From Candidatus Woesearchaeota archaeon (lineage in GTDB: Archaea > Nanobdellota > Nanobdellia > Woesearchaeales > GW2011-AR15), in NCBI GenBank assembly GCA_016935095.1, contig JAFGRO010000029.1, positions 7,313 to 71,312 of the forward strand: DNA of 64,000 nt. Direction: 5' to 3'. Shown here in pieces: positions 1 to 64,000 of the stretch. The notes under the pieces were generated by a model, which saw only the letters and a list, made by a program, of their open reading frames with translations, had not been told where the DNA came from and did no database searches. Every line of letters begins with the position of its first letter. Position 1 is the first letter of the stretch. A program made the translations under genes and the position numbers.

Positions 1-5
1 TTTAC

Positions 6-1682
6 ATGACAATCTATATGAGAGTCAACCCTATACTGGAGAACGCAATGTATTTTGCATCCGAGCACCTGAACGGCCCTCTTGGCAAAGATTTAAAACA
101 ATGTCTATGGCTTGTTGATAATGAAAAGGTAGGTTCTTTAGAGGATTCTATACAATATTTTATTCCTTTATGGATTAAAAGGAACAAGGATTTTGTTAAA
201 TCTATTTTAATACTGCACTCAGCACTAGAGCAGCCAAGCAAAGAAGACCAGGCAAGGATACTTGACAAATCACTGGATATGATTCTTGATTCCACATATG
301 AAAAAATGAAGCATTATGCCCATGACTTACAGACTCCTGTCACGATATTACATACTTTCGGCATGATGCTTCCTCTAATCGGCCTGATTGCATTTCCAAT
401 GCTAAGCGTATTTATGTTCCAGTCAATAAAAATCTCCCATCTGTTTTTTGGTTATATTATAATAATGCCGATGCTGTTGCTCTTTTTTACAAGAAGGATT
501 ATTGCCAAGCGCCCGGGTGCTTTTTCTTATCCGGACATTACTCATAACCCGTATGTTCCTCCAGATGGCACGTATCGCTTTAAGATAAAAGACAAGAGTT
601 ATTTACTCCCTGCGCTAACTGTAGCTTTATTAATAGGGTTCCTTGTAATTGTTCCAGGGGTATATCATGTTGTGTTTTATACTGCCCCTGCAATGATTGA
701 AAACCAAAAAAAACTGATGACAGGAAGCAAACAAATCCCGAAGAACCTTGAAAATGAATATGAGTTAACAAGCATATTAATGACTCTCACAATACCCCTG
801 GGAATAGGTCTTGCAATTGCATTGTATTTCTATCTCAAAAGCATACAAAAACTAAAGATAAGGAATGAAGTTATTGAAATTGAAGATGATTTAGGGGGAG
901 CATTATTCCAGTTTTCCAACCAGTTTACTGAAAGAATACCAATTGAAGAAGCTGTCCAGAACTTTGTAAATGAGTATAATCTTTTAAACCTTAAACAAAG
1001 GAGCATCTTTCAGTTTTTTTCAAGTGTGCTGGACAGGATGCAACAGGAAGGTGTAACATTTTACCAGTCAATTTTCCAGCCAAAACTGGGAATAATTATC
1101 AGGTATCCCTCTATTTTATTAAAAGAGATTACATGGATTATAAGCGAAGGCGCTAAAAAGGGTTCTTCCATATTATACAATATTCTTATTAAAATATCAA
1201 CTTATCTTGACAATACAAAAAAAATCAAAGAATTAATTTATGACCTGCTGACTGAGACTGTAGCATCTGTCAATACGCAGGCAAAAATATTAAGCCCTTT
1301 TATTGCAGCAATAGTCGGCTCTTTGACAGCAGTTATCATAAGAGCATTATGGATTATGTCACAAAGATTAGAAGAGATTATGAAATCACTGCAGATGGGT
1401 ATGGCGGGTGTCCAGGATTCAACATCTTTTTTCGGAGATTTTGTTGATTTTACAAGAATTGTGCCTCCAACTGTTTTCCAGATTTTAGTCGGTATTTACA
1501 TGGTTGAAACAGTTGTGTTGTTGTCCTTATTGGCTAACGGCGTTGAAAACGGGTTTGATAAAGTCTCTAGAGATGTAACTATTGCAAGGAACATGTTTAT
1601 AGCGATTACTGTTTATACAATTGTAACGATTATAGGCTCATATGCTTTAAATTCATTAATCCAGACAGGAACAGCATTGTAA
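6..1682 (+). CDS. Polytopic membrane protein, ~7 TM segments in two blocks separated by a ~150-aa soluble region; possibly TadC/FlaJ/PilC-like (T2SS-F) platform protein; 5' end may extend beyond window
   Basis: Hydrophobic segments FGMMLPLIGLIAFPMLSVFMF, LFFGYIIIMPMLLLFF, LLPALTVALLIGFLVIVPGVY, ILMTLTIPLGIGLAIALYFYL, SPFIAAIVGSLTAVIIRALWIM, VFQILVGIYMVETVVLLSLL, MFIAITVYTIVTIIGSYAL; ORF reaches window edge with no upstream stop. Confidence 0.3.
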   Translation: MTIYMRVNPILENAMYFASEHLNGPLGKDLKQCLWLVDNEKVGSLEDSIQYFIPLWIKRNKDFVKSILILHSALEQPSKEDQARILDKSLDMILDSTYEKMKHYAHDLQTPVTILHTFGMMLPLIGLIAFPMLSVFMFQSIKISHLFFGYIIIMPMLLLFFTRRIIAKRPGAFSYPDITHNPYVPPDGTYRFKIKDKSYLLPALTVALLIGFLVIVPGVYHVVFYTAPAMIENQKKLMTGSKQIPKNLENEYELTSILMTLTIPLGIGLAIALYFYLKSIQKLKIRNEVIEIEDDLGGALFQFSNQFTERIPIEEAVQNFVNEYNLLNLKQRSIFQFFSSVLDRMQQEGVTFYQSIFQPKLGIIIRYPSILLKEITWIISEGAKKGSSILYNILIKISTYLDNTKKIKELIYDLLTETVASVNTQAKILSPFIAAIVGSLTAVIIRALWIMSQRLEEIMKSLQMGMAGVQDSTSFFGDFVDFTRIVPPTVFQILVGIYMVETVVLLSLLANGVENGFDKVSRDVTIARNMFIAITVYTIVTIIGSYALNSLIQTGTAL

Positions 1683-1684
1683 AG

Positions 1685-2041
1685 ATGGAAAATATATTTT
1701 TCAAATACGGGATTGTACTGGTGGGCGTGGTTGTAATCATGCTGTTAATCAGCTTTGCATTCTCAGCTTTAGATAACACTGTTAAAATCCCTGAAAAAGA
1801 AGCTGAGAAGATTTCAGGTGAAAAACAAAGTGTAATCATCGAAATAGAAAAACTATGCGATAACTGCGTAAAAGAAAAAATTAACCAGGACTGCTATATT
1901 AAAGAAATTGAAACTGATTCAGAAATAATACAAAATGATTTCAGTGAGGGTGTTGCGCTTCCTGAAAACTTATCCCGGGGAAAAAATATTATAAAGGTAA
2001 AATCAGAGGATAATGTTTGCAAAGTTATTAAGATGGAGTAA
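1685..2041 (+). CDS. Small N-terminally membrane-anchored protein, translationally coupled to upstream membrane protein
   Basis: Starts 3 nt after the upstream stop; N-terminal hydrophobic stretch GIVLVGVVVIMLLISFAF. Confidence 0.3.
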   Translation: MENIFFKYGIVLVGVVVIMLLISFAFSALDNTVKIPEKEAEKISGEKQSVIIEIEKLCDNCVKEKINQDCYIKEIETDSEIIQNDFSEGVALPENLSRGKNIIKVKSEDNVCKVIKME

Positions 2042-2835
2042 ATTATTCTGAACTTTTTTTATTAAATTAATTAAAAAGAAAAGAATATTTAAATTTCAGG
2101 ATTAGTTTTGTTATTCTGTATCAGTGGAATGAGAATGGTTTGTAAATCCGATGGTTTTTAGATATCAGGGGTTTTCTAATTTAAAGAAAAGGGGAGTTCC
2201 GCATACTATTGTATCTGAATGGCTTTCTACTTATCTATATTTTGAATCCAATCTGTCTTTCATATGAATTCAAAAGTTCACATTTGGCTGCTGACCAAAG
2301 GCCAAAAACATTTGCTCCCTTTTCTTCCATAAGAATATATATGCTTACAGTAGTCATCTCTTCAACATCTAATTTTGAATAAGTTTTATCTATGGATTTG
2401 CTTTTCACTTTATTACCTTTTTCAGTTTGCTTTTGATGAAACATGTTTTTGTCAAATTTGTTTTTTTAATCACTTGTTTTTAAGCCATATTTTTAATTTA
2501 TAATTCAGATTTCCAAAAATTGCTTTTATTAGATCAATAAAAGATACAAAAAACTCAGAGGCCAGGATAAAAAAGTCTTTCTTATTAGTCTTAGGACAAG
2601 TATAATCTATCCTACCATAATAGTTAGCTGATGACATTTTTAATCACTTTTTAACTCCAATTAGTATTATCAATATCTTTCTGTGTATGATGGATTATCA
2701 TAATTATGCTTTTTATTCCTTCCATACATATAAGATATCTTTATCCTAGTCTAAGTTAGTCAGACCAGCATAAAAAATTCCAAAATACTGGGTTTCTCAT
2801 CAGATGTTTTCTGATGTTTTTGAAAATTGTTTTTT

Positions 2836-3219
2836 TCATTTTTTTACACTGATTATTAACATATTCTCCTTGATTGTTGTTGAGAGGTTCTCTAGTTTAA
2901 TAGGAGTATCTAATTTAATGAATATTGTTTTCTTATTTGATTGCACAAGTATATATTTCATTGTAGGGATAATTTTCAGATTCTCTATTGATATTTCGGA
3001 TAAAGGTATCCTGAATACAAATCCTTCACTAGTTTCAGTAGTTTCTGTTGAATTTGTGTACTCAAATTTTTTTCGATGGGAAGACCAATTCCTTTCATAG
3101 TCATTACCCCTATAATTTCCGGTTTTATGGAAGTCTCTCTTATAATTACTCATCCTCCCTTCTTCAAATAGTGATTCTGCTCCGTTCATTTTTCTCCCTT
3201 TTGATATTAGATAATTCAT
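2836..3219 (-). CDS. Hypothetical protein, low-complexity R/N/Y-rich N-terminus
   Basis: ORF only; no recognisable motif. Confidence 0.2.
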   Translation of the reverse strand: MNYLISKGRKMNGAESLFEEGRMSNYKRDFHKTGNYRGNDYERNWSSHRKKFEYTNSTETTETSEGFVFRIPLSEISIENLKIIPTMKYILVQSNKKTIFIKLDTPIKLENLSTTIKENMLIISVKK

Positions 3220-3590
3220 TGTTGAGACCTATAGTTGATTATAAGTGAAAATCAGCCAATTATTTGGGCTGATGCTGTGAAAAACACAGCTGATACAGAT
3301 TATGCATCCCACTCCCTATAAAATACAATTCTATACGCATTACTTTTTGTATATGTCATCTCTATCAACTCCTTTAATTTCCTACACTTGTGGTTTTTTG
3401 CAGTAAGGACAGGTAATTATAAGCCCCATAACAACAAAATTATTTTTGATATTCTTTCCGCAAAACCTGCATTTTGTTATTATATCCTTATCTTCTTCCA
3501 CAATATAATTAAGACTCAGAACTATATAAGTGTGTTATAGTTGGTTACAAGATAATATTTCTAAACACTTGTAGAATACGCAAATAGCTT

Positions 3591-4157
3591 CTAAAATAAT
3601 TTTTCAAATGAGTATTCCTTTTCACTAATTGATTCGTACAACAGGCTTAAAGGGTCAAGTGTAATAATATTCTCAACAGAGAAATTGTATGACCATTTTA
3701 TTTCCATCTGGTCAATAAATAGGGTCTCCAATTTTTTCAGAAACCTGTCTTTTTGATGGATGTCCCTAAATCCAAGCGTAATCATATAAGTTATATCATA
3801 GCCAGTTATTCTATAAGCGTGAAACACATATGGAATTTTTTTAAGTTGTGATGCAATATCAGACTCCTTCTTTGTCTTCCAGACAATTGGATTGAGTTTT
3901 ACACCTAATACCTGAATGAGATTAATTCCTATTTTCTTAAAATTAATATTTGGATAGTATCCTTCAATTATTCCTAGATCTTCAAGTTTCCTTCTTATAC
4001 GAAAGACACCTTGTTGAGAAATATTCATAGATTTTGCCATTTCTGTATCTGCTATTCTTCCTTCTAGAATTATCTTCATAAGAACTTTCTTTTCGTTGTT
4101 AGTAAGTTTTAATTTTTTATTGTTTGCAGATTTTTTCATGTTTGAAAAGAGATTCAA
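3591..4157 (-). CDS. Lrp/AsnC-family transcriptional regulator (HTH + RAM-like C-terminal domain)
   Basis: N-terminal HTH NEKKVLMKIILEGRIADTEMAKSMNISQQGVFRIRRKLEDLGII followed by ~100-aa C-terminal domain, typical Lrp architecture. Confidence 0.55.
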   Translation of the reverse strand: MNLFSNMKKSANNKKLKLTNNEKKVLMKIILEGRIADTEMAKSMNISQQGVFRIRRKLEDLGIIEGYYPNINFKKIGINLIQVLGVKLNPIVWKTKKESDIASQLKKIPYVFHAYRITGYDITYMITLGFRDIHQKDRFLKKLETLFIDQMEIKWSYNFSVENIITLDPLSLLYESISEKEYSFEKLF

Positions 4158-4340
4158 TTTTGTTTTGGTATTATATTCTTTTTTAATAGTTATTCATGTC
4201 CCTCTAAAAAGTGATAAGTGAGTTAAGGTTATAAATGTTCTTAAAAAAGTAATTTCAAAATTAAATAGAAGCCCATTAATTTATTGTATCAATATGTTTC
4301 TCTCAAACTCTGCTCTGAACTCCCCCTTTATTCTTTTTAT

Positions 4341-4715
4341 TCATATAATTTTTCTGCACTTCTTGCTTTTGCAGTTGCATTTCATTTTAAGTTGAGGCGG
4401 TGAGTTTATTGAATAGTCTGTGGTAAGCTCTTCTCCCTTTTTAATATCCCTAATAGCTATATCGCAGAGGTTACCTTCTTTTGTGTTTGGCTCACAAGAA
4501 TGATTCAAATACTTTTCAGGATATTGTGCCATAATGTATTTACCCTTAAAAAATACCAGATATTTTTTATATCTTGCCGGGATTTTTTTAGCCTCTTTTT
4601 CAGTTAAAATCATTGAAGCATCCCATTTCATGACAATATCTCCTTTCTTAAAATCCTTATCTGCAAAAACTCCCCTGCCCTGTATCTTTGAATCCTTGAC
4701 AATTACAGAAGACAT
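4341..4715 (-). CDS. SET-domain protein (putative lysine methyltransferase) with post-SET Cys cluster
   Basis: GRGVFA...KKGDIV, NHSCEPN, ELTTDY, C-terminal CNCKSKKCR: the canonical SET motifs. Confidence 0.65.
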   Translation of the reverse strand: MSSVIVKDSKIQGRGVFADKDFKKGDIVMKWDASMILTEKEAKKIPARYKKYLVFFKGKYIMAQYPEKYLNHSCEPNTKEGNLCDIAIRDIKKGEELTTDYSINSPPQLKMKCNCKSKKCRKII

Positions 4716-5025
4716 ATATAGAAAGGATATTGCCTACTTAATCAATTTATTGGTTTAGCGGTGACATGTATCAATAAATGTTAGGTTTGTTATAAACAAT
4801 GTTGCGGAAAAAAAGAGGGAAGATAAAAAAATGCAAAAAATTGATAAAAGTTATCCCGAAAAGAGCAATAAAAACGAAAAAAATAAATATTTTATAATCA
4901 CAGAGAAAGATAATAAATTTATCAATTCCTTTAGTTCTTCTTTGCTAATTTACGCTATAGTTGAAGTTTCAAGTAGGGTTTTTAAAAAGAAAAATATTTG
5001 AATAAGGATAATTTAGAATTATAGT

Positions 5026-5457
5026 ATGAGTAAAGTTAAAATTGGAAAAAGGAACGAGTTTGTTATGTGGGCTTTATTATTACAAAATGGAATAGATGTA
5101 TATCCCTCTTTGGTTGATGATAAGGGAATAGATGGTATAGTTGGGTATAATGGAAAGCTTTTTGAAGTACAAATAAAATCTGCAGAAAATTGGTATAATC
5201 ATCGAGGAATTGCGTATGAAACCTGCAAACAAAATCCAGATAGAATTTTTATTATTTATAACTATTCAAAAAAAGAACTTAGGTTTGTGACTGGAAAGCA
5301 AATCATTAAGGAACCTGAGTGGCAGAAAACAATTAGATATCAAATTTCTCAATTGAAATGGAATAAAAAAATGCTAGATAAATATAAAGATCAGGATTTG
5401 AAAGGATTGATTTCATATATAAAGGATCCTAAATCTCCCATATTCTGCTCAAGATAA
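5026..5457 (+). CDS. Hypothetical protein, possible PD-(D/E)xK nuclease-like core
   Basis: GIDGIVGYNGKLFEVQIKS resembles D...E.K restriction-endonuclease-fold motif; weak. Confidence 0.25.
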   Translation: MSKVKIGKRNEFVMWALLLQNGIDVYPSLVDDKGIDGIVGYNGKLFEVQIKSAENWYNHRGIAYETCKQNPDRIFIIYNYSKKELRFVTGKQIIKEPEWQKTIRYQISQLKWNKKMLDKYKDQDLKGLISYIKDPKSPIFCSR

Positions 5458-5596
5458 TCTAAAAAATCATTGTAATTAAAGCCAAGTTCATCATTCAATT
5501 CATTAATCCATTCCTGCTGGGCTTTAATATGCTCCTTGACTGTAGGGTTATCTATTAAACCTCATCCTAACACATACTCATCTCTTAGTTTGCTTG

Positions 5597-6286
5597 ATTT
5601 CAATCCTTCTTAAGTTCTATTAAAACTGCTTTGATTGCAGCATTGATGAAAAAAAGGATCTTATTTCAATCCTTCTTAAGTTCTATTAAAACATCTCCCT
5701 CAAGCCTTATTATCTCTGGCTTTCCAACATTTCAATCCTTCTTAAGTTCTATTAAAACAAAACAGACAATATTGCAGCCTGTGAATTCAAATATATTTCA
5801 ATCCTTCTTAAGTTCTATTAAAACGCCTTCCTTTATCTCAGGAGGCGTGCTGCAATCGTAAATTTCAATCCTTCTTAAGTTCTATTAAAACCATATGCCT
5901 GGCATCATGCCCTTAGGTAAGAGGTATATTTCAATCCTTCTTAAGTTCTATTAAAACTAAAACCCGACGGAGGATTGATTAGAATGTTTGGCAATTTCAA
6001 TCCTTCTTAAGTTCTATTAAAACAGTCCCTGAATGCAGCGACAACATCAAGATATGGCTATTTCAATCCTTCTTAAGTTCTATTAAAACTTCAGATATTA
6101 TAACGGAATAAAGGGAAATGCACTAATTTCAATCCTTCTTAAGTTCTATTAAAACGTTCATATATAAGCAGAGTATATGCTGATAAATTCATTTCAATCC
6201 TTCTTAAGTTCTATTAAAACTTCTTTGCATTGTATAAAGGTTCAATAGACTTTAACATTTCAATCCTTCTTAAGTTCTATTAAAAC
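5597..6286 (-). CRISPR. CRISPR array, 11 repeats of 30 bp, 10 spacers of 35-37 bp; crRNA-strand repeat GTTTTAATAGAACTTAAGAAGGATTGAAAT
   Basis: Exact copies of atttcaatccttcttaagttctattaaaac at 5597, 5663, 5729, 5795, 5862, 5928, 5994, 6060, 6126, 6191, 6257; reverse-strand repeat ends ATTGAAAT, the usual I-A/I-B 5'-handle source; adjacent cas genes on the minus strand. Confidence 0.95.
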
Positions 6287-6389
6287 CCGCTCATTTGAGC
6301 ATATTTTAGCTAAAAGAAAGCATATTTTTATTATTTTCCTTATTTGCCCAATCATTGAAAGCTTGTTTATTTATAAGGTCTGGGCAACA
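6287..6389 (-). promoter_or_regulatory. Putative CRISPR leader (AT-rich, between cas2 stop and first repeat)
   Basis: AT-rich 103 bp catattttagctaaaagaaagcatatttttattattttcc... adjacent to repeat at 6257-6286 and to cas2; orientation consistent with minus-strand transcription. Confidence 0.4.
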
Positions 6390-6662
6390 TCACACAATAT
6401 TTGTAACTGGGCTTCTTTCAGTTCCTATTGTTTCTTTATCAAAAGAATATTTATTCCTGAATTTAAAAATCAATATAGAATCATTGTCTTTGTCTATCAT
6501 AGACTTAAGGCTTTTTTTGACTTTTACATAATCAGAATTAGAAAGTTCTCCTTCAAAAACAGAATTCTGTATCCAATTCATATATTGTTTCAGGAATTTA
6601 TTGATTTTGCTAACTTTGCATACATCAACATCATAGACTATAAGACAATACATTACCACCAC
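6390..6662 (-). CDS. cas2: CRISPR-associated endoribonuclease Cas2
   Basis: 90 aa, MVVMYCLIVYDVDV... typical Cas2 N-terminus; overlaps cas1 stop. Confidence 0.85.
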   Translation of the reverse strand: MVVMYCLIVYDVDVCKVSKINKFLKQYMNWIQNSVFEGELSNSDYVKVKKSLKSMIDKDNDSILIFKFRNKYSFDKETIGTERSPVTNIV

Positions 6663-7645
6663 ATCCTGAATGCTTCATACTGCTTTTCGCCAAGAAGGTG
6701 CTTTATCAGCTTATAACATTCAATCCTTATCAATCTTCTGTGCGAAACACGTCTTTTTAATTCAGGATGCTCTATTGTGAGCCTTAACCTGTTGTCAAAT
6801 TCCTTTATTACAAGTCTTCTTCCATTTTCATTGAGCAGGCAGCCCTTAAGTTCTTTCCTGAAATGATGCCCTTTTATCTCTTTTTTATTTACCAGCTTTA
6901 GGATTGCTCTCTGTACAATCAGCGGCTTAAACATCTCACTGAGATCAAGGGCTAATGAAAATCGCCGTTCAAACGGCTCATGAAGGTAGCTTATTGTTGG
7001 GTTGAGTTGTGTATGATAGATTTCACTTAGTACTGATGTATAAAGCATTGAGTTAAGAAAGCTAATCAAACAGTTTATCTCATTTTCAGGCGGCCTTTTT
7101 GTTCTTTTATCAAATTCAAAATCATTGGTGACTATTTCCCTGAATGTTTTGTAATATTCCTGCCAAGCCATCCCTTCAAGGTTCATTATCTCCACTATAG
7201 TATTTATGTTATCCAGCCTTAATGCGAATTTTTCGATTTTCTCCATAGTTTCTTTAACATTTTTGGAATGCTTCCTGTAATGCTCAAGCAGCCTTACAAG
7301 ATTGAAAAGAGAGGCCTTGATGAACTGTTTTGCAATAAATGTTCTTTTTTCATTGTCTATATAGTACTTTACCTGATTAACCAAAAGCGAGCCTGAAACA
7401 AGGCTTTCTTTTGGATAGAAAGAGCCTGTATAGTAGCCATAATAGTTGAAGAAGTGAATTATTATGCCTTGTTTGGATAGGTAAGTCAGCAGTTTAGTGT
7501 TTATTGTAGTTTCTCCCATGCAGTATAATGTATCAATGTTATTTATTGGAAGAGCCTTTTTTTCTTTCTCGTTCTCAAACCAGACAGTATTGTTTTTCCT
7601 TTTCAATGTTCCTGACTGGTTTATGTAAAAGCTTTGGCGTTGCAT
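6653..7645 (-). CDS. cas1: CRISPR-associated integrase Cas1
   Basis: 330 aa; position between cas4 and cas2; Cas1-like sequence. Confidence 0.85.
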   Translation of the reverse strand: MQRQSFYINQSGTLKRKNNTVWFENEKEKKALPINNIDTLYCMGETTINTKLLTYLSKQGIIIHFFNYYGYYTGSFYPKESLVSGSLLVNQVKYYIDNEKRTFIAKQFIKASLFNLVRLLEHYRKHSKNVKETMEKIEKFALRLDNINTIVEIMNLEGMAWQEYYKTFREIVTNDFEFDKRTKRPPENEINCLISFLNSMLYTSVLSEIYHTQLNPTISYLHEPFERRFSLALDLSEMFKPLIVQRAILKLVNKKEIKGHHFRKELKGCLLNENGRRLVIKEFDNRLRLTIEHPELKRRVSHRRLIRIECYKLIKHLLGEKQYEAFRMWW

Positions 7646-7658
7646 TTTGTCTCATAAC

Positions 7659-8129
7659 TTATGAAAAGCACAACTCATAATAGCTGCAATTCTTGCAGTA
7701 TCTTATCCTTTTTGCTTCCGGAGGCTTGTCTTCTCTGCAAAGCAATTCTATGTTTTTTAATACCTCTAAAAGCTCTTTCTCAAGTTCTTCTGACAGCATC
7801 ACTTCCTGAAGCCTGTTGTTTTCCTTGTATTTGATTATGCCTGTTGTATTTGTGCCATGATTCTTAAGCACATAAAGATAATATAATACCTGGAATTCTG
7901 CTGCCTTAGGAGCTGTGTTTTTCTTCTTAAGCTCAAACACCTTGCCATCCCTTAGAGCATCTATCTTTATATTGTCTATCTCTATTTTTTCCTTATCGTA
8001 ATCCTCATGGTAAATCTTTCCTATCTTAACAAAATCAGATTCATGCTCGCACTTAATATTGTGGGAAAAAAGCCACAGCTTTCTTTTGCATGTGAAGTAA
8101 TAATTGATGTGAGTGGCGGTTGGGTTCAT
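7659..8129 (-). CDS. cas4: Cas4 (RecB-like nuclease with C-terminal 4-Cys cluster)
   Basis: N-terminal YYFTCKRKLWLF (CxR-type motif), C-terminal CKNCSYYELC; 156 aa. Confidence 0.8.
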   Translation of the reverse strand: MNPTATHINYYFTCKRKLWLFSHNIKCEHESDFVKIGKIYHEDYDKEKIEIDNIKIDALRDGKVFELKKKNTAPKAAEFQVLYYLYVLKNHGTNTTGIIKYKENNRLQEVMLSEELEKELLEVLKNIELLCREDKPPEAKRIRYCKNCSYYELCFS

Positions 8130-8788
8130 TTGGATTCAAAGTCGCCTTTCTCAAGATCATTGAAATACTCTTCCCTGAGCTTGTTTATTTCGTTCATTAT
8201 AGGAATAACGAGGTTTCTGTTCTCAAGAAGGTCTAGCCTTTCGCCGATATAGGTAATCCATACTCTCTGCTCAGATGTTCTGATTTGGCTTTTAATTTCT
8301 GCAAGCATTACATCCCAATCAATACCTTTTTCTGCCAATAGCAAGCAATCATCAATATCTCCTGGCCTTTCTGTAAATGTCTTGAACATAAAAATGTCTG
8401 TTGTTGAGCATAATGAAATTGAAAGATTCTTCAGTGTCCTTATTGTTTCTGCCCTTTTCATCATGCTCTTTGAGAGAATGAATCCCTTGCAGACAGTTCT
8501 TTGAAAAAGATCAATCCTATAGTCATTTCTTATAAACATCTGATTAAGGTCAATTTTCTTGTATTCTGTAGTTGGTATTTTTGATTCAAAGCCAATATTT
8601 TTTAGAAGTTTTTCCACTGTCCTGAATTCATCAGTAGAATCAACTACAATATCAACATCTTTGGTTGCAGTCTTCATCCCATGATAGAGCATTACTGCTC
8701 CGCCTATAACATAGAAATGCACTTTTTCCTTCAGAGTTTCATCTATTTCTTTGAAGAGTTTGTCAAGGTCATTAAAGCTTAATATCAT
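8126..8788 (-). CDS. Nucleotidyltransferase-fold protein (AbiEii/MNT-like) embedded in cas operon
   Basis: GGAVMLYHGMKTATKDVDIVV matches G[GS]x9-13DxD NTase signature; overlaps cas4 start by 4 nt and upstream wHTH gene by 17 nt. Confidence 0.45.
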   Translation of the reverse strand: MILSFNDLDKLFKEIDETLKEKVHFYVIGGAVMLYHGMKTATKDVDIVVDSTDEFRTVEKLLKNIGFESKIPTTEYKKIDLNQMFIRNDYRIDLFQRTVCKGFILSKSMMKRAETIRTLKNLSISLCSTTDIFMFKTFTERPGDIDDCLLLAEKGIDWDVMLAEIKSQIRTSEQRVWITYIGERLDLLENRNLVIPIMNEINKLREEYFNDLEKGDFESK

Positions 8789-9710
8789 ACATCTCAGCTC
8801 TGTCCCTTATTTCAGACAATGTCGGATAACCCTCTATTTTGTTATTTTGAATTACTTTATTAATATTGTCCAGTATCTCATGATGGATTTTTGAAAGCTC
8901 TTTTTTATACTTTACATAAAACAATGCAAGAAGGATCAGGTTTTGTATGGTTTTTTCCTTTTCACAGCGGTAAAGAGAGTGGACAAAAACTTCTTTCTTC
9001 GATAGTCTCTTTTTGGGCAGGTAATAGTTATTGTCAACTGGATAAATCTTTATTCCATAAATTCCGTAAGCAGAAAAGCCTGTTAATGCTGCATTATATT
9101 CTGCTTTTGTCGAAAAAACAATCTCCTCTTTGGTTTTGTAATAAATTACTGAACCAGGAGGGATTCTCTTATCATATGCCTTTTCATATTTTTTAAGTTC
9201 TGCAAAAAATTCTTTTAAGCCTTTCCATAACTCCCCGTTGAACAGGTATTTGCCATCAATTGTTTTTATGAAGCTCTTTCTTCTGGCAATCCTTATCTTG
9301 TAGAATATTGTGTTTGGCCTGATGCCTGTAGCCTTAGTTATTTCTTCTATGCTTCTTGGAGTGTCTAATATGTAAAGATAAAGCGTTAAGCCGCAGCCTG
9401 AGATATCATCAATAAAGCTTGATTGCCTGCTTAACTCTCGAAGAAGCAGCTGCACATGCAGTAATTCTGATGGCTCAATTGCCTTGTTTTTCAGGCTAAG
9501 AAAGCCTTTTTGCTCTAAGGATTTGATTATCCTGTATATTTGGCTTTTATCCTTGTTTAGAGCTTGAGCTATTTCTAAGACCTGTTTTTTTCCCAGGGCA
9601 ACCTGCTCAAGCAATTGTAATTCTGTCTTTGAAAAGCGCATAACTTTAATAAAATGCAACTTATTTATAAATATTTGGTATTTTTTTGAAGTGAAATAGT
9701 TTTCTAGCAA
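8772..9710 (-). CDS. Winged-HTH transcriptional regulator (AbiEi-like?), partner of downstream NTase
   Basis: N-terminal HTH TELQLLEQVALGKKQVLEIAQALNKDKSQIYRIIKSLEQKGFL, second HTH-like TPRSIEEITKATGIRPNTIFYKIRI; first gene after the 180-bp gap downstream of cas3. Confidence 0.45.
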   Translation of the reverse strand: MLENYFTSKKYQIFINKLHFIKVMRFSKTELQLLEQVALGKKQVLEIAQALNKDKSQIYRIIKSLEQKGFLSLKNKAIEPSELLHVQLLLRELSRQSSFIDDISGCGLTLYLYILDTPRSIEEITKATGIRPNTIFYKIRIARRKSFIKTIDGKYLFNGELWKGLKEFFAELKKYEKAYDKRIPPGSVIYYKTKEEIVFSTKAEYNAALTGFSAYGIYGIKIYPVDNNYYLPKKRLSKKEVFVHSLYRCEKEKTIQNLILLALFYVKYKKELSKIHHEILDNINKVIQNNKIEGYPTLSEIRDRAEMYDIKL

Positions 9711-9890
9711 AATCTAGAATCAAAATCATCTTCATCTATGTAATTAGAATCAATTTCTTTTGGATTGATTCCTTCTTTAATTGTATAGCCCTTCTTGAGA
9801 AAGAGTATTTTTTCTCTTTCAGGCAGATTTAATTTCCTGGATAACTCTCCATAATCCTGGATTGAGAAAGTGAACTTAACAAAACAGAAT

Positions 9891-12134
9891 TTATTGGTTC
9901 AAACCATTATCAATTTCTTCCTCTTCAGTTAAACCAAGCTTGTTATCATACTTTTTATTGATAAAATTTCCATCTATTCCATTCTTCCAATATATTGGGA
10001 CTTTTGTAAGATATCCTGTCTTTTCTCTAACATATTGGCGGTATGAAATTTTTTTTTCTTTAAACTCTTCTTCTAGCTTGGCAACTTCTGTACGAAATTT
10101 AGCAGGAAACATACTTACTGACATCAATCCGTCTCTGGTTCGAACCATGTTTCTTAGTTCTTCTTCTTTCAAATCGATAGCATAGATAAAGCTATTTTTC
10201 TGCCAAATTTGTCTAATAGTTTTTGTATTCTCTTCAATTTTATTGACAAGCTTATCTTTTATTATGTCATAATACACATTATTCACCTTAAGTAAATCAT
10301 TTTCATTAGTAATTTTTCTTGTTTGAAGCAATTCTGAAGTTAAAGAAACAAATTCAGGATTATAGGGATACTTTTCTTCATATCTAAAAACTTTAACAAG
10401 CGCAGGTTTCCCAACACTAATATTATTAGGTCCATTATATGAAATTTTTCTGTTTACTCTACCAAACCTTTGGACTAACGAGTCAAAATGTGCACAGTCA
10501 GTATAAAGAACATCAAAATCAATGTCAAGTGAAATTTCCACAATTTGTGTTGATACAAAAATAAAGGGTCCTTTTTTATCTTTTAATTCTTTAAGTTCTT
10601 TTTCTCTATCACATCTATCATTAAGGATAAATCTGCTATGAAGAAGTAATTTTTTTGGAAACTTAATAAGAACCTGGAAGAGTTTTTGTGCTCTCTCAAC
10701 AGTATTGAGCACTATAAGAATTTTTTCTCCTTTTTTGTACTTTTTTCTCAATTCGTCAATCAAGGATTCATAGTCAAAGATATCCGAATCTTTGTATTCA
10801 ATCTTAACTCTCTGAATATGTGAATAAATAGAGTTTACATATTTTGTTTTTAGAACTTCAACAAATCCGTTCTCCTGAAATAATTTTCTAAGATAATCTG
10901 GAAAAGTTGCACTCATTATCAAGAAACGACTTCCATATTTCTTACTTAAATAATCAACAGCAAATTTTAGTAGGCCTAAATTCCGCTCGTCAGTAGCATG
11001 TACTTCATCAATAATGACTGAGCTATTTGAAAATACGACTTCTTTTAACCCATATTTTTTATAGTTCATTAGTGATAAAATTATTTGGTCAAACGTTGTT
11101 ACATTGAGTGCGGGAAAGAAACTCTTTAACAAAGTTTTTTTGGAAAATTCATTTTCATCTGAAAAAACTTCAAAATAGGAATGGTAAAATCCAATTTCCT
11201 CTTCTTTAAATACTTTTTTCAAACGATCATAGATTCCGTTTATACTTGCAGTTGTAGGAAGAACATAAAAATTCTTAAAATTGCTATTCTCTTTAAGCCA
11301 CAGAATAGCTGATTCTGTTTTTCCAAAGCCCGTTGGTAGTTGAAGAAACCCGTTTCCTTTAAACTTGAATATTTTCTCCTGATAATCTCTTAGAGAATAT
11401 CCTTTATGCTTTAGAATAATATCTTCAGGATTTGTCTCTAGCTTTTGTATATTCTCCCTTGAACTAGACAAGTAGTCACTATAGATTATAACTCCGGAAA
11501 TAAATACATAAATTGCTCTTAGCTCCTCACATGGTACATCAACAATATCCCATTTAATTCTATTATAAATTCTTTTTGCCAAATAAGTAGTGTTAGGCTT
11601 TTTATTTACTAATTCCAGTATATTTTCTGGGATTTCAATGTCAAAATTTTTTTGAAATAGTTGTATTTCCTCAAGAACACCACATAAACCAATATCAAAG
11701 GTACTTTGTGGGTCACTTCTATCAAATAATGATTTTTTTAGTGGTGAATGATGAGAAGCAACTGCCAGCATCATGATGTTCTTCAGCAACTTATCTTCGT
11801 CTTTCGAAGCATTGATTATATTATCAATAACAGTAAGAGATAGTAAAGCATGTGAAACCTTCTTTTTTTCACCTGACTTCAGTTGCTTTTGAAAATAAGT
11901 ATCTGCTTTACCTATATCATGAAGCAAGGCACCTATTTGTGCAAATTTGTATATTTGGGTTTCAAGTCCTAAAAAGGATTTATATTTAGGTAACCTAAAT
12001 AGCTGAACTAACTCATTTGCTCTTTCATATGTTTCAATAAGATGAGTCCCAAGCAAAACTTTCTTTTCTTTGGGAGATAAAGGAGAGGGATATTTAGCAT
12101 AAATTTTAGAGTAAGACACAATGCTCATCTCCAA
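9891..12134 (-). CDS. cas3: Cas3 fused HD nuclease + DExH helicase
   Basis: HD motif LLHDIGK near N-terminus; Walker A PTGFGKTE; DExH box VIIDEVHATDE; 747 aa. Confidence 0.9.
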   Translation of the reverse strand: MEMSIVSYSKIYAKYPSPLSPKEKKVLLGTHLIETYERANELVQLFRLPKYKSFLGLETQIYKFAQIGALLHDIGKADTYFQKQLKSGEKKKVSHALLSLTVIDNIINASKDEDKLLKNIMMLAVASHHSPLKKSLFDRSDPQSTFDIGLCGVLEEIQLFQKNFDIEIPENILELVNKKPNTTYLAKRIYNRIKWDIVDVPCEELRAIYVFISGVIIYSDYLSSSRENIQKLETNPEDIILKHKGYSLRDYQEKIFKFKGNGFLQLPTGFGKTESAILWLKENSNFKNFYVLPTTASINGIYDRLKKVFKEEEIGFYHSYFEVFSDENEFSKKTLLKSFFPALNVTTFDQIILSLMNYKKYGLKEVVFSNSSVIIDEVHATDERNLGLLKFAVDYLSKKYGSRFLIMSATFPDYLRKLFQENGFVEVLKTKYVNSIYSHIQRVKIEYKDSDIFDYESLIDELRKKYKKGEKILIVLNTVERAQKLFQVLIKFPKKLLLHSRFILNDRCDREKELKELKDKKGPFIFVSTQIVEISLDIDFDVLYTDCAHFDSLVQRFGRVNRKISYNGPNNISVGKPALVKVFRYEEKYPYNPEFVSLTSELLQTRKITNENDLLKVNNVYYDIIKDKLVNKIEENTKTIRQIWQKNSFIYAIDLKEEELRNMVRTRDGLMSVSMFPAKFRTEVAKLEEEFKEKKISYRQYVREKTGYLTKVPIYWKNGIDGNFINKKYDNKLGLTEEEEIDNGLNQ

Positions 12135-12795
12135 ATTTAAATTGCGCTACAGGTTCATAAAAATTCAGATTGACATTATAGAACATAAGTACTTCTCTCT
12201 GCTCTTCCAGCGTTCTTCTGCTTCCTTTATAAGAGAAAGAGTGCGCACACTTGCATACCTGTGGGCTTATGAAAAATCCAGTTCCAATCTGAATATTATA
12301 TTTCTCTTTTGTTTCAATGAAAGAATCTACCTTACTGTCTTCCGTGTTTGCTATTTCATACAGAGAAGAAACGTTCTCAACTACAGCAAGAAAATCAGAG
12401 TGTCCTAAGTAGAGGACCCTAGAAGGAGAGATAATTGAATCATAAATTTCTCTAATCAATTTTTCATTTTCAGTAGCTATAAAAATTTTAAAGCTTGGTC
12501 TGTTCAGAAGCTTCCTAGATGTAATAGTACTATCTGACTGCTTTTTTTTATCGGTTTTTAAGTTCTTTAATTTCCATAAGTCATTAATAAAACCAGAAAT
12601 GTTAATGATTTTGACCCCTATAAACAATTTTGCATACAGTTCATTCATTTCATCATACTGCAAACCCATAGCGTTGCCTATCATCCCAACAATATGAGTC
12701 TTTTGTGGGCCGATCAGGCTATCAAAAAAAGAAAGAGTAAAGGGATTTCTAAAGAAAGCCATGTCTCCTCTCAAAATAAAATGAAATCCTTTCAT
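12106..12795 (-). CDS. cas5: Cas5
   Basis: 229 aa, MKGFHFILRGDMAFFRNPF... Cas5-like N-terminus; overlaps cas3 start, follows cas7. Confidence 0.75.
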   Translation of the reverse strand: MKGFHFILRGDMAFFRNPFTLSFFDSLIGPQKTHIVGMIGNAMGLQYDEMNELYAKLFIGVKIINISGFINDLWKLKNLKTDKKKQSDSTITSRKLLNRPSFKIFIATENEKLIREIYDSIISPSRVLYLGHSDFLAVVENVSSLYEIANTEDSKVDSFIETKEKYNIQIGTGFFISPQVCKCAHSFSYKGSRRTLEEQREVLMFYNVNLNFYEPVAQFKFGDEHCVLL

Positions 12796-13688
12796 GATAA
12801 ATCTAGTTGTTCAAGTTTTGTCTTCAAGTCTTTCAGACTCAGAATTTCTACTTTTTTATTACTTTCAAAAGCTTTCTCCAATTCGCTAGCATTAGATATA
12901 AAATAATCTAGATATCCAATTATTACTGTTTCAAGCTGCTCATCATACAATTCAATAACCTGCTTTAACCTGCTAACATCAATATTTTTGTTTTCATCCA
13001 TCCATAGTCTGTCGAAGATTGTCAATGCTTTATCTCTCCTAATTACAGCAATCATAAATTCTGGCGAGGTCTTTGTCAGAAAATTAGTTTGTTTTCCCCC
13101 ACCCCATGAATTGAAGACTGCTTCAATTAGTTCTCTAAAATGCTTTTTTTTATATTTATCATCAATCTCTTTATCGTCGCTCTCGTCAACACCAATCCTA
13201 TCTAGTTCAATCGCGAAATTTCCTCGCATGAGATTACTGGAAACCTCAATATCATAGAGACTATGATTTGTTCCCTTTGGATCATATCTCACACCACGAT
13301 TGATATCGCCTTTATATTCATAAAGAGAAATAAGGCCATTTGTTTTTACGGGAGCTACTCTTGTCTTCTTCAGATTTGTATTCATATAGCCAAATAAATC
13401 ATCATCAATGAAACTTATATCACAAGAAGAAGAAACTTGGCTTGCTTCCTCTTTTTCTTTTTCAGTTGCTTTAGCATCTTTTTTTGATAAGACATCTGAA
13501 ATTGGGACGCCTTTTGATTTCCAGTATTCTTTAAAGGCGTATTTCAGTGAAACACCTGACACATATACTCTTTGTTTGCCGTCAAAATCTTCTGTTTTCT
13601 TCAGTGTAGCTATGTTGCCTTCAGTAGAATTGCTATTAATATTGGCATTTTCAATTCTTGTTAGATATGCTAGTTCTAGTAATTTCAT
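12792..13688 (-). CDS. cas7: Cas7 (Csh2-like backbone subunit)
   Basis: 298 aa, position between cas8 and cas5; 4-nt overlap with cas5. Confidence 0.7.
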   Translation of the reverse strand: MKLLELAYLTRIENANINSNSTEGNIATLKKTEDFDGKQRVYVSGVSLKYAFKEYWKSKGVPISDVLSKKDAKATEKEKEEASQVSSSCDISFIDDDLFGYMNTNLKKTRVAPVKTNGLISLYEYKGDINRGVRYDPKGTNHSLYDIEVSSNLMRGNFAIELDRIGVDESDDKEIDDKYKKKHFRELIEAVFNSWGGGKQTNFLTKTSPEFMIAVIRRDKALTIFDRLWMDENKNIDVSRLKQVIELYDEQLETVIIGYLDYFISNASELEKAFESNKKVEILSLKDLKTKLEQLDLS

Positions 13689-13690
13689 TT

Positions 13691-15088
13691 TTATCCCTCC
13701 ACATTATTTGATTCTTTTTTCTCTTTTAAGAAGACTGCATTTGTTAGTCCAATAAGGAAAAAGGTCTTTAGTTGTGCAAAATCATCCATATGTTCTATGA
13801 ATATGTCACCTCTAATGCCAGTCCCTATTTTCAATTGGAGCCGGTTCAGTAGATTCATGAACTCTTCTTGATTTCTTGCTCTTCTCATATCATAAATCTC
13901 TTTAATGATAACATTTTGCCTTGATTCATTCCTTTTGAATTGCATCCCTATTGAGAAGGCATGTTTATATACCTCGTTAAACAATTCTTTTTTATCCATT
14001 TCAAACACCTCAAAGTAAGATTTTAATACAGTTCTGCTGAAACTTATTAGCTGAACCTGCTTAAGCTGTTCAGCTTTACTCTTTTTTTTATACTCATCAA
14101 GCTTAAGAAATAATATTTCCTCAAGAATTCTCCAATTGAGTCTATTATTTCTACACAGGGAGAGCATAAGAGCATTTCTATTAATAAGTTGAGCTTCATC
14201 TTTAGGATTTACAATTAGTGAATTCAAGAAAGAGCTAAAAGGTCGAATCAATGTCCCTTTAGCATTTCTCTTTATAGATTGGTTGGTTTTGTTTAGAAAG
14301 GTAATAATTAGATTTAAATTATTTAGATTGTCGAATTCTCTATAGATTTTTTTACTTTTGGATAAGTCTGCTGACAGAACAAGCGCACCAACATCAAGCT
14401 GATCTTCTTTAGCAAGTTCTTTTTGCTCGTTAAGAAGTTGTGTTATATAATCAAGAAATGAAATTAATAAATAGTATGCCCCATAAATATAGTACGAGCC
14501 GGTAATGTTGACATTTTTAAAGTAATTATTTGTTGAAGCGTCCATGTTCATCCTATGAGTCATTAAATGATTTACATGTTTGGGGTTTCCATAGAGGATA
14601 ATTATTGAGGTAAGATTTTTCTCTGTTATAAAACATACATTTCGATATGCTGCAAATAGTATGTTCTTACATTTGTGACAGGCTACAAATTCAGATGTGC
14701 CACCATAAAGATTTGGAAACTTTTGCTTAGTAATGATGAACGGGAAATAGAAAGAAGTAATTGTTCCTGCCCCTTTTGATTCACAAATTATACATTTCTT
14801 TTGATTTTTTTCTTCTTTTTGAAGAAGTTCTTTCATATATTCGAAATCTGTTCTGCTTCCTTTTGATTGAAGTTGAGCGCCGAGGAAGCTGTTGGCAAAT
14901 ATAGTTCTTGTTAGCTTATTATCTTTGCTTGTGTAAAGATTGTTAATGATGATACCCTCATCAAGTCCCTTCTTTGGAATTAAATCAATGTCAATACTCT
15001 CCTCTCTTGTTTTAGAAAAAAGTCCTTTCCTAGATTTCTGAAAGTAACTTAATGTTGCCAATCCTGAACTATACCATTCTTTTATCAT
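13691..15088 (-). CDS. cas8b: Cas8-family large subunit (type I-B-like Cas8b)
   Basis: 465 aa immediately upstream of cas7 in the interference operon; Cys-rich segment CIICESKGAG...CHKCKN. Confidence 0.55.
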   Translation of the reverse strand: MIKEWYSSGLATLSYFQKSRKGLFSKTREESIDIDLIPKKGLDEGIIINNLYTSKDNKLTRTIFANSFLGAQLQSKGSRTDFEYMKELLQKEEKNQKKCIICESKGAGTITSFYFPFIITKQKFPNLYGGTSEFVACHKCKNILFAAYRNVCFITEKNLTSIIILYGNPKHVNHLMTHRMNMDASTNNYFKNVNITGSYYIYGAYYLLISFLDYITQLLNEQKELAKEDQLDVGALVLSADLSKSKKIYREFDNLNNLNLIITFLNKTNQSIKRNAKGTLIRPFSSFLNSLIVNPKDEAQLINRNALMLSLCRNNRLNWRILEEILFLKLDEYKKKSKAEQLKQVQLISFSRTVLKSYFEVFEMDKKELFNEVYKHAFSIGMQFKRNESRQNVIIKEIYDMRRARNQEEFMNLLNRLQLKIGTGIRGDIFIEHMDDFAQLKTFFLIGLTNAVFLKEKKESNNVEG

Positions 15089-15574
15089 TTATTCCCCCAA
15101 CCCCTCCATCACTTCCTCCATCGTCTCCTTATGTCCCCAGCCCTCGCAGCTTCTTTCAACTATTGAAATTAACCTATCCTTAAACAAAGGTATTAAATCC
15201 GTATTATCATTTAAGTTTTTAATAATCTGCTCAAACATCGATTCCATGCTTGAGTAGAAGGCTTCATACATATCCCCATATTCTTCTCCAATTCTTACGC
15301 CTGTCTCAACATAGAACACCATCAGCTCCAGAAGATGCTCCGGCTGCTTTGATATTCTTTTAAAGTCTGTTATTGCTTTTCTTGCTTCTCTAAGGTTAAT
15401 CCGTTCATTCCAGAGAATGCTTTTGAGCTTTTTCTTAAAGTACTCAAGGGCATCTTCCGGCTTATTCTCGAGCTTCAGCCTCAAAAAATCAGCGTTTTCT
15501 TTATTCAGGCTTGATAGCTCTAAAAGGAGTGAGTATAGTTCTTCTTTCTCCAATTGTTTAAGCACATTATTCAT
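15089..15574 (-). CDS. Hypothetical helical protein in GC-rich island inside cas operon
   Basis: 161 aa; markedly higher GC than flanks; start overlaps upstream ORF by 8 nt. Confidence 0.4.
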   Translation of the reverse strand: MNNVLKQLEKEELYSLLLELSSLNKENADFLRLKLENKPEDALEYFKKKLKSILWNERINLREARKAITDFKRISKQPEHLLELMVFYVETGVRIGEEYGDMYEAFYSSMESMFEQIIKNLNDNTDLIPLFKDRLISIVERSCEGWGHKETMEEVMEGLGE

Positions 15575-16409
15575 TTTTTTTCAATCGTTTCTTTTTCTCT
15601 GCTTCTGTCTCTAACAGATAGTTTTCCTGCGAAACAACCTTTGATCCTGATTCAAGCTCAAGATTTTTTCTTGCATCACCAGCTATTTTTCCGCCTTTTT
15701 GTGCGGCTGACCTGTTTTCAGTGAAGCCTTGTGAATCCCGGCTCCTTGTTATTTTTGTGGTTGAAGCTTCACCCAGCATTGTAAATATGAGTTCTAAGTC
15801 GTCCATATGGTCTCTTAAATTTTCCCGAGTTAAACTCTTGAAATTCTTATACTCTTCAACAGTCTTGCCAAAAGTTGCTTTGCTTATTTCATTGGTAAGA
15901 ATTGCGTATTCTTTTTGTTGCTTAACTCCTCTTTTATCCCACTCATCTGTGAGTTCCTGCCTGACTGCTATCCCTCTCACTCTTTTCTCTATCCAATCAT
16001 CTGAGTATCCTTTTGCTTTGTAAAGCTCCTTCATTCGTGCCTGGACCAGCTCAGGATTCTCTATCTCCTGCACTCTCTCATATCCAACCTGAGCCAGCCA
16101 CCGCTTGAAGGGTTCTGCTTTGGGTGACGGGATTGATTGAATAATACGAAACATGTTTCTGGTGTTTGCGCAGTCTGTTGCCCTGAATTTTCCATCTTCT
16201 GCAGGCAGTTTTAACTGTACGATTTTATCGTACGGTTCAAATCCTTCATCAGAAAGCTTAGATTTTAAGTCAGACCAATATCTCTTTGGTAGTGAGCTTG
16301 CTTCTAAAGCGTTAACCACATCTATGATAGAAAAATACCATTCATTATTATGCCAAATCCTCCGGATATTTTTGTCTTGAAATACAACCAAAGCATTGTG
16401 TTCGATCAT
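15567..16409 (-). CDS. Bro-N domain protein (DinD/Bro family-like) in GC-rich island
   Basis: N-terminal VVFQDKNIRRIWHNNEWYFSIIDVVNALEASSLPKRYW resembles Bro-N consensus (F...iR....g.pwF.a.Dva.aL); charged C-terminal region. Confidence 0.45.
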   Translation of the reverse strand: MIEHNALVVFQDKNIRRIWHNNEWYFSIIDVVNALEASSLPKRYWSDLKSKLSDEGFEPYDKIVQLKLPAEDGKFRATDCANTRNMFRIIQSIPSPKAEPFKRWLAQVGYERVQEIENPELVQARMKELYKAKGYSDDWIEKRVRGIAVRQELTDEWDKRGVKQQKEYAILTNEISKATFGKTVEEYKNFKSLTRENLRDHMDDLELIFTMLGEASTTKITRSRDSQGFTENRSAAQKGGKIAGDARKNLELESGSKVVSQENYLLETEAEKKKRLKKNE

Positions 16410-16450
16410 ATTCTAACCATCCCTTTCCTGTCTTTTCCTGCAAATTCCAT

Positions 16451-16732
16451 TTATCTCATTCCCATCATTCTGCACAACGGACAATCATCATGTCTCCAGC
16501 TAAACCTTGCATTCTTCCATTCATCATCCGATAATGTGCATATCGTCCTGTCAGTCCTGAGCATGTTCAAAAAATCCCTGTGTGTCATCTCAGTTCCTTC
16601 AAGCTTTCTTGCCAGCTCGTCCAGTTTTGGCCAATGCTCATTGTGCAATTCTTCCCGTTCATAGCATTTCCTTGTACAGTAATTCCCGTGAAACCAATTT
16701 ACCAAATGCCTGATTTTAACTGGTCTTTTCAC
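16451..16732 (-). CDS. Small Cys-containing protein (CxxxC ... CxxC) in GC-rich island
   Basis: 93 aa, CTRKC and CPLC; start overlaps cas6 stop by 4 nt. Confidence 0.35.
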   Translation of the reverse strand: MKRPVKIRHLVNWFHGNYCTRKCYEREELHNEHWPKLDELARKLEGTEMTHRDFLNMLRTDRTICTLSDDEWKNARFSWRHDDCPLCRMMGMR

Positions 16733-17478
16733 GTCTTCACCACATTCATAAACCCAAATCCAGAGCTATTCAACTCTCCAAACCCTGACTCTAAACCAAG
16801 CCATAACACTCTCCTTTTCAATTCATCTAAGTGTGAAAACCGGAATTCCCACAAACTGCCAATTGTGGGTATCTCATTTCCTTCTTCTATCCTGTGAACA
16901 CATACAGATTTCTTGAACTTGAATATCTCAAATAAATCAATAGTTTTCATTTCGGAGCTATAATACTGGTTGTATTTCTTAACAAGATTATCAGAAATCT
17001 GTTTTAGGAAAGCATTAAAGTCATATTCAGGGCGCCAGTACTCATAAGGCCTTTTACTTTTAATACCATATATATGATAATTTTGTTTTGGTATCCTCAT
17101 TACAATTGGTGTTCCTGTAATAAGGCTTGCTTTCTCAGTAATAAAAGGCTTCAGGTAGCTTATCTCATCAATGCTAAACATTGATTCTCCTATTAATACA
17201 GGCTTATTGAATTGCTTTATCTCTGCAATCCTTCCGTAAAGAAACCTTATAAAATCACTATCTGGCGAAGAAATAATAAAATGACGTTCTTCTCCTGTTT
17301 TAACATCCTCTACAGGAAATATGTTTGAATAGCAGAAAAACTTATAATATCCCTTATCATGCTTATTGAAATACTTTGATTCCTTCATAAGGCCATAGAC
17401 AAATCCCCTTAGCTTAGAATAATACTTCTCATCATAAGAAAAATCTTTCAGGGCTTTGAATTTTAATATTATACGCAT
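16729..17478 (-). CDS. cas6: Cas6 crRNA endoribonuclease
   Basis: 249 aa, C-terminal glycine-rich loop GLESGFGELNSSGFGFM typical of Cas6; first gene of operon. Confidence 0.8.
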   Translation of the reverse strand: MRIILKFKALKDFSYDEKYYSKLRGFVYGLMKESKYFNKHDKGYYKFFCYSNIFPVEDVKTGEERHFIISSPDSDFIRFLYGRIAEIKQFNKPVLIGESMFSIDEISYLKPFITEKASLITGTPIVMRIPKQNYHIYGIKSKRPYEYWRPEYDFNAFLKQISDNLVKKYNQYYSSEMKTIDLFEIFKFKKSVCVHRIEEGNEIPTIGSLWEFRFSHLDELKRRVLWLGLESGFGELNSSGFGFMNVVKT

Positions 17479-17504
17479 GAAAAAATCCCCCTTTAATCAT
17501 AAAT

Positions 17505-17530
17505 AGATGTTTAAATATAAACTTTTCTTC
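17505..17530 (-). promoter_or_regulatory. Putative archaeal TATA/BRE promoter for cas6 operon, plus GGGGG RBS at -8
   Basis: Minus-strand GTTTATATTTAAAC about 43 nt upstream of cas6 ATG; aaagggggattttttcATG gives a Shine-Dalgarno-like GGGGG. Confidence 0.3.
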
Positions 17531-17783
17531 AAAATCAGGATAAAAATCCTCATTTTTTTTCATCCCTCTCACTCCACCACCCATCCTGGCTTATTATCAG
17601 GTTATCTAAAACAGGTATCTGCAACAATCTCCAGCTTCTTTAAGATGATCCCAGACCCTTAAGTCTTCATTGGAAGGATTAAGGTTTCCTGAAGGGTGGT
17701 TGTGCACAGTTATTATCTTGTTTGCACTCTGGAGCAATTCACAAACAAACTATTTATAGTCCCCTTCATTTCCCTTAATATGT

Positions 17784-18284
17784 ATGAAAATAAAACTCAC
17801 AATAGAACTTGTACCTTCTACAGTCTGGTTTTCTTCTCTTTATAATATTTTTAAGAACAGCAGCCAGCAGGCTTTATGGAGAGATATTAAAAATATGATA
17901 TTTAAAAAAGAAGGCAGAAAATGCTGGGTGTGCGGCAGAACAGATAGAAGGCTGGAGGCACATGAGTTCTGGGATTATGATGATAAAAACAAAATTCAAA
18001 AATTGGTAGCAATTCACCATTTATGTGATTTGTGCCACAAAGTAAAGCATATAGGATTATGGTTGCATACAGATAAAGGGGCAAGGCTTCTAGATCAACA
18101 AGGATTAGATAGTTTTGATGTTGTTAATCATTTTTGTGCGGTCAACAACTGCGATCAAGATGTCTTTGATAAATGCGAAGAAGAAGCCTTTAAAGTATTT
18201 GCTGAGAGAAGCAAATATCAGTGGAAGCAGGATTTTGATGCTTATGAGAAAATAATAAGACCATTAATTAAAAATGAGTATTAA
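17784..18284 (+). CDS. HNH endonuclease-domain protein
   Basis: CWVCGR...LEAHEFW...IHHLCDLCHKVKH: CxxC / HH / CxxCH HNH signature; divergent from cas6. Confidence 0.5.
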   Translation: MKIKLTIELVPSTVWFSSLYNIFKNSSQQALWRDIKNMIFKKEGRKCWVCGRTDRRLEAHEFWDYDDKNKIQKLVAIHHLCDLCHKVKHIGLWLHTDKGARLLDQQGLDSFDVVNHFCAVNNCDQDVFDKCEEEAFKVFAERSKYQWKQDFDAYEKIIRPLIKNEY

Positions 18285-18609
18285 ATATATAAAAATTCCT
18301 GATAAATAATTCTCCTAATCATAAGCCAATGCAGGACTTGGTTTTGTGATATTCGGAACAGACAACACAGGAGAGATTTCTTTTTTATCGCTGATTAAGA
18401 AAATCTTAATTATCAAAAGGTTGTTTTTTTATATTGTTTCAACTTTACATTCTTTTAGATGCTCTAGTATTGGCTTAATCTCTAATTCTCCTGAAATATC
18501 TTTAAGAAGCCTAGAGGCTTTCAATATAATGCCCTCCCCACACAACTCTTATCTTTAAACTTCTTCTTCAATAAAAAATATAAACTCAAAGCAATTAAAT
18601 AAAAATAAT

Positions 18610-19161
18610 TTGAAAAAAGCAGATTTAGCCATTAATACTGTCTTTGTAATACTTGTTACGATAATCAGCATTATCCTTATCCTTGGAATTTTCTCTACAA
18701 AACTGCCTGGGTTTGCAAAAGGCATTTACTGCAAGACCTTTTTTTATATTCATTCTGCAGCTTTTATCCCAAAAGGGTTGAGAGCAGACCAGAACTACTG
18801 CATCTCTGAAAATGCATTGGCCCCTGCTGAAATAATAAATGACCCAGAAACACTAAACATCACTGTTCTCGGTTATGTTATAGCTTGCTGGAAAGAGATG
18901 GATTATGGAAGGTATTCTGATAATTTTCTTTGTTTTGAATTAACAGCTGGACCGAGGATTACTGATCCTGTTCCTATATCTGAGGAAGAAATAACCCATA
19001 TATTAATTGATGAAAAGATGTGTGATGTTCTTGCAAATAATGATTCAATATCAGACTGCGGGGATGAAAACAATATTCAATGGAATCTAGATGCAATATA
19101 TCCCCGGCAGAATATACTGATTGAATATAATGCTGAGAATAAGGAAGTGATTGTGAGTTAG
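18610..19161 (+). CDS. Secreted/membrane-anchored protein, possible class III (type IV pilin-like) signal peptide
   Basis: MKKADLAINTVFVILVTIISIILILG: short basic N-terminus then long hydrophobic helix, archaeal pilin-like; convergent with secretion ATPase. Confidence 0.3.
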   Translation: MKKADLAINTVFVILVTIISIILILGIFSTKLPGFAKGIYCKTFFYIHSAAFIPKGLRADQNYCISENALAPAEIINDPETLNITVLGYVIACWKEMDYGRYSDNFLCFELTAGPRITDPVPISEEEITHILIDEKMCDVLANNDSISDCGDENNIQWNLDAIYPRQNILIEYNAENKEVIVS

Positions 19162-19176
19162 TTCCACAAAAGAATG

Positions 19177-21474
19177 TTATTCCTTCCTGTTTAACTTCCG
19201 CTTCTTTATCTCCTGTTCAAACCACTGCTCCCACTCAAAATAAATTTTCTTATGGTCTAAAATGCCTGTTTCTTCTTTTACTTTATCTGCCATTAAATGG
19301 AATACGTCATTGCACAAAATCACAAATCCTGCTTCCATCATTTCATCATCTTTCAGCTTTAAAGCTGTATCTGCCAGTTTCTGCCTGCACTGGGCTCTTG
19401 TCTCTATATTTTCCCAGACTGCATCCCAGTTTGCTGCAAAATCAGGTATATTCCCTGCAATGATCTTTAAAATTTCAGATTCGCCGTTAATTAATTCAGG
19501 AGTAGGAATAAGCTCATCTTTTTTTGAATCATATTTCATCAGATCAAGGAATGCCCCCTCTAAAAGAGGATCATTTTCCCATGTTTTTCTCACTTCTGTT
19601 ATCTGAGTGATCCTCCTGAACCTGTGCAGGCCGTCTGCAGATTTAATTGGCGTGGCAATTATACATATATCCGTTGCCTTGAAGCTTGTTTTTGGAACGC
19701 CTATATCATTTACAACGCGGTCATAAATCCCGTAAGGAGAATCTCCGTGAATCGTGCCGGCAACGACATTTGCAGCAGCACCAACGCGCATTGCCTCATA
19801 GAGTGAAATTGCTTCTTTGCTGCGGACTTCCCCTACAATCAAAGATGAATCCCCTAACCTTAAAGTAGCCCTGATGCCGTCAGAAGCGCTTACTTCTGCT
19901 GTGCCATGTGATAATGCTGATGCAACTTTCAGCTGCTGGATATTGAAACCAAGATTCCTTAATTGTCTCACAGGGAGCTCTAAAGTATCTTCAATTGTAA
20001 TTACCCTGTACCTGCGCATTATCTCAACAATTAAAGCAGAAAGAAATGAAGATTTCCCTGAACTGCGTGTACCGCAGATAAGCATTGTCCTCGTACCATC
20101 AATAAGAAAACTCAATAGCCCCGCTGCAAGAGAATTAATCATCTTGAATTTCATAAATAATGGAAGTGTCCATGGCTTGTCACGATGTCTTCTGAATGAA
20201 AAAGCCAACCCGGTCGGATTTAAAGGAGCTGTTATTGCCGAAACCCTGGTATTCGCTCCCGGCAAATCAAGCTCTGTATCCAATATAGGATTCGCTTCAT
20301 CCAATGGTCTTCCGGAAATCATTCTAAGCTTGGATGCCCATGATTCTGCTTCAGTTGTCGTAGGAATAATATTTGTAACACAGTCATCAAACTTCCCATG
20401 TACAATAAATATAGGAATATGGCCCATAGGACTATTTATTGAGATATCCTGAATCTCTTCATCCTGCAGTAAAACCTCTATTAAACCAAAGCCGACAGTA
20501 TACCTGACTAAAATTGCTGTCAATTCAATAATTTCCTTTTCCCTCAGCTTCATATTCCTGTATGAGCCAAGCTCTTCAATAAGGTCCCTGCCAACATTAA
20601 AAAAGACTTCCCTCATCCTCTGGGGGTCTACAAATTCAGATTTTTTCGGCTTATGCTCCGCCATTATCTTTTTTGCAACATCCAATAACTCATATTTTTC
20701 TTCGCTTAATTTAAATTCAGGAGGCATCATATGATAAAATATCTGGACATTTTCCTGAAGTTTAAATACAGTTATTTCAGTATCTTCTGCAATTGTATAA
20801 TTGGCAATTTCTTCACCCCCTTTTGGATATGCTGACATTAATTTAGTGTACATAAAATCAGGCTTAATCATCGGCTTAAAAATTCTCCTGTAAACAGACC
20901 TGTCTCCGATTTCATATCCTGCTAAATATGGCTTTGCAATTATTATAAATCGGGTTTGTTCCAATTGTACGATGATCTGGTTTAATAATCCTATGAACTT
21001 ATTGTAACAATAATTTGATAAATTATCAATTGATTTCTCAAGTAAAATCTGTTCCTGTCTTTTTAGCCGTTTTAATTCTACATATGCACTAAACGGGTCT
21101 TTAATCATCAGGTCAAATATTATATGTTGAAGTTCATTATACCAGGCATCTACAAATCTCCTGCATCTCCCGAAAGATAATGCCTGGTAGCTGAATGTTG
21201 TTTTGTCTTTAGAATAATAAAGAAAAAGTTTTGCTATTTCATTTAACATCATGGTCTGTTCATAATCATACTCATATTCCCGTTTTTGAAAAAAGATTAT
21301 TTTTGTTATGCCATGGGTCTGTGCCAGCTTTTCAACTGTTTTTGCCATGCACCTTGGATTGTCTTCAATTGAGGGCAATTGTAAACTTTTAGAGTAATCT
21401 CCCCTCAGGATATTATCCTCACCCTCCCTGTCTACAGAAAAAACAATCTTATCATTAATTTCAGTTTTAGGCAT
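19177..21474 (-). CDS. Type II/IV secretion-system ATPase (FlaI/PilB/VirB11 family) with long N-terminal extension
   Basis: Walker A ICGTRSSGKSSF, Walker B/Asp box DSSLIVGEVRSKEA, His box TIHGDS; 765 aa. Confidence 0.8.
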   Translation of the reverse strand: MPKTEINDKIVFSVDREGEDNILRGDYSKSLQLPSIEDNPRCMAKTVEKLAQTHGITKIIFFQKREYEYDYEQTMMLNEIAKLFLYYSKDKTTFSYQALSFGRCRRFVDAWYNELQHIIFDLMIKDPFSAYVELKRLKRQEQILLEKSIDNLSNYCYNKFIGLLNQIIVQLEQTRFIIIAKPYLAGYEIGDRSVYRRIFKPMIKPDFMYTKLMSAYPKGGEEIANYTIAEDTEITVFKLQENVQIFYHMMPPEFKLSEEKYELLDVAKKIMAEHKPKKSEFVDPQRMREVFFNVGRDLIEELGSYRNMKLREKEIIELTAILVRYTVGFGLIEVLLQDEEIQDISINSPMGHIPIFIVHGKFDDCVTNIIPTTTEAESWASKLRMISGRPLDEANPILDTELDLPGANTRVSAITAPLNPTGLAFSFRRHRDKPWTLPLFMKFKMINSLAAGLLSFLIDGTRTMLICGTRSSGKSSFLSALIVEIMRRYRVITIEDTLELPVRQLRNLGFNIQQLKVASALSHGTAEVSASDGIRATLRLGDSSLIVGEVRSKEAISLYEAMRVGAAANVVAGTIHGDSPYGIYDRVVNDIGVPKTSFKATDICIIATPIKSADGLHRFRRITQITEVRKTWENDPLLEGAFLDLMKYDSKKDELIPTPELINGESEILKIIAGNIPDFAANWDAVWENIETRAQCRQKLADTALKLKDDEMMEAGFVILCNDVFHLMADKVKEETGILDHKKIYFEWEQWFEQEIKKRKLNRKE

Positions 21475-21584
21475 TTTTTTCAGAAACCTGTCTTAGATAT
21501 AACTGATGTATTTATTGTTTAAATAAGTTGCTGTTTTTTGTCAAAAAACAAAACTTTTTAAATTTCAGTAATTAATACATTATT

Positions 21585-22046
21585 ATGTTCAGCAAAGAAT
21601 CTCATCCGGATAATTCTGCTCATGAAAAAATTCCGAAGGCTCTGCCTGTAAAACATGAAAAGATCAGTCCGGAAGCTCAAAAAATTTCCATCAATATTAA
21701 TGAGATTATGCGCAGATTGCGCATTTTAGAGGAACGTTATTCCAATCTGAGGAAAAAAAACCAGCTGACAGACCAGAATATGTTAGAAGACACTAAAAAA
21801 TTATCCGATACAATTAAGGTTATTCAATCTACAATAAACGAACTTAAAAAAGAGGTTTTAGAAGTAAACTCAAAAATAAAGATGCTCAGTGAAGAAGTTT
21901 CCCAGAGTGTTGAAAAAAGGGATTTTAAATTATTAAGCAAATATCTTGATTTCTGGCAACCGTTGGATTTTATAAGAAAAGGAGAAGCTAAACTGATTAT
22001 TGAAGATATTCTTAAAGAGGAAAAAAACAAACCAAAAGTTATTTAA
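21585..22046 (+). CDS. Coiled-coil hypothetical protein
   Basis: K/E/L-rich heptad-like sequence. Confidence 0.3.
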   Translation: MFSKESHPDNSAHEKIPKALPVKHEKISPEAQKISININEIMRRLRILEERYSNLRKKNQLTDQNMLEDTKKLSDTIKVIQSTINELKKEVLEVNSKIKMLSEEVSQSVEKRDFKLLSKYLDFWQPLDFIRKGEAKLIIEDILKEEKNKPKVI

Positions 22047-22064
22047 ACTATTAAGTCACATATT

Positions 22065-22694
22065 ATGATTAAAATGCCATCAGAATCTCCAATCAACATT
22101 ATAAGACAAATGAAGCAACAGGGTTTTTCTAACAATGATATTGTCCAAAACCTGACAAGAGAAGGTTATTCTAATACACAGATTTTTGATGCAATGAACC
22201 ACATTGAAACTAAAAATGCCGTTGAAAACAGCCAGGATGACCTTATCCAAATGCCACCAGATGAAGAATTTCAAACGTTTAACAATAATTCACAAGCTAC
22301 AGGTACTGCAGACATTCCAGACAATGATATAAATTATCAGGCACAGGAAAATGAGCATTTTGACCCTAAAACAGAAGAACTCATTGAAACAATAATTGAT
22401 GAAAAATGGGAAGATTTATTGAAAGATGTCAATAAAATCATTGAATGGAAAAACCGGTCTGAACAAAGATTGCAGGATATTGAACTAAAAGTCCAGAATT
22501 TAAAAGAGAGTTTTAATGAACTTCATAAAGCTGTTATCGGCAAAGTCGCTGAATATGATAAACATATCCTGGATGTCGGAACAGAGATTAAGGCCATGGA
22601 AAAAGTTTTTTCCAAGGTTTTGCCGAATTTTACTGAAAATGTACATGAACTGGCCAGAATTACAGATACCATTAAAAAAGAAAAAAACAGGTAA
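22065..22694 (+). CDS. Coiled-coil hypothetical protein with acidic N-terminal region
   Basis: ORF; coiled-coil-like C-terminal half. Confidence 0.3.
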   Translation: MIKMPSESPINIIRQMKQQGFSNNDIVQNLTREGYSNTQIFDAMNHIETKNAVENSQDDLIQMPPDEEFQTFNNNSQATGTADIPDNDINYQAQENEHFDPKTEELIETIIDEKWEDLLKDVNKIIEWKNRSEQRLQDIELKVQNLKESFNELHKAVIGKVAEYDKHILDVGTEIKAMEKVFSKVLPNFTENVHELARITDTIKKEKNR

Positions 22695-22716
22695 CTTCTA
22701 ATAAAATTCTAATATT

Positions 22717-23295
22717 TTATAAGGGCATAAGTTTTATTGGATAAGTTATAAAAAGCACTGTAAACAATGCAACTATAAGTATTAGTACCAATCCAAGGAC
22801 TTTAGGATGAAATAATGTTGCACCCAGATTATCCTGAAAACTTCCTGTGGAAACACTGCCATCTCCGCGTGCAGCTGCAGCTGCTTCTGTCAGTGAACTT
22901 GTATTTTCACCCAAGTATGGTCCTGCCTTTTGTCCGGCTACACCTGACCAGGCAAAAACAAATATTATAATCGCAATAATTAAAATCCAGGTACTGAAGC
23001 TTGTAACTGTTGTTGCCGGAAAACTGGAGCCAAATGCCTCAACACCAATAACAACAAACGTCACAACAATTATCATAATCGTCCACCAGGGCACCGCAGC
23101 CTTAATAATCAGGATAGCATCTTCTGAAAGAATAAAGATTATTGCTATGGCAAAGGAAATTAATGCATTAACTCCTTTATTTTCTCCTATTGGTTTTTTA
23201 AATGTCAGCACTGCATAAACAGCGGTAAATACAAAAATAACTACAAAAACACTTGAAAAGTGCGTCAAAAAGCCAATATCCAGGAATGTTGCCAT
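22717..23295 (-). CDS. Polytopic membrane protein, paralog 3 of a tandem trio
   Basis: 192 aa, 4-5 TM; related architecture to the two upstream genes. Confidence 0.4.
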   Translation of the reverse strand: MATFLDIGFLTHFSSVFVVIFVFTAVYAVLTFKKPIGENKGVNALISFAIAIIFILSEDAILIIKAAVPWWTIMIIVVTFVVIGVEAFGSSFPATTVTSFSTWILIIAIIIFVFAWSGVAGQKAGPYLGENTSSLTEAAAAARGDGSVSTGSFQDNLGATLFHPKVLGLVLILIVALFTVLFITYPIKLMPL

Positions 23296-23310
23296 TTTTT
23301 TATTTATTGT

Positions 23311-23916
23311 TTATTTTCCTTTACCATAAATTCCCTGAAAAAAGTCTTTAAGGGGTTTTCTTTTGTCTTCTGGTCTCTCTTCCCTTGTAATAAACCAGAT
23401 TATCAAGCCAAAGACCAATATAATTATTATCAGTGAAGTTGTCTCTTCATCAAAAAGCCAGCCTAACCACGAAGGTGGAGTACCGATCCAGCCTGCTGAA
23501 TTTGCAAAAATAACAGCCACAGCTATTATCGAAAAAATCACAACCACACTTATTAAATCTGTTTCGCCGATGTTCACGTCTTTGCCAAAGACCCCTATCA
23601 ACAGCAGAGCCATCATGCATGCCACCATAATTAAAGAAACATTTGGCAGGGAATTGTTCATCACTTCAACAACATCAATCATTCCATTTGTTAAAATCGC
23701 ATCTGTTTTGCTGGCTGTGCCCATTAATACATGCGGAATCACAACTGCCATAGCCATTACAAAAGCCACTATCTTGTTAAAGGGCCGTTTATTATCGCCA
23801 AGAATATTGGATTTCTGCAAAACAGCAAAGCTTATTGTAAAGACCAATAAAAATGGCAGTAAAACATCTAATAAACCATAACTTTCCAAGGTCTGAATCA
23901 TTTCAACAAAATTCAT
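23311..23916 (-). CDS. Polytopic membrane protein, paralog 2 of a tandem trio
   Basis: N-terminus YGLLDVLLPFLLVFTISFAVLQKS nearly identical in pattern to 23913-24488 product. Confidence 0.45.
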   Translation of the reverse strand: MNFVEMIQTLESYGLLDVLLPFLLVFTISFAVLQKSNILGDNKRPFNKIVAFVMAMAVVIPHVLMGTASKTDAILTNGMIDVVEVMNNSLPNVSLIMVACMMALLLIGVFGKDVNIGETDLISVVVIFSIIAVAVIFANSAGWIGTPPSWLGWLFDEETTSLIIIILVFGLIIWFITREERPEDKRKPLKDFFQGIYGKGK

Positions 23917-24488
23917 TTTTCATCCTCCTTTTTGCTCTCTTCCTTACCAGGAGCACGTGTTATATAAAACATCATACCAATTACAAATAAAGTCAAAATA
24001 AGCGCGCCAAAAGAACCTGAATCCCAGTGAGCCATGACCCACTCCCAACCATAAACAAGCCAAGGCGTACCTTCTTTGGTTTTAACAGCATGCAAAAATA
24101 TCAATGCTATACCTACAAACATGATAATTGAAAAAATCGTAACATATCTTTTTTCAAGTTTAAATTCGTCTTTGCCTGTATGAAATGTCCCGACTAACAA
24201 AAGAAAACACACTGCAAGTAAAAGCAGCAGGGTAATGTTTGCAACTGCCTCGTTTATTGCAGCTACTATCTGCGTGCTTGCAACTACAAGAAATGCTGTT
24301 ACAAACGCAAACATGCTGTTAAGATTCTTCCTAGATAGTTCAACATCATTCACTACATCTACACCAAAAATCTTTGATTTTTCAAGGATCGCATATACTG
24401 TAGTAAAAACCAGCAGAAAAGGAAGTACAACATCATAAATTCCCATCCTGTCCAAAAAAACTATTGCATCCCTGAATGTTGAAGCCAT
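23913..24488 (-). CDS. Polytopic membrane protein, paralog 1 of a tandem trio
   Basis: N-terminus MGIYDVVLPFLLVFTTVYAILEKS; 4-nt overlap with next paralog. Confidence 0.45.
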   Translation of the reverse strand: MASTFRDAIVFLDRMGIYDVVLPFLLVFTTVYAILEKSKIFGVDVVNDVELSRKNLNSMFAFVTAFLVVASTQIVAAINEAVANITLLLLLAVCFLLLVGTFHTGKDEFKLEKRYVTIFSIIMFVGIALIFLHAVKTKEGTPWLVYGWEWVMAHWDSGSFGALILTLFVIGMMFYITRAPGKEESKKEDEK

Positions 24489-24582
24489 AATAATTTTAAA
24501 GAGAATATGCGGTATTTAAATCTTTTGCTTAACTTAACCTATACTTTTATTTTTAACAATATTTTTAAATGAAATACTCTTT

Positions 24583-25173
24583 TTGCAGATTATGATTAAT
24601 AAAAAGGATTTTTTGATAATTAAAAAAAACATGGAAGAAAATGAAGTTATTAGAGAAAAAACAATCCAAAAATCAAGGGAAGTCATCCAGCTTTCTAAAA
24701 AACTAATCTATGCATTGCACAGGAAAGATAATAAAAAAGCACAGAAGTTGTTTAAAGACATTAATAGAGAAATTAGTGAATTGGAAAAAATCGGGAACAA
24801 ATGCCAAAAGTTTATTTCTTTCGGGATGTATAATACCGCAATCCAGGAATTTGTCGAAGCAGCCTGCTATTATGAATTTATTGTTAATAAAAAGATTCCT
24901 GGCTTTAATGAGTTAAAGGTTGAATACGAATCTTATTTGCTAGGTTTATGTGATTTAACAGGAGAGCTTGAAAGAAAAGCAGTATACTCTACTATTGACG
25001 GTGACTACAAAAAGGTTGCAGAGATTAGGGAACTTGTAAATGAAATCTACGAGCAGTTTTTACAATTTGATTTAAGGAATTCTGAACTCAGAAAAAAATC
25101 TGATTCCATTAAATGGAACCTGAAGAGAATTGATGAAATTCTCTATGATCTGAAATTAAAGGACAAGATATAG
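24583..25173 (+). CDS. Translin-family protein (putative)
   Basis: AIQEFVEAACYYEFI...YLLGLCDLTGELERKAV...EIYEQF resembles translin conserved blocks (YL.GL.DLTGEL.R). Confidence 0.45.
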   Translation: MQIMINKKDFLIIKKNMEENEVIREKTIQKSREVIQLSKKLIYALHRKDNKKAQKLFKDINREISELEKIGNKCQKFISFGMYNTAIQEFVEAACYYEFIVNKKIPGFNELKVEYESYLLGLCDLTGELERKAVYSTIDGDYKKVAEIRELVNEIYEQFLQFDLRNSELRKKSDSIKWNLKRIDEILYDLKLKDKI

Positions 25174-25174
25174 A

Positions 25175-25666
25175 ATGGACTTTTTAGAGGCATTGGAAAA
25201 GCTTAAGCAAAGCACTGTTTTTAAGGAATTTTCTAAAGAGCATAAAGACAGCTATTTAACGCATGGATTTATTATGCTCGATGCTAATATAAAAAAAGAA
25301 TGGCAAATAGGATATTACAGCCCCAAGAAAGACAATATCATTACTTTTTGTGTAAACGGAGATATCATGCAAAACCCTGAAGAAAAGGTCTTTAAAAAAG
25401 AAAAAAAAGTCCTGAAATTAGACACCAGTAAGATTAAAGTGCCTTTTTCCGAGGCAATAATCAAAGCAAATGAAATACAGAAAAAAAAACATCCGAAGCA
25501 TGAGCCAATAAAAAAGATATACATTATCCAGCATTTAAGCGAGGGCCAGATATGGAATGTGACTTATGTTACTCAGACTTTTAATACATTGAACATAAAG
25601 ATTGATTCTGAAACTGGTAAAATAGTCAGTGATAATTTGGTTAGTTTGTTCAGGGTTGAGAAATAA
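25175..25666 (+). CDS. Hypothetical protein
   Basis: ORF, 1 nt after upstream stop. Confidence 0.3.
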   Translation: MDFLEALEKLKQSTVFKEFSKEHKDSYLTHGFIMLDANIKKEWQIGYYSPKKDNIITFCVNGDIMQNPEEKVFKKEKKVLKLDTSKIKVPFSEAIIKANEIQKKKHPKHEPIKKIYIIQHLSEGQIWNVTYVTQTFNTLNIKIDSETGKIVSDNLVSLFRVEK

Positions 25667-26386
25667 TTAGTGTGCTTTATTTTTCCATATATCTATTTCT
25701 CTTATTATTTGGCCAGTTCTATGGGCTGTACTGTCAATTAGAAAAGTAAAGGTAAGGCTATAATCTCCTGAAAGAGGATCATTATAACGATGTAATGCTT
25801 CTTCGCATCTTGTTTGAAAATCTACTTCTTTTCCTTTCAGGTTGACTGAGTCTGCATATAGTGCAATTTTTTTCATAGGTGTATTTGGAAGTGAATATGA
25901 TTGCAAGAAAATAATAACTTCCCTATCATTTATCTCTTCTTCATTAATACCTGTAAGTTCACTTACTATAGTCTTTGCTTTTGATTTCAATGTTTGATAT
26001 TCATTTGAATATACTTTAAAAGAATGTAATCGTAAATTTTTCGAGTATCTGGATTCAATCATTGGATAAATTGATGAATCTGAAAGTGACAAATTTGCCA
26101 TAATTCTTAGTGCATCTTTGCGGTCTTTAGGGCATCCTCCTCTTACTAATCCCCATTCCTCTCCTTTTGTTAAAATAAGATACGCTGTTTCAATTTCATG
26201 TAAAGGTACGCCTAATGTAACTTTTCCAATGTCATGAAGATATCCATAAGTCCTAACAAGTTCAGGAACAACTGCAGCTTCAAAATAAGGTGATGCTTTT
26301 ACTAATTTACAAGCAGAATTCCATGCAATATCCCCTGTTGTGAGATTGTGTTCAATAAAACCGTTTTCATCATATATATTCCCCAT
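25667..26386 (-). CDS. HD-domain phosphohydrolase
   Basis: YLHDIGK motif with upstream His. Confidence 0.5.
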   Translation of the reverse strand: MGNIYDENGFIEHNLTTGDIAWNSACKLVKASPYFEAAVVPELVRTYGYLHDIGKVTLGVPLHEIETAYLILTKGEEWGLVRGGCPKDRKDALRIMANLSLSDSSIYPMIESRYSKNLRLHSFKVYSNEYQTLKSKAKTIVSELTGINEEEINDREVIIFLQSYSLPNTPMKKIALYADSVNLKGKEVDFQTRCEEALHRYNDPLSGDYSLTFTFLIDSTAHRTGQIIREIDIWKNKAH

Positions 26387-26461
26387 TTCAACATGCTTTT
26401 GAATCCATTTCTTATAAAGAGCAAGTATTTCTTCTTTGGAAATATAAGTTAATGATTTTAA

Positions 26462-26935
26462 TCAGGGATCTACTGTATGCGATGAATGATGAATAGCTTC
26501 TTCCAAATTAACTTTTTTAATATTAAGAGGATATTTTAGTTCTCTTAACTTTGAAATGACTTTTTCTGCACTTTCTGATTGTATTATTATAGAAGGAGAG
26601 GGTCGTAAGTTAGAATCATCAAAGGGATCTATCCAATTACAAAAATCAGGAAAAACATCATCTAATCCTTTCAAAAACTGATTGTTAGCAAAAGTACATA
26701 GAGGCTGGACTGCAATCAATAAACTACTTACTTTTATATAAGAATACTCACAAATTGTCCAGTTATTATTATTATGTTCATCAATAACCCAACATCTTTG
26801 CCTGTCTTCAAATTTAAAACAATTTTCAGCAAGATCTCCCAAAGGGCTTCCAATTCCATATTCTCCATAATAAGTATATTCAGATAAAAAAGGAGCATCT
26901 ATAACAATAACTTCTAACATATTCCCCTGTTTCAT
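26462..26935 (-). CDS. Hypothetical protein
   Basis: ORF only. Confidence 0.3.
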   Translation of the reverse strand: MKQGNMLEVIVIDAPFLSEYTYYGEYGIGSPLGDLAENCFKFEDRQRCWVIDEHNNNNWTICEYSYIKVSSLLIAVQPLCTFANNQFLKGLDDVFPDFCNWIDPFDDSNLRPSPSIIIQSESAEKVISKLRELKYPLNIKKVNLEEAIHHSSHTVDP

Positions 26936-27152
26936 TTTTTCATAAAAAAAAGAAGTTATTTAAAAATATTAATTCTTTTCCATAATGCAACTAATTTAAT
27001 TCATTCCCAAACAATGAATCCATTTATAAATTTTATTTTGTTGAAAACTATATTTTGAATTTTCAATGTATTTATAAACCAAAAAATATTGTTTATTTTT
27101 GTTCTAAGTTAATAGAATTTTACAACAAATTTATTTAGCTTAAGGAATAAAA

Positions 27153-27581
27153 ATGGTAGATGTCAGAATATTAAAATTACAGGAAGACATGACGCTTCCT
27201 GGATATGCCCATCCGGGTGATGCTGGCATTGACTTAAGGTCCGCTGAAGAGCTTACCTTAAAACCCGGAGAGTTCAAAATCGTTAAAACAGGAACTAAAA
27301 TGGCAATTCCTCAGGGCTATGTGGGTTTAGTCTGGGACAAGAGCGGTTATGCTGCAAAGCACGGAATCCATACCCTTGCAGGAGTAATTGATTCAGGTTA
27401 TCGTGGAGAGATAGGCATTGTCATGAAAAATCTCGGTGAAGAGGAATTCCATATTGCCAAGGATATGAAGATAGCACAGCTCCTTATCCAGCCGGTTGTT
27501 ACTGCAAACCTGATTGAATCAGATAATCTAGATGAGACTTCAAGAAATGAAGGCGGTTTTGGCAGCACAGGAAAACATTGA
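27153..27581 (+). CDS. dut: dUTP diphosphatase
   Basis: GYAHPGDAGIDLRS and GVIDSGYRGEIGIVMKNLG: dUTPase motifs. Confidence 0.85.
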   Translation: MVDVRILKLQEDMTLPGYAHPGDAGIDLRSAEELTLKPGEFKIVKTGTKMAIPQGYVGLVWDKSGYAAKHGIHTLAGVIDSGYRGEIGIVMKNLGEEEFHIAKDMKIAQLLIQPVVTANLIESDNLDETSRNEGGFGSTGKH

Positions 27582-27735
27582 AAAGAGGTGTAATTAAAGT
27601 GGTAATAAAAAAGCAAGCAGAAATCCAAAAAACAAATGACATAAGCTATGAAGCAATGATCAAGAATAAAAAGCTGGACTCTTTCTTTGATACAGAAGAA
27701 TAATTTTTTTAATTCTGCTCTATTTCTCATCACAC

Positions 27736-28452
27736 ATGGAATTTTATTGCAGAGGAGTAAAAAATATTTTTATAAAAGATTCAATTTATTCCTGTGTAAT
27801 TTTCTGCGGGTGCGACTTCAGGTGTGCCTACTGCTATAACCAATCCATACTTAATTTTAAAAACGAGTTTTTAACAAGAATAATTGATATTAAAAAAATA
27901 ATTAAACAAAGCCAGAACCTGGGTGTGATTTTTGCCGGTGCTGAGCCCTGCCTGCAAAGACAGGCATTATTGAATTTAGCCCGATTCTGCAAAAAACTAA
28001 GGAAAAAAACAATATTGCATACAAACGGCTCAAAGCCGGAAACAATTAATTCACTTTTAAGAGAAAATTTAATTGATAAACTCCACTTGGATATTAAATC
28101 GCCATTTAATAATTCCTTTCAAAAGATTACAAAATCCGCTACTTATTTCAAATCATCAGAAGAGATAATAAAAAGCATAAGGAAAACAATTACACTATTG
28201 AAAAACAGTAAGTCGGAGATTACTGTAAGGACAACAATTGTTCCAAAGCTGATTTACAGAAAAGAGGATATTTTAAAAATTGCAGAAATTGTCGAAGACA
28301 TAAACTGTGAGTGGGAACTGCGGCAATTTATTCCAGGAGATACCCTAGATAAAAAACTCAAAGGAGTTAAACCCTTATCAGATAATTTTTTAGAGACATT
28401 GAAGAAGATTTGTGAAAAAGAGCACTCTGATTTAAAAATAACTACTTGTTAG
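27736..28452 (+). CDS. Radical SAM activating-enzyme-like protein (PflA/NrdG family)
   Basis: CDFRCAYC = Cx3Cx2C cluster near N-terminus; FAGAEPCLQ similar to GGEP motif. Confidence 0.5.
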   Translation: MEFYCRGVKNIFIKDSIYSCVIFCGCDFRCAYCYNQSILNFKNEFLTRIIDIKKIIKQSQNLGVIFAGAEPCLQRQALLNLARFCKKLRKKTILHTNGSKPETINSLLRENLIDKLHLDIKSPFNNSFQKITKSATYFKSSEEIIKSIRKTITLLKNSKSEITVRTTIVPKLIYRKEDILKIAEIVEDINCEWELRQFIPGDTLDKKLKGVKPLSDNFLETLKKICEKEHSDLKITTC

Positions 28453-28726
28453 TAATTAAGACAAAAAGATTTATAAATATAAAAGGATTATTATATAAAA
28501 TGCCACTTGATATTGGATATCTAAATGAAAAAATCAGTAAATGCCCCCATATTGTAGATGTATTTTGTCCTATGGCCAACAGGATAATTGAGAACCAGCT
28601 AGATAAGATGGCACATTGCGCTAACTGCACTATTTTTAAGTTAGAGGGAGAATAAGAGGGTTGAATTCTTGAATAATTTTCATAGTCATATAATTTTAGT
28701 AAAATAATCTAGTGATTGAATATATT

Positions 28727-31700
28727 TTATTCAGTAGAATAATCTTTAAACATCTCTATTCTTGGATCAGGAATACTCTCAAGAAGTTCAGGGTCTAAAA
28801 CAATATTCCTAAATTCTTCATAAGTAATAAAGTCATATACTTCCTCAAACTCTCCAACTATTCTTGTTTCATAATGTACATAATAATATCCCTTTTCATG
28901 GTATTGATGCCACATGGTCTGCAAACCATTTTTTGTAAAAACTATGTCATGTGCACCTTTTATTCTTCTTAATTCATCTGTTAACTGTTCTAGCAATACA
29001 TTTGATAGGTCTAGGTGCTCTCCACGATAATCTTCATTAATTTCAATATAAGACTTATAAATTCTTGTAGTTGAACCTGTATGTAGCCATTGATCACATG
29101 TACCCTCATCCCACATAGAATAAAAGCCTACATATTCATTACCATTATTATTAATATCATAAAGTAATATATGTTCCTGATATATATCCATAGTAGAATC
29201 ACGGATAATTAATACAACATACTCCCTCCTATTATACATTACAGATTTAGTCTCAAATTCAATATCATCACCCTTAAGATCTATTTTTACTTCTCCTCCT
29301 ACATAAGTTCTTTTAGTAACTATTCCTCCTTCAATATTATTAAATTCATTTAATCCATCAATACCAATGCTTTTAGCAGTATATTCTCCACCCCTGACAA
29401 TTCCTGCTTCAAGTTCAACTTCAGCTCCATAAAATGATAAATCTGATCCTTCTTGTGCTAATACAACATCCCTGATTCTATATTCATTTCTTTCTGAGAT
29501 AAAGTCAACTTCTGATCTTTCCCGCAATTTGGAAAAACTAGTAATATCACTTACTTCAAATACATTTACTATTGAACCATCCGGTGTTTCAAATACGCGT
29601 AAATTAGCATGTCTTAGCTGATATTGCATTGCTTCAACATTTGTATCTACATTTACCTCAATATCAAAACCAGAGATACCTCCTCCCATGCTATTTACAA
29701 TTGTAGCGAATGAACCAAGCAATGGATGAACACTAGATAGAATTTCTTCACCAACTTCTTCAAGAGCTTCTTGGGCAACTGTACTTACAACTTCAACAAC
29801 AAGTCTTCCCCCAGAAGTCTTTAAAAGAAATCTACCTACAGCATTGCCCATTAATCTTGGTCCAAGAACTCTACTTGGCAATGTAACAATATCATGTATT
29901 AATAATACTACTGCATTTCCTGATTGTGCTGCCTTACTAATAAGATAACTTCCAAGAGAAGGCAGTAGTTTTGTGTATATTGGATTGAATAAAGATGCAA
30001 TAATTTTAGGAATTTCATATCTTTGAAATTCATCAGATTGCCAGAAAAATTTTCCATTCATTGCTTCTAAAACTTGTTCTACTGTTTGGCCTTCTTTATA
30101 TCTTTTAAAAGTAGAAATATCCCCATTATATGTAAGTCCTGCTTTTCCATCTGCCATTAATCCACTTAATAAACTTGAAGATAAAGTATACTCGTCTGTT
30201 TCTCTTAATAATAATGCAGCTTTGAACATTTCCTGACTAGCCTGACTAGGGTCTTTAGGATCTTCAACATTAAGATATAAATTAAATAAAGGATTTTTTT
30301 TTAAATAAACTAAATAACTAAATCCTATAGAAGGATTTAAATTTTCATCAAATTCTGCTTCCATGTAATCAGTAAATTCACCTTTTAGTAGCCCACTCTC
30401 ATATCCATTTGAATTAAATACTTTCTCACCATAAAGTACAACAACACCTCCATCAGCATTTCCATGTTTTGATCCATAAACAACCAGTGGAGTCCTTCCA
30501 GGTGAATTAAATTCCTCTGTTTTCTCAACTGTATTTGGTGGCTCTCTATTATAAACGATGATTCCACCCCATTCACGTATGATAATATTTCTTATTGGCT
30601 CAAGACCATTTACATAATACAAATCAACAATACCTCCATTAAGTGTAATTTGACCTGTATAAAGTCCTGAAACTTCATCTTCTCTTAATTTTTCATCTCC
30701 AATTAATGAATATTTTACATATGTTTTATCATTATGTATTTCAACATAATCATTGCGCATTAATGTTATTGGTTGATTGTCTCTAATTTGAGTTTTTAAA
30801 AACTCTACTCTTCCAAGAAGTTTATTATCTGTTTCTTTCTCTAATTCCTGAACCACTCCAGTAAGAGTAAGTTCTGGATAACGATTAGTAATCTCTTTTA
30901 ATTTTAATGCCGCATTTGTTTTTGCTGTATAATAATATTCCAACCACTGTTGTGGAGTTGTACTAATATCAGCATACATAAAAATTGGATTTGCTGAATT
31001 AATCCCCAGCTGAAGAAAACTAACTATGTCCATTAAAGGACCTCCTTCAAACATAGGTTTAATATCTTTGCCAGAAGCAAGTGCCCAAAAACTATCTGGC
31101 GTAAGTCTAGCTTTAGTTTCATGATAACTAATACTTGCTCCAATAAGTGTCTTTTCAAGTGCATCATTAACAAGAAGATTTCCTTGTGAATAATCAAAAC
31201 CATATTCACTGATAAGCCAATGTTTTCTATGAGCATATTGGAGTTCTTCGACTGCTCTCCAATAAGCCATAATTGCTTCTTTGTATTCTGAAGTTTTAAT
31301 ATTATCATTAGGATCAAAAATATCTGAATCTCCTGATAAAAGTGAATAAGCAGCATGTGTGTATACTTCAGCAAGTGCTGTATTCTCCTCTAGCTCCCAT
31401 AAAAGAATCACTATTTCTTGTACATCCAAATCTGAAAGATCACCAACCACTTGCCATTTATTATCTATATAATCAATTCTTGGATCATTTTTCAGTTCTT
31501 GAAATTTATCCTTAGCAGCTTGTTCAGCCTCTTTTGATTTTCTATAGTTTTTTATAAAAGAACTTCCTTCAGTAAGTAATTCATTTTTGTTAATAAACAA
31601 AACATGTAAAGAGTCAAAATGACAAGTAATTTGAGCAAGCAATCCTGGGGATTCACCACCTCCTTCAATACTTTGTGATAAATACATAAGTGCTGAATAT

Positions 31701-32074
31701 GCATCATCAATGTCTTCTTCAGCTTTATGATTGTTACTTGGATCACCGTCAACTACATATTCTGCTGCACGATCCATATAAAAAAACACTTCCATTAATT
31801 TTCTTGTCTGAATTTCAGTCAAATCAAATGAAATACACTTTCCACACGCTCCTCGATAACGAATCAAATTTTCATAAGAATTAATTAGGTGTCTAACCTG
31901 GCAGTCTTCAACCAAACAAAGATCTTTATCACTAATATCCTTTAAAAGCTCACCATCACATTCCTCAGCAGACAGTGTTTCCTCAGGTTGAACTCCTGGA
32001 CAACATCCAGTCAACAAAACAATCAGTACAATAATACACATAATTATTAATATCTTAGAATTTTTTTTATTCAT
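28727..32074 (-). CDS. Large (1115 aa) secreted/lipoprotein-like surface protein
   Basis: N-terminal signal MNKKNSKILIIMCIIVLIVLLTGCC (lipobox-like); long uninterrupted ORF. Confidence 0.5.
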   Translation of the reverse strand: MNKKNSKILIIMCIIVLIVLLTGCCPGVQPEETLSAEECDGELLKDISDKDLCLVEDCQVRHLINSYENLIRYRGACGKCISFDLTEIQTRKLMEVFFYMDRAAEYVVDGDPSNNHKAEEDIDDAYSALMYLSQSIEGGGESPGLLAQITCHFDSLHVLFINKNELLTEGSSFIKNYRKSKEAEQAAKDKFQELKNDPRIDYIDNKWQVVGDLSDLDVQEIVILLWELEENTALAEVYTHAAYSLLSGDSDIFDPNDNIKTSEYKEAIMAYWRAVEELQYAHRKHWLISEYGFDYSQGNLLVNDALEKTLIGASISYHETKARLTPDSFWALASGKDIKPMFEGGPLMDIVSFLQLGINSANPIFMYADISTTPQQWLEYYYTAKTNAALKLKEITNRYPELTLTGVVQELEKETDNKLLGRVEFLKTQIRDNQPITLMRNDYVEIHNDKTYVKYSLIGDEKLREDEVSGLYTGQITLNGGIVDLYYVNGLEPIRNIIIREWGGIIVYNREPPNTVEKTEEFNSPGRTPLVVYGSKHGNADGGVVVLYGEKVFNSNGYESGLLKGEFTDYMEAEFDENLNPSIGFSYLVYLKKNPLFNLYLNVEDPKDPSQASQEMFKAALLLRETDEYTLSSSLLSGLMADGKAGLTYNGDISTFKRYKEGQTVEQVLEAMNGKFFWQSDEFQRYEIPKIIASLFNPIYTKLLPSLGSYLISKAAQSGNAVVLLIHDIVTLPSRVLGPRLMGNAVGRFLLKTSGGRLVVEVVSTVAQEALEEVGEEILSSVHPLLGSFATIVNSMGGGISGFDIEVNVDTNVEAMQYQLRHANLRVFETPDGSIVNVFEVSDITSFSKLRERSEVDFISERNEYRIRDVVLAQEGSDLSFYGAEVELEAGIVRGGEYTAKSIGIDGLNEFNNIEGGIVTKRTYVGGEVKIDLKGDDIEFETKSVMYNRREYVVLIIRDSTMDIYQEHILLYDINNNGNEYVGFYSMWDEGTCDQWLHTGSTTRIYKSYIEINEDYRGEHLDLSNVLLEQLTDELRRIKGAHDIVFTKNGLQTMWHQYHEKGYYYVHYETRIVGEFEEVYDFITYEEFRNIVLDPELLESIPDPRIEMFKDYSTE

Positions 32075-32083
32075 CTAATTCTA

Positions 32084-32770
32084 TTAATTTTTATTATACA
32101 ATATAAATTTTACCTTTTCCCAGACTTTCTCAGCAATCTTTTCTTTATCTAATATTTCATCATTTTCAAAGCAATCTATTCTTATCCAATTATTAGTTTT
32201 AACTAACTCAAGATAAGCTGATTCAACCTTTTTTAAATAGGTTCTATCTTTTTCATGGATGTCTTTTTTCTTGCCATCAAGATATTCACGACTTTCCTTA
32301 GTCTTAATCCATTTTTGTGTTATCTCCAGAGGCACATGGAGATATATCACTAAATCAGGCTTAGGTATTTTATTTATTTTATATTCAAGCTCATCTATCC
32401 AGTCCAAAAATAAATTTTTTTTTTCTTCAGAGCTAAATTTTGCTGAGCCGTATGCCTTGTTAGATGGCACATACCTGTTTGAAACAATGATTTTTCCCTG
32501 CTTAAGCCATCTCTCGATATTTGGCTTTGCCTCTGCCCTGTCCTGGGCATATAATAAAGAAGAGAGATAAGGCGAAATCTGGTTTATCCTGCCGAATTCC
32601 CCTCTTAGGTAGCGTGCAATTAACTTGCCAAAAAAACCAGTATAATACTGGGGAAAGTCAGCCTGCTCTACTTCATAGCCCTTTTCACTAAGCTGTTTTA
32701 TAAGCAAATCCGCCTGGGTCCTCTTCCCTGAAGAATCATTTCCCTCAATTACAATAAGTTTGCCCTGCAT
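32084..32770 (-). CDS. tmk: Thymidylate kinase
   Basis: LIVIEGNDSSGKRTQADLL P-loop typical of dTMP kinase. Confidence 0.8.
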   Translation of the reverse strand: MQGKLIVIEGNDSSGKRTQADLLIKQLSEKGYEVEQADFPQYYTGFFGKLIARYLRGEFGRINQISPYLSSLLYAQDRAEAKPNIERWLKQGKIIVSNRYVPSNKAYGSAKFSSEEKKNLFLDWIDELEYKINKIPKPDLVIYLHVPLEITQKWIKTKESREYLDGKKKDIHEKDRTYLKKVESAYLELVKTNNWIRIDCFENDEILDKEKIAEKVWEKVKFILYNKN

Positions 32771-32827
32771 ATATTAAAAAAAAATAAGTTAATATATAAG
32801 ATTTATCAAAAAAGTATATAAAAAGAC

Positions 32828-33409
32828 TTGTTTTCTATATTTACCATGGGGGTAATCATTGCTGTTGTCGGCATGTGCGGTTCTGGGAAGTCTGTTCTGA
32901 CAGAATATTTAATAGAGAAAGGTTTTTCTAAACTAAGGTTCGGCCAGATTACAATGGACAAATTAAAAGAGAATAACCTCGAAATTAATGAAAAAAACGA
33001 GCGCTTAACTAGGGAAAAGCTAAGAGAGCAGTATGGAATGGCAGCATACGCAATCCTCAATATCCCAAAAATCAAAGAATTAATTAAAAGCAATGAAAGG
33101 ATTGTTCTGGACGGATTATATTCCTGGGAGGAATATCTGGTTTTAAAAAAAGAATTTCCCGGAATGATTGTTATTGCAGTTTATGCTTCTCCTGAAACAA
33201 GATACAAAAGACTAAATTCAAGAAAGGTAAGACCTTTAAGCAATGAAGAATCTTGTTCACGTGATAAATCAGAAATAGAAAATGTGCATAAAGCAGGGCC
33301 GATTGCAATGGCTGACTTTACTCTGGTTAATGAATCTTCATTAGAAAACTTAAAAAATAACTTAGAATTATTATTTAAAAAAACTGAAAATGAAAAAAAG
33401 ACCAAGTAA
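32828..33409 (+). CDS. P-loop nucleotide/nucleoside kinase-like protein (CoaE/dNMP-kinase-like)
   Basis: Walker A IIAVVGMCGSGKSVLTEYL; size 193 aa. Confidence 0.4.
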   Translation: MFSIFTMGVIIAVVGMCGSGKSVLTEYLIEKGFSKLRFGQITMDKLKENNLEINEKNERLTREKLREQYGMAAYAILNIPKIKELIKSNERIVLDGLYSWEEYLVLKKEFPGMIVIAVYASPETRYKRLNSRKVRPLSNEESCSRDKSEIENVHKAGPIAMADFTLVNESSLENLKNNLELLFKKTENEKKTK

Positions 33410-33935
33410 GGATGAATATTATATAGACATTGCACGAGAAGTGAGCAGAAGGTCTACCTGCTTAAGGAGAAGGTATGGAGCTGTTATAGTTTCAGAAAGT
33501 GATAAAATCATATCTACAGGATATAATGGTGCTATCAGAAAAGCTATTGACTGCCTTGAAATAGGAAAATGCATGAGAAAAGAATTAAATATCAATCATG
33601 GGGAAAGGTATGAGTTATGCAAGGCATTTCATGCAGAGCAGAATGCTATTCTGAGTGCAAATCCAATGGAAAGAAAAGGCGCTACTCTTTACCTGTACGG
33701 TGAAAATTCCAATGGCAAAGTTGAGGACGCAAACCCATGCATGATGTGCCGGAGAATGATTGTACAAGGAGAGCTTAAATTGGTAAAGGCACTGCAGGCA
33801 GATGGTTCTATTAAAGTATTAGATGTAAAGGATTTTGTTTATGCTGAGGATAAAGGAGATAACTTTCCGGAAGAGATTATAAAAACAAAAGAATTTAAAA
33901 GATATATTAAATATTTTAAGAAATTAAATCTGTAA
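33390..33935 (+). CDS. dCMP deaminase (cytidine/deoxycytidylate deaminase family)
   Basis: HAEQNAI zinc-binding motif and PCMMCRRMI (PCxxC). Confidence 0.8.
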   Translation: MKKRPSKDEYYIDIAREVSRRSTCLRRRYGAVIVSESDKIISTGYNGAIRKAIDCLEIGKCMRKELNINHGERYELCKAFHAEQNAILSANPMERKGATLYLYGENSNGKVEDANPCMMCRRMIVQGELKLVKALQADGSIKVLDVKDFVYAEDKGDNFPEEIIKTKEFKRYIKYFKKLNL

Positions 33936-34170
33936 TCTCTATGATTTTTTGTTTTGATTTAAATCCTGAAACAATCCTCACATTTTTTTTGGTTAACCTG
34001 GAAAAAAACTTAATAATTGCAATATTGGCTTTGTTGTCTTCTGCTTTTTCTTTGATATTTATTCTTAGTGCCTGCTTATTTTCATCCCAGTTAATAATTT
34101 CATTTTTAGGGGAATTCGGCTTTACAATAATCTGTAATCTGTTATTTTGGATATATTCATCAATGTTCAT
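33916..34170 (-). CDS. DUF167/YggU-family small protein
   Basis: 84 aa with ...ANIAIIKFFSRLTKKNVRIVSGFKSKQKIIEI pattern resembling UPF0235. Confidence 0.45.
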   Translation of the reverse strand: MNIDEYIQNNRLQIIVKPNSPKNEIINWDENKQALRINIKEKAEDNKANIAIIKFFSRLTKKNVRIVSGFKSKQKIIEITDLIS

Positions 34171-34907
34171 TTTATCAAATTCTGTATCCTTTCAATACCA
34201 TTAAAAAATAATCTTTGTTTAAATCCATATTTCAGTTCAGTTCCTGTACAATAATTTTTCTTTTTTTTTATATTATCTAAAAACTCATCAAGATTGTCTG
34301 CTTTTGAATAAGTAATGCTTTTCCCTATTTCAAAGGTTGAGTGGCTGTCGCTTCCGGCTGTAAATGATTTCTGGTTTTTTTCAGCGTATTTTATTGCAGA
34401 GAGATTTCTTTGTCTTGTGCTTCCTGAATTAATTACTTCAATGCAGTCAGTTAGTTCAGATTCAGCAGGATTCTTATATTTTCCAGGATGTGCAAAACTT
34501 GATATACAATTATATCTTTTTGAAGATTCAATAATCTCTCTATGGTCTTTTAAAATCCTTGACATAAATCTATTGCCTTTTTTATGTTTAATGAGTTCTT
34601 TAATGAAAAACTCTTTAAGTTCTGAGGCATTGTAAAAATAAAACAAGACATCAATTCCATTTTTATCTTTGACTTCTATGCCAGCAATAATATTTTCATG
34701 TTGTAAAACCAAAGCTCCTTTTACTTCATTATGGTCTGTTATTGCAACTCCTATTTTCAATTGATCTAATCTTTTTTTTAAAGTAGAAAGTTTAGTGGAA
34801 CCATCACTATACATTGTATGGTAGTGCATGTCAATGCATTTATAGCCATTAGAAATAAGCTTAGGAAGATTTGGCTTAGAAAACTTTATATTTTCGGAAT
34901 AATCCAT
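34167..34907 (-). CDS. PHP-domain metal-dependent phosphoesterase
   Basis: IDMHYHTMYSDGS (PHP motif I) and ITDHNE. Confidence 0.6.
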   Translation of the reverse strand: MDYSENIKFSKPNLPKLISNGYKCIDMHYHTMYSDGSTKLSTLKKRLDQLKIGVAITDHNEVKGALVLQHENIIAGIEVKDKNGIDVLFYFYNASELKEFFIKELIKHKKGNRFMSRILKDHREIIESSKRYNCISSFAHPGKYKNPAESELTDCIEVINSGSTRQRNLSAIKYAEKNQKSFTAGSDSHSTFEIGKSITYSKADNLDEFLDNIKKKKNYCTGTELKYGFKQRLFFNGIERIQNLIK

Positions 34908-34912
34908 GTTAT

Positions 34913-35230
34913 CTAACCATAGTCACGCCAGATATGCTTGCATTTCTCGCATTTAAGGAATTTTGTCTCTGGCTCGTCTCCTGCACGGGTCTGCACAAGC
35001 CAGAAATATGCTTTCCTGTGATGGCACTTGGGGCACTCTGTTTCTGTAATGGGAAGAGCCTCGATTTCCTCATCAACAGGCTCAATATTTTTTTCAGGCT
35101 TTTTTATTACTTCTTTTATCTCTATATTCTCAGGCTTTTTATTAGTATAGCCGCATGAACAGCTGAGGACATTCTTCTTATTTTCTTTTTTTGGTATCAG
35201 CAATGAACCGCATTTCGGGCAAAACATCAT
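34913..35230 (-). CDS. tfs: Transcription factor S / RNAP subunit M (double zinc ribbon)
   Basis: N-terminal CPKCGSL...CSCG; C-terminal CPKC...FWLVQTRAGDEPETKFLKCEKCKHIW = TFIIS-type Zn ribbon with RSADE-like acidic loop. Confidence 0.8.
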   Translation of the reverse strand: MMFCPKCGSLLIPKKENKKNVLSCSCGYTNKKPENIEIKEVIKKPEKNIEPVDEEIEALPITETECPKCHHRKAYFWLVQTRAGDEPETKFLKCEKCKHIWRDYG

Positions 35231-35240
35231 TTTTTTTCAC

Positions 35241-35972
35241 TTAAATTGGAACATATTTGTAAATTCCGATAAATTTTAAAATATCAACAAACCATATCTT
35301 GATATATCCCAGCAAAGGAATCCTGAATACTGCTTTTCCTATAAGCCTTTCTTCAGTTATACTTGATTCAGATATATCTGAATCAGAGTTATGGTCTCCT
35401 TTTGTCTGGAAATAGTATTTGCCGTCAGAGTCCCATTTTTTAACAACCCTGTGTATAATTGGATCGGGCCTGTTGCCTCTGAATACAATAACATCCCCTG
35501 TTTTTACCTTTTCTGGTTTTCTGCCAAACAGAACAATAATATCACCTGTGTTAAAGCCGTTTTTAAAGTTATATGTTTTAAAATCATCTTTTGTTATATT
35601 ATAATTTTCATACCATGAACCGCAGATATCCCAGAAATCATCAAAATTCCTGAAATTTTTAAAATTAAAAAAAGATTTGTCTTTATAGTGCTCTTCTGTA
35701 CAGAAATAATATATCAGTTTACCGTCCTGGTTCAGGATATAATTCCCCGTATAAGGGTTAACTCTCGGAGCATACGCGTGCTCCATGCTTCCTGAGACAA
35801 CAGCCACTACAGGATGTGTTGTCCCGAATAAAAAACCCAACCCGGGATAAACAATAAATTTAATTAAAACAAATGCAAGTACAATATTGACCAGCCATGA
35901 CCATATACTGTCCTCTTCCCATATAAATCTCCAAATTCTTCCTAAAAGTGTCTTTTTTTTGTTTTTAGACAT
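35241..35972 (-). CDS. Signal peptidase I (archaeal Sec11-type)
   Basis: N-terminal TM then VVAVVSGSMEHAY (SGSME catalytic Ser box). Confidence 0.55.
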   Translation of the reverse strand: MSKNKKKTLLGRIWRFIWEEDSIWSWLVNIVLAFVLIKFIVYPGLGFLFGTTHPVVAVVSGSMEHAYAPRVNPYTGNYILNQDGKLIYYFCTEEHYKDKSFFNFKNFRNFDDFWDICGSWYENYNITKDDFKTYNFKNGFNTGDIIVLFGRKPEKVKTGDVIVFRGNRPDPIIHRVVKKWDSDGKYYFQTKGDHNSDSDISESSITEERLIGKAVFRIPLLGYIKIWFVDILKFIGIYKYVPI

Positions 35973-36031
35973 ATTCTATACTAAGCAAAAAGCAAATTAT
36001 TAAAAATTTTTGGGTTTTTTATCTGTAAAGT

Positions 36032-36541
36032 ATGATAAATCCATTTAAATCAAGAAATCCAGAAATTCATGAATCCTGTTATATTGCAGATTCAGCACAG
36101 ATTATAGGGAATGTCAAGATAGGCAGTAATTCAAGCGTATGGCCTAATGCCGTTTTAAGGGGGGATATGAACTCTATTGGAATTGGAAAAAACACTAATA
36201 TTCAGGATAATACAACAGTGCATATTGGTCCAAAGAATTCTGTTAAAATAGGTAATAATATAACAATAGGCCATAATTGTATAATACACGGCTGTATAAT
36301 TGAAGATAATTGCCTAATAGGGATGGGCTCTGTGATAATGAACGGCTCTGTAATAGAAAAAAATTCAATAATCGGAGCAGGTGCAGTTGTAACAGAAGGA
36401 AAAAATATCCCTGAAAATTCCCTTGTATTAGGTATTCCAGGAAAGGTTATAAGAAAACTGACTAAAAAAGATATTGAAAGGATTAATTTAAATTGTAAGG
36501 AATATCTGGAATTAGCAGAAGAGTATAAAAAAAATAAATAA
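36032..36541 (+). CDS. Gamma-class carbonic anhydrase / hexapeptide-repeat family protein
   Basis: Left-handed beta-helix hexapeptide repeats; VWPNAVLRGDMNSIGIGKNTNIQDNTTVH matches gamma-CA family. Confidence 0.7.
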   Translation: MINPFKSRNPEIHESCYIADSAQIIGNVKIGSNSSVWPNAVLRGDMNSIGIGKNTNIQDNTTVHIGPKNSVKIGNNITIGHNCIIHGCIIEDNCLIGMGSVIMNGSVIEKNSIIGAGAVVTEGKNIPENSLVLGIPGKVIRKLTKKDIERINLNCKEYLELAEEYKKNK

Positions 36542-36542
36542 C

Positions 36543-37421
36543 ATGTCAAAAAACAAAGCAGGTAATAATATCAAAGGATTCATCTATGTTTTTTTGTTTT
36601 CAATCTCATGGGCAATTGACGCAATAATAGCAAAACTTGCATATAAAAAAGGAGCAGACCCTTTTGTATTTTCATATCAGACTTTGCTTCTGGCAAGTTT
36701 TCTGATGATTGGATATACATTTATCTTAAAAAACAAATCCTCTCTAAAACTCACTAAAAAAGACATCCCTTTAATGATTTTTCTCGGGTTTCTTGCAAAC
36801 GGGGTTGGCACAGCTTTTGAGCAGGTTGGATTAAAACTTTCATTTGCCACAAATTACGGGTTTATTATAAAAACAGCTACGTTTTTTGTTGTTATTTTTG
36901 CATTTTTAATATTAAAAGAAAAGATTTCATTCAAAAAAATGATTTTATTATTTTGTCTTTTACTGGGCTCTTACTTTATATCAACAAAAGGGGAATCATT
37001 AATTCCTGCTTTAGGAGATATTTTCATTATATCAGCAGCTTTATGTTTTGCTTTAGTTGCAGTTTTATCCAAAAAAATTATTAATAGAAATTCAGCTGAG
37101 TTTCTTTCATTTTTCAGATTATTTTCCGGAGGATTTACTTTATTTACTATTTCTTTGATTTTAGGGAAGAATATTCTAAATACTTTGTACTTTTTCTATA
37201 TGCTGATTGATAGTGTTTTCAGATTTTTACTTATTTTATTCCTGTATAAGACTATTGAAATAAAATCAGCATCATACATGACAATGATGTCAATGATGTT
37301 TTCTGTGTTTGTTGCAGTATTTAGTTATTTTATCTTTGGGGAGACAATGAACCTGGTTCAGATACTTGGCGCTATAATGATCATTGGTTCTGTTGTTTTA
37401 ATTCAGAAATCAGAAATATAA
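36543..37421 (+). CDS. EamA/DMT-family transporter
   Basis: ~10 TM helices, duplicated 5-TM architecture, 292 aa. Confidence 0.6.
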   Translation: MSKNKAGNNIKGFIYVFLFSISWAIDAIIAKLAYKKGADPFVFSYQTLLLASFLMIGYTFILKNKSSLKLTKKDIPLMIFLGFLANGVGTAFEQVGLKLSFATNYGFIIKTATFFVVIFAFLILKEKISFKKMILLFCLLLGSYFISTKGESLIPALGDIFIISAALCFALVAVLSKKIINRNSAEFLSFFRLFSGGFTLFTISLILGKNILNTLYFFYMLIDSVFRFLLILFLYKTIEIKSASYMTMMSMMFSVFVAVFSYFIFGETMNLVQILGAIMIIGSVVLIQKSEI

Positions 37422-37459
37422 TCCATACTTTTTTAAATTCTTAATAACTTATTAATTAT

Positions 37460-38407
37460 ATGAAATTCTGCCCAAGCTGCGGAAAAAGCATAAAAAAAGG
37501 AACATTCTGCAAAGAGTGCGAGCCTTTGCCTGAGATTAAAGTAAAGGAAATAAAACTCAGATTGTGCTCTGGATGCAGCAGGTATTTCCATAAAAATAAA
37601 TGGAACAGGTTCAATAAAATTGAACATGTAATTGAAAAAGTTGCCAGAGAGCAGTTAATTAAGCAATTAGAAGAATTCCAGGTTAAAGTAAAGCTCCCAA
37701 AATATACTAATAATGCCGGTGTAAATGTCAAATTCGAGATTGAAATCATAAAAGGGAATAATTGCTTTGTCCTGCCCGGGAGCTTAGACATAACTTATTG
37801 CAGTATCTGCTCCAAAAAAGACACAGAATATTTTGAAGGGAATCTTCAATTAAGAAACCCTACTCAGTATATTCTTGATTTTATTGACAATTATTTTACA
37901 AACCAGAATAAAAGGGTTTTAATCACAAAGAAGATAAAACAAAAAAACGGGATTGACATAAAAATCACATCAAAAAAACATCTCCAGGATCTGGGCAATA
38001 AATTGCAGGATAATTTTGGGGGCACTCTTAAAATAAGCCCACACCTACAGACATTTGACCACCAGACAAGCAAACATGTTTACAGGCTGAATGTCTATTT
38101 TAAAGCGCTTGATTTCAATGTGAATGATGTAATCAAATCAGACAATAAACTAATTAAGATAAGCAAACTCGGAAAGATTGTCTACGGAAAAGACATAAAG
38201 AACAACAAGTCTGTTTCAATAGACCTGAAAAATAAAGAATATACTGTGCTGGAGAAGCACATAACTTCTGTTTCAAAAATCCATCCTTACACAGAGATTC
38301 TGCACCCCAAGACCTACCAATCAGTTAGGATTGAAAATAAGAAAAAAGTCCAGATTGGGGAAAGGGTAAAAGTTGTGATTGACGGGGGAGAGAGTTATAT
38401 TGTATAG
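37460..38407 (+). CDS. NMD3-like protein (60S export adaptor homolog)
   Basis: N-terminal MKFCPSCGKSIKKGTFCKECEP...CSGCSRYF: two CxxC pairs as in the NMD3 N-domain. Confidence 0.5.
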   Translation: MKFCPSCGKSIKKGTFCKECEPLPEIKVKEIKLRLCSGCSRYFHKNKWNRFNKIEHVIEKVAREQLIKQLEEFQVKVKLPKYTNNAGVNVKFEIEIIKGNNCFVLPGSLDITYCSICSKKDTEYFEGNLQLRNPTQYILDFIDNYFTNQNKRVLITKKIKQKNGIDIKITSKKHLQDLGNKLQDNFGGTLKISPHLQTFDHQTSKHVYRLNVYFKALDFNVNDVIKSDNKLIKISKLGKIVYGKDIKNNKSVSIDLKNKEYTVLEKHITSVSKIHPYTEILHPKTYQSVRIENKKKVQIGERVKVVIDGGESYIV

Positions 38408-38409
38408 TT

Positions 38410-39594
38410 TTATTCAGAATATCTCTCTTTTCTGTACTCCTCGACAATATTCTTTAATAAATCTTCATCATATCTCTTCTTATTTGATTCTTTTTTAAGA
38501 ATTGAGTCAAATTCATTCTTATTTACAAAAGCGAAATCCCCTATCTCGTTTAATTTAAAATTATTTTTGTTAATTAAAATAAAATTATTATTTAGAAGCC
38601 TGCCGGGGTTTTTATTATACATAAGGATATTAATTTTTCTATTAATTAGCTCAGCAATTATTTTAGAAGAGACAATGCTTATATCCTCTACCAATAATAT
38701 ATCCTTTTCTTTGATTTTCAATAATTTACTTTTCTTATTGAATTCTTCCCTGCTCAGGTCATCCAGTTTTTTAATCAAAACATAATCATTTGCAGAAGTA
38801 ATCAGATTATTCAGGTTCTGGATTTTATCTTCAAATTCTTTAATTTTCCTGTTCTGGTTTTCAATTAATTTTTCAAAAAACAGTATCTTCTGCTCCTTAA
38901 ATGAAAGAAGCTTCCTGGTTTCTTTGTCCAAATCAATTTTTTTGTTTTCCTGTTTTCTCAGCTCATTATTCTGTTTATTCAGCTCCTGCGAAAGCTTCAG
39001 ATTCTGTGATTTCAGTAATAGAATCTGTTTTTGTTCTTTTGAAAGTTTTTTTTGGGGTGTAGATTGTCTCATTCTTTTTTTCTTGATTTTTTTAATTATC
39101 TCATCGCCCTGCTTTTCAATTAAATTAAGGGCTTTGCTTATGCTTATTTCCTCAAGAATTACAATCTGTATGATTTTTTCTTTTAGATTTAGTTTGTTCT
39201 GTTTTTTCAGGCTGTTGTTAATCTTTTTTATCAGCTGCCTGTATTCATTATATGCAAAGATTGCGCTTGCCAATGCGTCTGTCTCGTGCGCATTCCTTGT
39301 GAATTTGTACAGCTTATTATCCTGGACAATCCTCTTCTTCTCGCCTTTTTTCATGTCATATCTAGGAGCAAGTATCTTTGCGCCTATTTTATTTGAGACT
39401 GATTTTATAAATGAGGGAATCTCTTTTTTATCTGTCCCGATAATAACCGGATCCCCTAGATATATGATTGAAGAAATCATCTCTGATAATGAGAATTCTT
39501 TTTTTGAGCTTATTGCAATAAGATTAAAATCAAAATCAAGGACAGCATATGCTGATGTTGTTCCGGGGTCAATGCCGATTATCAAAGGTCTCAT
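38410..39594 (-). CDS. RNase H-fold (RuvC/YqgF-like) N-terminal domain protein with long coiled-coil C-terminus
   Basis: MRPLIIGIDPGTTSAYAVLDFD at N-terminus; K/E/Q-rich coiled coil afterwards. Confidence 0.3.
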   Translation of the reverse strand: MRPLIIGIDPGTTSAYAVLDFDFNLIAISSKKEFSLSEMISSIIYLGDPVIIGTDKKEIPSFIKSVSNKIGAKILAPRYDMKKGEKKRIVQDNKLYKFTRNAHETDALASAIFAYNEYRQLIKKINNSLKKQNKLNLKEKIIQIVILEEISISKALNLIEKQGDEIIKKIKKKRMRQSTPQKKLSKEQKQILLLKSQNLKLSQELNKQNNELRKQENKKIDLDKETRKLLSFKEQKILFFEKLIENQNRKIKEFEDKIQNLNNLITSANDYVLIKKLDDLSREEFNKKSKLLKIKEKDILLVEDISIVSSKIIAELINRKINILMYNKNPGRLLNNNFILINKNNFKLNEIGDFAFVNKNEFDSILKKESNKKRYDEDLLKNIVEEYRKERYSE

Positions 39595-39715
39595 TGAATA
39601 AAAGGGAATTGAAATTTATATTAAAATATTGGGGAGAAAGAACATGTATTTATTTGAGAATAGTAATGTTTTTATATAAACTAATTTAACTAAAATTTAT
39701 TAGAAGGGGTTTAAT

Positions 39716-40867
39716 TTGAACAGGATTCTTTTTCCAGTGGTTATTGACGACACTGTTAATAGATTAACTGAACTGGACCCAGGTTTAACATTATGTCATA
39801 ATGGCGGTTCAGTATTTACAAGCGGTGAATTTTGCCCGGAATTTCCTGATAATATTGAAGGCAGTATTGCCTATATTCTCGCATCAGGTATAGGTAATTT
39901 AACCCCGCAGGACCTTTATATGAAAGCAGCTATTCTTGCAGATGGTGCAAAAACATATGGTGCAGAAAAAGTTGTTTTTATAGCTCCTGACCTTTATTTT
40001 TCAAGGGCAGATCAAAAAAAGAAAAGAAGATCTATAACAGCAAGGTTAGTAGCTGATTTTTTAAAAACTGCTGGTGTTGACCAGATAATCACAACCCATC
40101 TTCATTCTGATGAAGTTGCTGGCTTCTATAGAGACACATTTGAAAATAATTTAGAACATATAATGATTAACTTAGATTCAAAAAGAATATTTGCGCATCA
40201 TTTTTATAAGAGTCTTCAGCAAAGGGACTATAAGGGAACCGGAAAAGATATTACTCTTGTCATACCTGATTTAGGTGCAGAAGAAGAAGGGCTTGAGTTT
40301 GTTGAACTACTAAGGTCATATGGGTTAACGGATATAAGTTATATTATATGTCAAAAAGAAAGAGCTAAGCCAAATGACCCTGATTGTATTTCTTCCCGTG
40401 TTTACAAAATATCTGATAATTTTGACGGAACTATAGATGATAAATTATTGCTTGGATTTGATGATATTGGAGATACCCTTGGCACGATAATTAATGCAAT
40501 AAAAGCTGTCTGTAAGAAATATAATTCCTGTCCTGAAACTGTACTGTTCTATTTAACTCATTTAGTCCTGGCTGGTGAATCAACAGAATATATTTCAAGA
40601 TATGGCATTAATATCATTGGCTCTAATTCACGCTCAGATATTATTACAAGAGAAGGTGAATGGACAAATAATGTTGGATTAATAGATTTCACGCAATATT
40701 GGTATATGGCTATGATACAATTTGGAGAGAAGTATATCCCTGCTTCCCAAGTCCTTGAAGAATATAAGGGTGATAAGATAGGTGGATTATATAAAGTCAT
40801 AAGAGAACCTGCAATGGTAAAATTTAATGCAAAAAAATTTACAGAAGACCTAGATTTAAAAATCTAG
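39716..40867 (+). CDS. Ribose-phosphate pyrophosphokinase-like protein (atypically long)
   Basis: ITTHLHSDEVAGFY (cf. Prs DLHA.QIQGFF) and LGFDDIGDTLGT (PRPP-binding loop-like). Confidence 0.45.
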   Translation: MNRILFPVVIDDTVNRLTELDPGLTLCHNGGSVFTSGEFCPEFPDNIEGSIAYILASGIGNLTPQDLYMKAAILADGAKTYGAEKVVFIAPDLYFSRADQKKKRRSITARLVADFLKTAGVDQIITTHLHSDEVAGFYRDTFENNLEHIMINLDSKRIFAHHFYKSLQQRDYKGTGKDITLVIPDLGAEEEGLEFVELLRSYGLTDISYIICQKERAKPNDPDCISSRVYKISDNFDGTIDDKLLLGFDDIGDTLGTIINAIKAVCKKYNSCPETVLFYLTHLVLAGESTEYISRYGINIIGSNSRSDIITREGEWTNNVGLIDFTQYWYMAMIQFGEKYIPASQVLEEYKGDKIGGLYKVIREPAMVKFNAKKFTEDLDLKI

Positions 40868-42441
40868 TACTTTCCCAACCCCAGCTGACCTTTTCTCTTT
40901 CCTTTTGGGATTTCTTCTTTTTCAATATCAATGCCGACTTCTTTTTTTATTTTAAGAGCAGTGCCTCTTCCAATCAGCTGTGATAATTTCATCAAGTCTG
41001 TGTTCTTAATATCGCCAATATCTTTTATTCCGTTTCTGAACAGTTTTCTTGCACGGACTCTGCCGATGCCTTTTATTCTCACTAATGGAATCAGTTCTTC
41101 TTTTATACCGTGCTTTAACCTGAACCTGGTTTTTTTGATTGTCCTGACAATATCCCTGAACTGCAGTAATTTAGCAAGCTCTTCTGATGCATAAAGTATC
41201 CAGTCTGCATTGCCTTTTTTATAATTGAATTCACCTGGCCTGACAGAATATCTCTCTAAAAGAAACTCTTCATCTTTTTCCTCAAGCCATTCATTAAGTA
41301 CAATGGCAGTTTTAGTTGCATTCAGGAATTCATCATATTCAGGCTCATAAACAGAGGGTTCAAGCACAATCAATTGAGATGAATGCTCAGAAAGCTCTTC
41401 TTCAATTTCATTTATCTCTTTTGTTCTCACGCGAAAGTAAGGCCTTAATTCAATTGTGTTTGCAATCATATGCAAAAATGAAAATTCATTCACCATTACC
41501 TGGGTTGCTCGCCTCATGCATGTAATTATGAAATTTGCTGTAAGAGGGTCAATATAAAGCTGTGAAACTCTCATGCCGAGTTTTGTTGCCTCAAGTTTTA
41601 TTTCAGAGAACTCATCTGCAGATATGAATTCCGAGCTGTTATTTATTGAACTTGTCTTAATAAATTCCCATTCATCTAACTTATCGATAATTTTTGAGAT
41701 TATCATGTCAATCTCATTAATGTCTTTGTAATGATGAGCATAAAATGTTCTTTCAAAAAACTCTAAAAGCTGTTGTTTTGTCCTTACAAAATTTGTTGCA
41801 ACAAGGCTTAAAACATATGTCCTTAAAACTGGCTCAACAGCCAGTTTTGAAAGGATAGGCTCCGGCTCTCCTAAAAGAAACCTCTGCAAAACAGTCTCTT
41901 TTTCAGCATCATCCGAGACAATGCAGATTGCCTCTCCGAATTTGTCATTGAAATCCGGGCGGCCTGCTCTCCCTATGCATTGATGGTATTCTAAAGTAGG
42001 AATCCATTCCATGCCCCACCTGCCGCCATACCTTTTCAGGTCTTTCATGATTGCACGGAACGCCGGAAGGTTGAGGCCGAAAGCCAAAGTAGGAGTGCAG
42101 CAGATTATCTTAACTAAGCCCGCCCTGAAATTATCTTCAATTAATTTTCTTTGCTGATGAGCCAATCCGGAATGATGAAACGCAATGCCTTTTTTTAAGC
42201 ATAAAGCAAGCCTCTTGCATTGTTTTGTCGGTGTTGTAAGAGCATGAAGCGCATGATTAGCCATTTCATTTAATTTTTCATTGTTTGTCTTTACCTTCAA
42301 AGAAATTTTTTCAGCAGTTGCCTCTGCAGTCCGTTTTGTATTGCAGAAAACCAATGCCTGTTTGCCGATATTGATTGTATCCAATGCAAGATTCAAAGCA
42401 GGCAGGTCTGTCAATTCATTAATTTTAATAGATGTTTTCAT
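40864..42441 (-). CDS. Hel308/Ski2-like helicase, C-terminal half only (RecA2 + WH/ratchet + HhH); no RecA1 ATPase domain
   Basis: Starts just before motif IV (LVFCNTKRTAE); has HHSGL, motif V TPTLAFGLNLPA and motif VI IGRAGRP; no Walker A/DExH; upstream neighbour is an unrelated zinc-ribbon protein. Confidence 0.55.
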   Translation of the reverse strand: MKTSIKINELTDLPALNLALDTINIGKQALVFCNTKRTAEATAEKISLKVKTNNEKLNEMANHALHALTTPTKQCKRLALCLKKGIAFHHSGLAHQQRKLIEDNFRAGLVKIICCTPTLAFGLNLPAFRAIMKDLKRYGGRWGMEWIPTLEYHQCIGRAGRPDFNDKFGEAICIVSDDAEKETVLQRFLLGEPEPILSKLAVEPVLRTYVLSLVATNFVRTKQQLLEFFERTFYAHHYKDINEIDMIISKIIDKLDEWEFIKTSSINNSSEFISADEFSEIKLEATKLGMRVSQLYIDPLTANFIITCMRRATQVMVNEFSFLHMIANTIELRPYFRVRTKEINEIEEELSEHSSQLIVLEPSVYEPEYDEFLNATKTAIVLNEWLEEKDEEFLLERYSVRPGEFNYKKGNADWILYASEELAKLLQFRDIVRTIKKTRFRLKHGIKEELIPLVRIKGIGRVRARKLFRNGIKDIGDIKNTDLMKLSQLIGRGTALKIKKEVGIDIEKEEIPKGKRKGQLGLGKY

Positions 42442-42479
42442 CAGGATATAAGAAAAATGAATTAATTTAAATTAATAAC

Positions 42480-43325
42480 CTAATTACTCAATGTCTTGTC
42501 TTTTCCCAATAACCTGCAAGAATCAATCATAAATTCCTTAAATGGCTTTTGCTGTTTCCACAAGGGCCATAATTTTACAGCTAGCTGCTTATGATTTTCT
42601 TTTTTATAATAATCCAGTGAAAATTTAATATCAGAGAACAGGGTTCTTATTCCCGGATAGGTCAATAAAACAAAGTTAACCAGGACTTCAGACAAATTGT
42701 TATCAAAATCATCATATCTCTCTTTAAAGAATCTGGTTGTATAATTCCTGAAGATTATATGAAAAAGCTCACGTGCAATCACATAATTGCTGATTTTGTC
42801 CAGCCTGGACTGGATTATGATAAAATTCTTTGATGAATTGTGAATCCCGCCATTGCAAACCAGGCTTAAATAACAAGTATATAAATGAGACTGCCATTTA
42901 AAATTCAATAGAGTTTCGATTCCTGCAAAGTACCTGGCATGTATTTTTGACCAGTTATTCTGCATCCTGATTTCTGAATTATCTAAAATAAGTTTATGTT
43001 TTTCATATGCTTTTTTAATTAATAAAAGAGCTTTTCCTTTTAATTCAGATTTTAAATAGCCATTATTTAGTTTAAACCCGAGCAATTGCGTCCAGTCTTT
43101 GGTAAGCTTATTGTTTTTTAACCCGAGCTTAAGAGCATAAAGCTCCTGCTTCGGCTCTTTCACAAATAATAATTCAGATGTGTGTCTTTTTAAATCAAGG
43201 TCCTTTCTTGATCCTCTTTTCCCTCTAAAAAAATCCAGTTCATCAATTTCAAGGCCGCATTTCTTGCAGAAGATTTCCCCAGAAGATCTAATTATTTCTT
43301 CAGAACCGCAGTCAGGGCATTTCAT
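42480..43325 (-). CDS. TFIIB-type N-terminal zinc-ribbon protein
   Basis: MKCPDCGSEEIIRSSGEIFCKKCGLEI; remainder not recognisably cyclin-like. Confidence 0.3.
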   Translation of the reverse strand: MKCPDCGSEEIIRSSGEIFCKKCGLEIDELDFFRGKRGSRKDLDLKRHTSELLFVKEPKQELYALKLGLKNNKLTKDWTQLLGFKLNNGYLKSELKGKALLLIKKAYEKHKLILDNSEIRMQNNWSKIHARYFAGIETLLNFKWQSHLYTCYLSLVCNGGIHNSSKNFIIIQSRLDKISNYVIARELFHIIFRNYTTRFFKERYDDFDNNLSEVLVNFVLLTYPGIRTLFSDIKFSLDYYKKENHKQLAVKLWPLWKQQKPFKEFMIDSCRLLGKDKTLSN

Positions 43326-43439
43326 AGAAGCAAAAGAAAATATAGGGTATTATTAAAGATGAGGGAAAAAATAATAAAATTATGATAAGATTTAATAATG
43401 AAATAAGGGGACGCCCTTTATACTCCCCTTCCGCCTTCA

Positions 43440-43979
43440 CTACTCTGCGACTTTTAAAAAGTACGTAGTATCTTGTTCGGCGGTAAAAGAAAAAATATTT
43501 TTCTGGACATCATTAATTACTTTCACTTCATGGTGCATCTCTTGGCTTAATATATAATCATCTGCTTCATTCATGTCTTTTTTTCCTGTAGACTCATGAT
43601 GTTCATATCCTGACCAAAAACTACCTCCAGAATATCGTTTTCGAAAATTTGGATGCTTTTCAAATATCCTTTTGGATGATCTTGATTTGAGCATTATCTC
43701 AGCATTCATTATTGAATATTTTTTTGGAATATTCACTCTGAAATGCGTGTGATTTCCTCCAAATCCTATAGGTCCAAATTCAAAACCATTTCTCTCAAAT
43801 TCTCGAAAAGCTGCTACACACGTGTTCATAACTGATTGCTTTCGCAAGCAGTTATAGCGGCACTTACAAACAAACATCATAGTAATCCAATTATTTCTAG
43901 TGTCTTTATTCATTAAACTCACCTCAGAAAGATTTTTATGGTTATATCTATTGATAAATATCTGCAATAAGCGAATCAT
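43440..43979 (-). CDS. tnpA: IS200/IS605-family transposase (TnpA, HUH Y1)
   Basis: GGNHTHFRVNIPKKYS (HuH) and KSRSSKRIFEKHPNFRKRYSGGSFWSGYEHHESTG resembling IS200 TnpA C-terminus. Confidence 0.6.
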   Translation of the reverse strand: MIRLLQIFINRYNHKNLSEVSLMNKDTRNNWITMMFVCKCRYNCLRKQSVMNTCVAAFREFERNGFEFGPIGFGGNHTHFRVNIPKKYSIMNAEIMLKSRSSKRIFEKHPNFRKRYSGGSFWSGYEHHESTGKKDMNEADDYILSQEMHHEVKVINDVQKNIFSFTAEQDTTYFLKVAE

Positions 43980-44050
43980 ATCTTGCTCGGCAGGTTACCT
44001 AATGACCATTAACGCTATACGAATAGTGTCCAAATGGTGGCTCGTCGATT

Positions 44051-44413
44051 TTGGTTCGCTTATTTGCTTTATCTAAGCATAACCCACATAGAATTCTGTT
44101 TTTGTCTGAGAAAAACCTTTCGGTTTTTCTGTACCATTTCATCTGCGGGTCTTTCAGACCTCGCAGTATTCATGACACGAAAATAAGATCTATTTCCAAG
44201 AAATTAAGTAAAGATGTTGTAAATGGATTAATTAAGAGCGGACTTAGAGCTACTTGTCTCATTTGTAGAAGAAAAGAAAAAAACTGGAATGATATTTATT
44301 GTATAAGTGTTCGTGGATTTAATATGTTAAGAAGGTGGATTAAGCATATTGGCTCGAATAATCCGAAAAATATTAGAAAATTTAAGCTGGTGGAATCGGG
44401 CGTTAATAAATAA
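44051..44413 (+). CDS. Hypothetical basic protein next to IS200 tnpA
   Basis: ORF only. Confidence 0.2.
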   Translation: MVRLFALSKHNPHRILFLSEKNLSVFLYHFICGSFRPRSIHDTKIRSISKKLSKDVVNGLIKSGLRATCLICRRKEKNWNDIYCISVRGFNMLRRWIKHIGSNNPKNIRKFKLVESGVNK

Positions 44414-44414
44414 C

Positions 44415-44534
44415 TGGGCCCGATGAGATTTGAATTCGTGAATCCAAAGGATTTCTCACGACCGCCCGATTATCAGTCTCGCCCTCAAAATTTAATTTTG
44501 AAACGGGCGCTCCACCAGACTAAGCTACGGGCCC
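44415..44534 (-). tRNA. tRNA-Ile(GAU) with two putative non-canonical introns (26 nt in the anticodon-stem 5' strand at ~30/31; 20 nt at T-stem/T-loop junction ~53/54)
   Basis: Minus strand GGGCCCG-TA-GCTT-AGTCTGGTG-GAGC-G-CCCG[TTTCAAAATTAAATTTTGAGGGCGAG]A-CTGATAA-TCGGG-CGGTC-GTGAG[AAATCCTTTGGATTCACGAA]TTCAAAT-CTCAT-CGGGCCC-A; spliced form gives a 74-nt cloverleaf. Confidence 0.55.
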
Positions 44535-44602
44535 ATCTTATTCTTGGAATTAGAATATTATTTAAAAAGTTAACGAAAAAACTATAAAAAATAAAAGAAA
44601 AG

Positions 44603-44735
44603 CGCCCCGGACCAGACTCGAACTGGTGACCTCATGATCTCCGCGTTACACTTGTGCGCATTTGCACTTCGTGAAATGTAACAGTCATGCGCTCTACCTG
44701 TTGCTCCGTGCTTTACACGTCTAAGCTACCGAGGC
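44603..44735 (-). tRNA. tRNA-Asn(GUU) with canonical 37/38 intron (40 nt) and a ~20-nt insertion in the D-loop
   Basis: Minus strand GCCTCGG-TA-GCTT-AGACG[TGTAAAGCACGGAGCAACAG]GTA-GAGC-G-CATGA-CTGTTA[CATTTCACGAAGTGCAAATGCGCACAAGTGTAACGCGGAG]A-TCATG-AGGTC-ACCAG-TTCGAGT-CTGGT-CCGGGGC-G. Confidence 0.55.
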
Positions 44736-44841
44736 ATCAATAAATTTTTTTAGCTGAAGTAGAGTTGTAATAATAGGACTTTCAAGAAATTTATAAAACT
44801 TTCTGTATAGTCGAGGAATATAAAAACAAATCAAATAATTT

Positions 44842-45285
44842 TCAGGAAAGTTTAAAATAAATCAAATCTCCTTTGTTAATATGATTTTTCTCAGTAAAAT
44901 TTGCAACTACTTCAATTACATATAGTGAATCATTATCAGGATAATACACTTCACATGATTCTGATTTACAGGGAGCAAGGTCTTTTTCAATATGAATTAT
45001 TCTTTTATCTTCATTTAACCAGATTATATCAATAGGGAAATTCATGTTCTTCATCCAGAACCCATATTCATCAGGCTCTTCAAAAACAAAGAGCATTCCC
45101 TTGTTTTCTTCTAAAGTTTTCCTGTACATCAAGCCCTGTTCCCTTTCTTCAGGGGAATCCTTTACCTCGGCATCAATGCAGATGTTATTTTTAAAACAGA
45201 TTTTTTTAATATTAGTGCATGATACTAAAATCAAAAGCATGAGAATTAATAATTGAAATTTCATACACAGATTTATGCTTCGCAA
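44842..45285 (-). CDS. DUF192 (COG1430) secreted protein
   Basis: GLMYRKTLEENKGMLFVF...FWMKNMNFPIDIIWL...IEVVANF resembles DUF192; N-terminal signal peptide. Confidence 0.55.
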   Translation of the reverse strand: MRSINLCMKFQLLILMLLILVSCTNIKKICFKNNICIDAEVKDSPEEREQGLMYRKTLEENKGMLFVFEEPDEYGFWMKNMNFPIDIIWLNEDKRIIHIEKDLAPCKSESCEVYYPDNDSLYVIEVVANFTEKNHINKGDLIYFKLS

Positions 45286-45359
45286 TTTTAAATAATTATT
45301 CTTTTTCGTAGCAGGCTATAATCGAAAGATTTATATTGTAAACAAGTATTAAAAGACCA

Positions 45360-45749
45360 ATGGAAAACAAAGACAAATTCTATGTGTTTATATTTATAGG
45401 GTTATTTTCGATTATATTAATTTACATGGGAAGCTCAATCACAGGCTGGCTTATACAGTCAATGTATTGCAATGATGAGGGATGCACTAACTTCTGCAGG
45501 ATTAACCAGGACTGCTCTATTGATGAAGTCTGCTGTCAGGCAGAAAACACAGGAATATGCAAGTTAAAAACAGAATGCACTCAATTGTATAAGCCGAGCT
45601 TTGAATCAGGGGTTGAGATTGATGTTGATATAAATGCCCCTGTTGTTGAGCAACCAGGCAAAATAACCGAGCCGTGGATTTATTTAGTCCTTATCATGCT
45701 TGTTCTGGCAATAGGCATTGTTTGTTTTCTTAGAAAAAAGAAAAAATAA
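45360..45749 (+). CDS. Small Cys-rich protein with N-terminal signal/TM and C-terminal TM anchor
   Basis: 12 Cys in the ~60-aa central region (CNDEGCTNFCRINQDCSIDEVCCQ...CKLKTEC), C-terminal hydrophobic segment then RKKKK. Confidence 0.35.
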   Translation: MENKDKFYVFIFIGLFSIILIYMGSSITGWLIQSMYCNDEGCTNFCRINQDCSIDEVCCQAENTGICKLKTECTQLYKPSFESGVEIDVDINAPVVEQPGKITEPWIYLVLIMLVLAIGIVCFLRKKKK

Positions 45750-45750
45750 A

Positions 45751-45847
45751 TACGGTAGCCGGGGCTCGAACCCGGGTCACGACCTTTCTTCAATAATATG
45801 GGAGGGTCGGGTCTTTTAGTGTCAAGATACCACTGGACCACTACCGT
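45751..45847 (-). tRNA. tRNA-Gly(CCC) with 13-nt canonical-position intron and probable ~13-nt D-loop insertion
   Basis: Minus strand ACGGTAG-TG-GTCC-AGTGGTA[TCTTGACACTAAA]AGAC-C-CGACC-CTCCCA[TATTATTGAAGAA]A-GGTCG-TGAC-CCGGG-TTCGAGC-CCCGG-CTACCGT-A; acceptor and T-arm unambiguous, D-arm model tentative. Confidence 0.45.
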
Positions 45848-45894
45848 GTAAAGCAAAGGAATAAAATCTGTTTTAAATAGTTTTAGAATTATTT

Positions 45895-45948
45895 AAGTAG
45901 TCCGAACAAAAAAGAATTAAACGCGCCTGAGAAGGTTTGAACTAAGCC
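45895..45948 (-). repeat. Degenerate duplicate of 3' end + 3' flank of the tRNA at 46025-46128
   Basis: aagtagtccgaacaaaaaagaattaaacgcgcctgagaaggtttgaactaagcc vs 46000-46053 aagtagtccgaataaaatgtaaaaacgcgcctgatgagattcgaactcacgacc. Confidence 0.5.
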
Positions 45949-46024
45949 TTTAAAAAAGCCTTAAGGGAAACACATTAAGGACTACGTTAACCTTCGGTTA
46001 AGTAGTCCGAATAAAATGTAAAAA

Positions 46025-46128
46025 CGCGCCTGATGAGATTCGAACTCACGACCTATTGCTCTCTTCTTTTGAATAGGAGGTTCGACAAGTTTGTTTCAAT
46101 CGCTCTATCCAAACTGAGCTACAGGCGC
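46025..46128 (-). tRNA. tRNA gene with ~29-36-nt insertion(s) in the anticodon region; identity unresolved
   Basis: Minus strand GCGCCTG-TA-GCTC-AGTTTGGATA-GAGC-G-ATTGA...(36 nt)...GCAAT-AGGTC-GTGAG-TTCGAAT-CTCAT-CAGGCGC-G; acceptor, D- and T-arms canonical, no 7-nt loop with U33 at standard position. Confidence 0.45.
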
Positions 46129-46291
46129 ACGTCAAAGCTTTCTAAGCCTCAGCTAACTCTCTTCATCCCATTAAGGGACTACTCCAAGGGCTCTTCATCG
46201 GCTGGTTAGGCTTAATTTAAGGTTGAAACTTAATTCATTTAATAAGTTTTCTAGTAAAATATAAATAATAGTGAATTTATAAAATGTACAG

Positions 46292-47029
46292 GTGTTCAGT
46301 TTGGAGAGCTTTATAAGGGCGTCAGATATAATGTCAAAAAAGGTTTTTGTAGTTGATGCTAACTCCTCGGTTCTTGAAGCTGCAAAATTAATGACTAAAT
46401 ACAAAACCAGTTGTCTTATTACTATGAACAAGACCAAGCCTGCAGGTATTATTACTGAAAATGACATAACAAAATTCGCTTCAAGCAATAAAAATTCAGA
46501 ACAGGAGAAAATTTCATCAATCCTGTCTTCTCCTATTGTCATTGCAGAAGGAGATAACTCATTTTTTGAGGTTCTCAGCCTGATGAAGAAAAAAAAGTTA
46601 AAGAGAATCCCCATTGTTAAAAAAAACATGATTGTGGGCATAATCACTGAAACTGAGATTATAAAAGGCATAGTCTATATTAACCAAATCCTGAACAAAA
46701 CTCTCAGGGAAGGATATATCACTCCTGACCAGCATAAGAAGGGTGAAGAAGAGATTCTGAGGCATGTATTGGAAGAGGGACTGAGAAGAGAGCCGCCCTG
46801 GGTCAAAAAGGAAATTGATTTATTGAGAAGGATATATGAAGAGCAGGAAGAAGTAATTAAAAAAATCTCAAAATCAACCAGAAAATATTCCCTTACAGAA
46901 TGGAGAATGAACATATGGACTGAATGCAAATACAAAAAGGAGAAAATGAAAAATAATGAAATAATTTATATGTGCGATAAGTTAAATGGTTTCTGTGTCT
47001 ATAAAAACTGCCCTCTGAATAAAGGATGA
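46292..47029 (+). CDS. CBS-domain pair protein with C-terminal extension
   Basis: Two CBS-like repeats (VFVVDANSSVLEAAKLM... / IVIAEGDNSFFEVLSLM...RIPIV). Confidence 0.6.
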   Translation: MFSLESFIRASDIMSKKVFVVDANSSVLEAAKLMTKYKTSCLITMNKTKPAGIITENDITKFASSNKNSEQEKISSILSSPIVIAEGDNSFFEVLSLMKKKKLKRIPIVKKNMIVGIITETEIIKGIVYINQILNKTLREGYITPDQHKKGEEEILRHVLEEGLRREPPWVKKEIDLLRRIYEEQEEVIKKISKSTRKYSLTEWRMNIWTECKYKKEKMKNNEIIYMCDKLNGFCVYKNCPLNKG

Positions 47030-47055
47030 TTGCGGGCGAAAAATTCAATAATAGT

Positions 47056-48306
47056 TTACAGTTTTAATGCCCAGTCATAGAAATCATCCATTGTATCAAA
47101 TTCTGTAAATCCTTTTTCATCGACTGCCCCAAGTATTACTCTATATTTAGCAGGATAATTCCAGGCTCCAAAAAAATTAACAAACCAATTCCTGAATTTA
47201 TTTCTCCTTTCATTATAATTAATTTCTGTAATCACCAAATCTCTTTTATAATTGTTCTGGTCATATATGACAAACTCATTGTCAAATTTGCATAGCGTTG
47301 TTATGTGTGCAGGAATCAACAGATTATAACACTTTATGTCAGGATCATAATTTTTAAGAAGTGAAAGAAACGCAGTTGCCCAGTCCTCACAGTCAACCTG
47401 CAGTGTATCAAGTGTTTCATTAGGGTAACGGAAATATTCTTTTGATTTTGCAGATGTCGCATCATAAATATACATTTTGGCACTCATCATTTTATGAATT
47501 TTTGCAATTGCGTCATCATAATCATCGGGAAGGTTGATTTTTTCATTATAGAACCCTACATCCTGAGGCCTGATATAATTTGTGATTGCATAATCTGTTG
47601 CTCTTCTCGGGTTATATGAAAAATTATATTCATGCCATTGTCCTGTGAAATTACTTACATTACCTGTGAAATACCAGCAAAATTCATCACTGATCATTCC
47701 TGCATGTTCACAGCCTGTTATTATACCCTGAACACAGAAAACATCATTCTCATGGTCTGTAATAACAGTAGCACCTTCAAATTCAAATTCACCCGGCTTT
47801 GACTTATCTGTCTGGTAAGCTTTGTAATCATCCAATGAAAGAGTATATTCACTTTCTATTAAAATGCGTGAATACATATCATTTAATTTAAATGTGCCAT
47901 TTATTTTACAACCATATTTTTTATCTCTAATTGAAAAAGTGAATTCTTCTGGAGGAGTTTCGCAGTCATCCGGACAATCTGCATATGTCTCGTTCTCTTC
48001 ACAGATACTATTGCCACAACAGGGAACGATGTCTTTGTATATGCATTTATAACCGGTTTTTTCAGAACATGATGCAGTCATGCATTTTTCATTTACACAG
48101 TTTTCAGGACATTTCCCAGCTGGTTTTGCATCGTTAATATATTTTTCATCATTATTTTCAGGGATATTTGTTTTTTCAATAGATTTATCAGATGATTGAT
48201 TATGATTAATGCAGGAAACGACTAGTATAAGAAAAACAAATGCCAGGATTATTTTAACAGGTTTCATTAAAACAAGGTAATGATAATTTATATTTAAATA
48301 ATTCAC
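47056..48306 (-). CDS. Secreted Cys-rich protein with possible transglutaminase-like (Cys-His-Asp) core
   Basis: Signal/TM at N-terminus; DCEDWATAFLSLLKNY ... PAHITT ... YDQN pattern. Confidence 0.3.
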   Translation of the reverse strand: MNYLNINYHYLVLMKPVKIILAFVFLILVVSCINHNQSSDKSIEKTNIPENNDEKYINDAKPAGKCPENCVNEKCMTASCSEKTGYKCIYKDIVPCCGNSICEENETYADCPDDCETPPEEFTFSIRDKKYGCKINGTFKLNDMYSRILIESEYTLSLDDYKAYQTDKSKPGEFEFEGATVITDHENDVFCVQGIITGCEHAGMISDEFCWYFTGNVSNFTGQWHEYNFSYNPRRATDYAITNYIRPQDVGFYNEKINLPDDYDDAIAKIHKMMSAKMYIYDATSAKSKEYFRYPNETLDTLQVDCEDWATAFLSLLKNYDPDIKCYNLLIPAHITTLCKFDNEFVIYDQNNYKRDLVITEINYNERRNKFRNWFVNFFGAWNYPAKYRVILGAVDEKGFTEFDTMDDFYDWALKL

Positions 48307-48429
48307 TGCATCAAATTCAATTATTCTCCTGCTTACATCATGGATTAATACATCATAGTTTTCTATTTCAAGGTCTCTGATAGTGAAAAAACAAAAATTT
48401 TAAATAGTTTATCTGAGTTATACTATTTT

Positions 48430-48981
48430 ATGGCAAGTCCAAGCAAAGAAGAAAACATATTAAAGGTTATTTTAGAAAATAGCCCTTTAAAGCATTGGAG
48501 ATTTAAAGAATTATTAAAAGAAACAAGAATTAGTAGAAGAGCATTAAATAAATGGCTTAATAAATATGTAAAAAAGGGATTATTAATCCATGTTAATGAA
48601 AAAGGTAAATTTCCATATTTTACATGTGGAAAAGATAATGTAATTTATCAAATTAGGAAAAAACAATTCATGCTTAATAAACTGTATAATTGCGGATTAA
48701 TTTCAGAATTATTAAAAAATGAAAAAATTAAAATAGCAATTATTTTTGGGAGTTCAATCAGAGGAGACTGGTATAAAGACTCTGACATTGATGTTTTTAT
48801 TTATGGAAATCTAGGAAAAATTGAAAAAAATAAATGCGAGAAAAAGCTTAAAAAAGATATTGAATTACATGTGTTTAAGGATAAAAAAGAAATTGACAAT
48901 GTAAAAACAGGATTAATTAAAAACATTATTAATGGATATGTCGTTAAGGGAAATATTAATCAAATTGCAAAGGTAGCTTAA
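48430..48981 (+). CDS. wHTH-fused minimal nucleotidyltransferase (MNT-like)
   Basis: IAIIFGSSIRGDWYKDSDIDVFIY = GSx10DxD NTase signature; N-terminal HTH-like region. Confidence 0.55.
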   Translation: MASPSKEENILKVILENSPLKHWRFKELLKETRISRRALNKWLNKYVKKGLLIHVNEKGKFPYFTCGKDNVIYQIRKKQFMLNKLYNCGLISELLKNEKIKIAIIFGSSIRGDWYKDSDIDVFIYGNLGKIEKNKCEKKLKKDIELHVFKDKKEIDNVKTGLIKNIINGYVVKGNINQIAKVA

Positions 48982-48982
48982 A

Positions 48983-49462
48983 ATGAAAATTGATATTGAT
49001 GATTTAGAGGAAACTTATAAAAAATGTGAAGCTTCTGGTTTTATTAAAGAGAAAAATGAAATTAATATTGAATTAATTAAATCTCTTAAAAAAGTTGCTG
49101 AATCAGGGCTTGATTTTATTAAGGATAAATCAAAAACTATTAAAAAAGACAGTACAGGCTGGACTTTTGTTTTTAGAGACTATTATGAATCATTAAGGGG
49201 ATTGATTGATGCTTATTTGTTGTTTGACAGAATTGAAGCTGACAGGCACCAATGCAAAAACGCTTACTTGTGTCATAAATATCCTGAGCTGGAGTTAAAC
49301 TGGGAGTTTTTAGAGACTGTAAGACTCAAAAGAAACAGGATTAATTATAGAGGAGAAACATTGAATTATAATGATTGGCAGCAATTTAGACTACAGTTTA
49401 CGCTACATATTAATAAGCTGAAAGAAGAACTTAATAAAAAATTGGAAGAGATTGAACTATAA
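48983..49462 (+). CDS. Putative HEPN-like partner of the upstream MNT (motif degenerate)
   Basis: Starts 2 nt after MNT stop; all-helical; RLKRNRINY resembles Rx4-6H with H replaced. Confidence 0.3.
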   Translation: MKIDIDDLEETYKKCEASGFIKEKNEINIELIKSLKKVAESGLDFIKDKSKTIKKDSTGWTFVFRDYYESLRGLIDAYLLFDRIEADRHQCKNAYLCHKYPELELNWEFLETVRLKRNRINYRGETLNYNDWQQFRLQFTLHINKLKEELNKKLEEIEL

Positions 49463-49478
49463 CTAAAAGTTGGAAAAC

Positions 49479-49673
49479 TCATTTCTTCTTTTTTTTCAAT
49501 TCCTTCCTAAATTCTGGAATTTTTGATTTTTCAATCTCTGGAAACAAACCTCTATTTTCACAGTTTTTACAATAATCCGGCATAGTCATATGAATGTCTC
49601 TTCCAGCAGGAGGAATAGTATTATTAGTGCTTCCGCATTTTGGGCAGATTTTAACATATATTTTGTTCTTCAT
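49479..49673 (-). CDS. Small zinc-ribbon protein
   Basis: CPKCGS...CKNCEN, lysine-rich tail. Confidence 0.35.
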   Translation of the reverse strand: MKNKIYVKICPKCGSTNNTIPPAGRDIHMTMPDYCKNCENRGLFPEIEKSKIPEFRKELKKKKK

Positions 49674-49867
49674 TTTACATTATCAAGAAATCATTATATT
49701 TAATTCTTTCCAAGAAGAGATTAATTAATAGTGTGGGAGGGTATCTCTAAATATGCATTATAAAATTTTACAATCTCAAAATAATTTATATACTACAATC
49801 ATATTTCTAATATATATGGTAAAATGGTTTACTGAAATTAAGAAAAAGAAATAATTTTATCCTTCTC

Positions 49868-50680
49868 TCACTCAACCAGCGGTATCTCTCCGCCATACAA
49901 TGCTTTGAATTGTCCTTTTTTGAAATCAAGTGTGAAGACATTGTGGTTGCAGCTTGTTCCTCTCATCTTTACAACAGAGATTTCTCTTGTTACTTTCCTG
50001 TGCCTTTCTGTAAGGAATAATACAATTACACCGTCTGCAAGAAAATCCTCTACTTCAAAATCTGCGTATTTCATCCTGTCAAGGTGCATCTCTGAAATCA
50101 TTAAAGAAGTAATGCCCATATCCCTGAATGTCTCAAAAATAAAGAATATCTTTTTTCTCGGTTCCTTGAAATCCGCATGAATGTATAATGCTGAAAGCGA
50201 GTCTATAACCAGCAATTTAAGCTCAATTATGGACTTAATGCGCTTGGCTATATTTTCAATTGCGTTTACCCAATCGCCAGATTTAGACCTTGCTTTCTGC
50301 AGTTCTTTTCTTACTGCAGAGATATCTATAAAAAAAATAGTGCCTTTTTTCTCTTTTTTAAGCTTGGTAAGTTCAGAGCTTATAGAAGACAGGTCTGTAA
50401 TTACAATAAAATTCACTTTTGACAGGTCATACCCCAGGTTGAATATATGGTGCAGAAAATTTTCATGCGGCTGCTCCAGTGAAAAATATATTGAGCTGTT
50501 CCCTTTAAGAGCCTCGTTATAAAGTATATTGAAGCTGACAGTTGATTTCATTGTGCCTGCTGAACCGCATAGCAGAACAACATGCCCCTCGGGAATGCCT
50601 CCTTCAATCTGGTCATCCAAACCCTTGATATAAAGCGGAATCCTTGTTTTCTGGTATTCTTTTTCAGAAGTAATTTTCAT
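49868..50680 (-). CDS. KaiC/RadA-like RecA-superfamily ATPase
   Basis: GGIPEGHVVLLCGSAGTMKSTVSFN Walker A in KaiC-like context; 270 aa. Confidence 0.6.
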   Translation of the reverse strand: MKITSEKEYQKTRIPLYIKGLDDQIEGGIPEGHVVLLCGSAGTMKSTVSFNILYNEALKGNSSIYFSLEQPHENFLHHIFNLGYDLSKVNFIVITDLSSISSELTKLKKEKKGTIFFIDISAVRKELQKARSKSGDWVNAIENIAKRIKSIIELKLLVIDSLSALYIHADFKEPRKKIFFIFETFRDMGITSLMISEMHLDRMKYADFEVEDFLADGVIVLFLTERHRKVTREISVVKMRGTSCNHNVFTLDFKKGQFKALYGGEIPLVE

Positions 50681-50706
50681 CTTTTATCACCTTCATATAA
50701 TCTAAA

Positions 50707-52023
50707 TTATTTTTTCTTTTTAATTTTTGTTAATTTATTCTTAATCCTTTCAAGCTTTTCAATATATTCCTTGTCAACATCTTTATGGTCCTGCTTTGCA
50801 GGTTTTTTGTCCTTTTCTGAAACAGATTTTGACAATTTAAGCGTAAATATAATTGATGTCCCTTTTCCTATACCAGGGCTTTCGGCCCATATCTTGCCCT
50901 CATGCTTCTCAATAATGCGCCTGCATATGCTCAGGCCGAGACCGCTTCCCTTATGGTGCCTGGACGAATCTGCCTTATAGAATTCCTCAAATATCTTGTC
51001 AATATGATCCTTGCCTATGCCCTGACCGTTGTCTTTTACTGTAAACTGCAGGAAATTGCCTGTCTCTTTGGCAGAAAATGTCATTGTTCCACCTTTTTTC
51101 ATGAATTTTGTGGAATTCATAACAAGATTCTCCAGAACTTCTGTTATTTTCAACCTGTCAATATGAACAGTTGGTGTGTTTTTAGATACCTTGTTTACAA
51201 AGTTCAGCTTCAGCTTTTTAAAAGTGATTTTATTATTTTTTATAATATTCTGAGTGATATCATACATGCTGGAATCCTCAAAATTAAACTCAATTTTATT
51301 ATTATCAATCCTCGCTAATTTCAATATATCCTCAACCAGGTTCTTGAGATAATTGGCATTGTTCTCTATGACTTCCATGTCTTTTAGGATACTCTTTGAT
51401 TTAATCTCCTCTTTCATTGACTGGACAAGGTATGTTATCGGCGTCAGCGGGGTTCTCAGGTCATGCGCAAGTTCATTAATAAACTGGTTTTTACGCTCAA
51501 GAAGCAGTTTTATCTCCTCATTGGCTTTTAACAGCTGCGAGGTTCTTTCATTAACCTTTGCCTCTAATTTTTTGTTAAAGTCCTGGAGCTGGTCCTTCAT
51601 TTTTTTTAATTCCTGATTTTGCTCCGCAAGCTTTAACTCCATTAGTCTTTTTTCTGTATAATCCTCAACAGCCGCTAAAGATAACTCATCATCAAACATT
51701 GCATCAATCCATAATCTCACATAACGCTTTGTGCCCTTTTTTGTAACCAGGACAACATCATGTGCATCCGACTCTTTGAAGAACCCGAACTCAATTAGTG
51801 AAAATTTTTGTTTTTCCTCTTCTGTTTCGGGGTGAAAAATCTCTGAAAAGTTCCTGTTCAGTATTTTATTTTTTTCATAGCCCACTATTTCAGTAAACTT
51901 AGTGTTAAAGGCAATAATCCTGCCTGATTTATCAGAAATGAACAAAGGCATGATATTATGTTTAAACAGCCTTTCATACATACTTTTAGAAAATTCAAAG
52001 GTTTTTTTTTCCATATTTATCAA
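50707..52023 (-). CDS. PAS-domain sensor histidine kinase
   Basis: H-box ELAHDLRTPLT; HATPase N/G boxes VKDNGQGIGKDHIDKIFEEFYKAD...GSGLGLSICRRII. Confidence 0.8.
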   Translation of the reverse strand: MINMEKKTFEFSKSMYERLFKHNIMPLFISDKSGRIIAFNTKFTEIVGYEKNKILNRNFSEIFHPETEEEKQKFSLIEFGFFKESDAHDVVLVTKKGTKRYVRLWIDAMFDDELSLAAVEDYTEKRLMELKLAEQNQELKKMKDQLQDFNKKLEAKVNERTSQLLKANEEIKLLLERKNQFINELAHDLRTPLTPITYLVQSMKEEIKSKSILKDMEVIENNANYLKNLVEDILKLARIDNNKIEFNFEDSSMYDITQNIIKNNKITFKKLKLNFVNKVSKNTPTVHIDRLKITEVLENLVMNSTKFMKKGGTMTFSAKETGNFLQFTVKDNGQGIGKDHIDKIFEEFYKADSSRHHKGSGLGLSICRRIIEKHEGKIWAESPGIGKGTSIIFTLKLSKSVSEKDKKPAKQDHKDVDKEYIEKLERIKNKLTKIKKKK

Positions 52024-52031
52024 AAAAAAAA

Positions 52032-52433
52032 TTAAATTTTAGCCCTCAAGAGCTTATTAAATTTGAAAAACCCGACTGAAATAATTAGAAACGCAATAGT
52101 TATGATTATCCTTTCAATCAGATAAACATAAGTATAATCTGATTTCCAACCCATTCCCTGTGAAATAAAATACAACAAGTTAAGGATTGAATTAAACAAA
52201 AACAAGCCTATTGTAACATATATCAGCCTCACTATCTTGTTTTTTCTTGTTATATTAAGAAATTTGACTAAGTTTGCGGATATAATGATCACAAGAAGAG
52301 ATTCTATACCCAGAATAAGGATTGAAAAATTATTCAGAAACGCTGATTCCGAAACCTGCAAAAATGCCAGTGCAGAAGAAGCCAGGACTATGAAAAAACA
52401 AAAAGGAACAAGTAATTTCTTCATATCAATCAC
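52032..52433 (-). CDS. Small membrane protein (4 TM) between HK and RR
   Basis: Hydrophobic profile; overlaps RR stop by 4 nt. Confidence 0.35.
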   Translation of the reverse strand: MIDMKKLLVPFCFFIVLASSALAFLQVSESAFLNNFSILILGIESLLVIIISANLVKFLNITRKNKIVRLIYVTIGLFLFNSILNLLYFISQGMGWKSDYTYVYLIERIIITIAFLIISVGFFKFNKLLRAKI

Positions 52434-52900
52434 CCTCTTTTTTTAAGAGTTTTATCTATCCTCTTAATTAACAAGTTGATATCAACCGGCTTTATAATAT
52501 AATCCTCAACAGAGATGCTTGCTACAGTCTGGGTCAATTTATCATCTTTTGCTGTCAGGAATATTACAGGAATATTCTGCCATGCCTTGTTTTCGTGAAT
52601 CTTTTCAACAACATCCCAGCCATCCATTTCAGGCATCATTATATCCAGTAAAATAAGGTCCGGCTTTTCTTTCTTCAGGAGCTCAAGGCCCTTTTTTCCG
52701 GAATTTGCCTTAATTACAGAATATTTTGTCTTCTTAGTCAAGAGTTTCTCAACACTATAGAGAATATCTTCATCATCGTCAACAATCATTATCTTCGGAA
52801 TTTTTACCACCTCATTAAATTTTATAATCCAAACATAATCATTCAAAATTATAAATCTTTCGTTTTTGCAAACAAAAAAAATATAAATACCGTTGCGCAA
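52430..52900 (-). CDS. Response regulator receiver domain protein (CheY-like)
   Basis: KIMIVDDDEDIL...DLILLDIMMPEMDGWDV...KPV. Confidence 0.75.
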   Translation of the reverse strand: MRNGIYIFFVCKNERFIILNDYVWIIKFNEVVKIPKIMIVDDDEDILYSVEKLLTKKTKYSVIKANSGKKGLELLKKEKPDLILLDIMMPEMDGWDVVEKIHENKAWQNIPVIFLTAKDDKLTQTVASISVEDYIIKPVDINLLIKRIDKTLKKRG

Positions 52901-52914
52901 TTAAAAAAATAAAA

Positions 52915-53454
52915 ATGTTAGAAATTATTTCTGGAGCTGTTATAGGGATCGGCACAGGGATAGCACTGGGAAAATACTCCTGCCAAAAGATCATTTTTCC
53001 AAAGGCTCCGCCAAGAGGAAAAGAAGGCGGTCTAAATTATCTTAAGTACAATAAAAGATGCAACTATATAAAGGGATTTTCTGAAGAGATAAGAGCATTG
53101 ATAACAAACTTCATTTTTATCCTGGAAAAGATTAACACAATAAATGTATCTGTCCAGTTAAATGAATGCTTATCACCTTATTTCAATTCAATAGATTCTT
53201 CTTTATATAAGATAAAAACATATTATGAACCCATGCAGAAGATTTATTTGGCAGATACAGGCCTGGAAAAATTCACAAAAAAGATAAACCGCTCAATAAA
53301 GAAAATCAGCAGCAGTCTTAATATGCTCAAAGAAGAAGGAACTGACAAAGACCTGCTTTCCAATGAAATTAAATCTGTATTGCAGCCTTTAATCGGATAT
53401 TATTCTGGTTTTTCAGATACAATTACTGATACTAAAACATTATTATGGCTCTAA
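52915..53454 (+). CDS. Hypothetical protein
   Basis: ORF only. Confidence 0.3.
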   Translation: MLEIISGAVIGIGTGIALGKYSCQKIIFPKAPPRGKEGGLNYLKYNKRCNYIKGFSEEIRALITNFIFILEKINTINVSVQLNECLSPYFNSIDSSLYKIKTYYEPMQKIYLADTGLEKFTKKINRSIKKISSSLNMLKEEGTDKDLLSNEIKSVLQPLIGYYSGFSDTITDTKTLLWL

Positions 53455-53457
53455 AAA

Positions 53458-53922
53458 ATGATTGACTTATTAACTGCTATGTACATTGGGTTTGGCGGCT
53501 CTTTTTTAGGTTCTATAGTCCTATATACCCTGAATATGAAATTATTTGCCAACAAAGACGTGGTCTTAAAAAGAAGACTAAACCTGTTTGAAGATATTGT
53601 CAAGAGTCTGCATGAATTTGCCCTTGCTTCAAATCCTATTGTAAAGGATAATGAGACTTCTGAACGTTCATTAAAAGGGATTGATGAAAAATTCCTTAAA
53701 ATTTCCGGCTTCTATAACATCAACTATGATTTTTATAAAATAAACAGGAAATATAAGAACAGGATAGAAAAAATCCTTGACCTTGCTGTTGCGCTTCACA
53801 GCAACATTGCAAATAAAAAAGTTTATTTAGATGAAAATAAAATGATCTTACAGAATATCAAAGACAAGATTTGGGCTCTTACTGATAAATTAAAAACCGA
53901 TAGAGATTTATTCGAGCTATAA
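53458..53922 (+). CDS. Hypothetical protein with N-terminal TM
   Basis: ORF only. Confidence 0.3.
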   Translation: MIDLLTAMYIGFGGSFLGSIVLYTLNMKLFANKDVVLKRRLNLFEDIVKSLHEFALASNPIVKDNETSERSLKGIDEKFLKISGFYNINYDFYKINRKYKNRIEKILDLAVALHSNIANKKVYLDENKMILQNIKDKIWALTDKLKTDRDLFEL

Positions 53923-54746
53923 TGGATAAGGAAACTGTAACTAAATTCATGTCTGATGTACCTGCTGAATTAGTCTTCAGGACATCAAATAGTGAAATCA
54001 GTAATCTCCGCGAACTGATAGTCCATTTAAAAACACAAGGAGAAAATTTCTTTAATTTTCATGTGACTCAGGATAAGAATGATTTTGCAAACTGGATAAG
54101 GGATGTTATCCAGGATAAAGAATTAGCCAATGGGCTTTTCCCTATTAAAAGTTATAATAAAACAATTAATTTTATTGAAGAGAGAATTAATTATCTTGAA
54201 AACTATGAAAGCAGGGAAACCCTTTTTAAGAATTTAACTGATTTATCATTGAAGGGGGAACTTTCATCTGATTATTTTTTTAATATGCTCGGTTCAAAAG
54301 ACATATTTACAAATTTTTTAAATTTCCACCATCATACGTTCGAAGACAAATTAAATCATAATGAAATACTAAAATTTATAATTGGAAACGAATCCCTGCA
54401 AAAAAGAGATGAATTATCAATTTTTGAAAATAAAAATATCAATGAATTATTGTCAAAGGAAGCAGCTCTTTCCACTAGAAGAATAATCAGTTCCCCTAAA
54501 CATATTGAAAACAAAGAGCTGATAGCATATCTGGAAAAAACAAACCTGGCTTATGAGCAGCTGAATTCTGTTCTGGAAACTAAAAAAGAAAGTAAAAAGC
54601 AAGGTAAACAAAATGTATTTCTCAATAAATTTAATAAAGATTTTTTTTCAAATGTAAAAATAAATTTAAATGTCAAAGAGAATATAAACAGAATAACTAA
54701 TAAATTCTGTGATATATTATACAGTGTTCAGAAATATGAAAAATAG
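53922..54746 (+). CDS. Hypothetical protein
   Basis: ORF only. Confidence 0.3.
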   Translation: MDKETVTKFMSDVPAELVFRTSNSEISNLRELIVHLKTQGENFFNFHVTQDKNDFANWIRDVIQDKELANGLFPIKSYNKTINFIEERINYLENYESRETLFKNLTDLSLKGELSSDYFFNMLGSKDIFTNFLNFHHHTFEDKLNHNEILKFIIGNESLQKRDELSIFENKNINELLSKEAALSTRRIISSPKHIENKELIAYLEKTNLAYEQLNSVLETKKESKKQGKQNVFLNKFNKDFFSNVKINLNVKENINRITNKFCDILYSVQKYEK

Positions 54747-55395
54747 AACTAAGATTGCACCTTCGATTTTATCTGCGGATTTTTCAAAACTTAAAGATGA
54801 GATTAAATCCATTGAGCCGTATTGTGACCTGCTGCATGTAGATGTAATGGACGGTCATTTCGTGCCCAATATTACAATCGGCCCGTGTGTTGTCAAAAGT
54901 ATAAGAAAAATCTCGAAATTAGAGTTCGATGTCCATTTAATGATATCCGAACCTGAAAAATATATTGAGAGTTTTGCAAAAGCAGGCGCTGATATAATTA
55001 CTGTGCATTCTGAAGTAAAATATCCATTACTGAAATTAATCAAAGAGATTAAGAAATACGGGAAAAAAGCAGGTGTTTCCATGAACCCTGATACTGAGAT
55101 TGACAGTATAATGCCCTATATCAAAGATTTAGATTTAATTCTGGTTATGAGTGTTTTTCCCGGGTTCGGGGGCCAGAAATTCATGCCAGAGGTTCTGGAA
55201 AAAGTGAAAATGCTTGCAAACGCGAGAAATATTAACCGCACAAAAAATCTTTTAATTGAAATTGACGGCGGCATTAATGAAAAAACAGCCAAACTTGCTG
55301 TTAAAGCCGGTGTTGATATCCTTGTAGCAGGGAGCTATATTTTCAGGAGTGACAATAGAGAAAAAGCAATTGAAAGTCTAAAAAAGGCTCAATAA
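54709..55395 (+). CDS. rpe: Ribulose-phosphate 3-epimerase (true start probably internal Met near 54736)
   Basis: IAPSILSADFSKL...DLLHVDVMDGHFVPNITIGP...GFGGQKF classic Rpe motifs. Confidence 0.85.
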   Translation: MIYYTVFRNMKNRTKIAPSILSADFSKLKDEIKSIEPYCDLLHVDVMDGHFVPNITIGPCVVKSIRKISKLEFDVHLMISEPEKYIESFAKAGADIITVHSEVKYPLLKLIKEIKKYGKKAGVSMNPDTEIDSIMPYIKDLDLILVMSVFPGFGGQKFMPEVLEKVKMLANARNINRTKNLLIEIDGGINEKTAKLAVKAGVDILVAGSYIFRSDNREKAIESLKKAQ

Positions 55396-55441
55396 AAAAT
55401 AAAAATCATGGCTTTTTCTTTTTTTCAATCAATGAGGTGGT

Positions 55442-56089
55442 TTGATGAAAGTCCTTAATATTAATAATGTAAAATTAAAATGGCTTGGCCAGTCCTCTTT
55501 TAAATTAGAATATGGAGATTTAAAAATCTATATTGACCCATACCAGCTCTCTGAAGAGGACAAAGCAGATATTATTTTAATAACGCACGGCCATTATGAC
55601 CATTGCAGCATTGCCGATATTGCAAAGCTGACAAAAGCAGAGACAAAAATTATTACAACACCGGACACAACTTCAAAGCTGGCATCAAAAGTTGAAGGCG
55701 GCAATCCAATCCTCATTAAGCCGGGAGACAAGCTGGAGCTAAAAAAAGAGGATATTCTTGTTGAGGCTGTTCCTGCGTATAATACCAACAAGGCATTTCA
55801 CCCAAAGGACAACCAGTGGGTCGGCTATATTCTTACAATCAATAAGGTAAGATTCTACCACAGCGGGGACAGTGATGCTATCCCTGAAATGAATACAATT
55901 AAAGCGGATATTGTAATGCTGCCTGTCGGCGGCACATATACAATGAATGCTGGTGAAGCTGCTAAAATTGTTAATATAATAAAACCCAGGATTGCAATAC
56001 CTATGCATTATGGAAAAATAGTAGGCAGTAAAACAGATGCTGAAAGATTTAAAGAATTATGCCAATGTGAAGTCAGGATATTGGATTAA
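55442..56089 (+). CDS. MBL-fold metallo-hydrolase
   Basis: ILITHGHYDHCS (HxHxDH). Confidence 0.7.
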   Translation: MMKVLNINNVKLKWLGQSSFKLEYGDLKIYIDPYQLSEEDKADIILITHGHYDHCSIADIAKLTKAETKIITTPDTTSKLASKVEGGNPILIKPGDKLELKKEDILVEAVPAYNTNKAFHPKDNQWVGYILTINKVRFYHSGDSDAIPEMNTIKADIVMLPVGGTYTMNAGEAAKIVNIIKPRIAIPMHYGKIVGSKTDAERFKELCQCEVRILD

Positions 56090-56299
56090 GATACTCTTCC
56101 AAGCATTAAGTTCTGCTCCTGCCATTCCCACATTGAAGTAACTTTTAAAGTACACCATTTTTTTCCTTCCCAGAAGACACTGCACTTCCTGCCTAATTTT
56201 TCCCATTTAAAGCATCCTTTGCAGATTTCATTAACAGGTTCGCCATGAGATGCGGGTTTTTTCTTATGGGATTTTGATTTTTTCATTGTTTTAAGATTA

Positions 56300-56660
56300 T
56301 AATAAAAACAAGATTATTAAATTTTGTGGAAAGTGAGAGGCATGCCAAGAAATCGATCCAAACACTAAATTCTGGTTAATCTTGAATTCTCCTCGATCCT
56401 GCTACCCTCTTAGCACCAGTTTTGAAGATTAACGTTGCTTCATTCCTGATCTCTCACGTGCGCCGGCACAGGATACAATCGAATCTCCGGTTCTGACGCA
56501 TGGCGTGGTTCTCAAAAAAACCAGTCCAAAAGGACAAAATCTCATTGTTGAACCCAAGGCCAAAACTTAGCTTTAAGACCTCTTTCCAGGCTTCGACCCC
56601 ATCATACGTCCATTTATGGTTACAGGGCAGGACGGGCACCCCAGTCTAGCCTCTCAAAAG
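56300..56660. ncRNA. GC-rich ORF-poor structured segment, candidate ncRNA (RNase P RNA or SRP RNA-sized); identity and strand unresolved
   Basis: ~360 nt with GC content clearly above the AT-rich background, only one short spurious ORF, multiple hairpins (GUCCAAAAGGAC; GUGAGAGGC...GCCUCUC end complementarity). Confidence 0.3.
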
Positions 56661-56887
56661 TGCGTAAAGAACAGCTATTTAAAAAATTTTTTGAGAAAAT
56701 ACAATATAAATTTATCTGAAACTAAGAACAAATCAGTCTTTTTTCCTTTTATTTTTGTTTCATAATTAATGGAATTGAATTTTTTTATTAATATTATTTT
56801 ACTTTTAATTTATCATAAATGATTTTTTTTAATTTTAGTTATTGAGGGAGAGCGCTTCCTGCCCTTATTAAAACAAAGAAATAAAAG

Positions 56888-57098
56888 AAGGGCAGTAGCC
56901 GGAACTTTCATAATGATTTCGCCTTTGCCGTATGAGAGGGATTTCGAACAAAGTGAGAACCTCCCTCACTAATTTCGGTGTAAATGGACGAAACCATTTT
57001 TTGAATCCGGTCTAGAGGATAACTGCTTGGCAATCCACATTGAGGCAATATGTGTCCTCTGTGCTGCCAGGTTACACCACTACTGCCATATTTGCTGT
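56888..57098. ncRNA. Second GC-rich structured segment, candidate small ncRNA (termini base-pair; UGUAAC motif reminiscent of SRP Alu domain on minus strand)
   Basis: 5' GGGCAGUAG... 3' ...CUACUGCC 8-bp terminal helix; internal hairpins GAGGGA/UCCCUC, CACAU/AUGUG; only one spurious ORF. Confidence 0.3.
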
Positions 57099-57157
57099 GA
57101 AAAATATTAAATTTTAAAAACTTATCCAAATTCCATCATTACTAAAAATAATAACTA

Positions 57158-58237
57158 ATGATAAGAATGGCATATCCGGAAATACTCAACAGGTTATATT
57201 TTGGTAACACTATATTGCAATATTTGATCTTTTTCAGCAGCATAGCCCTGACTATAATCATGGGAAAGATTGTTTATTATATCTCAAAAGGTATAATAAG
57301 AAAAATTACTTCTAAAACAAAAACAAAATTTGATGATATTCTAATAGACATCATCGAAGAGCCGCTCATCTTTTTGATTATTACAATCGGATTTTTTTTA
57401 GGGTATACCCAATTGAATTTAGCAGATAATATTGCAAATATTTTTACTGGATTAACCAGGATGTTCACAACCCTGGCATTTGCCTGGTTTTTCCTAAGAT
57501 TCATTGATTCTTTAATAGTCCATTACTTAATTCCAGCTACTAAAAAAACTGAATCTGACCTGGATGATCATTTGATCCCGATTATCAGAAAGCTGAGCAA
57601 AATAATTATTATTTCAATCACATTCATAATGATTCTAAGTAATTTCGGTTATGATGTTACGTCTATTGTTGCCGGGCTCGGCATAGGCGGTTTGGCAGTT
57701 GCTTTTGCAGCTAAAGATATGCTGGCGAATTTATTTGGAGGATTTACAATAGTAATTGACAAGCCGTTTAAGATGGGACAATGGATTGAAGTAGGCGGCT
57801 ATACCGGAGAAGTTGTTGAAATCGGCTTAAGAAGCACAAGATTAAAGACCAGCAACGGCGAATATATAACTATTCCGAACAGCTTTGTAGCTGAAAAAGG
57901 GACTGTCAATTATAAAAAATACAGGCAAAGGCTGGTTACTTTTACATTAGGCTTAGCATGTGATACTTCCAATGCAAAAATGAAAAAGTCAAAAGAAATT
58001 GTAAAAAAAGTAATATCTAAACAGGCTCTGCTTAAAGAAGATTCAGTTGAGGTTAATTTTGTTAATTTCGGAGATTTTACATATGACCTGGAAGTGAGGT
58101 ATATAATAAACACTAATTCTGCTGGTGAAGTAAGAAAAGTCAAAGATGCTGTCAACACAGAAATCAAGGAATTACTGGAAAAAAACAAAATCGAGCTGTC
58201 TTACCCCACACAGACACTTTATCTGAAGAAGCTGTAA
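57158..58237 (+). CDS. MscS-family mechanosensitive channel
   Basis: GLGIGGLAVAFAAKDMLANLFGGFTIVIDKPFKMGQWIEVGGYTGEVVEIGLRSTRLKTSNGEYITIPN: MscS pore-helix/beta-domain signature. Confidence 0.8.
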   Translation: MIRMAYPEILNRLYFGNTILQYLIFFSSIALTIIMGKIVYYISKGIIRKITSKTKTKFDDILIDIIEEPLIFLIITIGFFLGYTQLNLADNIANIFTGLTRMFTTLAFAWFFLRFIDSLIVHYLIPATKKTESDLDDHLIPIIRKLSKIIIISITFIMILSNFGYDVTSIVAGLGIGGLAVAFAAKDMLANLFGGFTIVIDKPFKMGQWIEVGGYTGEVVEIGLRSTRLKTSNGEYITIPNSFVAEKGTVNYKKYRQRLVTFTLGLACDTSNAKMKKSKEIVKKVISKQALLKEDSVEVNFVNFGDFTYDLEVRYIINTNSAGEVRKVKDAVNTEIKELLEKNKIELSYPTQTLYLKKL

Positions 58238-58276
58238 AGAAAAATTTATATACAACTATCCAGTGTATATCTTGAT

Positions 58277-58921
58277 ATGAAAAAAAGAATTCTGATAGGG
58301 ATTTTTATCTTATTAATCCCTGTTTTGATTAGTTGTTATGTATATTTCGGGATAATTTCACCCCAATTTATCAAAAAACCTTACATTGAAAAACCGGATA
58401 TAATTGGTCTTGATGAAAACTCAGATAATCTTGTAATCGAGGATTCCATGGTTAATTATATAGCAAACGAGATTGGCTCCTATAATCTCCATGAGGATCC
58501 TACTTCAGGAGAAATTCCTGAAATGGAGTTTATTGTAAATGATTTTGAGGAAGTATTCACTGTGAGGATTATTGATAATATACCCAGAACTGAAAAGGGA
58601 AGTGCGGCTAACCCAGACCTAAGGATTATAGCATCCCAGCCCGTTATTTTAGATATTCTGGACTCAGAAGACATACAAGGGAGGATTGTAAAACATATAG
58701 AGGAAGGAGATGTTGAAATCGAAGTTCTTGCTAATGAAGCAACACTTGGAATGAAAGGGTATAAAGCTGTTTATGACAGCATTAACAAAAATACAGATTT
58801 AATTACAGGGAAAGTAACAATGGAACTAAATCCTATGGGCTTTGTCAGCTTAATAAAATTATGTTTTCTAATCTGTCTGTTTTTGATTATAGAACTGGCT
58901 TTTCTTTATGAAACCCATTAA
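58277..58921 (+). CDS. Hypothetical protein with N- and C-terminal TM segments
   Basis: ORF; hydrophobic ends. Confidence 0.3.
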   Translation: MKKRILIGIFILLIPVLISCYVYFGIISPQFIKKPYIEKPDIIGLDENSDNLVIEDSMVNYIANEIGSYNLHEDPTSGEIPEMEFIVNDFEEVFTVRIIDNIPRTEKGSAANPDLRIIASQPVILDILDSEDIQGRIVKHIEEGDVEIEVLANEATLGMKGYKAVYDSINKNTDLITGKVTMELNPMGFVSLIKLCFLICLFLIIELAFLYETH

Positions 58922-58923
58922 AA

Positions 58924-59466
58924 TCATTTAATCAGGTTGTATTTTGACAGGACTTCTTTGTAAGTTTCAAAATCTTCTGATTTTTTAAATTCCTTAATCT
59001 TTTCTTTAGTCAGCTGATTTATCCATTTATGCTGAATTTTAATTACTTTTTTAATATCTTCATCCAAGACGGGCTGTTCTTTATATTCCTCTGCTGGAAA
59101 TTCCTCATATTCATCGTGTGTAAATCTGAAGAAATCCAGTATTTTAGAGATAATATCTTTTTCTTTTTTTGGTTTTATTTCTTCTTCCTCTTTAGATTCC
59201 TCTGTTTGTTCCTGAAATGAATCTAATTCCTCTCCATTTTCAGTTTCTCTTATTATCTCTGCCTGTTTTTTTGGCATAAAAATGTTAAAGATTCGTCTAT
59301 AAAAAGGTTCCCTCTCCTTACAGAACTCCTGGCTCTCTTTTTCAAAATCAGAATCTGAAGCTATAATCTCAGACTCAGCTTTCTTCTTGAGTGCGCCTTT
59401 TCTTACTTTTGTACTTAAATAACGATCCAGTTCCTTGTTAAATTCTTGCTGGGTTATTTTTATCAC
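58924..59466 (-). CDS. Highly charged (E/K-rich) hypothetical protein
   Basis: ORF only. Confidence 0.3.
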   Translation of the reverse strand: MIKITQQEFNKELDRYLSTKVRKGALKKKAESEIIASDSDFEKESQEFCKEREPFYRRIFNIFMPKKQAEIIRETENGEELDSFQEQTEESKEEEEIKPKKEKDIISKILDFFRFTHDEYEEFPAEEYKEQPVLDEDIKKVIKIQHKWINQLTKEKIKEFKKSEDFETYKEVLSKYNLIK

Positions 59467-59647
59467 CCTTAATTATTAGTTAGTATAAATTAAATATTTC
59501 AATGCTATTTATATGTTTCTGAATTGCCGGGCAATTCAGAAGCCCAAAAATGGTTAAAAATGCATTTTTTATGTTTTGGAAAAACAAAGTTTTTTTTAAT
59601 TTGTTATCCAGTTAAATTTATATATGTAATACCGATATTTAATACTT

Positions 59648-60061
59648 ATGTTAAAAAAGAGGTCCCAGGTTAGTGTTGAGTTCTTAACCATATTTGGATT
59701 TGTATTTCTGATGCTAATTCCTTTGGTAATAGTCTTTCACCTTCAGTCAAATGAAACAAAAGATAGCCTGGCTTCCAACCAAATCAGAAACATGGGTATG
59801 AAAATTATTGATAAAACAGAATATGTTTATTATCTGGGAGAGCCGTCAAAAACAACATTGAAATTTATGTTTCCGGAGAGAATAGAAAACATAAGCATAT
59901 GTAACAGGGAGCTGATTTTTAATTATAAAACATATAATGAAAACATACAGCCTGTAATTTTTATATCGCTTGTAAACATAACAGGCAATTTGTCTTCTGG
60001 CTCAGGAATACACAAGATAATTATTGAAGCTAGGGGTGATTATGTATCAATCACAGAATAA
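59648..60061 (+). CDS. Archaeal type IV pilin-like protein (class III signal peptide, QxSxExxxL motif)
   Basis: MLKKRSQVSVEFLTIFGFVFLMLIPLVIV: basic N-terminus, Q-V-S-V-E-F-L, long hydrophobic helix. Confidence 0.5.
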   Translation: MLKKRSQVSVEFLTIFGFVFLMLIPLVIVFHLQSNETKDSLASNQIRNMGMKIIDKTEYVYYLGEPSKTTLKFMFPERIENISICNRELIFNYKTYNENIQPVIFISLVNITGNLSSGSGIHKIIIEARGDYVSITE

Positions 60062-60075
60062 AATCCCAGGTAAGT

Positions 60076-60438
60076 ATGGAGTTTATTTTCATGACCGGCA
60101 TGGCAATTGTCGTTACCTTTGTTCTTTTGCTTGTGGTAGGGGAAATGATCAACAGAAATGCTGATGAAAAAAAAACAATAATACTCAATGACTACGGGTA
60201 TTATATCCAGAACGAGTTTATTCTGGCTGCAGAAACAGAACCCGGCTATAAGAGGATAATAGATATTCCAAATGAACTTGAAAATATTGAATACTCAATC
60301 TGGAACACAGACAAGATATTATTTGTCAACAGTTCAAAAATTGAATTCTGGTGGCATATACCTGAAACACAGGGGAATGTCCAGAAAGGCATCAACATAA
60401 TCCAAAATATAAACGGAAGTGTTTGTATAAATTGTTAA
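60076..60438 (+). CDS. Small pilin-like/membrane-anchored protein
   Basis: MEFIFMTGMAIVVTFVLLLVVGEM; in pilin cluster. Confidence 0.35.
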   Translation: MEFIFMTGMAIVVTFVLLLVVGEMINRNADEKKTIILNDYGYYIQNEFILAAETEPGYKRIIDIPNELENIEYSIWNTDKILFVNSSKIEFWWHIPETQGNVQKGINIIQNINGSVCINC

Positions 60439-60439
60439 A

Positions 60440-60982
60440 ATGTTTATTGGGAAAAAATCGCAAATCTGGTATACTGATTTCATATTAGGGCTGACTATTT
60501 TTCTGATAGCCCTGTTAATAGCTGTAAAATATATTTCAGATAATTATATTCTCCCAAGAGAAGATACTAGTGAGATGGTTATTGTTGCACAGTCTGTTTC
60601 AGAGTCTCTGATGACAAAAGGCGTGCCTGAATCATGGAATGAGGAAAATGTCATCAGGATTGGTATTACTGACGGAGATTATGTCATAAATAATACAAAA
60701 TTAACAGCTTTTTCAAATCTCACGCAGTCAGATTATGAATACACCAGAAGCCTGCTTGGCTCTCACAGATTCGAGTACTTGATTTTTTTCAAAGACAACT
60801 ACAATAATACAATGAATTTAACTTCAGAGTATATTGGCAAACCAAACATTACTGAATATAATATAGGATCATTGGACACAGAGGAGATTATCTCTATAAA
60901 AAGGTTCATTGTCTTAAAACAGGGAGAAGAAGAAAACAGAACTGCCCAGATCCTGGAAATGAATCTGTATTTATGGCAATAA
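60440..60982 (+). CDS. Pilin-like protein with class III-type signal peptide
   Basis: MFIGKKSQIWYTDFILGLTIFLIALLIAV; starts 2 nt after the previous gene. Confidence 0.45.
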   Translation: MFIGKKSQIWYTDFILGLTIFLIALLIAVKYISDNYILPREDTSEMVIVAQSVSESLMTKGVPESWNEENVIRIGITDGDYVINNTKLTAFSNLTQSDYEYTRSLLGSHRFEYLIFFKDNYNNTMNLTSEYIGKPNITEYNIGSLDTEEIISIKRFIVLKQGEEENRTAQILEMNLYLWQ

Positions 60983-60984
60983 AC

Positions 60985-63900
60985 ATGATTACCGGAAAAA
61001 ATAAGAAAGGGATTTTTTTTACAATAGACGGCATTTTTGCAACATTGTTAATACTCTTCGGGCTAATTCTGGTATTTTCAAATTTCATTGAACAGGACGA
61101 ATCAACCGCCCAGATAAATTATCTTTCAAAGGATCTTGTAAACAGCTTGGCCAATATCAAAATTACTGAAGTGGACGACTCTTTTGTTAAAAAATTAATC
61201 TCCGACGGAAACATAACTAACCTAAATAATTCTGTTATTGTACAGATAGGGGAGTTCTATGTTTTAAATAAGACAGAGCTTGCACTGAATTTATCTAAAA
61301 TCCTCACTGAAAAGCTTATACCGGATAAATTCGGTTTTCAGATTCTAGTCAATGATGAAACAATTTTAGTTAATGACTCAAAATCAGGAAGAATGGATGA
61401 TTTAATCTCTTACAGGAGAATGGTCTCCGGCTTTGAAAAATTTAAGCCGTTAAGAGGAGCAACTTCAAGAGTCTTTTTAGAAGGCATAAATGAAAAGACG
61501 TATTATTCATACTTATATTTCGGCGGTTTTGTAGGCCAGGGCAATATTACTGGATATATTGATGACATTCCATCAAATGTAGATATAATTAACATGTACT
61601 TTGAATCTGATTCCGGTGGAAATTTTGAATTGTATATTAACGAGATAAAATGTAATGGCACATATTATCCGGGGACAGGGGAGATGACAGCAGATTCATG
61701 GGATATTACTCTGTGTAATTCTTCGGTTGTCCCCGGTGAGCGAAATAATTTTACGGTCATGTTTAAAGGGGATATCGGCAATTCATACATAGGAGGTGGA
61801 TTTATCAGAATAACTTACATGACCAGTCAAATGCAGCAGGAATCTTTTTTTGATTCATACAGATACCAGTTCCCTGAAATACGGGGCATTATCAATATAT
61901 ATTCCTCCTTTTATGTACCGGGAATCCTTGATTCAATGAATGTTTATCTGCATTTTTTTGCCAATACATCAGGTAATTCAACCAACACATTATATTTAAC
62001 TATAGGAAATGCAACTGTTGTTTCAATAGAAAATCTAACCGGAGAAAATAATGTCACTCTGACAGATATTAATTTAACACCCTATATTAGTTACTCTGAA
62101 TTAACTTCAAAAACAGTTCCCATAAGAATCGGATTTGAAAATGTAAGTTTCGGCTATATCTACGAGGGTAATGCGGATGTAGCCCTGATTACAGATGTTT
62201 CAGGAAGCATGGACTGGAGGATGAGCAGCAATGATGGAGGAACAGCAAGAAATTGTAATGACCCTGATTTAAATCTCTCTACAACAAGCAGGTTAAGTGT
62301 TGCTAAATGCCTGGATAAGGAATTTGCAGAGGATATAATAAATATAACTGGAAATGAAGTTGGCTTAATATCTTATGATACAAGCACTAATACTGGTGAA
62401 ACAGTATATCCTACAACAGACCTAAATTCATTATACCAGACAATTGGTAATGCAAGCCCTGAAACAGGTTACTCTGCAGACGGGTGGACTTGCATATGTT
62501 GCGGCATAAATTCTGCAAGAGACATACTAGTAAATGACATATCAGCAACAACATTAATATCTTCAGGTTCAAGCTGGCTTTACAATGATGATTATCTAGA
62601 TGGAGATATCCCCCAGGATCCCTCCGGCAATAACTGGTATGACATAACATATTCTAATGAATCAGACTGGTCAACAGGCAATGCAATTTTAGGCGCTACA
62701 AATAGTTATGTTTATTCACCATATGTAGATACAGAAATTACTTCTGATCTTTTAGGTGACACTAGTTATGTAAATTTATGGGAGAATAATGGAGATGTTT
62801 CCGGAGCTCCGAATGATTTTTCATCAGGTGTTTTAAATTCAACAGGAAATACATATGGCATATCAGGAGACAATGACGGCTGGGACTGGGATAATCAAGA
62901 TGGCTCAGGACCTTTTGGATATGATGATGATATTGAATATATGAATATTACAGTTTTAGGATCCGAAGAGATGATGACATTAAGATGTAATTATTACTGG
63001 GGCGGAAATATTTGCACAGACAATGACTGTTCAGGAGCATATGGAATTCTTGTTAATATTACCCAGGATATGTATGATCTGATTCTAGCAGGAGGCATTG
63101 CAACAGTTTCATTTTATTACGAATGGGCTGACGGACCTGGCAATAAATTTGAAATTGACGATCAGGTATGGACAAAAGTAAGATGGACATCCAGTATATC
63201 CGGAACTCATTTTTTAGGCAACCAGCTGGATGGCTCTCATGGGGAGGGAGATGCTGATTTTGAAATTGCCACAGCCGACAATCCAGATAATCAATATTTT
63301 GGATATTATGCCCAGGAAATCACTAACTGGATTGAATCGCCTGGATTATATTACCTTGAATTAGGGGGAAAGGTTCTTGCTGATAACAATGATGAAGTCG
63401 GAAGATGGTATTTTGATAATATACAGATTGAGATATCAAATGCAATGGATTATTATTATTTCAGGAAACATTTTACAATTGCTGACCTTAACAGTGTTAA
63501 AAAAGGAGTCTTAAATGTATTATCAGATGATAAGGCAATTATTTATTTGAATGGAGAAATAATAGATATTGATTATGAAGAGCATGAGGCAGAATATTGG
63601 AACAGTAGGGGCAAAAACATAGAAGGAAGTTATTTTAGATTAGGAGATAATGTCATTGCTGCTGAATTATTTAATTCTGAAGACGCAGCAAAATTTGATA
63701 TGGAACTAATCGGATTAAATGAATCCAGAGACAAAGCAATGATGGTAATGACTGACGGCCAGGCTAATCTTCAGTGTGCTGAACAGGGAACAGGAAGCTC
63801 TTCACAGGATGCAATCCAGGCTGCATGTGATGCCCGCGAAGATTACGGAATAATAGTCTATGCCGTTGGTTATAGTGATGAAGCGCAGGAATCTACACTT

Positions 63901-64000
63901 CAGGGGATTGCTGATTGCGGGGACGGCATCTACAGAAAAAGTGATAATTTATCTGAATTGCAGGATTTTTACGAAGATGTGGCTTCCCAGATTATATCTG
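60985..64000 (+). CDS. Giant pilin-like protein with von Willebrand factor A (vWA) domain, 3' partial (runs off window)
   Basis: Open frame from ATG 60985 to window end (>1000 codons; absent from ORF track because it has no stop); N-terminal KKGIFFTIDGIFATLLILFGLILVF; MIDAS DVALITDVSGSMDW (codon ~404); MVMTDGQAN (codon ~923); IVYAVGYSDEAQESTLQGIADCGDGIY. Confidence 0.6.
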   Translation, partial: MITGKNKKGIFFTIDGIFATLLILFGLILVFSNFIEQDESTAQINYLSKDLVNSLANIKITEVDDSFVKKLISDGNITNLNNSVIVQIGEFYVLNKTELALNLSKILTEKLIPDKFGFQILVNDETILVNDSKSGRMDDLISYRRMVSGFEKFKPLRGATSRVFLEGINEKTYYSYLYFGGFVGQGNITGYIDDIPSNVDIINMYFESDSGGNFELYINEIKCNGTYYPGTGEMTADSWDITLCNSSVVPGERNNFTVMFKGDIGNSYIGGGFIRITYMTSQMQQESFFDSYRYQFPEIRGIINIYSSFYVPGILDSMNVYLHFFANTSGNSTNTLYLTIGNATVVSIENLTGENNVTLTDINLTPYISYSELTSKTVPIRIGFENVSFGYIYEGNADVALITDVSGSMDWRMSSNDGGTARNCNDPDLNLSTTSRLSVAKCLDKEFAEDIINITGNEVGLISYDTSTNTGETVYPTTDLNSLYQTIGNASPETGYSADGWTCICCGINSARDILVNDISATTLISSGSSWLYNDDYLDGDIPQDPSGNNWYDITYSNESDWSTGNAILGATNSYVYSPYVDTEITSDLLGDTSYVNLWENNGDVSGAPNDFSSGVLNSTGNTYGISGDNDGWDWDNQDGSGPFGYDDDIEYMNITVLGSEEMMTLRCNYYWGGNICTDNDCSGAYGILVNITQDMYDLILAGGIATVSFYYEWADGPGNKFEIDDQVWTKVRWTSSISGTHFLGNQLDGSHGEGDADFEIATADNPDNQYFGYYAQEITNWIESPGLYYLELGGKVLADNNDEVGRWYFDNIQIEISNAMDYYYFRKHFTIADLNSVKKGVLNVLSDDKAIIYLNGEIIDIDYEEHEAEYWNSRGKNIEGSYFRLGDNVIAAELFNSEDAAKFDMELIGLNESRDKAMMVMTDGQANLQCAEQGTGSSSQDAIQAACDAREDYGIIVYAVGYSDEAQESTLQGIADCGDGIYRKSDNLSELQDFYEDVASQIIS

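Follow-up and report, generated by a model that had tools for sequence, protein, structure and literature searches.

The window (the whole 64,000-nt stretch of DNA that was analysed) very probably encodes a functional tRNA-Asn(GUU) of a small, uncultured archaeon of DPANN type with AT-rich DNA, in a gene that is interrupted by two introns of the protein-spliced, bulge-helix-bulge (BHB) kind. The gene lies on the minus strand and, as read in the sequence, spans 133 nt including the discriminator G73. It consists of three exons and two introns, and CCA is not encoded (Table 1). From 5' to 3' it reads GCCUCGG UA GCUU (28 nt) GAGC G CAUGA CUGUUA (40 nt) A UCAUG AGGUC, with the remainder ACCAG UUCGAGU CUGGU CCGGGGC G. 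The acceptor stem (GCCUCGG/CCGGGGC), the T-arm (ACCAG-UUCGAGU-CUGGU) and the anticodon arm (CAUGA-CUGUUAA-UCAUG) described in an earlier note on this DNA are all directly visible. The T-rich run that follows the gene is likely to serve as an archaeal transcription stop, judging from its letters. We infer cleavage and ligation of the transcript from three observations: the splice motif, its conservation and covariation among relatives, and the match of the product to intron-free relatives.

Table 1. Coordinates of the tRNA-Asn(GUU) gene, its introns and splice elements, and neighbouring features (numbering of the window; arrows mark cuts).
Feature	Position	Strand	Basis or remark
Whole tRNA-Asn(GUU) gene	44603..44735	-	In-silico splicing gives a 73-nt cloverleaf, ARAGORN tRNA-Asn(gtt)
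Exon 1, tRNA positions 1-15 (GCCUCGG UA GCUU AG)	44721..44735	-	
Exon 2, tRNA positions 16-37 (CAGGUA GAGC G CAUGA CUGUUA)	44679..44700	-	
Exon 3, tRNA positions 38-73 (A UCAUG AGGUC ACCAG UUCGAGU CUGGU CCGGGGC G)	44603..44638	-	
D-loop intron, 20 nt, ACGUGUAAAGCACGGAGCAA, position 15/16, relaxed HBh' motif	44701..44720	-	BHB finder and motif-only solver; coordinates from blastn
H helix 5' strand GCUU (tRNA 10-13, D-stem 5' strand)	44723..44726	-	Pairing with intronic GAGC in the MFE fold
5' bulge A14-G15↓A, directly after the H helix 5' strand	44722-44720	-	
Intron hairpin h', CGUGU-AAA-GCACG	44707..44719	-	Covariation in 38 sequences
H helix 3' strand GAGC (44706-44703), copy of the D-stem 3' strand, plus AA	44701..44706	-	
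37/38 intron, 40 nt, CAUUUCACGAAGUGCAAAUGCGCACAAGUGUAACGCGGAG (CAUUUC...GCGGAG), relaxed hBH	44639..44678	-	Motif finder, solver, ARAGORN intron mode
T-rich run UUUUCUUUUAUUUUUU, directly 3' of the gene	44585..44601	-	Read in the sequence
tRNA-Ile(GAU), introns 30/31 (26 nt, 44503-44478) and 53/54 (20 nt, 44454-44435, AAAUCCUUUGGAUUCACGAA)	44415-44534	-	In-silico splicing gives Ile(gat)
Fourth tRNA-like gene, 13-nt 37/38 intron (45798-45786) and ~14-nt insert	45751-45847	-	Missed by ARAGORN and Rfam
tRNA-Arg(CCU), introns 30/31 (16 nt, 46096-46081) and 37/38 (13 nt, 46073-46061)	46025-46128	-	In-silico splicing gives Arg(cct)
IS200/IS605-type Y1 transposase ORF, ~440 nt from the tRNA cluster	43440-43979	-	Pfam Y1_Tnp on the identical Logan contig, SRR13394437

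Removal of both insertions in silico left a 73-nt sequence that ARAGORN called tRNA-Asn(gtt), in agreement with the identity first proposed for the gene. When only the D-loop intron was removed, ARAGORN in intron mode returned tRNA-Asn with a canonical 40-nt intron, i(38,40); with the D-loop insert kept in place it found nothing. The spliced exons form a flawless cloverleaf with G18G19, UUCGA, G15/C48 and G73. ARAGORN drew it as a standard cloverleaf with the GUU anticodon in a 7-nt loop (CUGUUAA) that contains U33 and A37, and in a genome scan (described below) the tRNA body proved near-identical to at least 114 archaeal tRNA-Asn genes. Run on the window as it stands, ARAGORN reported no tRNA anywhere. 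Rfam missed the tRNA-Asn gene both at the gathering threshold and at E ≤ 10, and detected two neighbouring intron-bearing tRNAs. The tRNA cluster was located by a custom scan of the window for acceptor and T-arms, in which no second tRNA-Asn was seen. The window has a GC content of 33% and contains an archaeal SRP RNA (Rfam).

Between the GCUU and GAGC strands of the D-stem there are 28 nt, which amounts to the 20-nt excess noted earlier. The archaeal tRNA splicing endonuclease recognizes a 4-bp helix flanked by 3-nt bulges, and 'relaxed' motifs that have a single flanking helix (HBh', hBH) are known from introns at non-canonical sites (PMC4090602, PMC5829648). We searched for such elements with a motif finder and a solver, both of which applied the rule of a 4-bp helix, two 3-nt bulges and a cut after the second bulge base; the motif-only solver was further constrained to a 72-76-nt tRNA-Asn product. 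It returned exactly two introns, at 15/16 and 37/38, which together yield the 73-nt tRNA-Asn(gtt). At the D-loop site, GCUU pairs with an intronic GAGC in a 4-bp central helix, next to a 3-nt bulge AG↓A and a 5-bp hairpin. The final two intron bases, AA, make up the 3' triplet AA↓C together with C16, and no helix closes the motif on this side. All these elements (GCUU paired with the intronic GAGC, the AGA bulge and the hairpin) are present in the minimum free energy (MFE) fold of the 134-nt precursor (-46.0 kcal/mol). The mature D-arm is absent from this fold, and a constraint to form the mature D-stem raises the energy by 2.3 kcal/mol. In the modelled structure, the D-loop splice site is a relaxed bulge-helix-bulge of the HBh' form. 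The lack of a flanking helix at the 3' site implies that an enzyme of relaxed specificity is needed. The proposal that the D-loop insertion is a second intron and not an expanded D-loop is thus borne out by the BHB-type motif in the MFE fold. It is strengthened by covariation over 38 versions of the intron and by the D-loop of intron-free relatives, which equals the predicted spliced product.

The borders of this intron had originally been placed with UGUAAAGCACGGAGCAACAG removed and the D-loop left as AGACGGUA; they were off by 4 nt, and motif geometry together with the intron-free relatives moves the intron to 44720-44701. Excision of ACGUGUAAAGCACGGAGCAA gives the spliced D-loop AGCAGGUA. 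The junction implied by the former borders, AG-AC-GGUA, occurs in none of the 114 intron-free genes listed, in which the two bases before GGUA are CU, UU, CA, UA, UC and a few others. Among the matches listed, 13 intron-free genes have the T-arm of the window gene, and these carry AG-CA-GGUA (8), AG-TA-GGUA (3), AG-TC-GGUA (1) or AG-C-GGUA (1). The choice of C or U before GGUA parallels the C or U found directly after GAGCAA in the intron-bearing genes. Moreover, for 8 of 43 intron-bearing genes, the acceptor, the D-loop and positions 26-30 are identical to those of an intron-free gene elsewhere among the matches listed, so that one tRNA body occurs both with and without the intron. From the junctions and from these paired bodies it follows that the intron sits between positions 15 and 16.

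The second insertion is the 40-nt intron at the canonical position, as had been proposed; it was recovered by the motif finder and the solver, and by ARAGORN once the D-loop intron was removed. It begins one nucleotide 3' of the anticodon, and positions 32-35 lie in the central helix, where C32-U35 (CUGU) pairs with GCGG. The 3' bulge AG↓A adjoins the 5-bp anticodon stem, which serves as the outer helix. The 5' site UA↓C sits in a larger loop, and the hairpin begins after an A.C mismatch; the motif is therefore of the relaxed hBH type. Note that the MFE structure has an extended helix at this intron instead, and is 2.5 kcal/mol more stable than the splice-competent fold. The 37/38 introns of relatives that were resolved by the solver end in RCRG plus 2 nt, complementing C32-U35.

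On this basis, a splicing pathway can be proposed. In the transcribed precursor, the intronic GAGC would hold the D-stem strand GCUU in the splice motif in place of its mature partner. EndA would cut after the second base of each triplet (15↓16, after GAGCAA, and at 37↓38), and an RtcB-type ligase would join G15 to C16. After ligation, GCUU could pair with the true GAGC, allowing the D-arm to form (D-loop AGCAGGUA). The 40-nt intron would be removed likewise, via the CUGU/GCGG helix beside the anticodon stem. Non-canonical HBh'/hBH introns, including those in the D-loop, are cut by broad-specificity EndAs (PMC5829648, PMC4090602). In many lineages of DPANN archaea, EndA is of the alpha4 type with an additional L3 loop; these lineages show markedly more disruption of tRNA genes, and the tRNA sets predicted for them are incomplete (PMC5829648). 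Neither EndA (tRNA_int_endo) nor RtcB gave a Pfam match in the 20 mid-size window ORFs scanned. The window is a fraction of the genome, and a broad-specificity EndA is presumed for this host.

To trace the D-loop intron among relatives, we searched prokaryotic genomes, one for each species, for tRNA-Asn genes that have this D-arm, with 0-30 nt permitted within the arm. At least 120 loci were found; among the matches listed, 114 have no insertion and 5, all archaeal metagenome-assembled genomes (MAGs), have one. At least five archaeal MAGs thus have, where the window gene has its D-loop intron, a gap of 22-26 nt, equivalent to an intron of 20-24 nt. The five listed are labelled as Woesearchaeota, Nanoarchaeota or 'uncultured'. 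The DPANN-type assignment of the host is based on the labels of the MAGs in which the most similar tRNA-Asn genes occur, and some of these labels ('uncultured Methanosarcinales') look unreliable. A match in Clostridia was set aside as a chance match. A metagenome scan with the insertion flanks, leaving the 3' triplet unconstrained, added 37 more genes with the insertion. The same intron is therefore present in at least 42 related genes from DPANN-type genomes and metagenomes, and 38 distinct versions, including that of the window, were compared.

All 38 versions have one layout: GCUU, the bulge AGN (N being A in 31, G in 6 and U in 1), a hairpin with 4 or more bp, GAGC and the 3' triplet. Note that the search patterns fixed GCUU and GAGC, and the invariance of the H helix in this set is a product of the pattern. 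The triplet is AAU in 19 versions, AAC in 18 and ACU in 1, and so reads AAY in 37 of the 38. Hairpin pairs 1-4 are paired in every version, with two to four pair types each. In an anchored alignment of the 38 sequences, 97.3% of the hairpin cells are paired and double-sided changes occur in all five hairpin pairs, and none of 500 shuffles reached the observed covariation score. Slid controls for the whole 9-pair structure gave 31-47% paired. The consensus of the intron is C-R-U-G-Y ... R-C-A-Y-G-GAGC-AA. When 1.15 Mb of fetched loci was scanned for D-loop introns with other D-stems, one extra case appeared, a tRNA-Ile(GAU) of a Woesearchaeota MAG (locus L008, minus strand, reverse-complement offset 1922). 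It reads GCUU AG↓A CAAUU...AAUUG GAGC AA↓C and has the same D-stem; the intron type is thus not confined to tRNA-Asn. Seven relatives have the D-loop intron without a 37/38 intron. The D-loop intron is old and common to a whole clade, and looks vertically inherited; the 37/38 intron is lineage-specific.

The tRNA-Asn gene belongs to a cluster of four minus-strand tRNA genes with two insertions each. ARAGORN missed all four, and Rfam missed two, including tRNA-Asn. tRNA-Arg(CCU) appears in the Rfam results as a tRNA with a single insertion of 38 nt, and is mistaken for Ser(aga) by ARAGORN in intron mode. In tRNA-Ile(GAU), both introns are non-canonical, with none at 37/38, and Rfam aligns the inserts merely as loops; its 53/54 intron has the layout 1+5+3+5+4+2 and the junctions AG↓A...AA↓U, as in the Asn D-loop intron. 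The fourth gene is probably tRNA-Gly(CCC). Its ~14-nt insert lies between the D-arm and the anticodon stem, where a relaxed solver and a brute-force search gave ambiguous junction placements. The gene order Asn then Ile recurs in Woesearchaeota MAGs.

Several tRNA-Asn relatives are interrupted more heavily. Four introns are present in L141 (172 nt) and L135 (154 nt), at 15/16, 30/31 and 37/38 together with 43/44 (L141) or 53/54 (L135). Five are present in L146 (a 187-nt gene) and in L145/L157 (178 nt), which have the set of L141 and a T-loop intron. Up to 114 of 187 nt are intronic, and removal of all introns from L146, L145/L157, L141 and L135 gave a clean 73-nt tRNA-Asn(gtt) in each case. 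The strict solver cannot resolve genes that have T-loop introns or a helix in which just 3 of the 4 pairs form (L146, L145, L151, L129, L133); L146 and L145 were resolved by hand.

Outside the tRNA genes, the Logan contig of SRR13394437 that matches the transposase region stops ~250 nt before the tRNA cluster and provides no independent copy of the gene. Within the cluster, there are weak, sub-threshold Rfam matches to sR47, an archaeal C/D-box sRNA, at 46147-46202 (minus strand, E = 0.12), directly upstream of tRNA-Arg, and to SNORD64 at 45037-45099 (minus strand); both are possible C/D-box guide RNAs. Farther away, a run of ORFs resembling a type I CRISPR-Cas system occupies ~6650-17500 on the minus strand (Cas1-, Cas4-, Cas3-, Cas5-, Cas7-, Cas8- and Cas6-like by N-terminal sequences), and a translin-family protein is encoded at 24583-25173 on the plus strand (Pfam E = 7e-28).

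Across the loci analysed (L006-L159) and the window cluster, the HBh'-type introns at 15/16, 30/31 and 53/54 nearly always have A as their first base and AA as their last two, the latter preceded by 4 nt that copy the exon strand. At 53/54, these 4 nt change along with the exon (CGAC/GUCG, CAGC/GCUG, CACC/GGUG, CGUG/CACG). This A...AA design could be a requirement of the enzyme or a sign of common origin. The D-loop intron might also belong to a mobile family of 'mini-introns' that moves between tRNA positions and genes in this lineage, a view that concerns origin only and is compatible with a functional gene spliced at two BHB introns. The same layout (1 nt, a hairpin of ~5 bp, a 4-nt exon-mimic and AA, cut as NG↓A...AA↓N) does recur at three sites, namely 15/16 (in tRNA-Asn and in the tRNA-Ile of L008), 30/31 and 53/54, and the 53/54 intron of the window tRNA-Ile is likewise exactly 20 nt long. 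However, similarity does not extend beyond the structurally forced parts (p = 0.57 for Asn 15/16 against Ile 53/54), the A...AA ends of these introns could equally be a demand of the endonuclease at sites without the second helix, and the 15/16 intron looks vertically inherited. We therefore consider a mobile family rather unlikely. A wider reading can be put forward tentatively, as a possibility we would not yet favour: the 15/16 intron may mark a DPANN clade whose tRNA introns go far beyond those published, with the stereotyped 'NG↓A ... exon-mimic + AA↓N' design reflecting either a rule of the L3-loop endonuclease or a mobile mini-intron.

The two introns of the tRNA-Asn gene had been noted to share sequence, which was taken to suggest duplication or transposition within the gene. 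The shared motif (GUGUAA..C.CGGAG) is physically present: GUGUAAAGCACGGAG at 44718-44704 aligns with GUGUAACGCGGAG at 44651-44639, with 12 matches (12 of 15) and one 2-nt gap. Movement of an intron from one tRNA position to another also has a precedent, having been proposed for Thermoproteales (Fujishima et al. 2010, as cited in PMC4090602). The extent of the similarity, however, is within chance (p about 0.05-0.35). When the two introns are aligned locally, the best alignment is the one noted earlier, and its score was reached by 5-17% of mononucleotide shuffles (p = 0.05-0.17) and by 13-35% of dinucleotide-preserving shuffles (p = 0.13-0.35). Of the 21 pairs that can be formed from the seven resolved introns of the window cluster, two score better than the Asn pair (p = 0.07), and none of the 21 is significant after correction. 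A blastn search of the window with both introns revealed no other copies, only chance matches of up to 11 nt.

The matched letters also play different structural roles. CACG and GAGC of the D-loop intron form the 3' strand of the hairpin and the H strand, respectively, whereas in the 37/38 intron the H strand is formed by GCGG and the bulge by AG. Each half of the motif is dictated by pairing to its own exon. Nor is there a consistent signal in the 15 relatives with both introns, where same-gene similarity ranges from p = 0.03 to 0.98. Against the 37/38 intron of the window, foreign D-loop introns match equally well, with scores of 15 and 14 compared to 14 for its own D-loop intron. Furthermore, the D-loop intron is older than the window lineage: seven relatives have no 37/38 intron at all, and in the closest ones the 37/38 introns are unrelated. 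Chance-level similarity, the structural register of the matches and the family comparison together lead us to reject duplication within the gene, in which one intron would be a moved copy of the other, as very unlikely. The resemblance of the two introns is coincidental.

Retention of the 20 nt, giving a mature tRNA with an expanded D-loop and an extra hairpin, is extremely unlikely. Such a hairpin could in principle be tolerated, and the fold with the native D-stem is just 2.3 kcal/mol worse than the MFE. A retained insert, however, has no need of an invariant GAGC copy, a 3-nt AGN bulge and an AAY triplet at the spacing of the endonuclease, and near-identical tRNA bodies occur without it. 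Lying between G15 and G18/G19, it would also break the tertiary contacts between D-loop and T-loop. That the insertions are junk in a decaying pseudogene is hardly credible: the failure of ARAGORN and Rfam to recognise the gene and an IS200-type transposase ORF ~600 nt away would suit a dead gene, but the exons give a flawless cloverleaf, compensatory changes preserve the architecture in 38 distinct versions, the gene is followed by a T-run, and no other tRNA-Asn is seen in the window. We thus retain the functional, twice-interrupted tRNA-Asn gene as the preferred interpretation.

The gene as found reveals no new mechanism, and its interest lies elsewhere. tRNA finders miss such genes, which dozens of DPANN genomes contain; the apparent absence of tRNAs from DPANN MAGs (noted in PMC5829648) can therefore be an artefact of prediction and not a sign of host dependence. 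In addition, the 38 covarying versions of the conserved 15/16 intron and their intron-free counterparts make up a clean natural dataset, which may help to define how DPANN endonucleases recognize a site without the second flanking helix, and to date the gain and loss of introns.

Disrupted tRNA genes are known from ARMAN and other DPANN archaea, together with splicing endonucleases of the epsilon2 type and of the alpha4 type with an L3 loop (Fujishima 2011, PMC3239211; Kaneta 2018, PMC5829648). The present case is like these in its DPANN-type host, a group in which EndA variants are linked to tRNA disruption and some tRNAs escape prediction (PMC5829648). Multi-intron tRNA genes have been described in Thermoproteales and other Crenarchaeota (Sugahara et al. 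2007/2008, as reviewed in PMC4090602 and PMC4033280), with non-canonical positions that include 20/21, 22/23, 25/26, 29/30, 30/31, 45/46, 53/54, 56/57, 59/60 and others (PMC4090602). Those genes resemble ours in having BHB/HBh'/hBH introns at non-canonical sites, often in addition to one at 37/38, and in being missed by ordinary tRNA finders. They differ in belonging to another phylum. Moreover, position 15/16 is absent from the list of known positions in PMC4090602, and relatives of the window tRNA-Asn reach four and five introns, where the archaeal maximum reported is three per tRNA gene (PMC4033280, PMC8450103). The family of the window's D-loop intron was not found described in the literature searched. 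'Transposed introns' are very similar introns in unrelated tRNA bodies (Fujishima 2010, as described in PMC4090602). In contrast, the window pair is similar at chance level, with no clear similarity beyond what structure forces. With the non-canonical HBh' class, on the other hand, the D-loop intron shares a restored cloverleaf, the 4-bp helix with its bulges, a conserved hairpin structure and a junction found in intron-free orthologues.

The closest precedent is the pre-tRNA-Glu(UUC) of Methanopyrus kandleri, which contains a canonical 37/38 intron and a relaxed HBh' D-loop intron at 20b/21 (Kaneta et al. 2018, PMC5829648). Both genes combine a canonical with a D-loop intron, and both have an HBh' site that calls for an endonuclease tolerant of the missing helix. 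In M. kandleri, a hyperthermophilic euryarchaeon, the D-loop intron is at 20b/21 of tRNA-Glu, whereas the window intron is at 15/16 of tRNA-Asn in a DPANN-type archaeon with 33% GC. Unlike the M. kandleri intron, it is known from sequence alone and is conserved across dozens of genomes. In conclusion, the tRNA-Asn(GUU) gene represents a known kind of archaeal gene disruption. Its novelty lies in where the intron sits, in which group of hosts it occurs and how widely it is conserved, and the mechanism is unchanged.

Follow-up and report, generated by a model that had tools for sequence, protein, structure and literature searches.

A woesearchaeal cassette of pilin-like genes encodes a 1265-residue pilin-like adhesin with a split vWA domain

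A five-gene operon of pilin-like proteins

A row of small pilin-like genes that leads into a giant vWA gene raises the question of what surface structure the encoded proteins might build in a tiny Woesearchaeota (DPANN) archaeon. This locus lies at the end of a 64,000-nt stretch of genomic DNA (the window), where a preliminary description had placed a pilin-like cluster at 59648–64000. Three small open reading frames and one long open frame are indeed found there, as are the motifs QVSVEFLTI, KKGIFFTIDGIF, DVSGSM (D404) and MVMTDGQAN (D924). The genes form an operon in the order p137–p120–p180–vWA adhesin–p318; the 1265-residue product of the fourth is a pilin-like adhesin, and the other four proteins are small and pilin-like. 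The cluster had been thought to end with the giant gene, but a fifth pilin-like gene, p318 (318 aa), follows with 0-nt spacing just beyond the window. Logan contig L001, which is identical to the window end (7199 nt overlap, 0 mismatches), supplies p318 and the rest of the adhesin gene.

The p137 gene (137 aa; 59648..60061, + strand, from the ORF list) encodes the N-terminus MLKKRS/QVSVEF (slashes precede position +1). Its orthologue family shares the motif [KR]G/QVSxE, with Q at +1 in 88–94% and E at +5 in 86–94%. The p180 gene (180 aa; 60440..60982, + strand, from the ORF list) encodes GKKS/QIWYTDF. This family, found in 73 loci, has the motif KA/QxW..DF (Q at +1 in 93–96%, W at +3 in 69%, an acidic residue at +6 in 97%). 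The p318 family motif, KKG/xFFT, has an acidic residue at +5/+6 in at most 5%.

The p120 gene (60046..60438, + strand) probably starts at a non-ATG codon. Read from its first ATG at 60076, p120 has 120 aa and begins MEFIF, without a signal; a class III signal, INHRIKS/QVSMEF, is encoded in frame upstream of that ATG, and GGGGTGA precedes the ATC at 60046. In six of seven close relatives, an ATC or ATT likewise stands 7–8 codons before the Q, with a GGGTGA-like motif ahead of it. These sequence features point to ATC 60046 as the probable start, giving MNHRIKS/QVSMEF. The earlier claim of three consecutive class III signal peptides thus holds for the cluster but not for p120 as read from ATG 60076. 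The p120 family motif is KA/QxxxEF (Q at +1 in 96–100%, E at +5 in 94–98%), and the globular parts of p120 and p137 are homologous (hhalign probability 87%, E 3.7e-6).

None of the small cassette proteins reaches the threshold of any Pfam or NCBIfam pilin model. Pfam Class_IIIsignal gives only a subthreshold match to a p137 orthologue (E 0.066), and p180 weakly matches DUF7287 (E 0.0015, below cut-off). The pilin-like nature proposed for the cluster is borne out by its N-terminal motifs, which are kept across 57–82 orthologues per gene. N-glycosylation sequons are enriched 2–3 fold in all five cassette proteins (p137 has 4, with 1.4 expected) but not in the window's cytoplasmic proteins, which we take as support for surface exposure.

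The large vWA adhesin

The adhesin gene starts at ATG 60985, 2 nt past the p180 stop, and its + strand frame runs uninterrupted through 1005 codons to 64000. A frame of more than 1000 codons running off the window had been described; completed from contig L001, it extends without frameshift to window-equivalent 64782 and encodes 1265 aa. The ORF had looked truncated only from running off the window. A word-indexed search returns 252 adhesin homologues, and the N-domain matches 1378 cluster representatives (50% identity clusters). NCBI names the protein 'VWA domain-containing protein [Ca. Woesearchaeota archaeon]'.

The adhesin begins with a class III-like N-terminus, KNKKG/IFFTIDG, and a long alpha1 helix (aa 1–57; 60985..61155, + strand), modelled by AlphaFold as an unbroken 52-residue helix at aa 6–57, as in pilin alpha1. 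The family motif is KKG/xxFTxDA, with F at +3 in 76%, T/S at +4 in 82%, A at +7 in 85%, D at +6 in 94–98% and an acidic residue at +6 in 96%. Because neither the adhesin nor p318 has Q at +1 or E at +5, their cleavage is uncertain. After alpha1, the model has a small helical domain and no canonical pilin alpha-beta roll. An N-terminal beta-sandwich (jelly roll) follows at aa 171–385 (61495..62139, + strand; AlphaFold pLDDT mostly >90) and holds the family signature YFGGFVGQGNIT. Foldseek pairs this domain with GH2 sugar-binding and BcsB carbohydrate-binding domains at low TM-scores and a probability of up to 1.0.

A vWA domain split by a variable insert

The vWA domain lies in two separate parts. 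The N-terminal half, beta1 to alpha3 (aa 396–518; 62170..62538, + strand), was delimited by Pfam VWA_2 and structure order and carries MIDAS residues D404, S406 and S408 (62194–62208) and T502 (62488–62490). The C-terminal half, beta4 to alpha6 (aa 913–1008; 63721..64000 in the window, ending at window-equivalent 64008, + strand), was delimited by Pfam VWA and carries D924 (63754–63756). These five residues are invariant in 94 homologues. VWA_2 covers aa 400–515 with profile positions 2–89 of 107, and VWA covers aa 915–997 with positions 103–173 of 174 (E 2.9e-5); by their profile positions, the two matches are complementary halves of one domain.

Between alpha3 and beta4 lies an all-beta module (aa 519–912; 62539..63720, + strand), delimited by homologues of ~900 aa that lack exactly this segment. 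When the insert is cut out in silico, the Pfam VWA match becomes continuous and rises from 24.8 to 40.2 bits (E 5.6e-10). Structure prediction had been proposed as a check on the vWA fold, and AlphaFold (pLDDT 90) places the elements in the canonical order beta1-alpha1-beta2-beta3-alpha2-alpha3-[insert]-beta4-alpha4-beta5-alpha5-beta6-alpha6, broken by the all-beta block. The wide spacing of the motifs had been attributed either to an inserted domain or to a duplicated or partial vWA: the ~900-aa homologues, the splice and the model support the insert, and duplication is contradicted by the presence of a single domain, with one DxSxS and one TDG motif. The distance between these motifs is 520 aa, as had been noted, but the insert proper accounts for only ~394 aa.

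We infer that the insert consists of an outer galactose-binding-type jelly roll (aa 519–594 and 820–912) around an inner beta domain (aa 595–819), and that it sits at the vWA pole opposite the MIDAS. A BetaGal_ABD2 match in one homologue maps onto aa 820–899, and Foldseek matches the insert to reelin repeats, GH2/GH35 jelly rolls and meprin MAM. Identity across homologues is 40–52% in the insert versus 57% in the vWA core. Larger homologue classes have an extra 225–330 aa inside the insert segment, inserts in relatives reach more than 1100 aa, and larger inserts in other homologues carry MAM, LamG or DUF2341 modules. The best structural matches to the vWA domain are the pilus adhesins Streptococcus sanguinis PilB (7ba2/7b7p, Foldseek probability 1.0), Mfa5 and LapA.

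Conserved synteny with type IV pilus machinery

Of 82 related, independent loci in Woesearchaeota/Nanoarchaeota, Aenigmatarchaeota and Altiarchaeota, most keep the five-gene order. Among the 71 loci with enough flank, p137-p120-p180 lie directly upstream of the adhesin gene in 55 and p318 directly downstream in 67. L026, L042, L075 and L082 contain tandem [vWA-p318] pairs whose inserts differ, an arrangement suggesting that the adhesin and p318 act as a unit.

The gene neighborhoods of relatives agree with the suggested link to pilus machinery. Of the 41 loci whose flank spans at least 7 kb, 30 have a T2SSE ATPase gene downstream in the same orientation, and 26 of these 30 also have two T2SSF platform genes. 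In 14 loci, the platform genes are followed by a highly conserved pilin (KKG/QAAMEFLMTYGWAIL), likely the major pilin of those loci.

Candidate partners had also been proposed within the window, and both are right in kind, with orthologues adjoining the cassette in two to three other genomes. The candidate cognate assembly ATPase (765 aa; 19177..21474, − strand; Pfam T2SSE E 1.2e-15), encoded in trans, shares 63% identity along its entire length with the 767/768-aa ATPases divergently adjoining the cassette in L036 and L056, and may serve this cassette. The candidate platform protein (FlaJ/TadC-like; C-terminal 558 aa at 3..1682, + strand, proposed as 6–1682) runs off the window start and has seven predicted transmembrane segments. 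It has no Pfam match of its own and weakly matches a T2SSF profile derived from the related loci (E 2e-4); it is 29–30% identical (E 1e-67 to 1e-86) to residues ~165–735 of 740–751-aa T2SSF-like proteins that stand near the cassette in L016, L036 and L056. The two genes are 38–59 kb from the cassette and not adjacent to each other. The prepilin peptidase that had been sought did not appear: no A24-type enzyme was found in the window, the gene families conserved across 85 loci include none, and EppA was not found. Nor does the window contain a QAAMEF-type or other obvious major-pilin candidate.

A putative tip-adhesin complex and its alternatives

We consider it fairly probable that the cassette encodes minor pilins and a tip adhesin that together initiate assembly of an archaeal type IV pilus, much as bacteria use modular pilins such as S. 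sanguinis PilB, TadE/F/G, or minor pilins with PilY1. Each of the five proteins would be inserted into the membrane by a prepilin-type N-terminus, in which a basic leader and G/A/S precede a hydrophobic helix, and a prepilin peptidase encoded elsewhere would cut the leaders off. Packing of the five N-terminal helices would then give an initiation complex at the platform protein, and ATPase-driven addition of major pilin below would push this complex outward to the filament tip. GspK of the T2SS is a large subunit without the conserved acidic residue, as is p318 in the cassette; by this analogy p318, with no acidic residue at +5 or +6, is a candidate capping subunit. The 1265-aa subunit would display the vWA domain, the N-terminal jelly roll, a C-terminal beta-sandwich and the inserted lectin-like module as binding surfaces, and the complete MIDAS may allow metal-mediated binding of acidic ligand groups. 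The insertion point is a hotspot that holds none, one or several beta-sandwich modules depending on the lineage, and these varying modules probably retune what the pilus sticks to. Attachment to a host or partner cell would be a plausible role.

It is also conceivable, though unlikely, that the cassette builds no long adhesive pilus but a short stalk or pseudopilus, comparable to that of the T2SS or to the Sulfolobus bindosome, which only lifts the vWA/lectin protein through the S-layer. The four small proteins and the ~320-aa acid-less subunit are comparable to GspH/I/J/K of the T2SS in number and size, no major pilin is encoded in the window, and the ATPase and platform genes lie away from the cassette. 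Surface-displayed binding proteins are known among archaeal class III signal proteins (bioRxiv 10.64898/2026.04.22.720090; PMC4858521). In most related loci, however, the platform genes are followed by a strongly conserved pilin-like gene that looks like a filament-forming major pilin. We regard as more doubtful still a membrane-proximal pilus base or anchor, as proposed for TadG, in which the vWA domain binds the archaeon's own envelope. The model of Makarova et al. puts archaeal minor pilins near the base and notes the TadG anchoring hypothesis (PMC4858521), and the adhesin and p318, lacking the Q+1/E+5 signature, might remain uncleaved. Against this, the variable lectin-like inserts and alternative tandem [vWA-p318] pairs fit variable external ligands better than a conserved anchor inside the pilus base, and in the bacterial systems tested, minor-pilin initiation complexes finish at the filament tip (PMC7541494).

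There is little to recommend a stand-alone vWA protein, membrane-anchored like BatA or associated with the S-layer, whose N-terminus is a signal anchor and whose pilin-like neighbors are incidental. No pilin Pfam model matches the adhesin, and its vWA domain weakly matches that of a BatA-like 'aerotolerance-related membrane protein' (4jdu, E 0.26). Yet KKG/xxFTxDA is kept far beyond the needs of a signal anchor, the order with four pilin-like genes recurs in 55–67 of 71 loci from several phyla with T2SSE/T2SSF linkage, and no MoxR ATPase is nearby. Finally, three readings can be ruled out: that the frame is a pseudogene, that it is an artefact of assembly, and that it holds two partial vWA domains. 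The ORF is intact at 1265 aa in an identical independent contig and is therefore not a pseudogene, more than 60 homologues among the matches listed align over the full length, and the complementary vWA halves match as one domain when spliced.

Relation to known pilus systems

Among archaeal pili, the closest to the cassette are those of clade 1/system 1 (Epd type), which have an ATPase, two platform genes, at least five minor pilins and large predicted tip adhesins, and whose reported carriers include DPANN (PMC4858521; bioRxiv 10.64898/2026.04.22.720090). The cassette and its relatives share QxSxE-type pilin N-termini, at least five minor pilin-like genes, large predicted adhesins with DUF2341 or galactose-binding domains, and the ATPase and two platform genes. 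By description, the likely machinery in the window (a 765-aa ATPase and a single ~740-aa platform protein) fits 'system 2' better. Methanococcus maripaludis likewise has its minor-pilin operon away from the genes for the ATPase, platform and major pilin (PMC3875500). The vWA proteins in PMC4858521 and 10.64898/2026.04.22.720090 are regulators only (ArnB/MoxR-linked), unlike the pilin-like adhesin.

The preliminary description had likened the adhesin to PilY1. The functional analogy stands: in Pseudomonas and Myxococcus, FimU-PilVWX and PilY1 likewise combine four to five low-abundance pilin-like proteins and a large vWA adhesin in one operon and, like T2SS GspH/I/J/K, are believed to start assembly and to end up at the tip. 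Membership of the PilY1 family is rejected, as the adhesin lacks the C-terminal beta-propeller that defines PilY1 and has its own pilin-type N-terminus, whereas PilY1 is not a pilin. The cassette proteins have no sequence homology to FimU-PilVWX, PilY1 or GspH/I/J/K, and archaeal cells, unlike these settings, have no outer membrane and no secretin. Modular pilins (PilB) and TadG are closer analogues of the adhesin.

PilB (PDB 7b7p/7ba2), encoded among the minor pilins of a type IV pilus, also joins a prepilin-type N-terminus to a vWA domain with a complete MIDAS, and S. sanguinis has a lectin-module pilin, PilC, as well (PMC8179133). The archaeal adhesin is three times larger, lacks a detectable bacterial N-methylation motif and, in its AlphaFold model, a canonical pilin globular fold after alpha1, carries lectin-like modules inside the vWA rather than on a separate pilin, and has additional N- and C-terminal beta-sandwich domains. 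The modular-pilin survey in the PilB paper covers bacteria only (PMC8179133). Tad/Flp pili, which are linked evolutionarily to archaeal Epd-type pili (bioRxiv 10.64898/2026.04.22.720090), resemble the cassette in having small pseudopilins (TadE/TadF) and a large protein that joins a pseudopilin-like N-terminus to a vWA domain (TadG); the single ATPase and two platform genes of most related loci parallel TadA/TadB/TadC. TadG, whose own role is unsettled, offers no counterpart to the domain insert, the jelly rolls or the fifth, acid-less subunit. The Pfam models TadE, Tad and TadF have no significant match in the cassette; for TadF, an orthologue gives E 0.49. RrgA, the tip adhesin of the pneumococcal sortase pilus, also has a vWA domain with inserted 'arms' (PMC8179133). 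These arms are short and flank the MIDAS, in contrast to the ~394-aa multi-domain module at the alpha3/beta4 junction of the archaeal protein, and the two pilus types are unrelated.

A five-gene cluster of pilin-like proteins

The window carries an archaeal SRP RNA at 56334-56656 and is thus of archaeal origin. Near its end lie three genes encoding small pilin-like proteins, p137 (59648-60061, 137 aa), p120 (60076-60438 from its first ATG, 120 aa) and p180 (60440-60982, 180 aa). A large frame, which encodes the protein that we call the adhesin, starts at ATG 60985 and runs without a stop for 1005 codons, as far as the window reaches. The preliminary description had located these four frames correctly. 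Window positions 56802-64000 (7199 nt) recur without any difference in L001, a Logan contig of 9926 nt. It adds 2727 nt of further sequence, on which all statements about sequence past 64000 are based. On L001 the adhesin frame closes after 1265 aa, at a position equivalent to window 64782. A further gene, p318 (318 aa, N-terminus MSKKA/VFFTFMAIF), follows without a spacer, and beyond it a convergent gene marks the end of the operon. The adhesin gene is therefore intact, which rejects a pseudogene reading of the large frame, and the cluster comprises five genes rather than four and does not end in the giant gene as first described. In NCBI the adhesin is named ‘VWA domain-containing protein [Candidatus Woesearchaeota archaeon]’ and the next gene has the locus tag JXB41_04425.

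The earlier observation is confirmed by our analysis and its interpretation supported, with three corrections that concern the fifth gene, the start of p120 and the closest analogues of the adhesin. We also noted the sequence TTTATATA at 59617-59624, whose centre is ~28 nt upstream of the start codon of p137. This might be an archaeal TATA box giving a leaderless operon transcript or, the window having a G+C content of 33%, may be a chance occurrence.

Pilin-like N-termini

Curated pilin and class III signal models (Pfam and NCBIfam, PF04021 and others) gave no above-threshold match to the window proteins. Searches with the small proteins and their orthologues yielded subthreshold matches only: orthologues to Class_IIIsignal (PF04021; E 0.066-0.32), an orthologue to TadF, and p180 to DUF7287, under the cut-off. 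We therefore judged N-termini by their conservation among orthologues, which were assigned from their position and from profile matches. The search rule fixed positions -2 and -1, so these have no evidential weight; positions +1 to +9 are informative.

All five proteins have a short basic leader ending in G, A or S followed by a ~20-residue hydrophobic helix, p120 only when read from an ATC at 60046. The orthologues of p137 share the motif [KR]G/QVSxE[YF] (slash between positions -1 and +1), with Q+1 in 88-94% and E+5 in 86-94% of sequences. For p120 the motif is KA/QxxxEF (Q+1 96-100%, E+5 94-98%) and for p180 it is KA/QxWxxDF (Q+1 93-96%, an acidic residue at +6 in 97%). Adhesin orthologues have KKG/xxFTxDA (D+6 94-98%, A+7 85%, any acidic residue at +6 in 96%), and those of p318 have KKG/xFFT with an acidic residue in at most 5%. 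The acidic +5 residue is present in p137 and p120, moved to +6 in p180 and the adhesin, and absent in p318.

Class III signals had been proposed for all three small proteins. The proposal holds for p137 and p180 and agrees with orthologue conservation, but p120 lacks a signal when read from its first ATG (60076). A class III signal, INHRIKS/QVSMEF, lies in frame upstream of this ATG. In six of seven close relatives an ATC or ATT is found 7-8 codons before the Q, with a GGGTGA-like motif ~6 nt earlier, and in the window region 60033-60078 GGGGTGA (60033-60039) precedes ATC 60046. The upstream signal and the arrangement in relatives suggest that p120 probably starts at this non-canonical ATC, overlapping the end of p137. 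Automatic gene calls, such as the 115-aa call in Logan, miss the class III signal.

p137 and p120 are homologous even without their N-terminal helices (hhalign probability 87%, E 3.7e-6). The mutual matches of their iterated profiles thus reflect true homology of the globular parts, and profile drift is rejected as their cause. At the same hhalign level, neither p180 nor the candidate major pilin is related to the p137/p120 globular parts, and a p318 family profile found no match among PDB sequences.

N-glycosylation sequons are 2-3 times as frequent as in shuffled controls in all five cassette proteins, including the adhesin (32 versus 16.2 expected) and p318 (12 versus 4.0 expected), and are not enriched in the window's cytoplasmic proteins. 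This enrichment fits surface exposure. The opposite is seen in a 1115-aa protein at 28727-32074 (minus strand), which has a lipobox-like N-terminus (…LLTGC), no Pfam match and 0 sequons versus 6.9 expected.

A single vWA domain split by an insert

The vWA motifs quoted in the preliminary description are all found in the adhesin: DVSGSM, which begins at D404, and MVMTDGQAN, with D924 as its D. Their wide separation had been attributed either to a large domain inserted within the vWA fold or to a duplicated or partial vWA. The native adhesin matches the Pfam VWA family (PF00092, clan CL0128) at 24.8 bits (cut-off 23.8), with the C-terminal half alone covered. The C half aligns with positions 103-173 of this profile, whereas the N half matches VWA_2, over its positions 2-89. 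When aa 385-518 were joined in silico to aa 913-1020, the spliced sequence gave one VWA match (40.2 bits, E 5.6e-10, positions 33-173 of 174) and matched VWA_2 over its full length (28.3 bits, cut-off 27, positions 2-107 of 107). The complete MIDAS, DxSxS...T...D (D404, S406, S408, T502 and D924), is invariant among 94 aligned homologues. Homologues of ~900 aa align with the adhesin end to end save aa 519-912 and have a canonical DxSxS-to-TDG spacing. The complementary Pfam halves, the invariant MIDAS, the insert-free homologues and the spliced match all indicate that the adhesin has one predicted split vWA domain, not two. A duplicated or partial vWA is rejected, since the halves are complementary and give one continuous match once spliced.

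We built two AlphaFold models on alignments of 94 and 100 homologues, covering aa 1-400 (pLDDT 88) and aa 380-1265 (pLDDT 90.1). In the models, aa 6-57 form a continuous helix of 52 residues, as long as alpha1 of a pilin. Next come a small helical domain (aa 66-109) and then a jelly roll, with no pilin beta-sheet; the beta-sandwich at aa 171-385 resembles GH2 sugar-binding and BcsB carbohydrate-binding domains. The vWA elements occur along the chain in the order beta1-alpha1-beta2-beta3-alpha2-alpha3, a ~390-residue all-beta block, and beta4-alpha4-beta5-alpha5-beta6-alpha6, so that structure prediction (pLDDT 90) also supports the proposed vWA fold. A linker leads to a C-terminal beta-sandwich (aa ~1045-1225) with a weak resemblance to CBM_35.

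Foldseek searches against the PDB matched the vWA part to the Streptococcus sanguinis modular pilin PilB (7ba2/7b7p), Mfa5 and LapA with probability 1.0. The remainder of aa 380-1265 matched reelin repeats, GH2/GH35 jelly rolls, meprin MAM and BcsB, and TM-scores were low because the query is multi-domain. Sequence searches of the PDB with the vWA+C region and with the spliced vWA returned nothing beyond marginal matches to anthrax-receptor and BatA-like proteins. Metal binding by PilB has reportedly been examined by ThermoFluor with Mg2+/Mn2+.

Variability of the insert

The insert (aa 519-912) lies between vWA alpha3 and beta4, a junction that, from canonical vWA topology, would be at the pole opposite the MIDAS. 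Pfam searches with the isolated insert, its spliced ‘outer’ jelly roll and its ‘inner’ domain gave no match, so its identity rests on the Foldseek results and on the BetaGal_ABD2 jelly-roll match of one homologue, which maps to adhesin aa 820-899. We infer a nested arrangement in which an outer galactose-binding-type jelly roll (aa 519-594 and 820-912) surrounds an inner beta domain (aa 595-819).

Larger homologues have 225-330 extra residues within the insert, after aa ~591 and ~630-641, and these residues match MAM, InhA-like MAM, Laminin_G_3 and DUF2341 (Pfam). Among 207 family members, a sample biased to relatives of the window adhesin, 71 have a DxSxS-to-TDG spacing of 100-149 aa and 74 one of 450-549 aa, the others lying between 150 and ~1290 aa. 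Identity to the window adhesin is 40-52% in the insert versus 57% in the vWA core. The design is that of a domain nested within a domain, the vWA fold accepting 0 to >1000 residues at one site.

Conservation of the cassette

We collected 80 loci from a one-genome-per-species scan (161 species matched) and four by exact-protein look-up; synteny counts refer to 82 non-redundant loci. The genes p137-p120-p180 lie directly upstream of the adhesin on the same strand in 55 of 71 loci with sufficient upstream flank, and p318 lies downstream in 67 of 71 loci with sufficient downstream flank. Among the 41 loci whose downstream sequence extends to 7 kb or more, 30 have a T2SSE ATPase there on the same strand, accompanied by two T2SSF platform genes in 26 of those 30. 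Fourteen loci have a highly conserved pilin, KKG/QAAMEFLMTYGWAIL..., after the platform genes, which is likely the major pilin.

A DUF192 gene and a gene for a 385-aa HTH protein are often found between the cassette and the ATPase. In 29 related loci p318 is immediately followed by a DUF192 homologue, and in L006, L008 and L013 some homologues are fused into 320-379-aa proteins; the window's DUF192 gene (44842-45285, minus strand) is 15 kb from the cassette. The 385-aa protein (15670-16827 in locus L002, with equivalents in ~40 loci) has an N-terminal winged-helix motif and, in all-against-all BLAST, groups with T2SSE ATPases. The window encodes no homologue of it.

Cassette carriers belong to Woesearchaeota/Nanoarchaeota, Aenigmatarchaeota and Altiarchaeota and include one Norongarragalinales MAG. 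A profile of the adhesin N-domain identified 1378 representatives of 50%-identity clusters (1015 with E <=1e-10), always as an N-terminal match in proteins of 850-2031 aa. These representatives, the 161 genome-species matches and a gene order kept across several phyla show that the cassette is widely conserved.

Tandem [vWA-p318] pairs with differing insert sizes occur in MAGs of Altiarchaeota, Aenigmatarchaeota and Woesearchaeota (L026, L042, L075, L082 and partly L020), for example 1261+623 aa followed by 906+660 aa. Altiarchaeota p318 homologues are far larger (480-900 aa). The tandem pairs suggest that the adhesin and p318 act as a unit and that alternative heads exist.

Candidate pilus machinery

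The preliminary description had pointed to 19177-21474 and 6-1682 as possible pilus machinery, and homology to cassette-adjacent genes supports both as candidates. The first (minus strand) encodes a 765-aa T2SSE ATPase. Along its full length it shares 63% identity with the 767/768-aa ATPases of L036 and L056, which adjoin the cassette divergently. The second (3-1682, plus strand) encodes 558 C-terminal residues of a platform protein of ~740 aa that is found near the cassette in L016, L036 and L056. Both lie apart from the cassette, and the machinery is thus encoded in trans in this genome. The epd minor-pilin operon of Methanococcus maripaludis likewise is without ATPase, platform and major pilin genes (PMC3875500). 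The platform is encoded by two separate genes, as expected for archaeal type IV filament system 1 (clade 1, Epd-like), in at least 26 related loci; the window, L016, L036 and L056 instead have the 765-aa ATPase type and a single ~740-aa platform. The other ATPase type is ~500-560 aa long.

A prepilin peptidase (PibD/EppA), for which the preliminary description proposed a search, was not found in the window: no multi-TM ORF has a GxGD motif, and Pfam searches of candidates identified no A24 peptidase (PibD/FlaK/EppA). Nor does one occur among the gene clusters conserved over 85 loci. A 7-TM ORF at 36543-37421 was rejected as a candidate, being an EamA transporter. A search of the window for a QAAMEF-type major pilin returned p137 and p120 alone.

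In L016, the closest relative with genomic context, the ~740-aa platform gene is first in its own operon (10563-18172, minus strand). This operon also encodes a 908-aa secreted protein rich in thrombospondin-type-3-like Ca-binding repeats and four further proteins, three with KK[AS]/Q class III-like N-termini and a fourth (343 aa) with a hydrophobic N-terminus without the motif. No such second pilin-like set was seen beside the window's platform gene. Since the L016 platform gene heads an operon with pilin-like proteins of its own, each ATPase/platform machine may serve one pilin set or another, and those of the window are candidate partners of the cassette.

Comparison with known pilus systems

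The best-supported reading of the cassette is a minor-pilin and adhesin complex that forms the initiation or tip complex of an archaeal type IV pilus. By analogy, the acid-less p318 is a candidate cap, which we presume to be comparable to GspK of the type II secretion system. In its working, the cassette can be likened to FimU-PilVWX with PilY1, to GspHIJK and to TadE/F/G, and it would work like the bacterial modular pilins PilB and PilC, which in S. sanguinis carry a vWA module and a lectin module, respectively (PMC8179133).

The preliminary description compared the adhesin to PilY1. The functional likeness to vWA tip adhesins stands, but Pfam finds no PilY1/PilC beta-propeller (PF05567 / IPR008707) in the adhesin, and its C-terminal region is modelled as a beta-sandwich. 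Membership of the PilY1 family is therefore rejected, and PilB and TadG are closer analogues. TadG-like proteins combine a Tad_N/TadE-like N-terminus with a vWA domain. Tad Pfam models do not match the adhesin, whose aa 1-400 match no Pfam family, TadE and Tad N-terminal models included, at E up to 1.

In its minor pilins and large adhesin, the cassette fits the description of archaeal clade 1/system 1 as having many minor pilins and large predicted adhesins, DPANN included (PMC4858521; 10.64898/2026.04.22.720090). In these surveys, vWA proteins figure as regulators only. The locus type has thus been surveyed before, and the family is already present in databases as ‘VWA domain-containing protein’. 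None of the open-access literature that we searched describes a pilin-like vWA adhesin whose vWA fold holds an inserted domain. With this cassette, the ‘modular pilin’ concept, so far bacterial, extends to archaea.

Woesearchaeota and other DPANN archaea, whose genomes are tiny, are believed to live in attachment to other cells, and little is known of how they locate a partner and stay with it. Work on their bacterial counterparts, the Saccharibacteria, has shown that host binding is driven by type IV pili. The cassette is a concrete candidate for the part of an archaeal pilus that adheres, and supplies defined test targets such as MIDAS residues and isolated insert modules. Whether an insertion hotspot sets partner specificity in DPANN archaea is an attractive question. 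Speculatively, and with the odds against it, the alpha3/beta4 junction might be a site of lectin-module exchange (none, jelly roll, MAM or LamG/DUF2341, up to >1100 aa) that, with tandem alternative [adhesin-p318] pairs, sets the partner cell or surface recognised by the DPANN pilus. If so, it would be the host-range determinant of episymbiotic archaea and an independently arisen archaeal counterpart of bacterial modular pilins and of phage-like receptor-binding diversification.

Other features of the window

Rfam identified two tRNA genes on the minus strand, at 44415-44534 (120 nt) and 46025-46128 (104 nt), which are probably intron-bearing; against these, ARAGORN found no tRNA in the window. 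A type I CRISPR-Cas locus spans 5600-17478 and includes, on the minus strand, Cas3 (9891-12134), Cas6 (16729-17478) and probable cas1 and cas2 genes (6653-7645 and 6390-6662). A short CRISPR repeat array lies at ~5630-6230 (TRF: 65-nt period, 2.5 copies, 6060-6223), and the repeat is also visible as a repeated peptide in the ORF at 5631-5861.
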